Assembly (NCBI GenBank): GCA_035528515.1
Contig: DATKYL010000063.1
Coordinates: 1-33,248, forward strand
DNA: 33,248 nucleotides
Direction of reading: 5' to 3'
Source: Acidobacteriota bacterium
GTDB taxonomy: Bacteria > Zixibacteria > MSB-5A5 > WJJR01
Part shown: positions 1-33,248 of the stretch, piece by piece
How positions within the stretch are numbered: the first letter of the stretch is position 1
Layout of the letters: each line of letters starts with the position of its first letter
Notes under the pieces: generated by a model
Told to the model about the DNA's origin: nothing
The model's database searches: none
What the model saw: the letters and a program-made list of their open reading frames with translations, nothing else
Position numbers and translations under genes: made by a program

Positions 1-2
1 CC

Positions 3-548
3 GGCGATCTCCTCATACTGACCAAGCCGATCGGAACCGGGATCGTGGTGGAGGGTGTCCGGGGCGGGAAAATCAGCGAAGCTGACGTGCGCCCGGTCTT
101 CGAGCGAATGGCGGTCCTGAACAAGGCCGCGGCCGAGACGATGAACCGCTTCGACGATGTCCACGCGGCGACCGACATCACCGGTTTTGGTCTCGGCGGG
201 CACGGGTGGGAGATGGCATCGGGCAGCAGAGTCGGGCTGCGCTTCGAGTTCACTTGTGTCCCGCGCTGGCCGGTTGCCGAGGATCTGGTCGCGCGAGGAA
301 TACGGAGCGGCGTCCGCCTGTCCGATGAACAGGAGACCCAGCCGAAGCTCGTGTTCGATCCATCCCTGACGCCCGAGCAGCAGATGTTCCTCCTCGATCC
401 GCAGACCTCGGGCGGACTTCTAATAGCCGTTGCGGCCGACAGCGCCGAGACGCTCTGCGCTCAACTGGTCGATGCGGGGATCGCCGATGCTGCGATCTGC
501 GGCGAAGTCTTCGCGACCGAGCGCCCCCATTTGGAAATCCGGCCTTAA
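3..548 (+). CDS. selD: Selenide, water dikinase (selenophosphate synthetase) SelD, C-terminal half; the 5' end lies outside the window
   Basis: The frame is open from the window edge. The translation GDLLILTKPIGTGI...ATDITGFGLGGHGWEM...LLDPQTSGGLLIAV...EIRP matches, motif for motif, the C-terminal half of E. coli SelD as I recall it (LILTKPLG, TDVTGFGLLGH, DPQTSGGLL). Confidence 0.88.
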   Translation, partial: GDLLILTKPIGTGIVVEGVRGGKISEADVRPVFERMAVLNKAAAETMNRFDDVHAATDITGFGLGGHGWEMASGSRVGLRFEFTCVPRWPVAEDLVARGIRSGVRLSDEQETQPKLVFDPSLTPEQQMFLLDPQTSGGLLIAVAADSAETLCAQLVDAGIADAAICGEVFATERPHLEIRP

Positions 549-660
549 GAAGGTATAATCCGTTTGTCCCGGATGAGGCACCGGCCGATCGGTCGTCCCG
601 GGGCAGAGGGAGTCAGCCATTCGCGTTAAACCGTTTGCCGCCTGGCGGTTCAACCGCGAC

Positions 661-1923
661 GTGGTCGGCGATCCTGCCGCCTGCGTCAGCCCGCCCTTCG
701 ATCAGTTCAATCCCGCTCTGGTAGCCCAGCTCGAGGCGCAGAGCGTCTACAATGTTGCCCGTCTGGTCGCCGCTCCTCCGGGTGGTGGTCCCGACGAGTC
801 GGGGGACTCGTATCGGGAGAAGGCGGCGCTTCTGGACGATTGGATCGCAGCGAAAGCCCTTACCCCGGATGCCTCTCCGGGCATCTACCCCTACACGCAG
901 AAGTACACCCGCAGCGGGCAACGCTTGACCCGTCGCGGGTTCATCGCGGTGGGGGATTTGCGCGACGCTGCCATTCTGCCGCACGAGGCGACGCATGCGC
1001 ATGTGCGGGAGGACCGCGCTCGCCTGCGTCGTGCCACCGCTGTCGATTTCGGACTGATCTTCGTGGTCTATTCCGACCCTACCGGTGAGATTGACCGCAT
1101 CCTGCGTGACTGCGAGGCGACCGAGTGTCTGGTCGAGGCCGAGCAGCCCGACGGCTCACTTCACGAACTGCGTCGTTGCACCGACACACATCGGATCGAG
1201 CGCGTGGTCCGGTCGCTGCGCGATCTGGACTGCGTCATTGCCGACGGTCATCATCGGACCGCGGCCGCGTTCGACGCCTGGCGGGAGGTCGGAGAGGAGC
1301 GCTGGGCCGCGATTATGATGGCGTTTTTCAATGCCGACGCCCCGGGGGTGACGGTGCTGCCGCTTCATCGCGGCGTGGAATGTCCTGCCGGCTGGAAATT
1401 CGACGTCTTCCTGGATCGATTGGCGGAGTTCTTCGAAGTGATCCGGTTCAACGTCGGCGATGCCGCCCCTCGTGATGTCGCTGAGATCTTGGAGGAGCAC
1501 ATACGGGAACGTGCCAAACAGGGCAATATCGCCTTCGGCATGGTGGGCCCCCCGCCCGATGCCGCCTATCTGGTGGAAGCGCCAGCGTCGCCGTCGGCGG
1601 ACTGGCCGTTCCCGGATGCGATGCATCCCGTGGTCCGCGGGATGCCGACTGCGTTGTTTGAAACAGGCGTCCTGCGGGGGGCGCTGCATTTCGAGGATTT
1701 TCAGGTCGATCGAGGCGACCGGCTGCGTTTTCGCAAGGATGCGACTGATCTGGTGATGGAGGTGCGCGAGGGCCAGTATCAGCTCGGGTTCCTGTTGCCG
1801 CCGACCCCGCTTGACGCTGTCTTTGAGGTGGCGCGCCTAAGGCAGAATCTGCCCCAGAAATCGACTTACTTCTTTCCGAAGCTTCTGACCGGTTTGACGG
1901 TGCATCGGATCGAGGCGGCCTAA
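661..1923 (+). CDS. DUF1015 family protein, function unknown
   Basis: The 420-aa ORF carries the family-typical IADGHHR motif. The frame is open back to 577, and the residues just upstream (IRVKPFAAWRFNRD) look like the conserved DUF1015 N-terminus. The true start is therefore probably upstream of the GTG at 661; see the finding on ATT 619. Confidence 0.8.
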   Translation: MVGDPAACVSPPFDQFNPALVAQLEAQSVYNVARLVAAPPGGGPDESGDSYREKAALLDDWIAAKALTPDASPGIYPYTQKYTRSGQRLTRRGFIAVGDLRDAAILPHEATHAHVREDRARLRRATAVDFGLIFVVYSDPTGEIDRILRDCEATECLVEAEQPDGSLHELRRCTDTHRIERVVRSLRDLDCVIADGHHRTAAAFDAWREVGEERWAAIMMAFFNADAPGVTVLPLHRGVECPAGWKFDVFLDRLAEFFEVIRFNVGDAAPRDVAEILEEHIRERAKQGNIAFGMVGPPPDAAYLVEAPASPSADWPFPDAMHPVVRGMPTALFETGVLRGALHFEDFQVDRGDRLRFRKDATDLVMEVREGQYQLGFLLPPTPLDAVFEVARLRQNLPQKSTYFFPKLLTGLTVHRIEAA

Positions 1924-2018
1924 CGTCTCAAATGAATGAGTCATCCCGAGAGGGGCGAGGGATCTGCTTTTTCGGGTGGGGACAAGAAGACACCCGGCAT
2001 TGTCATGCGAATGTGAGA

Positions 2019-2038
2019 CACGGCTCTAAAGAGCCGTG
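2019..2038. terminator. Possible bidirectional hairpin between the convergent DUF1015 and moaE genes
   Basis: There is a perfect 8-bp stem, CACGGCTC-taaa-GAGCCGTG, between the two stop codons. No clear U-tract lies on either side, so this is weak as an intrinsic terminator. Confidence 0.3.
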
Positions 2039-2072
2039 GCACCTGGCGGTGACGCAGTAGACCGTGATTCGC

Positions 2073-2504
2073 TCAGTCGTCTTCCGTCGCCCCCACCCAT
2101 TCCGCTCCGTCGGCGAAATACTCCTTCTTCCAGATCGGCACGCGTTCTTTGAGACGGTCGATTCCGGCGCGGGCGGCCGCGAACGCCGCGTCGCGATGCG
2201 CCGCACCGGCTGACACGACGACGACCAATTCGCCGACGGTCATCTTCCCGATGCGGTGCACGATCGCGAAACGGTTGATCGCGAACTCGCCGCCGATTTC
2301 CAACGCGATCGTGCGCATGAGTTTCTCGGCCATCGGGATGTGAGCGTCGTACTCGAGCGCCACGACCGCCCTGCCGGCGGCGTGGTTGCGCACGACGCCC
2401 GAGAATGAGCAGACCGCGCCATTGGCCGGATCGGCGACCAGCTCCTCGATCTCACCGACCGTAAAGGGCTCAGTGCGGATCGCGATGTGAGGTTCGGCGT
2501 TCAT
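2073..2504 (-). CDS. moaE: Molybdopterin synthase catalytic subunit MoaE
   Basis: The ORF is 143 aa. It has the MoaE-like layout (FTVGEI..., EYDAH..MAEK, VSAGAAHRDAAF.A....IDRLKERVPIWKKE) and lies directly downstream of moaD. Confidence 0.88.
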   Translation of the reverse strand: MNAEPHIAIRTEPFTVGEIEELVADPANGAVCSFSGVVRNHAAGRAVVALEYDAHIPMAEKLMRTIALEIGGEFAINRFAIVHRIGKMTVGELVVVVSAGAAHRDAAFAAARAGIDRLKERVPIWKKEYFADGAEWVGATEDD

Positions 2505-2516
2505 TGCGCCGTCAGG

Positions 2517-2771
2517 CTACCCGCCGGAGACGGGGGGAATGAAGGCGACGCGGTCGCCGTCCTTGAGGGGTGTGTCCGCCGGGACATACTCTTCATTGAC
2601 AGCGAACAGTGTCGCCTCGCGGAGTTTCGGTGTGGTGCGCTGACCGAGGATTTGCCCGAAGAGGTCGGCAACCGACTGATCGGCGTCAATCCGTGCGGTC
2701 ATCTCTGATTGTCCGAGCAGTTCGCGGTAGATCGCGAACAACTGGATGGTGACGGTCACGGTGCCGGTCAT
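2517..2771 (-). CDS. moaD: Molybdopterin synthase sulfur-carrier subunit MoaD (ThiS/MoaD fold)
   Basis: The ORF is 84 aa and ends in ...DGDRVAFIPPVSGG with the diagnostic C-terminal Gly-Gly. It sits between moeB and moaE. Confidence 0.85.
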   Translation of the reverse strand: MTGTVTVTIQLFAIYRELLGQSEMTARIDADQSVADLFGQILGQRTTPKLREATLFAVNEEYVPADTPLKDGDRVAFIPPVSGG

Positions 2772-2773
2772 GG

Positions 2774-3973
2774 CTAATACCTCGGGATGGTGGGATCGAC
2801 TTCAACCGCCCAGCGTTCGATCCCGCCGTCAATGTTCTTCACCCGCTCAAAGCCCTGACCGCGCAGGAAATCGGCGGCGATCCCCGAGCGGATTCCGTAG
2901 TGGCAGAGAACGAGAATTTCCTCATCGCGGCATGGTGCCAGTTCGACCTCCCAGCGGGTGGTCAATTCGCCCAGTGGGATCAGGATCGTGTCGGGCAGCC
3001 GCGAGATTTTGTATTCGATCGGTTCACGTACGTCGAGGATAATCAGGTGGTCGCCGGCGTCGAGACGCCGTCTGACGATGCGTGGTGTAATCCGGTCGTG
3101 GCGGTCGTAGTCCTCGCCGTTCAGGGCGTCCTCGCCCTCGCCCTCGTCCTCGCAGGTGTCGGGGTACGACATCGGCTCGGTGATCGTGGGGTTTTCACCG
3201 CAGAGGGCGCAGGCGGTATTGCGCGCGAGTTTGATCTCTTGGACCTGCATTGCGAGCAGATCGAATATCAAGAGCCGCCCCACCAGAGAATCGCCGATGC
3301 CGCAGATCCATTTGATCGCTTCGGTTGCCTGGATCGAGCCGATCACACCGGGAAGCACGCCCAGGATTCCCGCCTCGGCGCAGGTCGGCACGAATCCCGA
3401 GGGCGGCGGCTCGGGGTAGAGGCAACGGTAGCAGGGACCACGACCCGGCACGAAGAGCGAGACCCGGCCCTCAAAACGCAGGACGCTCCCGTGGACATTC
3501 GGCTTGCCCAGAAGGACGCAGGCATCGTTGACCGCGTAGCGCGTAGCGAAGTTGTCGCTGCCGTCGATCACGATGTCGTACGGCGCCAAAAGCTCTATCG
3601 CGTTGGCGGCCGTCAGGCGGAGCGCGTGCGTTTCGACATTGAGCCGGCTGCTCAGTTCTCTCAGCCGGATCGCGGCGGCCGCGACCTTCTTCCGACCCTC
3701 ATCGGCCTCGGTGAAGAGCGGCTGGCGGTGGATATTCGTCAGATCGACCGCATCGCTGTCGATCAGGCCCAAGGTGCCGACGCCGGCAGCAGCCAGGTAG
3801 GTGGCCGCCGGGCAGCCAAGCCCGCCGACCCCCACGATCGCGACCCGCGCGACGGCAAGCTTCTCCTGGCCTTCGACACCTATCTGGGGGAGCCGCACCT
3901 GGCGCGACCAGCGGCCGACTGGATCGTCTGAGAGAGTCATCGGAGTGTCTTTGTCCGGTTGCTGTCCAATCAC
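2774..3973 (-). CDS. moeB: MoeB/ThiF-type adenylyltransferase fused to a C-terminal rhodanese domain (MoeZ/MoeBR-like)
   Basis: It has the GVGGLGCP dinucleotide-binding loop and the Zn-site cysteine pairs CYRC and CALC. The C-terminal rhodanese region reads ILDVREP.EY...LVLCHYGIRS...GGIERW and carries an active-site Cys. The alternative ATG at 3940 (MTLSDDP) may be the real start. Confidence 0.85.
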   Translation of the reverse strand: MIGQQPDKDTPMTLSDDPVGRWSRQVRLPQIGVEGQEKLAVARVAIVGVGGLGCPAATYLAAAGVGTLGLIDSDAVDLTNIHRQPLFTEADEGRKKVAAAAIRLRELSSRLNVETHALRLTAANAIELLAPYDIVIDGSDNFATRYAVNDACVLLGKPNVHGSVLRFEGRVSLFVPGRGPCYRCLYPEPPPSGFVPTCAEAGILGVLPGVIGSIQATEAIKWICGIGDSLVGRLLIFDLLAMQVQEIKLARNTACALCGENPTITEPMSYPDTCEDEGEGEDALNGEDYDRHDRITPRIVRRRLDAGDHLIILDVREPIEYKISRLPDTILIPLGELTTRWEVELAPCRDEEILVLCHYGIRSGIAADFLRGQGFERVKNIDGGIERWAVEVDPTIPRY

Positions 3974-4041
3974 CGGAGGACCGCCGAGGCCGTTCTGTCA
4001 GCAGTTGCCTCCGGCGAAGACAGAAGATACCTTGGGACGTC

Positions 4042-5037
4042 ATGAAAACCAATCGCCGCCGACCATTTCCGGGAGCCCTCCGCGCAATCACAGCCGGGCT
4101 GGGTCTCCTCGTTCTCCTGTCCGGAGTGCTGGGGTGCGCCAATGACGGGGATCGCCTGGTACTCTCAGGTACCCTGGAGACCTATGATCACGATCTGATC
4201 GCTCCGTTCACAGCCGAACTCTTCGTCCTGTCGGTTCAGGAGGGGGACCGGGTCGCGGCAGGGGATACGCTCGGCGTCCTCGACACGACGGCCGTGTCGG
4301 CCGCGTATCGTGCCGCCGAGGCCGCCGAGGCCGAGGCCGCGGCGCGTCTGGCCGACCTCGAGGCGGGGAGCGATATCGAGAAAATCCGTGGCGCCGCCGC
4401 CCGAGTCGAGATCGCGCGCGCCGCACGCGACCAGACCGAGCGCGACTTCAGGCGGGCCGACTCACTCCTTACTGCCCGGCTGATCGATGCACGAACCCAT
4501 GAGCAGGTCCTTCTGGAGCGGGATAATGCCCAATCGGCGTTGCGGGTAGTCGAGGAGGAGCTGGCCGACCTGCGTCGCGGGGCCCGTGTTTACCAAGTCG
4601 AGGCGGCGCGGGCGGCTTGGGAGCGCGTGCGCGCCGAACTCTCCGCGCGGCGCCGGGATTACGACCAGGCGTTTCTCATCGCCGATCATGCCGGTGTGGT
4701 TCAGTGGCTGCCGTACCAGGTGGGTGAGTATGTCCCGGCTGGACGCGCCGCGGCGACGATTCACGACCCCTCCGATCTGTGGGCCAGGATCTATGTCCCC
4801 GAAGCGCATCTCGACCGGGTCAAACCCGGCGATACGCTGTCGTTCGCGGTGGATGCCCACTTGGATCGGTTGTTCCGGGGGACGGTCGCGCTGGTGTCGG
4901 CCAGTTCGGAATTCACGCCCCGCAACGTGCAGACGCCCGATGAACGTTTGAATCTCGTCTACGGGGTCAAAGTGGTGGTGATGCCGGGTCAGGACGGACT
5001 GCGCGCCGGGATGCCCGCCGATTTCTACATCGAGTAG
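4042..5037 (+). CDS. HlyD-family periplasmic adaptor (membrane fusion protein), probable lipoprotein
   Basis: It has an N-terminal signal with a lipobox-like LGC. This is followed by a hybrid-barrel half, a long Ala/Arg/Glu-rich coiled-coil segment and a second barrel half (PGMPADFYI). It lies immediately upstream of the ABC-2 ATPase and permease genes. Confidence 0.8.
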   Translation: MKTNRRRPFPGALRAITAGLGLLVLLSGVLGCANDGDRLVLSGTLETYDHDLIAPFTAELFVLSVQEGDRVAAGDTLGVLDTTAVSAAYRAAEAAEAEAAARLADLEAGSDIEKIRGAAARVEIARAARDQTERDFRRADSLLTARLIDARTHEQVLLERDNAQSALRVVEEELADLRRGARVYQVEAARAAWERVRAELSARRRDYDQAFLIADHAGVVQWLPYQVGEYVPAGRAAATIHDPSDLWARIYVPEAHLDRVKPGDTLSFAVDAHLDRLFRGTVALVSASSEFTPRNVQTPDERLNLVYGVKVVVMPGQDGLRAGMPADFYIE

Positions 5038-5046
5038 ACCCCCGTC

Positions 5047-6018
5047 ATGAATCGCCCCGACACCCAACCCGCCGTCGAAGTCACGGGGCTGACCAAGCGT
5101 TTTGGGTCGCTCGTTGCGGTCGATAGTATCGACTTCAACATTCGCCGCGGCGAGGTATTCGGTTTCTTAGGGCCGAATGGATCGGGGAAGACGACTACGA
5201 TCCGCATGCTCTGCGGTATTCTCCTGCCCTCGGGAGGATCGGGGACCGTACTTGGGTTCGACGTCAACCGTGAAAGCGAAAAGATCAAGACCCGCATCGG
5301 CTACATGTCGCAGCGCTTTTCGCTCTACGACGACCTGACGGTCCACGAGAACCTGCGGTTCTACGCCGGGGTGCAGATGGTCCCCCGCGCCAGACAATCC
5401 GAGCGCATCGCCGCGATGGTCCGTCTGTCCGAATTGGAGGACCGGCGCGATCAGCTCGCCGGGCAGTTGTCGGGCGGGTGGAAGCAGCGGCTGGCCTTAG
5501 CGTGCGCGCTGATTCACGAGCCGGACATGGTCTTTCTCGACGAGCCGACCTCCGGGGTCGACCCGGTTTCGCGCCGCCGTTTCTGGGACATGATCTACCA
5601 CATCTCCGACGAGGGGACCACGGTTCTGGTCACGACCCACTACATGGACGAGGCCGAGCAGTTCGACCGGATGGTCTTCATTTACAGCGGCCGCCTGATC
5701 GCCGGGGGAACGCCCGCCGATCTGAAGCGCGATTCGTTTCACGCGCGACTGTGGGATATCGATTGCGCGCCGGTTGCCGCGGCAGCGGAACTGCTGCGTA
5801 ATCATCCGCAGGTGCAGGATGTCTCGATCCCCGGCAACGTGCTGCACGTCACCACCGCGCTTGACTTCGCCGATCCCGGCGTGTTCGTGAAGGCGCTGAC
5901 GGACGGGGGCATCAAGGTGCGTTCGGTTGAAGAAGCGTCGGCGTCGCTGGAAGATGTCTTCGTTTACCTGACGCGGACGCTCGAGAACGAGAGCCGGCAT
6001 GCGGGAGGCGCCCCATGA
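5047..6018 (+). CDS. ABC transporter ATP-binding protein (ABC-2 / drug-exporter type)
   Basis: It carries Walker A GPNGSGKTT, the signature LSGGWKQR, Walker B VFLDEPTSGVD and the H-loop TTHYM. Its stop overlaps the permease start (ATGA at 6015-6018). Confidence 0.9.
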   Translation: MNRPDTQPAVEVTGLTKRFGSLVAVDSIDFNIRRGEVFGFLGPNGSGKTTTIRMLCGILLPSGGSGTVLGFDVNRESEKIKTRIGYMSQRFSLYDDLTVHENLRFYAGVQMVPRARQSERIAAMVRLSELEDRRDQLAGQLSGGWKQRLALACALIHEPDMVFLDEPTSGVDPVSRRRFWDMIYHISDEGTTVLVTTHYMDEAEQFDRMVFIYSGRLIAGGTPADLKRDSFHARLWDIDCAPVAAAAELLRNHPQVQDVSIPGNVLHVTTALDFADPGVFVKALTDGGIKVRSVEEASASLEDVFVYLTRTLENESRHAGGAP

Positions 6019-7136
6019 ACCTGTGGCGTTTCCTGGCGATCGCGCAGAAGGAATTCATCCAGATGCGGCGGGATCGCGTCACCTTCGCGATCATGCTCGG
6101 CATCCCGATCATCCAGATCATCCTGTTCGGCTACGCCATCAACACGGTGGTCGATCATATTCCGCTGGTCGCCTGCGATCTGTCGCATTCCAATGCGGGA
6201 CGCGAACTCATTCAGCGGCTGGTGAACACGACCTACTTCGATCTGGTCGCCGAAGTTGACAGCTACGATGAGGCCAAGGCGACGGTCAGCCGCGAGGAGG
6301 CCAAAGCGGCGGTGCTGATCCCGCCCGACTATCCGCGCATGCTCAAGCGCGGCAGCGCGCAGGTCGGACTCCTGGTCGACGCCGCCGATCCGCTGCTCGC
6401 GCAGTCGGCGATGTCGACCGCGGCCCAGCTCGGGCAGACGATGAATATCGAGATTCTCAAGGGCGACCTGTTCGGTTCAGGCCCGGCGGCGTTCCCGATC
6501 GATGTCCGCGCCCGCGCCCTCTACAACCCGAGCCTCGATTCGCCGACGTACATCGTTCCCGGCCTGATCGGTGTCATCCTCACGATGACGATGGTTCTGA
6601 TCACCGCCGCCGCGATTGTGCGCGAACGCGAACGCGGCACCCTCGAAAGCCTGATCACGACGCCGGTTTCGAAGATCGAACTGATGGTCGGCAAGATCCT
6701 GCCGTACATCGTGGTCGGCTACGTCCAGATGACGTTCATCCTCCTGGTCGGCTGGCTGTTTTTTGGGGTGGGCGTGCAGGGGAGTTGGTTTCTGCTCTAC
6801 GGCGTCGGGTTTCTCTTCATCGTCGCCAGTCTCGGCGTGGGGATGGTCCTCTCGACGCTGGGGAAGAACCAGCTTCAGACGATGCAGATGGCGTTCTTTT
6901 TCTTCCTGCCCAACATTCTCTTGTCCGGGTTCATGTTCCCGGTCTCCTCGATGCCGTGGATCGTTCGGAAGATCGCGGCGGCCCTGCCGCTGACCTATTT
7001 CCTCGTCGTCCTGCGCGGCATTGTGCTCAAAGGCACCGGCTTCCCCGAACTCTGGCCGCACATCTGGCCGCTCTTGATTTTTGCCCCGCTGATGGTGAGT
7101 CTGGGTGTGATGATGTTCTCGAAGAAGCTGTCGTAG
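6015..7136 (+). CDS. ABC-2 type transporter permease
   Basis: The ORF is 373 aa. An N-terminal TM helix is followed by a roughly 150-aa extracytoplasmic loop and then a cluster of 5 C-terminal TM helices. This is typical ABC-2 architecture, and the gene is translationally coupled to the ATPase. Confidence 0.85.
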   Translation: MNLWRFLAIAQKEFIQMRRDRVTFAIMLGIPIIQIILFGYAINTVVDHIPLVACDLSHSNAGRELIQRLVNTTYFDLVAEVDSYDEAKATVSREEAKAAVLIPPDYPRMLKRGSAQVGLLVDAADPLLAQSAMSTAAQLGQTMNIEILKGDLFGSGPAAFPIDVRARALYNPSLDSPTYIVPGLIGVILTMTMVLITAAAIVRERERGTLESLITTPVSKIELMVGKILPYIVVGYVQMTFILLVGWLFFGVGVQGSWFLLYGVGFLFIVASLGVGMVLSTLGKNQLQTMQMAFFFFLPNILLSGFMFPVSSMPWIVRKIAAALPLTYFLVVLRGIVLKGTGFPELWPHIWPLLIFAPLMVSLGVMMFSKKLS

Positions 7137-7145
7137 GGGGGGGGA

Positions 7146-7787
7146 TTGACGGACAAGTGTGTCTATTGCAGATGCAGAGCGGCGACCGAGAGAGATCATG
7201 TCGTTCCGCGGGAACTCTTTCCGAAACCGAGACCGCAGTTAATAACGGTCCCAGCATGCGAGGAGTGCAATAGAGGATACTCAAAGGACGAGGAGTTCTT
7301 CCGTCTCATTGTGACAGGCGATGTGCGGGTCGTCTACCGCAGTGACGACGCCCGATCTCTATTGGAGGGACCTGTGTTGCGTTCCCTCGAACGCAGTCCA
7401 GGTCTACGGAACCTGCTTCTGGATAACGTCGTTGGCCTTGTCCCAGTGAACCTGGACGGAACTGGTTCGCAGGATTCCTTCGCCATTGAGTATGATGTGG
7501 AAAGGCTGAAGCGTGTTATTGAGAAGATGGTCTTGGGTCTGTTTTACCACGAGTTTTCCATGTACGTCCCTCTTGATCATCGCGTTCTTCCCCGCGTCAG
7601 TCATGATCCTAGACGTATGCCTGAAGAACTCAACCGATGGATTACCCGTGGAAATGTTAGGGCGATCGGGAGGGAATTTGGTTATCTATTCAGACGATTC
7701 AAGAACAGCGAGTACGCCTCGATTTGGTACCTTTGCTTTTACGACGCGTGGTTTGCAGCCGCCACGATCAGAAGCCCGGATTCGTAA
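7146..7787 (+). CDS. HNH-motif nuclease-like protein with an uncharacterised C-terminal domain, carried on a low-GC insert
   Basis: It has a TTG start. The N-terminus is CVYCRC...ERDHVVPR...CEECN, that is CxxC...DH...CxxCN, the HNH/zinc-finger pattern. I do not recognise the remaining roughly 160 aa. GC drops sharply relative to the neighbours; see the finding. Confidence 0.6.
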   Translation: MTDKCVYCRCRAATERDHVVPRELFPKPRPQLITVPACEECNRGYSKDEEFFRLIVTGDVRVVYRSDDARSLLEGPVLRSLERSPGLRNLLLDNVVGLVPVNLDGTGSQDSFAIEYDVERLKRVIEKMVLGLFYHEFSMYVPLDHRVLPRVSHDPRRMPEELNRWITRGNVRAIGREFGYLFRRFKNSEYASIWYLCFYDAWFAAATIRSPDS

Positions 7788-7836
7788 TCCCCAAGGCGCG
7801 TACGCGCTGATCCTGAGTTGTCCCTGGAGGCCCCAA

Positions 7837-8610
7837 ATGACCAACCCCATCCTCGAATCACTCCTCAATCGCAAATCGATCCGCAAGTACACGGATCAGG
7901 TCCCGACCGATGAGGTCGTCCAAACCCTTGCCCGGGCAGCGCAGCAGGCGCCGTTTGCCACGCAGTCGTGCAGCCTGCTTTTGACCCGCAGGCGCGAGAA
8001 GCACCCGTTTCGGGCGCCGCTGTTCTTCACGATCTGCGCCGACCATCACCGGCTCGGACTGATCATGGCCAAACGCAACTGGCGGATCGTGACGAACGAC
8101 GCGATGCTCTTCTTCTACGGTCTCCAGGATGCCTGCCTGATGGCGGAGAACCTGGTGGTCGCCGCGGAGAGTCTCGGAATGGGAAGCTGCTTTATCGGGC
8201 AGGATGAAGCCAGCATCAAGCGGCTTCGCAAGCAGTACAAGCTCCCGCCCAGGGTCCTCCCGGTCGTGCAACTGACGGTCGGGTATCCCGCCGAAGACCC
8301 ACCGCCGCGTCCGCGCTACCCGCTCGATTTCTTCCTCTTCGAGGATGTCTATCCCGAGTTCACCGACGAGCAGATCGAGCGGGCGATGGCGGTCATGGAT
8401 GACGGCTACATGGGGCAGGACTACTACCGCAAGGCCCGCCTCATTCTTCCGTTGGAGGGTGGCCGCGAGGAGACATTCACCCACGACACCTATGGCTGGA
8501 CCGAGCACATCTCGCGCAAGTGGGGGCAGTGGCACGCATCACCGGCGGCATTGCTGCAGCAGTTCGCCGAGTGCGGCTTTGACATCGCGCGGGATCGGTC
8601 AGCCACGTAG
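7837..8610 (+). CDS. Nitroreductase-family protein with a C-terminal extension
   Basis: Beginning at ATG 7837 it reads MTNPILESLLNRKSIRKYTDQ.P, the classic nitroreductase N-terminus. Later motifs include QAPFA.Q and ESLGMGSCFIG. The longer tracked ORF from 7513 overlaps the HNH gene and is rejected. Confidence 0.8.
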   Translation: MTNPILESLLNRKSIRKYTDQVPTDEVVQTLARAAQQAPFATQSCSLLLTRRREKHPFRAPLFFTICADHHRLGLIMAKRNWRIVTNDAMLFFYGLQDACLMAENLVVAAESLGMGSCFIGQDEASIKRLRKQYKLPPRVLPVVQLTVGYPAEDPPPRPRYPLDFFLFEDVYPEFTDEQIERAMAVMDDGYMGQDYYRKARLILPLEGGREETFTHDTYGWTEHISRKWGQWHASPAALLQQFAECGFDIARDRSAT

Positions 8611-8739
8611 GTCAGGAGCCCCGCGCTCGCAATTGAACGTGATTCGCACGTATTGGCGGGGAGCGCGGTGCTCTTGACCTACAATCCCCGCATCCCGGTT
8701 GTCATTTCCGCGGGAGCGGGAATTCAGCAACGCTTTCGA

Positions 8740-10431
8740 TTAGCGTAACGGGATGATCGTCCCCACGCCGGTACGATCGTGGTAGACCATCACATCGATG
8801 CCGGCGTCGGCGAGACGCCGCCGGTCGCCGACGCTGAGACTGTCGCCGGTGGTGATCTGGTCGAGGAGATCGCGGGCGTTGCGGGAAGGATGCGTCAGAT
8901 ATCCGTTCGCGACATTCTTCTCGTGGATCGTCTGGAAGTACATGTAGAGATTGCATATCTGACTGGCGCGGACAATCGGCCCCTCATAAACCGCCGTGAT
9001 TGACCGATCTCGTTTGACTCGCTCATATACTGCCGCTGTCGGCAGGTGCATGACCGATGTCTCGCCGCGCGTGTTCTCCACAAACAGGATCGCGACAAGT
9101 ATCAACGCTCCGGCGGACAGGGCGGGAGTGAGCAGGCGCCGGTGTCGCGTTGTCCTCCGCAAGTGGTCGATCCATACTGCCAGTCCCTGCGCGCAATAGA
9201 CCGCCAGACACAGATGCGCTACCGTCGCAAACCGCATCGGGACACGCGACAGATTGAGAAAGGGCACATATTCGAACAGCCAGCGAAACGGCAGCCACCC
9301 ATCAAGGAGACGGCGGTCGCCGATCTTCAAGGTCGGACCGAGTGACAGAACCAGGAAGATCCCCGCCAGAATCAACCAGAGCGCAGGGACGCGGCGCCGT
9401 CCCAAAACCACAACGATCAGTGCGGCCGCCGGGAGCAGCCAACCCAGGAAGACCTCGCCGCCGAGGAAGGTGCCAAATGATTCGGTGCTCCCCAGCCACC
9501 GCGCGACCAGACTCTTGGCGTGCGCCGGCGTGACAAACCGCTGCACATCGGCCGAATACTCAACCGTATCCTGCCAGGTGACATTCCAGTCGGAGTCGGT
9601 CTGGTGAAGTTCCCACAGTCCCAGCGAACACACGATTGCGGTCAGGGCGATACCGGCGAGGGCGCCGCGCCAGAGACGGCCCCTCTCCGCAGATCGCAGG
9701 ATGATCCGCGACGTCAGGAGCGCATACGCGAGCAGAAACAGGACGACATAGGCCGCCATCGTCATGGACGAGTAGAAGGTGATCCCGAGAAAGCAGACGG
9801 CGGCGAACATCGTCCGGAATCGCGGTCGGGACAGCCAGCGGATCGCGAAATGAATCGCCCACAATCCCCAGCCCAACGAGAGCAGATTGAGATGGTTCAG
9901 GTGCCAGAGCCGAAACGGCGACACCGTGACCACGATACTCGCGACGAAAGCGGCGAACACATTGCCGGTCAGATGCCGCGTCAGAGCGAATGCCCCCAGA
10001 CCGGTGACAACGAATGACGCGAACAGCAGAATGTTGTAGACGATCGGCGCGTTGATCGAGGCACCGTTAACCGCCGACACGAAAATCGCGCACAGACCGG
10101 TAAACGGGCTGAGGTGGTATCCCAGCCCCGTACCGTGAGGGTAGTAGATCGCATCAGTCCAATACGGGTTCTGTCCCAGCTCGAACAGCGCGCGCTTCAG
10201 CCACCAGAACGACCAGATCGTCTGGAACTGATCGCTCGAAAGATCGGCGAGTGCGGTGTGCGTTGTCGCACGGAAGATCAGCGGTTGGGTGAACAACGCC
10301 GCCAGCCCAAGATGAGCGGCGGCGAGAACGGCGTAGGTGCGCAACTCCGCAAGAAGTCGGCGTGACCTATGTGTGTCACCGGGGGAACCGGTGGGCTGCG
10401 GTTCGGTAGGAGCCGGGGCTGGTCCGCTCAT
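8740..10431 (-). CDS. Large polytopic membrane protein, possibly a GT-C-fold / YfhO-like glycosyltransferase
   Basis: The ORF is 563 aa with at least 10 hydrophobic helices. It has a Pro-rich cytoplasmic N-terminus and a soluble C-terminal domain of about 90 aa. The early loop motif NPYWTDAIYYPHGTGLG resembles GT-C/YfhO-type proteins. The function call is tentative. Confidence 0.6.
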   Translation of the reverse strand: MSGPAPAPTEPQPTGSPGDTHRSRRLLAELRTYAVLAAAHLGLAALFTQPLIFRATTHTALADLSSDQFQTIWSFWWLKRALFELGQNPYWTDAIYYPHGTGLGYHLSPFTGLCAIFVSAVNGASINAPIVYNILLFASFVVTGLGAFALTRHLTGNVFAAFVASIVVTVSPFRLWHLNHLNLLSLGWGLWAIHFAIRWLSRPRFRTMFAAVCFLGITFYSSMTMAAYVVLFLLAYALLTSRIILRSAERGRLWRGALAGIALTAIVCSLGLWELHQTDSDWNVTWQDTVEYSADVQRFVTPAHAKSLVARWLGSTESFGTFLGGEVFLGWLLPAAALIVVVLGRRRVPALWLILAGIFLVLSLGPTLKIGDRRLLDGWLPFRWLFEYVPFLNLSRVPMRFATVAHLCLAVYCAQGLAVWIDHLRRTTRHRRLLTPALSAGALILVAILFVENTRGETSVMHLPTAAVYERVKRDRSITAVYEGPIVRASQICNLYMYFQTIHEKNVANGYLTHPSRNARDLLDQITTGDSLSVGDRRRLADAGIDVMVYHDRTGVGTIIPLR

Positions 10432-10442
10432 CGATGCCCGGC

Positions 10443-12011
10443 TTACCCTTCCAAGTGAACCAGCACATCAGGAAGCGCGGTGATAAGATCCGATGCGACC
10501 AGAGATCGTTCGCCGACCTCCGCGGCGGCATAATCCCCCGCCAAGCCGTGAAGGTAGACACCGAGCAACGCGGCGACCAGCGGATCACAACCCTGTGCGA
10601 GGAACGAGACGATGATCCCGGTCAGCACGTCGCCGACGCCACCAGAGGCCATCCCCGCGTTGCCGGTGGGATTGAGGTAGACGTTTCCCTCAAGGTCGGC
10701 GACAAACGTCGGCGCCCCTTTCATCACCGCGACGCAGCCGAACCGCGCCGCCGCTTCACGTGCGAATTCCTCGCGATTATCGACAATGTCGGCGGTCGTC
10801 CGACCCAGCAGACGCGCCATCTCTGCTGCGTGCGGCGTGATGATCAGCGGCGTGTCGTTGCCGTCTTCAAGAACCGCCGGATCCTTGGCGCAGGCATTGA
10901 GACCGTCGGCATCAAGCACGGTAGGCCTGGTTCGGCGCTGCACGAGACGGCGGACGAGTTCCTGCGTTTCGTGATGCATCCCCAGGCCGGGACCGATCGC
11001 CACCGCGTCGACATCCTTCAGGTACCGGGCGATCTCACCCAATCCCCGCCGCGCCAGCGCGCGCCGCTGACGGACTTCGGGGAGGGGACGCACGACGGCT
11101 TCGATTGCGTTGACGTCGACCGCATCGACGACCGATGCCGGAACTCCCGCAAACGTGAGCCCCACTCCGGTATGCATCGCGGCGTTGGCGGCCAGGGCGA
11201 CGGCGCCGCTCATGCCCGCCGATCCACCGATAATCATTGCCTTGCCGAATATCCCCTTGTGCCCGTCGGGAGGACGCTCCGGCAGTGCCGCGCAGATGAA
11301 CTCCTCGGTGACGAGCGCGAGCGCGATCTGCTCCTTATCCACCGCCTCTCGAGGGATGCCGATGTCGATCTCCTCCAGTTTTCCGACCAGACCACGTCCC
11401 GGCCACAGCCACTGGCCGCGTTTGTACGCGGCAAGCGTCATCGTAAAATCGGCGTCGACAACCGTGCCGGCGGCAGCGCCGGTCGTACCGTCAAGGCCGG
11501 AGGGCGAATCGACCGCGACAATGCGCACGCCCGATCCATTCATCGCCTCAATCACGGCCGACGCGAGGCCGCTAATCGGACCGCGGAAACCGGTCCCGAA
11601 GATAGCATCAACGAGAAGATCGTAATGATCGAGATCGGGTGTCGCCGCGTCATCCGCGAGTTCTCTGATCGTCAAGCCCATCTCCTGGGCGCGTTCGGCG
11701 TTAACAAGGGCGTCGCCCTTCAGTTGGGCGAGTGAACCGAGGAGGAGGATCGTGATTTCGGTATGAGCCTCGGCGAGGTGGCGGGCGATGACAAACCCAT
11801 CGCCGCCATTATTCCCGCGTCCGCACACGATCGCGACATGGGCGCCGCTGGTCATCTCGCCCAGGACCTGATCCCGAATGCGCTCGGCGATCCCGCGTCC
11901 GGCGTTCTCCATCAGGGTGAGGCCGGGAATGCCCATGCCCTCGATCGCCCGCCGATCGATTGCTTGCATCTGGGTCGGGGTGACGATGCGAGGGAGTTGG
12001 TATGGTTTCAT
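10443..12011 (-). CDS. nnr: Bifunctional NAD(P)H-hydrate repair enzyme Nnr (epimerase plus ADP-dependent dehydratase, YjeF family)
   Basis: The N-terminal YjeF_N motif CGRGNNGGDGFV is present. The C-terminal carbohydrate-kinase-like domain shows GGSAGMSGA, GPGLG and GGVGDVLTG. Confidence 0.9.
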   Translation of the reverse strand: MKPYQLPRIVTPTQMQAIDRRAIEGMGIPGLTLMENAGRGIAERIRDQVLGEMTSGAHVAIVCGRGNNGGDGFVIARHLAEAHTEITILLLGSLAQLKGDALVNAERAQEMGLTIRELADDAATPDLDHYDLLVDAIFGTGFRGPISGLASAVIEAMNGSGVRIVAVDSPSGLDGTTGAAAGTVVDADFTMTLAAYKRGQWLWPGRGLVGKLEEIDIGIPREAVDKEQIALALVTEEFICAALPERPPDGHKGIFGKAMIIGGSAGMSGAVALAANAAMHTGVGLTFAGVPASVVDAVDVNAIEAVVRPLPEVRQRRALARRGLGEIARYLKDVDAVAIGPGLGMHHETQELVRRLVQRRTRPTVLDADGLNACAKDPAVLEDGNDTPLIITPHAAEMARLLGRTTADIVDNREEFAREAAARFGCVAVMKGAPTFVADLEGNVYLNPTGNAGMASGGVGDVLTGIIVSFLAQGCDPLVAALLGVYLHGLAGDYAAAEVGERSLVASDLITALPDVLVHLEG

Positions 12012-12047
12012 TATGCCGTCTCCTGCCGAACGAGCCGTCGGGACAAC

Positions 12048-12854
12048 TCAAACGGGATTGCCGACCGCCCGCATCCGTTCCACGTACGACGCCGCACGCT
12101 GGGCGGCCGCTTCGGCAAAATCGTCGCCCTGTGAAGCGTACAGGATGTCGCGCGAGACGTTGATGACGGCGGGCGCGTCGCCGGCGGTGCTGATCCCAAC
12201 GACGGTCTCGAGATCACCGCCCTGCGCGCCGATGCCGGGGATCAACAGCGGTGCGGTCGGGGCGGTCAAACGAATTTCTTCGAGGAGAATCTCGTGACGC
12301 GCGCCGACGACGAGACCAAATGGCTTTTCGATACGTTCCAGCAGCGCGATCACGCGGTGATAGATCCGTTCCCCGCCGACCGCTGCCGTCTGGATATCAG
12401 CGGAGCCGGGATTGGAGGTCAGGCACAGGACAAAGGGTATCTTCCCGGGGAAATCAAAGAACGGTTCGAGGGCATCGCGCCCCAGATACGGGTTCACCGT
12501 CGCGGCATCCCCACCAAGATGTTCGAAGAGAAAACGCGCGTAGTGGCGGGCCGTGTTGCCGATATCCCCGCGCTTGGCGTCAAGAATGACGGGAATATCC
12601 GAGGGAACCTCGGCCAGCAGCCTCTCCAACTGTGCGATCCCGTTGGAACCCGACGATTCGAAGAAGGCGAGGTTGGGCTTGAAGGCGCAGGCATACGGTG
12701 CCACCGTGCCGACAATCGCCCGGCAGAACTCATAGAGCGGCTGGGGTGCGGAGGCGATGGCGGGCGGCATCTTCTCGGCGTCCGGATCCAGTCCGACGCA
12801 GAGCATCCCGCCGGTCTTGTGTCTCCGATCGGCCAGCTTGTCCAGGAAACCCAC
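12048..12854 (-). CDS. pyrF: Orotidine 5'-phosphate decarboxylase, type 2
   Basis: It shows LCVGLDPD, FKPN.AFFE and ILDAKRGDIGNTA motifs and is 268 aa, all typical of the long PyrF type. It lies next to pyrD and pyrK. Confidence 0.9.
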   Translation of the reverse strand: MGFLDKLADRRHKTGGMLCVGLDPDAEKMPPAIASAPQPLYEFCRAIVGTVAPYACAFKPNLAFFESSGSNGIAQLERLLAEVPSDIPVILDAKRGDIGNTARHYARFLFEHLGGDAATVNPYLGRDALEPFFDFPGKIPFVLCLTSNPGSADIQTAAVGGERIYHRVIALLERIEKPFGLVVGARHEILLEEIRLTAPTAPLLIPGIGAQGGDLETVVGISTAGDAPAVINVSRDILYASQGDDFAEAAAQRAASYVERMRAVGNPV

Positions 12855-12915
12855 TGTTGCCTCCCGTTTTGCTCCGTTGATTGCCCGGATTCAAGGATGG
12901 TTCTCCGGTGACCGG

Positions 12916-12944
12916 AAGGTAGAGCGATATGGGCACTTTTGCAA
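12916..12944 (-). promoter_or_regulatory. Candidate sigma70-like promoter for pyrF (minus-strand TTGCAA-N17-TACCTT)
   Basis: On the minus strand, TTGCAA lies at 12944-12939 and TACCTT at 12921-12916, separated by a 17-nt spacer. The element sits in the 129-bp pyrD-pyrF gap. The inverted repeat TCCGGT-g-ACCGGA (12904-12916) abuts it on the downstream side. Confidence 0.3.
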
Positions 12945-12983
12945 TTACGTTAGGCCGATTGACAGAGGCCTGCCGCCCAGGGT

Positions 12984-13919
12984 CTACCGCCCGGCGGGGA
13001 GCTCAAGGCGACCGATCAGATCGGCGACCCGCTTGATGCCGCGCGCCTGCATGTAATCGGCCAGTTCCTCGGCGATTCGCACCGCGGCATCGGGCCGGCG
13101 GAAGGTCGCCGTGCCCGCCTGCACTGCGGCGGCGCCGGCGATGAGGAACTCGGCCGCGTCCGTGCCGGTGGTAATGCCCCCGATCCCGATGACCGGGACT
13201 GTAACCGCGCGGGCGATCTTGAAGACACAGGCCAGGGCGACCGGTTTGATCGCCGGGCCGGAGAGGCCGCCGGTGACGTTGGAGAGGCGCGGGCGGAAGG
13301 TGTTGTGATTGATCGCCAGACCGACGAGCGTATTGATTGCGGAGATCGCATCCGCGCCGCCGTCGACCGCCGCGCGGGCCAGCGCTGCGATATCGGACGT
13401 GTTGGGGGTCAGCTTCACGATGATCGGCAGCACCGTCGCATCACGGACCCGGCGCGTGCATGCCGTCACCCAATTGGGGTCCGAGCCGTGATCGATGCCC
13501 TTGGCAACATTCGGGCAGGAGAGATTCAGTTCGAGAAGGTCGATCCCTTTTTCCGATGCGAGACGTTTGGCCGCCTGCACGTAGTCGTCCTGTGTACGAC
13601 CGACGATGTTGACGACCACGCGCGTCGGCATCTTGCGCAGGCGGGGCAGTTCCTCGGCGATGAACGCCTCGATCCCCATATTCTGGAGTCCGACGGCGTT
13701 CAGCAGTCCCCCGGCCGTTTCCACCGTCCGCGGGTAGGGATGCCCCGATCGCGGTTCGAGCGAGACCGATTTGGTCACCATCGCGCCGAGTCCCCGCGGG
13801 TCGCACCACTCGGCGATTTCCTCGCCCATCCCCGCGGTGCCGGAGGCGGTCCAGACCGGAGTCGGAAACGTCACTCCGGCTATCCGGACTTTCAGATCGG
13901 GTTGCAGTTTCTTCTTCAT
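12984..13919 (-). CDS. pyrD: Dihydroorotate dehydrogenase, class 1B catalytic subunit
   Basis: The N-terminus IAGVTFPTPVWTASGTAG, the active-site NLSCPNV and the GGI.TG motif are present. It lies directly downstream of pyrK. Confidence 0.9.
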   Translation of the reverse strand: MKKKLQPDLKVRIAGVTFPTPVWTASGTAGMGEEIAEWCDPRGLGAMVTKSVSLEPRSGHPYPRTVETAGGLLNAVGLQNMGIEAFIAEELPRLRKMPTRVVVNIVGRTQDDYVQAAKRLASEKGIDLLELNLSCPNVAKGIDHGSDPNWVTACTRRVRDATVLPIIVKLTPNTSDIAALARAAVDGGADAISAINTLVGLAINHNTFRPRLSNVTGGLSGPAIKPVALACVFKIARAVTVPVIGIGGITTGTDAAEFLIAGAAAVQAGTATFRRPDAAVRIAEELADYMQARGIKRVADLIGRLELPAGR

Positions 13920-13936
13920 GTGTCACACATGCCGCA

Positions 13937-14752
13937 TCATCGAAACGAAATGGATCCAGCGTCGAAGACCGGTCCGTCGCGGCACACACGGCGGTACGTT
14001 TCGTATCCGCTCGCGTCGCGCGCGGTCACGACGCATCCCATGCAAACGCCGAATCCGCACGGCATTGAGCGTTCCAGGGAGACCTGGCAATCGATTGCGC
14101 GGTCGGTGCAGAAGCGCGCCAGCGCTTCCATCATCGGTTCCGGCCCGCAGCCATAAACGATCATCCTGCGGTGATCGGCGCCGCTCTTCTCGATGAGGCG
14201 CGCCAGCAGATCGACCGCGGTTCCTCGCAATCCCCGGGTACCATCATCGGTGGCCCAGTAGGGCCGGAGGCCGAGCTTCGACAGTCCCATTGGGGCCAGT
14301 GCCAGCGCACGTGTCCGGGCACCCAGAATCATGACCGGCTGCGTGAGGCTGTTCCGTGATTGCGTAGCTGAGATTATCTCGCAGGCCCAGAGACGCAACG
14401 GCGCCATCCCCAGGCCACCCCCCACCAGCACCGGGATCTGGCCGCGACGCGGGGGCCGGAAGCGATTCCCGAGAGGTCCCAGGACGTCAACGGTCGTTCC
14501 GTGGGGCAGGCAGGTCAGGCAACGGGTCCCCTCGCCCAGCACTTGGAAGAGGACATCGAATGTCCCCGCGTCCGGGTCGGTCGCATAGACCGAAAACGGG
14601 CGTCGGAAGAGGTGACTCTCGCCGGGGAGCAACTGTACGAACTGCCCTGCCCGCGCCTGACCTGCGATCAGGCGGTCGGCGTACCGCTGCTGGTAGATAT
14701 CGGGTCCGATGCGACGTGATCGGACGAGTTCAGCGAGGCGCGGCCGCCTCAC
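13937..14752 (-). CDS. pyrK: Dihydroorotate dehydrogenase electron-transfer subunit (FAD and 2Fe-2S)
   Basis: It has the RPFS FAD-binding motif and the C-terminal cysteine cluster CGFGVCMGC...C typical of PyrK. Its GTG start overlaps the stop of the upstream TPR gene by 4 nt. Confidence 0.85.
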   Translation of the reverse strand: MRRPRLAELVRSRRIGPDIYQQRYADRLIAGQARAGQFVQLLPGESHLFRRPFSVYATDPDAGTFDVLFQVLGEGTRCLTCLPHGTTVDVLGPLGNRFRPPRRGQIPVLVGGGLGMAPLRLWACEIISATQSRNSLTQPVMILGARTRALALAPMGLSKLGLRPYWATDDGTRGLRGTAVDLLARLIEKSGADHRRMIVYGCGPEPMMEALARFCTDRAIDCQVSLERSMPCGFGVCMGCVVTARDASGYETYRRVCRDGPVFDAGSISFR

Positions 14753-17478
14753 GGTTTGCCGCTCTGGCTGGGGTCGAAAGGATCGATTCCGTACTTGTCG
14801 AACTCGTCGCGTTCGCGCGCCGGCGGTGTGATCGTCATCTCGAATCGGTATTGGATGTTCAGCGAGTCGGGCGGGATCGAGTCCGCCCAGAACTTTGTCA
14901 GGTCCAGCGTCGCGTTGGCCGCCTCATTGATGTCATACGAAGGCGACGGCTGCAGCACTTCATACGATGAAATCTCGCCGGCGAAGTCAATCAGGATCTT
15001 GTACACGATCACATGTTCCCCAAGGTCGGAACCGATCTCCGACTGCGGGTAGACGAAAAGGCCGACCTGTTTTGGTATGGGGGCCAGCGGCAACCGCGCG
15101 TAGGCTGCCGTTGAGTCGGCGAGTGAGTCGGCCTCGGCAAGCTCCGGCTCGGCTTGTTGCCGCGTCGCCGGCGCCTGCCGCCGCTTCGGACGTTCAATCG
15201 TAGTCTTGAGGCGTTCCTGCGACGCGCCGGCGATATCGGTCTGCGGGTATTCCGCCGCGATCTCCTCATACGCCCATATGACGGAGGAGTCCCCGGGCGG
15301 GAAGTGCCGATCGGTCAGGGCGACCACCGCGTACTCGGCTGTCGGGATCAGGCGTGACTGCGGATAGCGCTCGATGAACTCCTTTAACCGCTCGACGCCC
15401 AGGTACGCATTATCCTCTTTAAGGAAGGCCCGTTCCGCCCGCGCATACGCCCAGGCGGGATGCGCCGTGTCGGCATCGGTCCCCTGCCAACCGAGTAGCC
15501 TGATCGCATCGCCGGCGTAATCCGTGTATGGGTACTCGGCGAGGACGCGCCGCAGATGCTGGTGTGCCGCGGCGGTGTCGTGCTTCTCAAGATAGGTGTC
15601 GGCCGCACCCAGAAGGGCTTGCGCGGCGAATGGGGTTCCTGCGTACTGGTCGGCCAAGTTGTCATACTCGGTGACGGCCGAATCCGTGTAGCCGAGGTCG
15701 AAACGATACAACTCGGCCAACTGAAGTTGCGTTCGTGCCGAGACGGCGATATCGCCGTAGGCCGTGCGGCGTCGGGCGCGTTCCTCCGCGCGTCGTTCCC
15801 GTTCGACGCGGGCGGGAGTGCTCGCTTCCAGTTCAGCCCACGCCTCCAAAGCGGAATCCGACGGGGTCGGCGGTCCCAGCAGTCTGCCGAAGCCGAAAGG
15901 ATAGAGGTATCCGGGAGTGGGCGGCCCCATGAGAGAATCTTGCCCAACCAGGGACCACCACATCGAAGGCGCGAGCAGTCCGTCGCGAATCCGGTTGAAG
16001 TGAATATCGGTCCGGCTAATAAGTGGTCCGAGAGTCGGCGCCAGATCGGACGGTGGTCCGAATTTCTCCGGGGCGAGAGCCGCCGCCTCCGGAAGCGCCT
16101 CCGCCGCCTCCATTTCGACCAGTTCGTCTGTCGGTGGTGTCGGCGGGCCGTGAACCGCGAGGCCGTCGGCACGAACGATCCCGGCGGCGGCGTACTCCAC
16201 CGCGTCAACGAGAGTGTCGGGATTGATGTTCAGTGCGCGGGGGCGGGCGGCGAGCGGTGAGAAGGTGACCGCGCGCTCGATGCCCGGGAGATTATTTGGA
16301 TCGTATGGCGTGCCCGACCCGATTCTCGTCCGTTGCGTCAATTCGCCCCGACCGAGCTCTTTGCGAAACTCGGTGAGCTTGGCGATGTACGCGGAGCGGG
16401 CCAGAGCCAAGTTAGCCAATTCGCCCCGTGAGTCCTCCTGGCGGCACAGGTCGTACAGGTCTTTCGCGGAAACCAGATCCCCTTCGTCGTACTGTCGAAT
16501 TTCAGCCATCCGGAAATAGGCTTCCGCCGACCATTGAGTCAGCTCCAGCGCGGCTGCCACCTGCTCATACTGGCGCCAGGCACCGGCCTTGTCGCCGAGG
16601 TCTTTCAACCCGCGGCCCAGCATCAGGCGGATCGTGCCGATGGAATCGTAGTATTCATCCTGCTCGGCCATCGTCCGGAAAATGGCGATGCCCGAGTCAG
16701 GGTATCCCCCTTCATACCATGACTCCGCTGTGCCCAGAAGCGCCTCATAGGAAACGAGAGGTTCCTCGTCTTCAATCAGGGGTTCGTAAAGTGGGATCGC
16801 TTCGAGGGGACGTTCCATCAACCGGGTCTGCTCTGCCGCCCAGAGTCGGGACTCGAGCGCGCGGTCGGAATTGCCGTATTCGTCGAGAATCAGCGTATAG
16901 GCGGCGAGGGCGGAGTCGTGCGCCCCGGTGGCGGCAAAATACTCGCCCCGCTGGAAGATCGCCTCGGCACGCCACTGTTTCTTACGCGCGGTTTGTGCGA
17001 GTTCGCTGAATGTGCGAAAGGCCGCTTGTTGATCCCCCAGTTCCACCCGACACCGGGCGAGGTAGAGCTGCGATTCCTCCGCAAACTCCGATTCGGGATG
17101 GGTTGCCAGCAGGTCGCGGAATCGTCGTTCAGACTTGGCGAATTCGGTCATCCGGAAGTACGACACGCCGATCATGAAGAGCGCATCGTCATAATACTTG
17201 CTGTCCGGATGCTCGTCGACCACCTTCTGGGCCTTATTGATCGCATCCTCGTACAGGCGCTTGGAGGTTGATACACGTTGCCGTCCCGGGATCGGACGGT
17301 TCTCCCGTTCCGCCTTATTGAAGAGCTGCTTGGCGTTGTAGTAGGTGTTGAAATACACGCAGCCGCCGCCGGCGAGAGCTGCCGTCAGTGCGATTAGACA
17401 TACTGCCACAAGCCCTCGACGGCCGACACGGAATCGACCCGTTCGGGGTGGCGCAGATTGTCTTTCGTCCGGTATCAT
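14749..17478 (-). CDS. TPR-repeat lipoprotein with a Pro-rich linker and a TonB-C-like C-terminal domain
   Basis: Lipobox LAGGGC is followed by YFNTYYNAKQLF. Multiple TPR-like A/Y/L-patterned repeats lie in both halves. The central low-complexity region carries three GPPTP motifs. The last roughly 90 aa (VYPQSE...VIVYKILIDFAGEISSYEVLQPS...NEAA...) resemble the TonB C-terminal fold pattern. Confidence 0.8.
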   Translation of the reverse strand: MIPDERQSAPPRTGRFRVGRRGLVAVCLIALTAALAGGGCVYFNTYYNAKQLFNKAERENRPIPGRQRVSTSKRLYEDAINKAQKVVDEHPDSKYYDDALFMIGVSYFRMTEFAKSERRFRDLLATHPESEFAEESQLYLARCRVELGDQQAAFRTFSELAQTARKKQWRAEAIFQRGEYFAATGAHDSALAAYTLILDEYGNSDRALESRLWAAEQTRLMERPLEAIPLYEPLIEDEEPLVSYEALLGTAESWYEGGYPDSGIAIFRTMAEQDEYYDSIGTIRLMLGRGLKDLGDKAGAWRQYEQVAAALELTQWSAEAYFRMAEIRQYDEGDLVSAKDLYDLCRQEDSRGELANLALARSAYIAKLTEFRKELGRGELTQRTRIGSGTPYDPNNLPGIERAVTFSPLAARPRALNINPDTLVDAVEYAAAGIVRADGLAVHGPPTPPTDELVEMEAAEALPEAAALAPEKFGPPSDLAPTLGPLISRTDIHFNRIRDGLLAPSMWWSLVGQDSLMGPPTPGYLYPFGFGRLLGPPTPSDSALEAWAELEASTPARVERERRAEERARRRTAYGDIAVSARTQLQLAELYRFDLGYTDSAVTEYDNLADQYAGTPFAAQALLGAADTYLEKHDTAAAHQHLRRVLAEYPYTDYAGDAIRLLGWQGTDADTAHPAWAYARAERAFLKEDNAYLGVERLKEFIERYPQSRLIPTAEYAVVALTDRHFPPGDSSVIWAYEEIAAEYPQTDIAGASQERLKTTIERPKRRQAPATRQQAEPELAEADSLADSTAAYARLPLAPIPKQVGLFVYPQSEIGSDLGEHVIVYKILIDFAGEISSYEVLQPSPSYDINEAANATLDLTKFWADSIPPDSLNIQYRFEMTITPPARERDEFDKYGIDPFDPSQSGKP

Positions 17479-17482
17479 CCGG

Positions 17483-18457
17483 TTACGGCCCTTGGCGGAA
17501 TCCCTGTGTCAGGCCGGCCGCCGTGAGCGCGGCCAGTGCCTGTTCATATTCTTCGGCGGTCAGGCGCCGTCCCAGAAGGGGGTGATCGCCGACCTGGTGC
17601 GCCGGGAAATACTGGCTCATCAGGCTGACGTGCGTTTCGGGCGAGATCTCTTCGGCCAGAAAGCGAAAGACCTGCTCCGATCCCGAAAGTCCCCCGGGGA
17701 GAACGAGATGTCGAACCAGAAGCCCGCGCGTCGCGACCCCCTCGTCATCGATCTGTAAGGTGCCGACCTGGCGGTGCATCTCCTGAATGGCAGCGCGGTT
17801 GACCGTGGGGTAATCATCCGCTTTAGAGTATTGCTTGCCGGGTTCGGCCTCGCCGTAGCGCATGTCGGCCAGATAGACATCGACCAGTCCCTCAAGGAGC
17901 TTCAACGTTTCGACGCGCTCATAGCCGGATGTGTTCCAGACAATGGGAATGGAGAGCCCCTGGTGGCGCGCCTCGAGGATGGCCTCGATCAATGCGGGGG
18001 TGTAATGCGTCGGTGTCACGAAGTTGATGTTGTGCGCCCCCGATCGTTCCAGCTTCAGCATTATAGTCACGAGGTCCGGCACTGTCACGACATCCCCGAC
18101 ACCCATCTGCGAGATCGGGTAGTTCTGGCAATAGACGCAACGGAGAGAACATCCCGAGAGGAAGACCGTGCCCGAACCGCCGGTTCCGGAGATGGGCGGC
18201 TCCTCTCCGTGGTGCAGGTTCCAACTGGCCACTCTCAGGTCTCCGCCTGAGCGGCAGGTGCCCGATTCTCCGGCCAGACGGGCCGCGGCGCACATCCGCG
18301 GGCAGACGACGCACTGCAGGAGCATCTCCCGGGCACGCTTGAGGCGCTTGCGGGCGCCGGGGGAATCGGGATCGAGGCGTTGAAACCCGTCACCGGGGAT
18401 ACCACCCCGCACCCGGACGATCTTCGGGAGCGCTCTTTTCCTGCCCAGTCCCATCAT
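17483..18457 (-). CDS. Radical SAM protein, PflX / pyruvate formate-lyase-activase-like family
   Basis: It has the CSLRCVYCQN cluster (Cx3Cx2C) and an additional N-terminal Cys-rich segment (CVVCPRMC...C). It is 324 aa. Confidence 0.85.
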   Translation of the reverse strand: MMGLGRKRALPKIVRVRGGIPGDGFQRLDPDSPGARKRLKRAREMLLQCVVCPRMCAAARLAGESGTCRSGGDLRVASWNLHHGEEPPISGTGGSGTVFLSGCSLRCVYCQNYPISQMGVGDVVTVPDLVTIMLKLERSGAHNINFVTPTHYTPALIEAILEARHQGLSIPIVWNTSGYERVETLKLLEGLVDVYLADMRYGEAEPGKQYSKADDYPTVNRAAIQEMHRQVGTLQIDDEGVATRGLLVRHLVLPGGLSGSEQVFRFLAEEISPETHVSLMSQYFPAHQVGDHPLLGRRLTAEEYEQALAALTAAGLTQGFRQGP

Positions 18458-18517
18458 GCCGATTGCTCGTCACCCTTGCTCTGCCGCGGGCGGGTCGGCT
18501 CCACGGCACTGCTGTCC

Positions 18518-19264
18518 TCAATCCGCCAGTCCCAAACGGCGACTGACCTCCGGTAGAATTATACCCGAAGGCCCCCTCAGGCAGACATCGAAAAGCCCCG
18601 ATAATTCAGTCTCTTCGGGGTTGACCTCGATCATGAAGGCGCCGGCCGATCTGGCGATTTCAATTAGACCCGCCGCGGGATAGACAATGCTCGAGGTCCC
18701 CACACTGACGAACACGTCTGTCTGGCGGACGTCTTTCCAAGCATCATCGACGGTCCGGGCGGGCAGCGTTTCGCCGAACCAGACAACATCGGGCCGTATC
18801 GGGCCGCCACAGGCACAGTGAGGCAGTTCGCCGTCGGGACCGACCCCGAGGTCCCCGGCAGGCTTGCGGCACCAGTGACAGCGCGATCGGCAGATGTTGC
18901 CGTGAAGCTCATAGACGACCTGCGAGCCGGCACGGTGATGCAGGCCGTCGACATTCTGTGTTACCAGGCTGAAATGGGGAAAGTGTCTTTCCCAGCGGGC
19001 CAGTGCATAATGTCCCGGGTTCGGATTTGATTTCGCCATCAAGTCACGGCGAAACGTATACCATTCCCAGACCGTCCGGGGGTCGGCCTCGAAGGCTTGG
19101 GGCGTGGCCAGTTCCTCCGGTCGGTAGGTGCGCCACAGGCCGCGCTCGCCCCGAAACGTCGGGACGCCGCTCTCAGCGGATATACCCGCACCGGTGAACG
19201 CAGCCACCGCCTCGGCACTACTGAGGGCTGCAATTGCCGCCTCTGGTATCGACGGGACCGGCAT
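18518..19264 (-). CDS. cobB: NAD-dependent protein deacylase, Sir2 family (CobB-like)
   Basis: It shows GAGISAESGVPTFRG, QNVDGLH, ELHGN and Zn-ribbon cysteines (CxxC...CxC). I start it at ATG 19264 (MPVPSIPEAA). The tracked ORF extends to 19324, which would overlap the divergent gene. Confidence 0.85.
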   Translation of the reverse strand: MPVPSIPEAAIAALSSAEAVAAFTGAGISAESGVPTFRGERGLWRTYRPEELATPQAFEADPRTVWEWYTFRRDLMAKSNPNPGHYALARWERHFPHFSLVTQNVDGLHHRAGSQVVYELHGNICRSRCHWCRKPAGDLGVGPDGELPHCACGGPIRPDVVWFGETLPARTVDDAWKDVRQTDVFVSVGTSSIVYPAAGLIEIARSAGAFMIEVNPEETELSGLFDVCLRGPSGIILPEVSRRLGLAD

Positions 19265-19284
19265 CACGACAATATATTGAGTCC

Positions 19285-20010
19285 ATGAGCCTACACCAAA
19301 CCGCTCCCTGGCATTCCGGCGCAAGAATCCAGTCCCGCCCTGCGGGGTGCCATGGCGGGTGGTGTCCGTCGCCTCGGCCGGGCAGCCTGATCACGGCGGC
19401 TTTGGCCTTGGCGCTGATGCTCCTGCCGGTGGGCGCCCATCCGAATCAGCTGCCCGATGATCCCCAAGAGGCAGGTCCGGGTGTCGGGGCTGTCGACAGG
19501 ACCATGGACTCCGTGCCGCCCGCAATCGACTCCGCTCGTGCCGGCGAGGCCCTGAAGGCTCTGTCCACTCCTCGCGCCGACACCGCGACCCGAGCCGGCA
19601 TGGAGCCGGGCTTCTTCAAATCGCCCACAGGGGCACTGCTACGCTCGGTCGCGTTCCCCGGTTGGGGGCAGTGGTCCAACGGGAAGAAAAAGAAGGCCGC
19701 GGTTTACTTCGCCGTGGAGACCTTCTTCATCACCAAAGCCCTCATCTGGCGGCATCGGGCCCGGGAGTCGGGCATTGACTTCACGACGTTCGACTTCGCC
19801 CGGGACCGGCGCAACTTCTACTACTGGCTGACCGGATTCACGATCTTCATTTCGATGTTCGATGCCTACGGTGACCGTTATCTCCTCTACCTCGAGCGGA
19901 CCCGTGACGCCGGCGATGAATTCTGGGGGGGGCGCCGGCGGGACGCGTCGGCCCTCCTGGAACAGGCAGACCCTGCTGTCTGGCGGCTGGTGCTGGAGGT
20001 ACGCTTTTAG
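19285..20010 (+). CDS. Small membrane protein, tentatively DUF5683-like
   Basis: It has a hydrophobic N-terminal segment LITAALALALMLL, an FPGWGQWSNGKKKKAAVYF motif and two further TM helices. The start is uncertain; I took ATG 19285. It contains an in-frame G8 tract at 19925-19932. Confidence 0.5.
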   Translation: MSLHQTAPWHSGARIQSRPAGCHGGWCPSPRPGSLITAALALALMLLPVGAHPNQLPDDPQEAGPGVGAVDRTMDSVPPAIDSARAGEALKALSTPRADTATRAGMEPGFFKSPTGALLRSVAFPGWGQWSNGKKKKAAVYFAVETFFITKALIWRHRARESGIDFTTFDFARDRRNFYYWLTGFTIFISMFDAYGDRYLLYLERTRDAGDEFWGGRRRDASALLEQADPAVWRLVLEVRF

Positions 20011-20104
20011 ACGGGCGGCCCCGCGGGACCATCGAAACCCGCCGGAATCTCCCGTACGTTGAGCCACTTTTTGCCGATCTTGAACGTATAAACGCGCAGA
20101 CGCT

Positions 20105-21442
20105 TTGCCGAGGATTCCCATGACCATGCCTGCCCCGCCCCGATCGTTCGTATTTCCGCCATCACGAGGACGATGGCTGCGCCGGACCGCGTGCCTCCTC
20201 CTGGCGGCAGTGATTCTCGCGCCCGTGGCCGCTCCCGCCCAGTCGCTCTTGATCCCCATGGACGAAACCCAGCAGGATCACCTCAAAGCCTATGGGGTGG
20301 CTTTCCACCTGCTGACACGGGGGGTCAAGGTCGAGTGGCTGCTGAATTACCGCGGCGGTTCGTTTCTGGCCAACTACTACGCCGACATCGCCGATACCTG
20401 CGACGTGCGGGGGGTCGTCTATGATGCGATCGGCGACGCACAGGTCGCCGCGATCAAGGCCACCATCGAAGACGAGAACATGGAGTCGGTCCTTCTCGAG
20501 AAGGCACCGGCGATCGCGATTTATGCTCCGTCCGGCAATGAGCCCTGGGATGATGCCGTCACGCTCGCCCTCACCTACGCGCAGATCAACTACACCGTGA
20601 TCTGGGATGAGGAGGTGCTAAACGGCGATTTGGACCTGTACGACTGGCTGCATCTCCATCACGAGGACTTCACGGGGCAGTACGGCAAGTTCTACGGATC
20701 GTATCGCAATGAGCTGTGGTACCGTCAGGACGTCCAGATGAACGAGGCGATGGCGCAGAAGCTCGGCTTCCGCAAGGCCTCCGACCTGAAGCTGGCCGTC
20801 GCCCTGACCATCAAGTCGTATGTCACCCGCGGCGGTTTCCTCTTCGCCATGTGTTCGGCGCCGGAGACTTTGGACATCGCGCTGGCCGCCGGCGACGTCG
20901 ACATCGTGCCCTCGCCTTTCGATGGCGATCCCCCTGATCCCAACTGTCAGGCGGGCCTCGACTACAGCCGCAGCATGGCGTTCACCGATTTCACACTCTC
21001 GCTCGATCCCAACGAGTACTCGCATTCTGACATCGACACGTCGCCCGACCGCATTTCCTCGCGGTTCAATCCGGCCGGCGACTACTTCCGCCTGTTCGAG
21101 TTCTCCGCGAAACTGGATCCGGTGCCGACGATGCTGGTGCAGTGTCATGTCGACGCGGTCAGCGGGTTCATGGGGCAGACGACGGCCTTCCGCAAGAGCC
21201 TTGTCAAAAAGTACGTCATCCTGCTGGGCGAGAATGAGGGGCAGAACGAGGTGCGCTATCTCCATGGGAATCTGGACAAAGGCACGTTTACGTTTCTGGG
21301 CGGGCACGATCCCGAGGACTACCAGCATCTGATCTACGATCCGCCGACGGAACTCGCCCTGCACAAGAACTCTCCCGGTTATCGTTTGATCCTCAACAAT
21401 GTTCTCTTCCCGGCCGCGCGCAAGAAGGACCGCAAGACCTGA
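20105..21442 (+). CDS. Secreted conserved protein of unknown function
   Basis: The ORF is 445 aa with a signal peptide (LLLAAVILAPVAAPAQS) and a soluble, non-repetitive body. I recognise no catalytic motif with confidence. Confidence 0.7.
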   Translation: MPRIPMTMPAPPRSFVFPPSRGRWLRRTACLLLAAVILAPVAAPAQSLLIPMDETQQDHLKAYGVAFHLLTRGVKVEWLLNYRGGSFLANYYADIADTCDVRGVVYDAIGDAQVAAIKATIEDENMESVLLEKAPAIAIYAPSGNEPWDDAVTLALTYAQINYTVIWDEEVLNGDLDLYDWLHLHHEDFTGQYGKFYGSYRNELWYRQDVQMNEAMAQKLGFRKASDLKLAVALTIKSYVTRGGFLFAMCSAPETLDIALAAGDVDIVPSPFDGDPPDPNCQAGLDYSRSMAFTDFTLSLDPNEYSHSDIDTSPDRISSRFNPAGDYFRLFEFSAKLDPVPTMLVQCHVDAVSGFMGQTTAFRKSLVKKYVILLGENEGQNEVRYLHGNLDKGTFTFLGGHDPEDYQHLIYDPPTELALHKNSPGYRLILNNVLFPAARKKDRKT

Positions 21443-21495
21443 CCCCGGTCTGGTGAGCCGTTTGCAGGCGCCCGCAAGCGGGGAAATGATCGTTC

Positions 21496-21523
21496 TTGCG
21501 TGATCCGGGGCGTGCGCTATATT
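21496..21523 (+). promoter_or_regulatory. Candidate promoter TTGCGT-N16-TATATT upstream of the ERCC4-like gene
   Basis: TTGCGT lies at 21496-21501 and TATATT at 21518-21523. This is an AT-rich patch in an otherwise GC-rich 360-bp non-coding interval. Confidence 0.3.
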
Positions 21524-21804
21524 ACTGATGCCCTGTGTTGTGATGGAGTACCAACACGGTTTTGGGAGTGATGCCGCAGGGGCACCGACGCGCCGGGGGG
21601 GGAAACGTCGGTGATGGTTGCTGCGCAGTGTGTTCCGGATCAGGGAGGTCTTTCATCCCCGCTGGCCTCCGGCGGGTGATTGAGCCGGGATACAAAGGGG
21701 GGGGGAACCTCCCACGCTTACCTTGGTTCTGAGGTTTGGAATCGTCCGAATCGGAGATCCTCATATGTGCCGCCGGACTACATTCTGGAAAGGGTGGTTG
21801 TATC

Positions 21805-22482
21805 GTGAAGCGGCTTGTGGTCATTGTTGATAATCTCATGGAGGACAGCCCTGTCGCCGAGCGTCTGCGCGAGCGCGGCGTCGAGGTCACGGCCTCCAAT
21901 CTGCTGGCCGGCGATCTGCGCATCACCGACAATTGCGCGGTCATGCACATTTCGGCGGAGGAATTCGATCGCTGGATTCTGGCGAAGGAGTTCTTCCGTC
22001 GCATCGCCGAATTCAAACGTGCGGTCGAAGAACCGGTGGTTATCGTCGAGGGGAAACGGCCTTCCGGAGGCCGGGCGCCGTCGCCGGACTCGGTCCGCGG
22101 CGCCCTCGCTTTCGTGGCGGTGCACAACCGGGTTCCGGTTCTCTTTACGGCGACACCGAAGGAAACCGCCGATTTCGTCTTTGCCATGGCCAATCAGGTG
22201 CAGAACGGGATGGGGGAGCGGATCGGCTCCACCGTAACCGGCGATGAGTCGTGCCCCGGTGGCAACGGTAAGGGCAAAGTCGAATCGCTGAGACCGTGCG
22301 AGGAGATCATGCAGTTGGTGCCCGACGTCGGGCTCAGCACGGCGCGCGCGATGCTTGAACGCTTCGGGAGTCTGCGCGAGATCTTCTCCGCCTCGGCCAA
22401 GGAACTGGCCAAGGTTGACGGTCTCGGCCCCAAGAGGGCAAAGAAAATAGCCGCCTTCTTCGAGAGCAACTGCGGCACGTAG
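21805..22482 (+). CDS. ERCC4 (XPF/Mus81/Hef-type) nuclease-fold protein with a C-terminal (HhH)2 domain; the catalytic motif appears degenerate
   Basis: VVIVDNLMED...GDLRI...VMHISAEEF...VVIVEGK follows the ERCC4 domain layout. The C-terminus LVPDVGLSTARAMLERFGSLREIF.AS..ELAKVDGLGPKRAKKI is a tandem helix-hairpin-helix. The GTG at 21805 is preceded by GGAAAGGGTGG. The tracked ORF starts at TTG 21736. Confidence 0.7.
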   Translation: MKRLVVIVDNLMEDSPVAERLRERGVEVTASNLLAGDLRITDNCAVMHISAEEFDRWILAKEFFRRIAEFKRAVEEPVVIVEGKRPSGGRAPSPDSVRGALAFVAVHNRVPVLFTATPKETADFVFAMANQVQNGMGERIGSTVTGDESCPGGNGKGKVESLRPCEEIMQLVPDVGLSTARAMLERFGSLREIFSASAKELAKVDGLGPKRAKKIAAFFESNCGT

Positions 22483-22500
22483 TCCCGGCCGACCTGCCTC

Positions 22501-22531
22501 ACCCGCCGCGCTCCGGGGTGTCGCGGCGGGT
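22501..22531 (+). terminator. GC-rich hairpin downstream of the ERCC4-like gene, in the convergent gap with module gene D1
   Basis: A perfect 10-bp stem, ACCCGCCGCG-(11 nt)-CGCGGCGGGT, begins 19 nt after the stop. It is followed by TCCATT, which is only a weak U-tract. Confidence 0.35.
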
Positions 22532-22729
22532 TCCATTCACACCCTGAACATAGCGGTTCCCCGTTCGGCATGTATCATCGCGCGCGGGTGATCCGCGTCA
22601 TCCGGTCGTCCCCCCCAGGCTCACTGTTCTGCAGGGAATGCGGCGGTTCCGTGCGGCCACACGACCGCGCATCCGGGGAACGAACAGCCCGGGTCCTGGA
22701 GTAACCGGAAATGTCTTCTGGAGCGGCGT

Positions 22730-23371
22730 CTAATACCAGTGGAGCCAGTCGAAGAAGAGGAACTGCACGCGCTGGATCAGAAGCGAGATACGGGCCATTA
22801 CCGTGAAGCCGAATGCGGCGCCGAAGCCGATCATCAGAACACCGATGCCGAACTTGGCGGTCACGCCGGTCACGCCTTTGTGTTCCTTCGAGAAGAAGAA
22901 ATAGACAAGGCCGGCGACGACGCCAACGAGGATCAGCGTGTTGTTGAAGCTGGTCAGGAACAGCGCGCCGGGTGAACGCCAGTATTCGATCAGTCCCACC
23001 GTGCCGTTGAGTTGCTCGATGACCTTGGCGCGCATCTCCAGCGGGATGGCAACGCCGGTGGCGATGCCGATGTAAAAGGCGAGTGGGTAACGAGAGATCC
23101 ACGAGGCCTTGCGGGAAAACCGTGTCCACATCAGAGCGCCCAGGATCGTGGGGAATATGTACCACCACTGCCCATCCATCAGTCTCTGATAGACGTTCGG
23201 GATCGCCACGTTGTGGAACAGGATCAGCACCCAGTAACCGGCGGAGAGCCCGACGGCCATGTGCTCGGCGAACTTATAGAACGGGTTATCCTTGTAGAGG
23301 AACGAGAATATCGCCAGCGTGATGAACGCCGCGATCGTCGTTGCAATGAGTGTTCCCCAGTCCATACTCAA
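22730..23371 (-). CDS. Module 1 subunit D: polytopic membrane protein, unknown family
   Basis: The ORF is 213 aa with about 6 TM helices. It shares IFSFLYKDNPFYKF, G.SAGYW, WISR.PLA, YFFFSKEHKG and SLLI.RV.FLF.DWL with D2 (26338-27051). The start is either TTG 23371 or ATG 23365. Confidence 0.85.
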   Translation of the reverse strand: MSMDWGTLIATTIAAFITLAIFSFLYKDNPFYKFAEHMAVGLSAGYWVLILFHNVAIPNVYQRLMDGQWWYIFPTILGALMWTRFSRKASWISRYPLAFYIGIATGVAIPLEMRAKVIEQLNGTVGLIEYWRSPGALFLTSFNNTLILVGVVAGLVYFFFSKEHKGVTGVTAKFGIGVLMIGFGAAFGFTVMARISLLIQRVQFLFFDWLHWY

Positions 23372-23379
23372 TCCGGTTC

Positions 23380-24237
23380 CTAAACGCTTCCGCTTCCCTG
23401 GGGCAGCGACTTCCGCCGCGCGAAGTACGCGACGTTGCCGACGATGATAAACAGGATAATGATGGCGTGGGCGATCATCTGGACTGACATCCCCTCCACC
23501 GCCGGGCCGGGCGTGTTAACCAGCATCTCGTACTGAGCCGCGCCTTCCAAGCCCCCTAAGATTCCAAAAATCTGTCCGGTCTGCAGGTAGGGGTAGTAGT
23601 CGGTCGCCATGACTCCCGTGACCCCGATCGCCAGCGGAATGCCGTAGCGGCCGTTGCCGTAGGAAATCCACCAGTCGGTCGCCGAGGTCCCGGAGATGTT
23701 GATGACCGCCTTCACGTCGTCATAATTCTTGATGTCTCTCATCATCGGAAGGTCGTCCAAGGGCACGTTGTAGTAGTCGTTTGGGAAGGGAATACGGTAG
23801 TTCTGCCCCATCCCGAGGATGATGAGAGCGGGATACGGTTTATATCCCAGAAAGACGTAATCGACCCCGTTCTCGATGCGCTCGCCGGTGCGCTCAAAGT
23901 GTCGTGCGACCGCCGTGTCAAGCGCTCCGGCCGCCAGCGCCGGACCGAACTGGTGCAGCGACGAGACCACGACCCTGATCCTCTTCTCAAAGCACTGCTT
24001 CAGGAATGCCAGTGTCATGGGCTGCAATTCGGCCATAACCGAAGGATCGTAGTCCATGGCCAGATGGATCGCATCGCCGGCCTGCAGCGAATCGACGAAG
24101 CCGTGAATACGGCGAGCTTCCTGGGAGATGGGGATGGGAATAATGATACGCGCCTTGACGCCGGCCATGACGGCCAGCCCCAGGATGAGGTACACCCAGC
24201 GCCGATCAAGGGCCATCAATCGTTCAAACATGCCCAT
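23380..24237 (-). CDS. Module 1 subunit C: bitopic protein (N-terminal TM, roughly 230-aa predicted periplasmic domain, C-terminal TM), unknown family
   Basis: It shares RLMA.DRR, DYDP....ELQPM, YPY...GQ..GILGG..GAA..E.LV and HAIII.FIIVGN.A.F with C2. ATG 24237 shares one base with the B1 stop (TGATG), which implies translational coupling. The tracked ORF begins one codon earlier at TTG 24240. Confidence 0.85.
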   Translation of the reverse strand: MGMFERLMALDRRWVYLILGLAVMAGVKARIIIPIPISQEARRIHGFVDSLQAGDAIHLAMDYDPSVMAELQPMTLAFLKQCFEKRIRVVVSSLHQFGPALAAGALDTAVARHFERTGERIENGVDYVFLGYKPYPALIILGMGQNYRIPFPNDYYNVPLDDLPMMRDIKNYDDVKAVINISGTSATDWWISYGNGRYGIPLAIGVTGVMATDYYPYLQTGQIFGILGGLEGAAQYEMLVNTPGPAVEGMSVQMIAHAIIILFIIVGNVAYFARRKSLPQGSGSV

Positions 24238-24860
24238 CAATCACGCCCCAGGAATGATCGCTCGATGCCGAGAACGACCTTGAGCGCCGTCGAGACAATG
24301 CCCAAGCCCACTCCGATGATGATGGCGCGCTTGGCGGCAAGGTTAGGAACAGTGAGAATCCACCGGGACAGTTCCGACTCCGGATCAGTAAGCGGTCCCA
24401 ACGGGAAAAAACGCAGCATGACGATCACCGCCGAAACCAGGAGGATCGTGGCCAGGACCGAGCGCGCCCGGAAGGCACGGTAGGCGGCCGATGCGATGAA
24501 AAACGCCAAGAGCGAGAACATGGTCGACGAGACCGGGATGATCATGTTGTCGAACATCCAGCGGACGGGGGGCGCGTCAGCTCCGCGCGTATCGATAAAC
24601 CCGGCGGCCATGATCGTGGTCAGCGCCACCAGCGTTACGATCGAATATTGCCAGTTATCCTGCCGCTGCCGCACCCGGGTGATCGAGACGCGCACCAGCG
24701 AGATAATGCCCAGCGTGAGGGCGAACATGCCGATGATCGGCGGCCAGTCGAGCGCGATAAACTCGTAGAAGAACTCGGAGGTCTCGTGCGGGATATGGTA
24801 CTGGAATACCATAAAGACGCCGAGAATGAAGATGATAATTATGGGCAGTTGCCGTTTCAT
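24237..24860 (-). CDS. Module 1 subunit B: polytopic membrane protein (about 6 TM), unknown family
   Basis: It shares MKR..P.I, Q..IPHE, STMF..LAFF.ASA.YRAFRAR and RAI.IG..LGIVST.L...LGIERS with B2. Confidence 0.85.
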   Translation of the reverse strand: MKRQLPIIIIFILGVFMVFQYHIPHETSEFFYEFIALDWPPIIGMFALTLGIISLVRVSITRVRQRQDNWQYSIVTLVALTTIMAAGFIDTRGADAPPVRWMFDNMIIPVSSTMFSLLAFFIASAAYRAFRARSVLATILLVSAVIVMLRFFPLGPLTDPESELSRWILTVPNLAAKRAIIIGVGLGIVSTALKVVLGIERSFLGRD

Positions 24861-24868
24861 CGCCGTGT

Positions 24869-26224
24869 CTACAAACTCATCCGGAATATCGCGAGAATCC
24901 AGTCAACGTTAAACGCCGCACCAACCACGCCCAGTCCCAGAACCGCCAGGAGGCACACCTTGAACCAGTCCTGCGCCTTGAGCGTGCCTAAGAGCTTCGG
25001 CTCCCGTCCCAGATACGCCGACGCCGCGTACAGCTCCTCGCCGATCAGGGTGTAGTCGCAGGCGACGACGAAAAACGGAATCTGCGTCACCCGATCGGTC
25101 CCCGATATCTGAATCGATCCCGCCAGCGATCCGGTCTCGGCCAGGATCAGCGATTCGGCGTAGAACACGCCCAAATAGAAGTTGGTCGCGGTCTGACGGC
25201 GCAGCATCGTCCCGTTGACCGCTGCGACATAGGGAAACTGATCCTGGGTCACGAAGTAGACAATGTCTTCATTGTAATCGTCCGGACGCCCGGCATCCAG
25301 GTAGGCCTGCTTGACCGTCTCCTGCGCAACCGACATGACGACCGCATCATAGCACGGGACCAAGAGCTCCGTCCGATGCTCGGCGACCTTCTTGGCGACG
25401 CGCGACAGAATCGAGAAGGACGCGATCGTGGCGATTTCGTCCGCGGCGCCGAGTCCCAGGACATACAGAATCGGCCGGTTCATCTCCGTGGCGCGGCCGA
25501 TGGCCTCATCCACGGCGTCGATTCCGGCCAGCGGACGGATATAGAGTTTTCTGCCCCTCTGGGCGGCGCCGATGAATCCTAAGATCAGGACCGTATAGAG
25601 CACAGCGGGGAAACCGATGTGGAGGATGCGGTCGAGATGAAACAGATGGCCGCGCGAATGTACCGGTGGCGTTGTCGGCGAGGAGGCTCGCCCGCCCTCG
25701 GCGGTCACGGCGATCACGCGGTACTGAAAATCGACGTAGTCGGGGATGAAATCGCGGCTGTCCCTGATCTTGCCGCCGCGATTCTCCAGTGATGTCGCGC
25801 CGGAAGGCACCTGCCCGACCGTGTCCCATTCCCCGCTGGTGAATCGCCAGCCAGCCTCACCGTAGGCATTGCTCGCGAAGATCCGATACGAGGGATCATC
25901 CGCCGGGACTTCGTCCACCGGGAACGGACCCTCCATCTTCGGGGTCCGCAGGACTTCGTACATAAGAACGTTGTTGCGACCCCGGATGTCGTCGGCGGAA
26001 AGGTCCCACACCACGCCGATGGCGTGGCCGTTATCGTTGGGGGTATCGGTCGCCTGAACGTTGCTCGGGGGGGCGGGCGGGATCGGAGCCGGGGCGGTGG
26101 TGGTGTCGACGGCAGTCGAATCAGAAGGTTCCTGGGCGTAACTCGCCGGCGTTCCTGTCAGGAGCGCCCACGACAAACACGCGGCAATGACCGATCCGAT
26201 GAAGAAATGTCTGCGTGTCGCCAT
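24869..26224 (-). CDS. Module 1 subunit A: signal peptide, Fn3-like domain, TM, roughly 200-aa predicted cytoplasmic domain, C-terminal TM; unknown family
   Basis: The Fn3-like pattern is PPAPPSNVQATDTPNDNGHAIGVVWD...FQYRVIAV. The TM is followed by a basic patch (RGRK). It shares L.IR..AG..AVDEA.GRATEM.R, ETVKQAYLDAGRPD.Y.ED.V, F.AESLILAETG and IGEEL.AASAYL.REPK with A2. I take ATG 26224; the tracked ORF starts at TTG 26227. Confidence 0.85.
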   Translation of the reverse strand: MATRRHFFIGSVIAACLSWALLTGTPASYAQEPSDSTAVDTTTAPAPIPPAPPSNVQATDTPNDNGHAIGVVWDLSADDIRGRNNVLMYEVLRTPKMEGPFPVDEVPADDPSYRIFASNAYGEAGWRFTSGEWDTVGQVPSGATSLENRGGKIRDSRDFIPDYVDFQYRVIAVTAEGGRASSPTTPPVHSRGHLFHLDRILHIGFPAVLYTVLILGFIGAAQRGRKLYIRPLAGIDAVDEAIGRATEMNRPILYVLGLGAADEIATIASFSILSRVAKKVAEHRTELLVPCYDAVVMSVAQETVKQAYLDAGRPDDYNEDIVYFVTQDQFPYVAAVNGTMLRRQTATNFYLGVFYAESLILAETGSLAGSIQISGTDRVTQIPFFVVACDYTLIGEELYAASAYLGREPKLLGTLKAQDWFKVCLLAVLGLGVVGAAFNVDWILAIFRMSL

Positions 26225-26252
26225 CAATTGAGTGTCCGCTCAAGCCTTTCCA

Positions 26253-26281
26253 AACGTACTGTCAGCCGTCGATCTTTGCAA
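26253..26281 (-). promoter_or_regulatory. Candidate internal promoter in front of module 1 (minus-strand TTGCAA-N17-TACGTT)
   Basis: On the minus strand, TTGCAA lies at 26281-26276 and TACGTT at 26258-26253, with a 17-nt spacer. It sits inside the 110-bp gap between the D2 stop and the A1 start. Confidence 0.3.
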
Positions 26282-26337
26282 CGTTTTTGATTCGACGAGG
26301 AGGGCTGCATTCCCGCCCGGCGAACCTGACCCAAAAC

Positions 26338-27051
26338 TCACTGGACCAGCCGCAGCCAGTCGCTGAACAGGAAGTCGACCCGCCCGATGAGAAGCGACAT
26401 ACGGCTCATGACCGTATAGCCGAAGGACGCGCCGAACGTAATCATCAGAAACCAGATGCCGATCTTGGCGGCACCGCCGAAAGCCCCTTTATGCTCCTTC
26501 GAGAAGAAGAAGTAGACGACGCCAGTCACCGTACCGAAGGCCACGACGATGTTGCCGATCGTCTGATACCAGTCCAGCACGCCGCCGGTGAAGACCTGAA
26601 TCGGCATGATCGTGTTCTCGAGCTGGCGCATGGCGTTGGACTGGAGATAAGTGATAAACCAGAGTCCCGCGGTCGCGCCGACGATGACGGCCAGCGGCCA
26701 GCGGGAGATCCACCCGATTTTCGGGGCCAGCCGCATGAGCATCATGAAGCCGAAAATGCCGGCGAGAAGATAGGCGATCCAGATCCACCCGAACGAAGCC
26801 GTACCGAGCGTGTCGATCAACTTGGCCAGCAGGTTCTGATAGTAGAGCTGGACAAACCAGTAGCCGGCGGAAACGCCGACGAAGACCGATTCACAGAATT
26901 TATAAAACGGGTTGTCCTTGTACAGGAAGGAGAAGATTCCGAGCGTGAAGAACGCGCCCAGAGTGACCGCGAGGCCATAACTGTTCCACGACAGCGCGAA
27001 GAGAACCGCTGAGATGATGAGAACGATGATCGCCGGTAAACGGATGTTCAT
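26338..27051 (-). CDS. Module 2 subunit D: polytopic membrane protein, paralogue of 22730-23371
   Basis: The ORF is 237 aa with an ATG start and the same motif set as D1. It has an extra N-terminal hydrophobic helix of about 24 aa. Confidence 0.85.
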   Translation of the reverse strand: MNIRLPAIIVLIISAVLFALSWNSYGLAVTLGAFFTLGIFSFLYKDNPFYKFCESVFVGVSAGYWFVQLYYQNLLAKLIDTLGTASFGWIWIAYLLAGIFGFMMLMRLAPKIGWISRWPLAVIVGATAGLWFITYLQSNAMRQLENTIMPIQVFTGGVLDWYQTIGNIVVAFGTVTGVVYFFFSKEHKGAFGGAAKIGIWFLMITFGASFGYTVMSRMSLLIGRVDFLFSDWLRLVQ

Positions 27052-27069
27052 ATCATGGTCCCTGAACTG

Positions 27070-27966
27070 CTACACTTCCTCAGTGCCTTTCAGGCGCGAC
27101 GGTCGGCCGCCGACGAAGAAAGCGATGTTGCCCACGATGATGAAGAAGATGATGATCGCGTGGGAAAAAGTCTGCGACAGCATCGCCCGTGTGCCAAAAC
27201 CGCCCTTGACACCGACGAGGACCTCAAACTCCGCTGCACCCTTCATGCCGCCTAGAATCCCCGTCAATTGTCCGGCTCGGTAGTACGGGTAGACCATCGG
27301 TGCCTGGACGGCCGTATTGCCGGCGCCGATCCGGGCGTGGAAGCGGTCGCCCGCAAGCTGCACCCACTCAATCGTGCCGGGATACCCCGACGAGAGACTG
27401 AAGACGAAATCGACATTATTGAAATTGGTCACGCCCCGCATGAGATCGAGTTCGTCAACCGGCGTACCACGGTAATCGCGCGGGAAAGCGGCGGCGAAAG
27501 ACGAGCCCATCCGCTGGATGACAAACTCGCGCCCTTCCTGAAAGCCCAAGTTTACCCAATCGATCCCATATTTGAAGGTCTTGCCGTTATAGGTAATAAC
27601 GTCGCCGACCTCGCCCTCGATGACGGACGCCAGCGCGAGGTTGGCCTGCTGCGGACCCTGCGGCCAGAGCCCCATGATGACCATCTTGAGGTCGTTTTCA
27701 AGACAGTAGGTGATGGCCGCAACCGCCATCGGCTGAAGTTCGGGGGCGGACGGCGGGTCGTAGTCAAACGGGAAGAGCACTTTCGAGCCCGCCGGCAGTT
27801 CCTTCAAGGCGTTGTAGAGGGATTCGACCTCGGGCGTGATGTGGATCTTCGGGGAGATCGGCAGGAAGAACGGCGCCGAGACGGCAATCCCGACCGCCAG
27901 GAATATCACCCGGCGATCAATCGCCATCAGCCGTTGCCAGAATCCGCCTTGTGTCCCTTTGGCCAT
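27070..27966 (-). CDS. Module 2 subunit C: bitopic protein, paralogue of 23380-24237
   Basis: The ORF is 298 aa with an ATG start and the same TM-domain-TM layout and motifs as C1. Confidence 0.85.
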   Translation of the reverse strand: MAKGTQGGFWQRLMAIDRRVIFLAVGIAVSAPFFLPISPKIHITPEVESLYNALKELPAGSKVLFPFDYDPPSAPELQPMAVAAITYCLENDLKMVIMGLWPQGPQQANLALASVIEGEVGDVITYNGKTFKYGIDWVNLGFQEGREFVIQRMGSSFAAAFPRDYRGTPVDELDLMRGVTNFNNVDFVFSLSSGYPGTIEWVQLAGDRFHARIGAGNTAVQAPMVYPYYRAGQLTGILGGMKGAAEFEVLVGVKGGFGTRAMLSQTFSHAIIIFFIIVGNIAFFVGGRPSRLKGTEEV

Positions 27967-27986
27967 TGTGTCAGTGCTCGTTTCCG

Positions 27987-28820
27987 CTACTCGCCGCCAA
28001 TGTGCGAACGTTCGATCCCCAGGATGATCCGCAGGGATGTTGAGACGATACCCAGTGCAATGCCGATCATGATCGCTCGCTGACCGGCGGCGTTAGGGAA
28101 GTTCATCACCCAATCGGCTGCCCCCGACAGAAAACCGCCGGTGGTGGCCCAAGCTCCGCTGAACGCGTCGGGTGTCAGAGTGCCCAAAAATTCCGCCAAA
28201 GGTACGCGTCCCGCCATCACAAAGAAGGCCGCGACCAGGAGCATCGCCGCTTCCCTGTTCCGGGCCCGGAAGGCGCGGTACGATGCCGAGGCGACGAAAA
28301 ACGCCAGCATCGCGAACATCGTCGATGAGAGTGGCGTGTAGACGCTACGGTACAGATAGTCGTAATGCGTCCCAGGCTCCTGGAAGGTCCGTCCGCCCGA
28401 AAACGCGAGCCCGGCAATGAGCATAATCACGAAAGAAGCGATCGTGGTCAGAGCAAAGAACCAGTCCGGCTTCATCTTGGAGCGCGAGTACTGCCCCAAG
28501 GCCATGAGCAGGAAGGCGACTGCAAAAAGGATCAGCGGGAAGCGGCCGGCCAGAAACTCATCCGGCGCCCCGACGATCCCCACGATGAGCGCTACGACCA
28601 CTATCGCCGACGTCACGAGCAACATCGGCTTGCCGAGTTTGTCGAGCGACAACTTGATGAGGTTCAGTGCACCCAGCCAGATCGCGCAGGCCTCGATAAT
28701 CGAGAACCAGTCGGAGAAGATGTCCGACAGCGAACTGAACGGTTCATGGGGGATGAAAAACTGGACAATGAAGACGATCCCGACGACGCCGGTGATGATC
28801 AATGGGATTTCGCGCTTCAT
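27987..28820 (-). CDS. Module 2 subunit B: polytopic membrane protein, paralogue of 24237-24860 with an insertion of about 70 aa
   Basis: The ORF is 277 aa and shares the N-terminal and C-terminal motifs of B1. An additional hydrophobic block (KPMLLVTSAIVVVALIVGIV...FPLILFAVAFLLMAL...FFALTTIASFVIMLIAGLAF) suggests about 2 extra TM helices. Confidence 0.85.
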   Translation of the reverse strand: MKREIPLIITGVVGIVFIVQFFIPHEPFSSLSDIFSDWFSIIEACAIWLGALNLIKLSLDKLGKPMLLVTSAIVVVALIVGIVGAPDEFLAGRFPLILFAVAFLLMALGQYSRSKMKPDWFFALTTIASFVIMLIAGLAFSGGRTFQEPGTHYDYLYRSVYTPLSSTMFAMLAFFVASASYRAFRARNREAAMLLVAAFFVMAGRVPLAEFLGTLTPDAFSGAWATTGGFLSGAADWVMNFPNAAGQRAIMIGIALGIVSTSLRIILGIERSHIGGE

Positions 28821-28841
28821 AATCCAGATCGTCCGTTTGTC

Positions 28842-30119
28842 TTATCGCACCAGGAACCAGTGTGATATGTTGTAGACGCCGAAGGTGGCCAGCAGGATCC
28901 CACCGATGGCAAACAGGAGAATGAAGAACTTGCCGACGTCCTGCCCTTTGAGCGATCCCAATTGCTTCGGCTCCCTCGACAAATAGGCCGAGGCCGCGAA
29001 TAGCTCCTCGCCGATCAGCGTGTAGTCGCACGCGGCGACGAAGAACGGGAGCTGCGCGGGCATGGCAGTCCCCGCTATCTGTATGGCCCCGATTGAGTTG
29101 CCGGTTTCGGCCAGAATCAGCGATTCGGCGAAAAACGCCCCCATATAAAAGATGGTGGCCGGCTTTTGACGCACAAACATGCCGTCGACACCCGCTGCGT
29201 AACCGAACTGGTCGTCGGTCAGGTAATGGACCATGTCCTCGTCGTAGGCATCGGGACGCCCGGCATCGAGATAGGCTTGTTTGACCGTTTCGCGGGCGGC
29301 GACCATGACCAGCGATCGCGGCACCGGCACATCGAGTTTGGCATCATAGGTGGCCGCCATCTTGGCGACACGTCCGAGAATAGTCACTCCGGCGATCGTC
29401 TGGACATTGTTCATGTCCTGGATACCGGGAATGAAGAAGATCTTGCGGCCCATCTCAGTGGCGCGCCCGACTGCCTCGTCGACCGCCTCCAGACCGGCGA
29501 TCTTGCGGATGAAGAGCTTTTCGCCGCCCTTGGCCTTGGAGATGAAGTACAGAATCGAGGAGGCGAGGATGACTACCGCGAGCAGCGAGTTAAGGCGCCC
29601 CATATGGATCCACTGAGCCGATGATCGCGCGGGTTGTGACGGCCGCGAGATGGATACCGGCGGCTCCACATTCGGATGGTCGGGCGAGGGCAGTGCGATC
29701 ACCTCGACGACATAATAGTAGTCGATGCCGTCCTCGACGTCCCCGTCGTTGAACTCGGTCATCCCGGCGGTCATCGTCCCGACGGTATCGAACGGGCCGT
29801 TGGGCGATCTCCCGCGCAGGAGCTGATACGCGCCGACATTGTCCAGCCCCGCGCCTTCGTCCGGGGACTTATCCCAGCGGACGATGATCGCGCCCCCGGC
29901 ATCATTCGGGGCGTCATCGGCGAGGATATTGGCGGGCGGCGCCGGTGGCGTCAAGGCCGCTTCCACAATGGCGGTTGTATCGGTAACCTCTGCCGGCTCC
30001 TGGGCTGCGACGTTCCGCGCACCGAACGCAACAATCAGAGCCAGCGTGGCAATGACAGCAGTAAAGACCCTTGGATGTGACGTGGGCCGTCGGGCCGATA
30101 TGATCGTTGGTGTTGGCAA
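28842..30119 (-). CDS. Module 2 subunit A: signal peptide, Fn3-like domain, TM, soluble domain, TM; paralogue of 24869-26224
   Basis: The ORF is 425 aa. TTG at 30119 is the only in-frame start I could find ahead of the signal sequence. The Fn3-like pattern is PPAPPANILADDAPNDAGGAIIVRWD...DYYYVVEV, and the cytoplasmic-domain motifs are shared with A1. Confidence 0.8.
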   Translation of the reverse strand: MPTPTIISARRPTSHPRVFTAVIATLALIVAFGARNVAAQEPAEVTDTTAIVEAALTPPAPPANILADDAPNDAGGAIIVRWDKSPDEGAGLDNVGAYQLLRGRSPNGPFDTVGTMTAGMTEFNDGDVEDGIDYYYVVEVIALPSPDHPNVEPPVSISRPSQPARSSAQWIHMGRLNSLLAVVILASSILYFISKAKGGEKLFIRKIAGLEAVDEAVGRATEMGRKIFFIPGIQDMNNVQTIAGVTILGRVAKMAATYDAKLDVPVPRSLVMVAARETVKQAYLDAGRPDAYDEDMVHYLTDDQFGYAAGVDGMFVRQKPATIFYMGAFFAESLILAETGNSIGAIQIAGTAMPAQLPFFVAACDYTLIGEELFAASAYLSREPKQLGSLKGQDVGKFFILLFAIGGILLATFGVYNISHWFLVR

Positions 30120-30196
30120 TCGACCGCTTCTTCTACCGTGGCGATTCTTCTTTAGTATCGGTCCGGCCCGCGGGTGAGGAGTTCGCGAGCATGCGG

Positions 30197-30225
30197 AACC
30201 TACTTTGGTTCCGAAGGGGTGTCAA
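30197..30225 (-). promoter_or_regulatory. Candidate promoter in front of module 2 (minus-strand TTGACA-N17-TAGGTT)
   Basis: On the minus strand, TTGACA lies at 30225-30220 and TAGGTT at 30202-30197, with a 17-nt spacer. It sits in the 261-bp gap between the 375-aa gene and A2. The -10 element overlaps a 6-bp hairpin, GGAACC-tacttt-GGTTCC (30195-30212). Confidence 0.3.
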
Positions 30226-30320
30226 GTGCAATTGACCGATCTCACCCCTCCACGGTCATACTATCCGGAGTCCCTGTGGACCAGCTCACTAAGATGTAGG
30301 GGACAGTGATGCGTCGCGGC

Positions 30321-30355
30321 CCCGCCCCGTTCTCGCGCGGAGAAGACGGGGCGGG
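30321..30355 (-). terminator. Strong GC hairpin just downstream of the 375-aa gene (possible attenuator, partial terminator or processing site)
   Basis: A 10-bp G/C stem, CCCGCCCCGT-(15 nt)-ACGGGGCGGG, ends 26 nt from the stop codon on the minus-strand transcript. No U-tract follows, so it is not a canonical intrinsic terminator. Confidence 0.35.
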
Positions 30356-30380
30356 CAGGATGTTCAAGAAGGGAGGTTTT

Positions 30381-31508
30381 TCAGATTTCCTCGATCATCT
30401 CGACGTTGGCACGGGGGATGATGGCCCGCTTCTTGCCATCGAATTCAACCTCGAGTATGCGCGCCAACGATTCGGATTCGAGCCTCTGCAGCGGAGCCGG
30501 CAAACCGGTCACGGTCCCCAGATGACCGAAGTACGGCTGGCGGATCACCCGAACCGGGGTGCCGATCACAAGGCCGGCGATTTCGCCGGCACCGTCGCCG
30601 CCGCCAACCTCGACCCCTTCTTTCGGTATGACCACTTCAGGTCGGATGACACCGGCACGGATCTGGGTGGCGCCGTTGATCACGGCCATTTCACCCTCGT
30701 GGCGTTTGAAAAGCTGAAAGGTCTTGTCGGCCATCGCGATCGTGCCGAACCCTTCGGTCACGACCAGCGTGATCCCCAGATCTTCCGCGCCGGTGATCGC
30801 GACGCCCAGATCGTAACCGAGGAAATTCCGCAGGTCGCGGTCGTCGAAGCCGCCGGCCACGATCCCGCGGGCCTTGACCTCTATCGCCTTTTTGAGTGCC
30901 TCGGCGGTGACGCGCGAACCGCCGATCAGGATCTTGCCGGCGCAGTCGGGCGTGATCTTGGCCTCGTCGAGGTCCTCCGATGCGTCGGCACACAGAACCT
31001 TGATTTCCCCGTGGGTCTCGCCGCCGATCCCGAAGATTCCCTGCACGAAGGAGCCCACACAGGCAACCGAGACACCTTCCTCCGGGTGCACCTTGACCAC
31101 GGTTCCTTTCAGGTACGCTTTGACCTGGACCGGCACCGGCATGCCGCGTAAGAGGACCTGGCCGGTGATATGGGAGACGTTCTCAACGGTCCCATCGAAC
31201 TTTGCTTTGCACTCGGAGCGGAACAGCCCAAAGAACGAACTGGAGCGGGCGATCACTTCGCCTTCGGTGATCGGCTCTCCTTCCTTCTTGAGCATGCACT
31301 CTTCGATATCCTCAGGCGGGACGCCCAGAATGTTGGCGACGTTGACCGGTTGGACCGGGCCGGGCAAATGGGTTTGTGCCACGACCGTATCGGGCTCGAC
31401 GTTGTCGCCCAGCTTGACCAGGACCTCACCCTTGAGAGGGAGGATGCGTTCTTTGACCAACCGAGTCTTTTCGGTGACTTTGAGTCCGGGGGTGTATGCG
31501 CGTGCCAT
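30381..31508 (-). CDS. Soluble 375-aa protein of unknown family that leads the duplicated modules (called E here)
   Basis: It has an ATG start preceded by a purine-rich GAGAGAGA, and no TM segment or signal peptide. The N-terminal segments LKGEVLVKLGDNVEPDTVVAQ and KKEGEPITEGEVIA resemble barrel-sandwich hybrid half-motifs. A central Gly-rich region reads ILIGGSRVT...ARGIVAGG...TLVVTEGFG. The C-terminal patch IGTPVRVIRQPYFGHLGTV looks SH3/KOW-like. It has no P-loop and no Cys cluster. Confidence 0.8.
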   Translation of the reverse strand: MARAYTPGLKVTEKTRLVKERILPLKGEVLVKLGDNVEPDTVVAQTHLPGPVQPVNVANILGVPPEDIEECMLKKEGEPITEGEVIARSSSFFGLFRSECKAKFDGTVENVSHITGQVLLRGMPVPVQVKAYLKGTVVKVHPEEGVSVACVGSFVQGIFGIGGETHGEIKVLCADASEDLDEAKITPDCAGKILIGGSRVTAEALKKAIEVKARGIVAGGFDDRDLRNFLGYDLGVAITGAEDLGITLVVTEGFGTIAMADKTFQLFKRHEGEMAVINGATQIRAGVIRPEVVIPKEGVEVGGGDGAGEIAGLVIGTPVRVIRQPYFGHLGTVTGLPAPLQRLESESLARILEVEFDGKKRAIIPRANVEMIEEI

Positions 31509-31598
31509 TTGTCGTCTCTCTCGCTGTGTGACTTCGTGTTCTATCGAGTGCGTCGGGGGCGATCCGGGTCTTGCGACTCTGCGCGCCGCTCGTCGTGT

Positions 31599-32306
31599 CT
31601 ACTCCTCAAACTGAATCGTGGCGGTGACGGTACCGGCTTCGGTGACCGTCGCTCCCACACTGCCCCGGTCGCTCCCCTTCCAGGCGTACAGGGTAATGTC
31701 CGCATTGATTTCGCACTGCTCGCCGAGGGTGCAGTCGAACTTGTCGCCCAGTGGGATCAGGCAGCGCGCGATCGAGAACCGGCCGTCGGCATCGGTGACC
31801 GCCAGCGGACGCGTGCTGGCATTGAGCAGCGTCTCGACATCCTCGGGATCGACGAAGACCAGGAATTCCGGCAGCGGGTCGAACGACTCGCAGTCGTACG
31901 GATTCAGGCGGTACAGCCCCGGCGGGGCCATGAGTCCGTCGTTGTCGTGTCCGGTCCACGTGCAGACCTGGTCTCCCTCACAGGTGAAGCGGGTGACCGA
32001 TTCGCCGCACCAGTCGGACACGTCGACACAGGTGCTGTCGCCCACCCCGGCGGGACTCGCCTCGGGAACGGGCTCGATGACAAGAGGATACGGAATAGCG
32101 ACAGACAGGACCTCGCACGCCACCGTGTAATCGATCAGAATACCCGCACCGGCGACCGGCTGCCCCTGCGCGTCCAGCACGCGACCGGTGATGGCGATAT
32201 CACTCGCCTCGTCGTCATCGTCGTCTGAACAGGCAACCATCGTACAGCACAGGGCGCAGGAAAGGACAATGGCCGCCCACCGGGTCAGGTCAGATCGTTG
32301 CGACAT
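31599..32306 (-). CDS. Lipoprotein with a CarboxypepD_reg-like N-terminal beta-sandwich and an FlgD-Ig-like segment; paralogue of 32365-33084
   Basis: Its signal ends in MVAC and is followed by an acidic run (SDDDDDE). It also shows ITGRVLDAQGQPVAGAGILI, ...WTGHDNDGLMAPPGLYRL and LAVTDADGRFSI. Confidence 0.75.
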   Translation of the reverse strand: MSQRSDLTRWAAIVLSCALCCTMVACSDDDDDEASDIAITGRVLDAQGQPVAGAGILIDYTVACEVLSVAIPYPLVIEPVPEASPAGVGDSTCVDVSDWCGESVTRFTCEGDQVCTWTGHDNDGLMAPPGLYRLNPYDCESFDPLPEFLVFVDPEDVETLLNASTRPLAVTDADGRFSIARCLIPLGDKFDCTLGEQCEINADITLYAWKGSDRGSVGATVTEAGTVTATIQFEE

Positions 32307-32364
32307 CAGAGAATATCCCCTTACTCACGATGCGGGCGGGATATACGCCGCCCGCGCTTGGCAT

Positions 32365-33084
32365 TCACTGTATGGCCACGTCGACCGCAGTCGAGTGACC
32401 TCTGCTGATCTCCGCGGGTTCGGAACCGGCGGTCTCGTCTTTCCAAGCACAGATCCGGACCGATGGGGACACCGTTCTCTCCCGGATGACGGCTCCGGCG
32501 CTGTCGAGTTCCGGGACAGGTTCACCGACAGGGACCAAACCCCAGCCCACAGCGTAATGGCCGTCGGCGTCGGTGAGGACGAGATAGGCATCGGTGCGTG
32601 TCATTTCCAGACACGCTGCCGAGAGGAGAAATGCCTTCGTCGCCGAGACATTACCCCATTCGAGATGGTAGTAGTAGAGGCCGTCCGGCAGCGCGGTCCC
32701 GTCGTCGGCTATCCCGTCCCAGCACTCCTCATAAGTTCCGGCGGGGCGGGCTCCGTCAATGGCCGTCCGCACCGAGCGGCCGCTGTAGTCGGTGATCCAC
32801 AGCGTGACATCGGCGGCTTCGGTGAGGTCGAAGCGGATACAGGTTTCCGGTCGTGGGGCGGTGGCATCGGCGCTCCGGCCCCGAGTTTCCTCATCGACCA
32901 GGCTGTACTCAACAGCGACCCGGGCGCTGCGGACCGGGTTCCCGTAAACGTCACGGACGCGGCCGGTGACGGCGTACGTTGCGCTGCTGTCGGTCGAATC
33001 GGAACAGCCTGAACCGGCCAGCAGGACCGCCCCCAGCAGGGCTGTGGCGGCGATCAAACGTGTGACGCGCGTGGATTCACGCAT
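32365..33084 (-). CDS. Lipoprotein, paralogue of 31599-32306 (CarboxypepD_reg-like plus FlgD-Ig-like)
   Basis: Its signal ends in LLAGSGC. It shows VTGRVRDVYGNPVRSARVAV, then VTLWITDYSGRSVRT...PAGTYEECWDGIADDGTALPDGLYYYHL, which fits the FlgD-Ig-type pattern, and LVLTDADGHYAV. Confidence 0.75.
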   Translation of the reverse strand: MRESTRVTRLIAATALLGAVLLAGSGCSDSTDSSATYAVTGRVRDVYGNPVRSARVAVEYSLVDEETRGRSADATAPRPETCIRFDLTEAADVTLWITDYSGRSVRTAIDGARPAGTYEECWDGIADDGTALPDGLYYYHLEWGNVSATKAFLLSAACLEMTRTDAYLVLTDADGHYAVGWGLVPVGEPVPELDSAGAVIRERTVSPSVRICAWKDETAGSEPAEISRGHSTAVDVAIQ

Positions 33085-33109
33085 GGGAATACCTGTGACT
33101 CAGCGGGCG

Positions 33110-33248
33110 CTACAACCGCTTGAGGGCCTCTGCGGGATAAATGTCCAATAGGCCCATCCATTCCTTCAACTTGGCGACCCGGATCTTGTCGTCGCTGGGG
33201 ACCTGGAACGGCCGGCCGCGGCCGTCGAGGATGATCCCCACCACGCCG
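33110..33248 (-). CDS. 3' end of an unidentified CDS; upstream-most gene of the minus-strand cluster, truncated by the window edge
   Basis: By hand translation the minus-strand frame is open from the window edge to TAG (33110-33112). It reads ...GVVGIILDGRGRPFQVPSDDKIRVAKLKEWMGLLDIYPAEALKRL*. The fragment is too short for the ORF track, and I cannot assign a family. Confidence 0.5.
   Translation of the reverse strand, partial: GVVGIILDGRGRPFQVPSDDKIRVAKLKEWMGLLDIYPAEALKRL

What the first reader, a model, noticed from the sequence alone, without database searches (positions are those of the whole stretch)
22730..31508. Tandemly duplicated four-gene membrane module led by a soluble 375-aa protein: candidate undescribed envelope complex
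Nine consecutive minus-strand genes (E, then A2-B2-C2-D2, then A1-B1-C1-D1) form a tight cluster with intergenic gaps of 0-21 nt inside each module. Each module encodes four proteins:
- A: signal peptide, Fn3-like domain, TM, a roughly 200-aa domain that follows a basic patch (predicted cytoplasmic by the positive-inside rule), and a final TM.
- B: a 6-8 TM protein with the invariant patches YRAFRAR and LGIERS.
- C: an N-in TM, a roughly 230-aa predicted periplasmic domain, and a C-terminal TM followed by basic residues.
- D: a roughly 6-TM protein with YKDNPFYKF and FFSKEHKG.

The two modules are clear paralogues, at roughly 35-50% identity by eye (not computed), and gene order is preserved. 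None of the five protein types shows a signature I can assign. I found no Walker A/B, ABC signature, MFS/RND pattern, Fe-S cysteine motif, secretin, or MotA/ExbB-type motif. The combination of periplasmic, membrane-embedded and cytoplasmic parts suggests a multi-subunit trans-membrane machine. It could be a transporter, a signal or energy transducer, or an envelope-assembly factor. The duplication suggests two specificities or a hetero-oligomer.
Basis: partly seen in the sequence, partly recalled or inferred. Interest (0 to 1): 0.88.

Follow-up and report, generated by a model that had tools for sequence, protein, structure and literature searches.

The report
Uncharacterised conserved envelope membrane-module gene cluster
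The nine genes are real and belong to a large, slowly evolving gene set (an actin-fold ATPase, an adaptor protein and one to three copies of a four-protein membrane module) that is kept together across many uncultured bacterial phyla, often next to the Tol-Pal envelope genes, and matches no characterised system.

Summary
Observation confirmed. Nine minus-strand genes (E, A2-B2-C2-D2, A1-B1-C1-D1) sit at the stated coordinates. Gaps inside each module run from -4 to 21 nt. Paralogue identity is A 42%, B 30%, C 36%, D 46%.

Only A matches a family, Pfam DUF6754, which has no known function; it also carries an Fn3 domain. B, C and D match nothing in Pfam, NCBIfam, PADLOC or PDB sequences. E has an RnfC/NqrA-type barrel-sandwich N-terminus and a KOW-like C-terminus.

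A-B-C-D order is kept in all 79 genome loci examined (Zixibacteria, Ignavibacteria, Eisenbacteria, Latescibacteria, WOR-3/Stahlbacteria, Cloacimonadota, TA06), in one to three tandem copies. The copies fall into old orthology groups.

The cluster extends past the finding. E pairs with a GlmL/MutL-like actin-fold ATPase, whose last 45 codons lie at the window's right edge. The two are fused in some genomes. One fusion sits directly before a single A-B-C-D module. In others the pair heads a complete Tol-Pal operon.

Best reading: an undescribed inner-membrane envelope machine with a conserved cytoplasmic docking face and variable periplasmic parts. Its function and energy source are inferred, not shown. 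No literature was found. Interest 0.75.

The parts
33110..33247 (-). 3' end (last 45 codons and stop) of a GlmL/MutL-like actin-fold (ASKHA) ATPase gene, cut off by the window edge
   Evidence: tblastn with the 617-aa orthologue from L030 gives 60% identity over its last 45 residues, E 5e-10. The same 45-aa fragment is called on the public contig L082. Full-length orthologues hit Pfam MutL PF13941 at E 1e-129.
32365..33084 (-). Exported lipoprotein-like ORF (239 aa) with a FlgD_ig domain, lying between the ATPase gene and E. Probably an inserted passenger gene.
   Evidence: Pfam FlgD_ig at E 2e-11 and a weak CHU_C type IX sorting domain hit. A lipobox-like LAGSGC is visible in the translation.
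31599..32306 (-). Second exported lipoprotein-like ORF (235 aa)
   Evidence: Weak FlgD_ig and CarboxypepD_reg hits. The N-terminus contains MVAC. Other genomes carry a different exported protein at this position.
30381..31508 (-). E: soluble 375-aa adaptor, made of a barrel-sandwich-hybrid domain, a beta barrel, an alpha/beta domain and a KOW/SH3-like domain
   Evidence: AF2 model with pLDDT 79.5. Foldseek gives only KOW/Tudor hits. Family members give RnfC_N, NQRA_N and KOW Pfam hits. The family holds 3020 clusters at 50% identity. E is fused to the ATPase in P0374 and P0487.
28842..30119 (-). A2: signal peptide, periplasmic Fn3, TM, cytoplasmic DUF6754 domain, TM (alpha-type module)
   Evidence: PF20539 at 412 bits. 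Fn3 by profile and by structure. An identical 425-aa protein is on record as P0241.
27987..28820 (-). B2: 8-TM membrane protein (6-TM core plus a two-helix insert)
   Evidence: Hydropathy. The insert is absent from most of the family. Motifs YRAFRAR and LGIERS.
27070..27966 (-). C2: TM, roughly 225-aa predicted periplasmic domain, TM
   Evidence: Hydropathy and charge. Invariant Q265-H269-N280 stripe in the last TM. No Pfam or PDB match.
26338..27051 (-). D2: membrane protein with a 6-TM core plus one extra N-terminal helix
   Evidence: More than 7700 homologous clusters, all hypothetical and without Pfam domains.
24869..26227 (-). A1: paralogue of A2 (gamma-type module)
   Evidence: PF20539 at 363 bits. 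42% identical to A2. Orthology group.
24237..24860 (-). B1: 6-TM paralogue of B2
23380..24240 (-). C1: paralogue of C2; its start overlaps the end of B1 by 4 nt
22730..23371 (-). D1: paralogue of D2 and last gene of the cluster
   Evidence: The next gene is a convergent ERCC4 nuclease gene on the plus strand.

Best explanation
The nine genes are part of a larger conserved gene set with three components:
- a GlmL/MutL-like actin-fold (ASKHA) ATPase, whose gene runs off the right end of the window;
- the soluble protein E;
- one to three paralogous A-B-C-D inner-membrane modules. This window has two of them, an 'alpha' type (A2-D2) and a 'gamma' type (A1-D1).

Most likely each module is a four-subunit inner-membrane complex of about 16 helices.
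- On the periplasmic side it exposes an Fn3 domain (A) and a roughly 225-aa domain (C).
- On the cytoplasmic side it exposes a very conserved platform, made of the DUF6754 domain of A and the conserved loops of B and D.

The single-copy E, together with the ATPase, would dock on that shared platform of every module paralogue. It would couple nucleotide-dependent conformational change to a periplasmic or outer-membrane process related to Tol-Pal function. That process could be envelope maintenance, division, or export or assembly of an envelope component. The divergent periplasmic parts of the paralogous modules would give different specificities.

Shown here: the genes, the domain make-up, conservation, synteny, the ATPase-E fusions and the Tol-Pal linkage.

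Inferred: assembly of A-D into one complex, docking of E and the ATPase, the energy source, and the substrate.
For: **Synteny**
- A-B-C-D order is invariant in 79 of 79 genome loci. Gene spacing is tight and modules occur 1-3 times.
- The module copies fall into conserved orthology groups. Pattern alpha-beta-gamma occurs in 31 loci and alpha-gamma, as in this window, in 11-15.

**Link to the ATPase and E**
- E lies next to the modules in 24 or more of the 79 loci, and the MutL-like ATPase gene in 26, either co-directional or divergent.
- The window holds the ATPase's C-terminal codons.
- ATPase and E are fused in two separate clusters.
- One fusion is directly followed by a single A-B-C-D module in L084 and L085.
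- In a contig that its source names Ozemobacteraceae, a D-family gene lies just upstream of the other fusion.

**Conservation pattern**
- Median pairwise identity between genomes is 78% for the ATPase. A housekeeping neighbour, PPDK, scores 71%. E scores 67% and A-D score 55-57%.
- Cytoplasmic parts are the most conserved. A residues 331-397 are 73% identical between the window paralogues, with a family-wide top-residue frequency of 0.87.
- Periplasmic parts are the least conserved. The Fn3 is 36% identical between the paralogues and the C domain 32%.
- All conserved motifs of B and D fall on predicted cytoplasmic loops.
- A single E gene serves up to three modules.

**Envelope link**
- The order ATPase-E-TolQ-TolR-TolA-TolB-Pal-CpoB-like is seen in L094. 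The same order, with modules divergent upstream, is seen in L093 and in about ten further loci.
- In WOR-3 and Stahlbacteria the module is followed a few genes later by ExbB-ExbD-TonB genes.
- The fusion in L086 overlaps a Wzz/GNVR gene.
Against: - No physical interaction was tested.
- The ATPase-E pair also occurs without A-D nearby (L087, L090 and L094; E alone in L089).
- About half of the module loci have no E within the 7-10 kb upstream that was fetched.
- In Latescibacteria E is adjacent but the ATPase is not.
- Tol-Pal adjacency could be inherited gene order within one lineage.
- The most conserved stretch of A (338-393) was modelled with pLDDT below 50, so its structure and location are unknown.
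- B, C and D were not modelled.
- Actin-fold ATPases at membranes more often act as scaffolds than as motors (general knowledge).
- C carries an invariant polar Q-H-N stripe in a TM helix. This would equally fit an ion-conducting, proton-motive-force-coupled device.
Confidence: 0.4

Rival explanations
1. The module is an ion- or solute-translocating membrane complex, either a secondary transporter or a proton- or sodium-coupled device. E would be a peripheral subunit, much as NqrA or RnfC sits on the NQR and RNF membrane subunits. The ATPase would be only an assembly or repair chaperone.
For: - The layout resembles NQR/RNF. There is a soluble protein with an RnfC_N/NQRA_N-type barrel-sandwich domain, polytopic subunits of 6 TM helices, and a subunit with an N-terminal TM and a periplasmic domain.
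- C has an invariant polar Q-H-N stripe in a TM helix, and D has an invariant Glu at a helix start.
- The end of D has a Gly-rich FGASFGYT stretch that could be a re-entrant hairpin.
- GlmL-type proteins are thought to be chaperones of B12 enzymes (general knowledge).
Against: - There are no hits to Rnf-Nqr, NqrB/RnfD, FMN_bind or any transporter family, even at E up to 1 across 28-36 members per family.
- There are no conserved Cys residues or flavin-attachment motifs.
- No mid-membrane Asp or Glu is conserved.
- The highest conservation is on cytoplasmic surfaces rather than in the helices.
Confidence: 0.2
2. The module is a membrane-anchored biosynthetic or modifying enzyme complex for an envelope lipid or glycan. 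The catalytic sites would lie in the cytoplasmic DUF6754 domain of A and/or the periplasmic domain of C.
For: - The DUF6754 domain has a Rossmann-like beta-alpha core.
- It carries very many invariant polar residues (GRATEMG, AESL..AETG, IQI.GT, CDYTLIGEEL). This density is typical of active sites.
- C has invariant acidic residues (DYDP, E76, D136, D164).
- A Wzz-type polysaccharide co-polymerase gene follows the ATPase-E fusion in L086.
Against: - No similarity to any enzyme family in Pfam, NCBIfam or PDB sequences.
- No sugar, lipid or polyprenol genes are consistently adjacent.
- Three paralogous sets of all four subunits would be unusual for an enzyme.
Confidence: 0.15
3. The modules are trans-membrane sensors. 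The Fn3 and the C domain would detect periplasmic signals, and the cytoplasmic platform would pass them to E and the ATPase.
For: - Periplasmic parts are variable and cytoplasmic parts are conserved.
- Several paralogues share one cytoplasmic partner.
Against: - There are no kinase, cyclase, HAMP, PAS or receiver domains in any component.
- About 16 helices per module is far more than signalling needs.
- The slow evolution and housekeeping-like neighbourhood fit a structural or transport role better.
Confidence: 0.08
4. A-D are co-transcribed but functionally separate membrane proteins. E and the ATPase are only neighbours, so there is no single system.
For: - E and the ATPase occur alone in some lineages.
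- Many module loci lack them nearby.
Against: - The four-gene order is invariant and spacing is tight or overlapping in 79 of 79 loci over phylum-level distances.
- All four genes duplicated together, repeatedly.
- The ATPase-E fusion is directly followed by a module.
- Linkage is kept in co-directional, divergent and reversed orders.
Confidence: 0.07

Closest known systems
Pfam DUF6754 (PF20539)
   Same: A1 and A2 are clear members (363 and 412 bits against a cut-off of 27). All 120 listed homologues carry the domain.
   Different: The family is only a catalogue entry. It has no function, structure or literature. It covers one of the five protein types here.
GlmL/MutL, component L of glutamate mutase (Pfam PF13941)
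   Same: The ATPase next to E matches this family over its full length (E 1e-129). It keeps the actin-fold phosphate motifs (DCGSTTTK, DIGGATTD), read directly from the sequence.
   Different: - It is about 620 aa with an extra C-terminal domain.
- No glutamate mutase or other B12 enzyme genes are nearby.
- It is paired or fused with E and linked to membrane modules and Tol-Pal.
NQR and RNF ion-pumping redox complexes
   Same: There is a soluble subunit with an RnfC_N/NQRA_N-type barrel-sandwich domain, two polytopic subunits of about 6 TM helices each, and a subunit with an N-terminal TM and a periplasmic domain. The genes lie in one operon.
   Different: - The membrane subunits show no sequence similarity.
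- There are no Fe-S, flavin or NADH motifs.
- E's later domains differ (KOW end).
- A has no counterpart.
Tol-Pal and ExbBD-TonB systems
   Same: They are repeatedly adjacent in the genome, and in several genomes the ATPase and E are the first genes of the tol-pal operon. Both are envelope-spanning and have periplasm-reaching parts.
   Different: A-D are not homologous to TolQ, TolR or TolA (hhalign probability 5% or less). Tol uses proton-motive force through a MotA/ExbB-type stator, which is absent from the module.
Actin-fold proteins that anchor trans-envelope assemblies (PilM-PilNO, GspL-GspM, MreB-MreCD, FtsA)
   Same: An actin-fold cytoplasmic protein is combined with bitopic and polytopic inner-membrane partners that reach into the periplasm. 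The only PDB sequence hit of the ATPase is the archaeal actin homologue Ta0583 (E 0.006).
   Different: None of those families is matched. The comparison rests on general knowledge of those systems and is an analogy only.
MlaFEDB-type lipid transporters
   Same: The parts list is similar: permease-like polytopic proteins, a bitopic protein with a periplasmic domain, a cytoplasmic accessory protein and an ATPase.
   Different: The folds and families differ. The ATPase is actin-fold rather than ABC, and there are no MlaE, MCE or STAS hits. This is an analogy only.
ABC transporter TMD0 domain (PF24357)
   Same: 10 of 33 B-family members give weak hits, the best at E 2e-6. One is precomputed as weak in L092. 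TMD0 is also a helical bundle.
   Different: The window's B1 scores 13.8 bits against a cut-off of 27. No ABC core is attached. The similarity may be compositional.

Membership tests
Pfam DUF6754 (PF20539) | Score above the family's gathering cut-off over the full model | tested here: met
   A2 scores 412.2 bits over model positions 2-256 of 257. A1 scores 362.8 bits. The cut-off is 27.
Fibronectin type III domain | Fn3 beta-sandwich recognisable by profile and by structure | tested here: met
   The A-family profile hits titin Fn3 domains, with single-domain E-values down to 1.6e-5. In the AF2 model residues 63-166 have pLDDT above 90, and Foldseek gives Fn3 hits at E 1e-5 with probability 1.0.
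GlmL/MutL (PF13941) as glutamate mutase component | Full-length match to PF13941 | tested here: met
   The orthologue from L030 scores 433 bits. Only the last 45 codons lie in the window.
GlmL/MutL (PF13941) as glutamate mutase component | Genomic association with glutamate mutase subunits GlmS/GlmE or another B12-dependent mutase | tested here: not met
   No B12-binding or mutase domains appear among neighbours in L080, L084, L085, L087, L090, L093 or L094.
NQR/RNF complexes | Membrane subunits of the Rnf-Nqr (PF02508) and NqrB/RnfD (PF03116) families, and an FMN_bind periplasmic subunit | tested here: not met
   No such hits at E up to 1 for the window proteins or for 28-36 members of each of families B, C and D.
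NQR/RNF complexes | Soluble subunit with an NqrA/RnfC N-terminal barrel-sandwich hybrid domain | tested here: inconclusive
   The window's E gives no hit. Relatives give RnfC_N up to E 3.7e-9 and NQRA_N at 2.6e-7. The AF2 model is all-beta at residues 11-125.
NQR/RNF complexes | Conserved Cys ligands or flavin attachment motifs | tested here: not met
   No invariant Cys in B, C or D, and no conserved S/TGAT-type motif in C, in alignments of about 170 sequences.
MotA/ExbB/TolQ with ExbD/TolR stators | Homology to PF01618 or PF02472 | tested here: not met
   No Pfam hits. hhalign of families A-D against the neighbouring TolQ, TolR and TolA alignments gives probability 5.4% or less.
ABC, MFS and RND transporters | Family HMM match, or a Walker/ABC signature in any subunit | tested here: not met
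   No hits above noise in Pfam or NCBIfam. Only weak TMD0_ABC hits for B.
Wzz/polysaccharide co-polymerase | Wzz (PF02706) or GNVR domain in the protein with TM, periplasmic domain and TM | tested here: not met
   None of 36 C-family members hit Wzz or GNVR. Only the topology is alike.
Known anti-phage defence systems | Match to any PADLOC model | tested here: not met
   No hits for the nine proteins or for the ATPase.
Any solved membrane-protein fold (for B, C, D) | Structural similarity of a confident model to a PDB entry | not tested
Only sequence profiles of B, C and D were compared with the PDB, and these gave no hits.

The most novel reading that the evidence does not exclude
This is a previously unrecognised class of envelope machine found in the FCB-group candidate phyla and some neighbouring lineages. 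It would consist of one to three paralogous four-subunit inner-membrane modules driven or organised by a very conserved actin-fold ATPase and its adaptor E, working alongside Tol-Pal in outer-membrane maintenance, division or export. None of its membrane subunits is related to any known transporter, secretion or motor family.
Probability: 0.4. Interest if true: 0.88.

Novelty: categorically new. Interest (0 to 1): 0.75.

Why it matters
The gene set is large, with six protein families and up to 14 genes. It evolves as slowly as housekeeping genes. It is present in at least several hundred species-level genomes of phyla that have few or no cultured members, and four of its six protein families have no Pfam family at all.

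If it is an envelope machine linked to Tol-Pal, it would be a major missing piece of cell-envelope biology in the FCB group. It would also be a rare case of an actin-fold ATPase coupled to a modular membrane complex.

The ATPase-E pair also occurs outside this context. Working out its role here would therefore annotate thousands of 'glutamate mutase L' and 'NusG-like' mis-annotations.

The result also gives a concrete target for multimer modelling and cryo-EM.

Tried and rejected
1. **Internal pseudo-symmetry.** By eye, A's cytoplasmic domain looked like C's domain, and B looked like D. hhalign between family alignments gave probability 3.5% or less for every pair, so the five families are unrelated.
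2. **E's central alpha/beta domain as a PEP-utilising or RraA-like 'swivelling' domain.** This was suggested by a weak RraA hit (E 0.057) and by a GG..T..A..G.V.GG pattern. hhalign against an alignment of the neighbouring PPDK gave probability 0.4%. Rejected as unsupported.
3. **A-D as diverged Tol/Exb components.** Rejected.
4. **Fold searches.** The E model returned only KOW/Tudor barrels, with no E-value below 1e-3. The A model returned only Fn3 domains, which masked any hit to the DUF6754 domain. Neither search was informative for function.
5. **Profile searches of A-E and the ATPase against PDB sequences.** The only results were Fn3 matches for A and a weak match to the actin homologue Ta0583 for the ATPase.
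6. **Promoter and terminator scan of the cluster.** Counts did not exceed those in shuffled sequence.
7. **Rfam and tandem repeats.** Nothing found.
8. **Plasmid records.** No match for E or A2.
9. **Literature.** Searches for DUF6754, PF13941, 'glutamate mutase L', Tol-Pal with glutamate mutase, and Zixibacteria gene clusters found nothing relevant.
10. **Third module.** None is present in the window. D1 is followed by a convergent ERCC4 nuclease gene.

Full report
**1. The observation**

The region 22730-31508 holds nine consecutive minus-strand ORFs exactly as described: E (375 aa), A2-B2-C2-D2 and A1-B1-C1-D1. Gaps within modules are 21, 20 and 18 nt in module 2, and 8, -4 and 8 nt in module 1. 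The E-A2 gap is 261 nt and the D2-A1 gap is 110 nt.

BLASTP between paralogues gives these identities:

| Pair | Identity | Note |
|---|---|---|
| A2 / A1 | 42% | |
| B2 / B1 | 30% | 51-aa indel |
| C2 / C1 | 36% | |
| D2 / D1 | 46% | |

Hydropathy and charge distribution reproduce the proposed topologies.
- A has a cleavable signal peptide, an extracytoplasmic domain, a TM followed by a basic patch, a roughly 200-aa domain and a last TM.
- B has six helices with both termini inside. B2 has two extra helices in an insert that most relatives lack.
- C has a basic N-terminus, a TM, about 225 residues, a TM and a basic tail.
- D has about six helices. D2 has one more at the N-terminus.

The quoted motifs are nearly invariant in alignments of about 170 family members. 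The same contig is present in a public assembly with the same gene calls.

**2. What the proteins are**

| Protein | Matches found |
|---|---|
| A | Pfam DUF6754 for the cytoplasmic domain and flanking helices (412 and 363 bits); N-terminal Fn3 by PDB profile and by AF2 model with Foldseek |
| B | None, apart from weak TMD0_ABC hits in 10 of 33 members |
| C | None |
| D | None |
| E | No Pfam hit itself; end domains recognisable from the model and from relatives |

B, C and D have no match in Pfam, NCBIfam, PADLOC or PDB sequences. This holds even when 28-36 diverse members of each family are scanned at E up to 1.

The AF2 model of E (pLDDT 79.5) has four parts: a beta-rich N-terminal domain, a small barrel, an alpha/beta domain and a C-terminal SH3-like barrel. 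Foldseek recognises only the last part, as a KOW or Tudor barrel. More distant E relatives hit RnfC_N, NQRA_N, biotin-lipoyl and KOW models. So E runs from a barrel-sandwich hybrid domain to a KOW-like domain.

In the A model the Rossmann-like beta-alpha core (residues 210-330) is confident. The most conserved stretch of the whole protein (338-393) has pLDDT below 50. This would fit a segment that folds only against partners, but that is an inference.

Profile-profile comparison shows that the five families are unrelated to each other.

**3. Conservation elsewhere**

D has more than 7700 homologous clusters and E and A have 8000 or more each. All are named hypothetical, 'fibronectin type III domain-containing' or, wrongly, 'NusG'.

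The 79 loci fetched come from Zixibacteria, Ignavibacteria, Eisenbacteria, Latescibacterota, Stahlbacteria, TA06, Cloacimonadota and GN15. WOR-3 appears among the protein hits.

In every locus the order is A-B-C-D with tight spacing. Copy number varies:

| Pattern | Loci |
|---|---|
| Three tandem modules (alpha-beta-gamma) | 31 |
| Two modules (alpha-gamma, as in this window) | 11-15 |
| One module | 16-23 (some on truncated contigs) |

Clustering places the window's A2-D2 in the 'alpha' group and A1-D1 in the 'gamma' group for all four families. The duplication is therefore ancient and the copies are kept as distinct orthologues.

**4. The cluster is larger than the finding**

Clustering the flanking ORFs showed a 617-aa protein next to E in 26 loci. 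It is a full-length match to Pfam MutL (PF13941), the GlmL component of glutamate mutase, which belongs to the actin-fold (ASKHA) superfamily. Its phosphate-binding motifs are intact in the sequence. Its only PDB sequence hit is the archaeal actin homologue Ta0583.

The last 45 codons of this gene lie at window positions 33110-33247. In the window the order is ATPase (cut), two FlgD_ig lipoprotein-like genes, E, the alpha module and the gamma module.

The ATPase and E are linked by several lines of evidence:
- They are adjacent in co-directional or divergent arrangements with the modules.
- They are fused into proteins of 995 aa and 1003 aa in two separate clusters.
- In marine contigs L084 and L085 the fusion is followed within 49 nt by a single A-B-C-D module. 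That gives a minimal five-gene version of the system.
- In a contig that its source names Ozemobacteraceae, a D-family gene (E 3e-66) lies just upstream of the other fusion. From my own knowledge this is a Riflebacteria lineage outside the FCB group. The taxonomy tool did not hold the name.

The link is not universal:
- The pair also occurs without modules in L087, L090 and L094, and E occurs alone in L089.
- About half of the module loci have no E within the flank fetched.
- Latescibacteria keep E-A-B-C-D without an adjacent ATPase.

**5. Link to the envelope**

In L094 the gene order is ATPase, E, TolQ, TolR, TolA, TolB, Pal (OmpA-type) and a CpoB-like TPR protein. That is a complete Tol-Pal operon headed by the ATPase-E pair. 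L093 and about ten genome loci show the same operon, with the modules divergently transcribed next to it.

In WOR-3 and Stahlbacteria the single module is followed, after a PatA_N-domain gene and a few small unknown genes, by ExbB-ExbD-TonB genes. The Ozemobacteraceae fusion overlaps the start of a Wzz/GNVR polysaccharide co-polymerase gene.

A-D themselves are not diverged Tol proteins. These associations point to the cell envelope. They could partly reflect inherited gene order.

**6. Conservation pattern and mechanism**

Median pairwise identity between the same genome pairs:

| Protein | Median identity |
|---|---|
| GlmL-like ATPase | 78% |
| PPDK (housekeeping neighbour) | 71% |
| E | 67% |
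| A-D | 55-57% |

Within the modules the cytoplasmic surfaces are the most constrained:

| Region | Identity between window paralogues |
|---|---|
| A residues 331-397 (cytoplasmic) | 73% (family-wide top-residue frequency 0.87) |
| A Fn3 (periplasmic) | 36% |
| C domain (periplasmic) | 32% |

The conserved motifs of B and D all lie on predicted cytoplasmic loops. One E gene serves up to three modules.

The simplest reading is a shared cytoplasmic docking platform for E and the ATPase on every module, with periplasmic parts that have diverged for different targets. I therefore favour an inner-membrane envelope machine, organised or powered from the cytoplasm, that acts on a periplasmic or outer-membrane process related to Tol-Pal. 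Confidence in this reading is 0.4.

The steps that are inferred, not shown, are:
- assembly of A-D into one complex;
- docking of E;
- use of ATP;
- the substrate.

An invariant Q-H-N stripe in C's last helix keeps an ion-coupled mechanism open.

The rival readings, with their confidences, are:
- an ion or solute transporter with an NQR/RNF-like layout (0.2);
- a membrane-anchored biosynthetic enzyme complex (0.15);
- a trans-membrane sensor (0.08);
- unrelated neighbouring genes (0.07).

**7. Comparison with known systems**

Membership is established only for three things: DUF6754 (A), Fn3 (A) and PF13941 (the neighbouring ATPase). The ATPase lacks the glutamate-mutase context that defines GlmL's presumed role.

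Defining features of NQR/RNF, Tol/Exb/Mot, ABC/MFS/RND transporters, Wzz and known defence systems were tested and not met. The one exception is a weak barrel-sandwich similarity of E to NqrA and RnfC.

Resemblances to PilMNO, GspLM, MreBCD and MlaFEDB are analogies of parts lists, drawn from general knowledge.

No paper in the searchable library mentions these families.

**8. Verdict**

The finding is real.

The main gaps are the missing structures of B, C and D, the missing multimer test and the lack of whole-genome co-occurrence statistics.

Interest is 0.75. Novelty is rated categorically new, with the reservation that a fold-level match for the membrane subunits has not been excluded.

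Noticed in passing
window 33110-33247 (-): The window ends inside a GlmL/MutL-like actin-fold ATPase gene. Only its last 45 codons are present. It turned out to be part of the system.
   Followed up: yes
window 31599-32306 and 32365-33084 (-): Two lipoprotein-like ORFs with FlgD_ig or type IX sorting-like domains sit between the ATPase gene and E. Other genomes have a different exported protein there (a 254-aa protein with a signal peptide and a C-terminal TM). L080 instead has an M4 peptidase with a Por_Secre_tail between E and A. It is not known whether an exported protein at this spot matters.
   Followed up: partly
L093, L094 and about ten genome loci (e.g. L013, L014, L025, L027, L065): The ATPase and E are the first genes of a complete tolQ-tolR-tolA-tolB-pal-cpoB-like operon.
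   Followed up: partly
L087, L088, L090 (non-FCB-looking contigs): The ATPase-E pair also exists without any A-D module. There E is longer (457-475 aa), and in L087 it is followed by a 95-aa gene. The pair is a wider two-gene cassette of unknown function.
   Followed up: partly
L066 10060-13000 and L092 4591-7763: In Stahlbacteria and WOR-3 the module is followed by a PatA_N/DUF4388-domain gene and four or five small genes without Pfam hits, before ExbB-ExbD-TonB genes. These may replace E and the ATPase in that lineage.
   Followed up: no
About 400 nt downstream of the last module in 25 or more loci (e.g. L042 15285-15641): A small, very basic protein of about 118 aa is conserved just after the last module, often followed by pyruvate phosphate dikinase. 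It is absent from this window.
   Followed up: no
window 14749-17478 (-) with 12048-14752 (-): A 909-aa TPR_6/YfiO-domain protein is followed by pyrK-, pyrD- and pyrF-like genes. A TPR_6/YfiO protein followed by DHO_dh also lies a few kb from the fused system in marine contigs L084 and L085. This may be conserved wider synteny, and the TPR_6/YfiO domain mix is shared with the CpoB-like TPR genes seen in L093 and L094.
   Followed up: no
window 20105-21442 (+): A 445-aa ORF with a signal-peptide-like N-terminus has no Pfam match.
   Followed up: no
window 8740-10431 (-): A 563-aa ORF has no Pfam match, and the region has an unusually high AT skew (0.30 at 9001-10000).
   Followed up: no
window 27987-28820 (B2, residues 61-118): B2 carries a two-helix insert that is absent from B1 and from nearly all other family members (top-residue frequency 0.06).
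   Followed up: partly
L063 16154-17932 and L072 16413-18188: The gamma-type B gene is about 590 aa in these two loci, roughly three times the usual length. This suggests a fusion or a large insertion.
   Followed up: no
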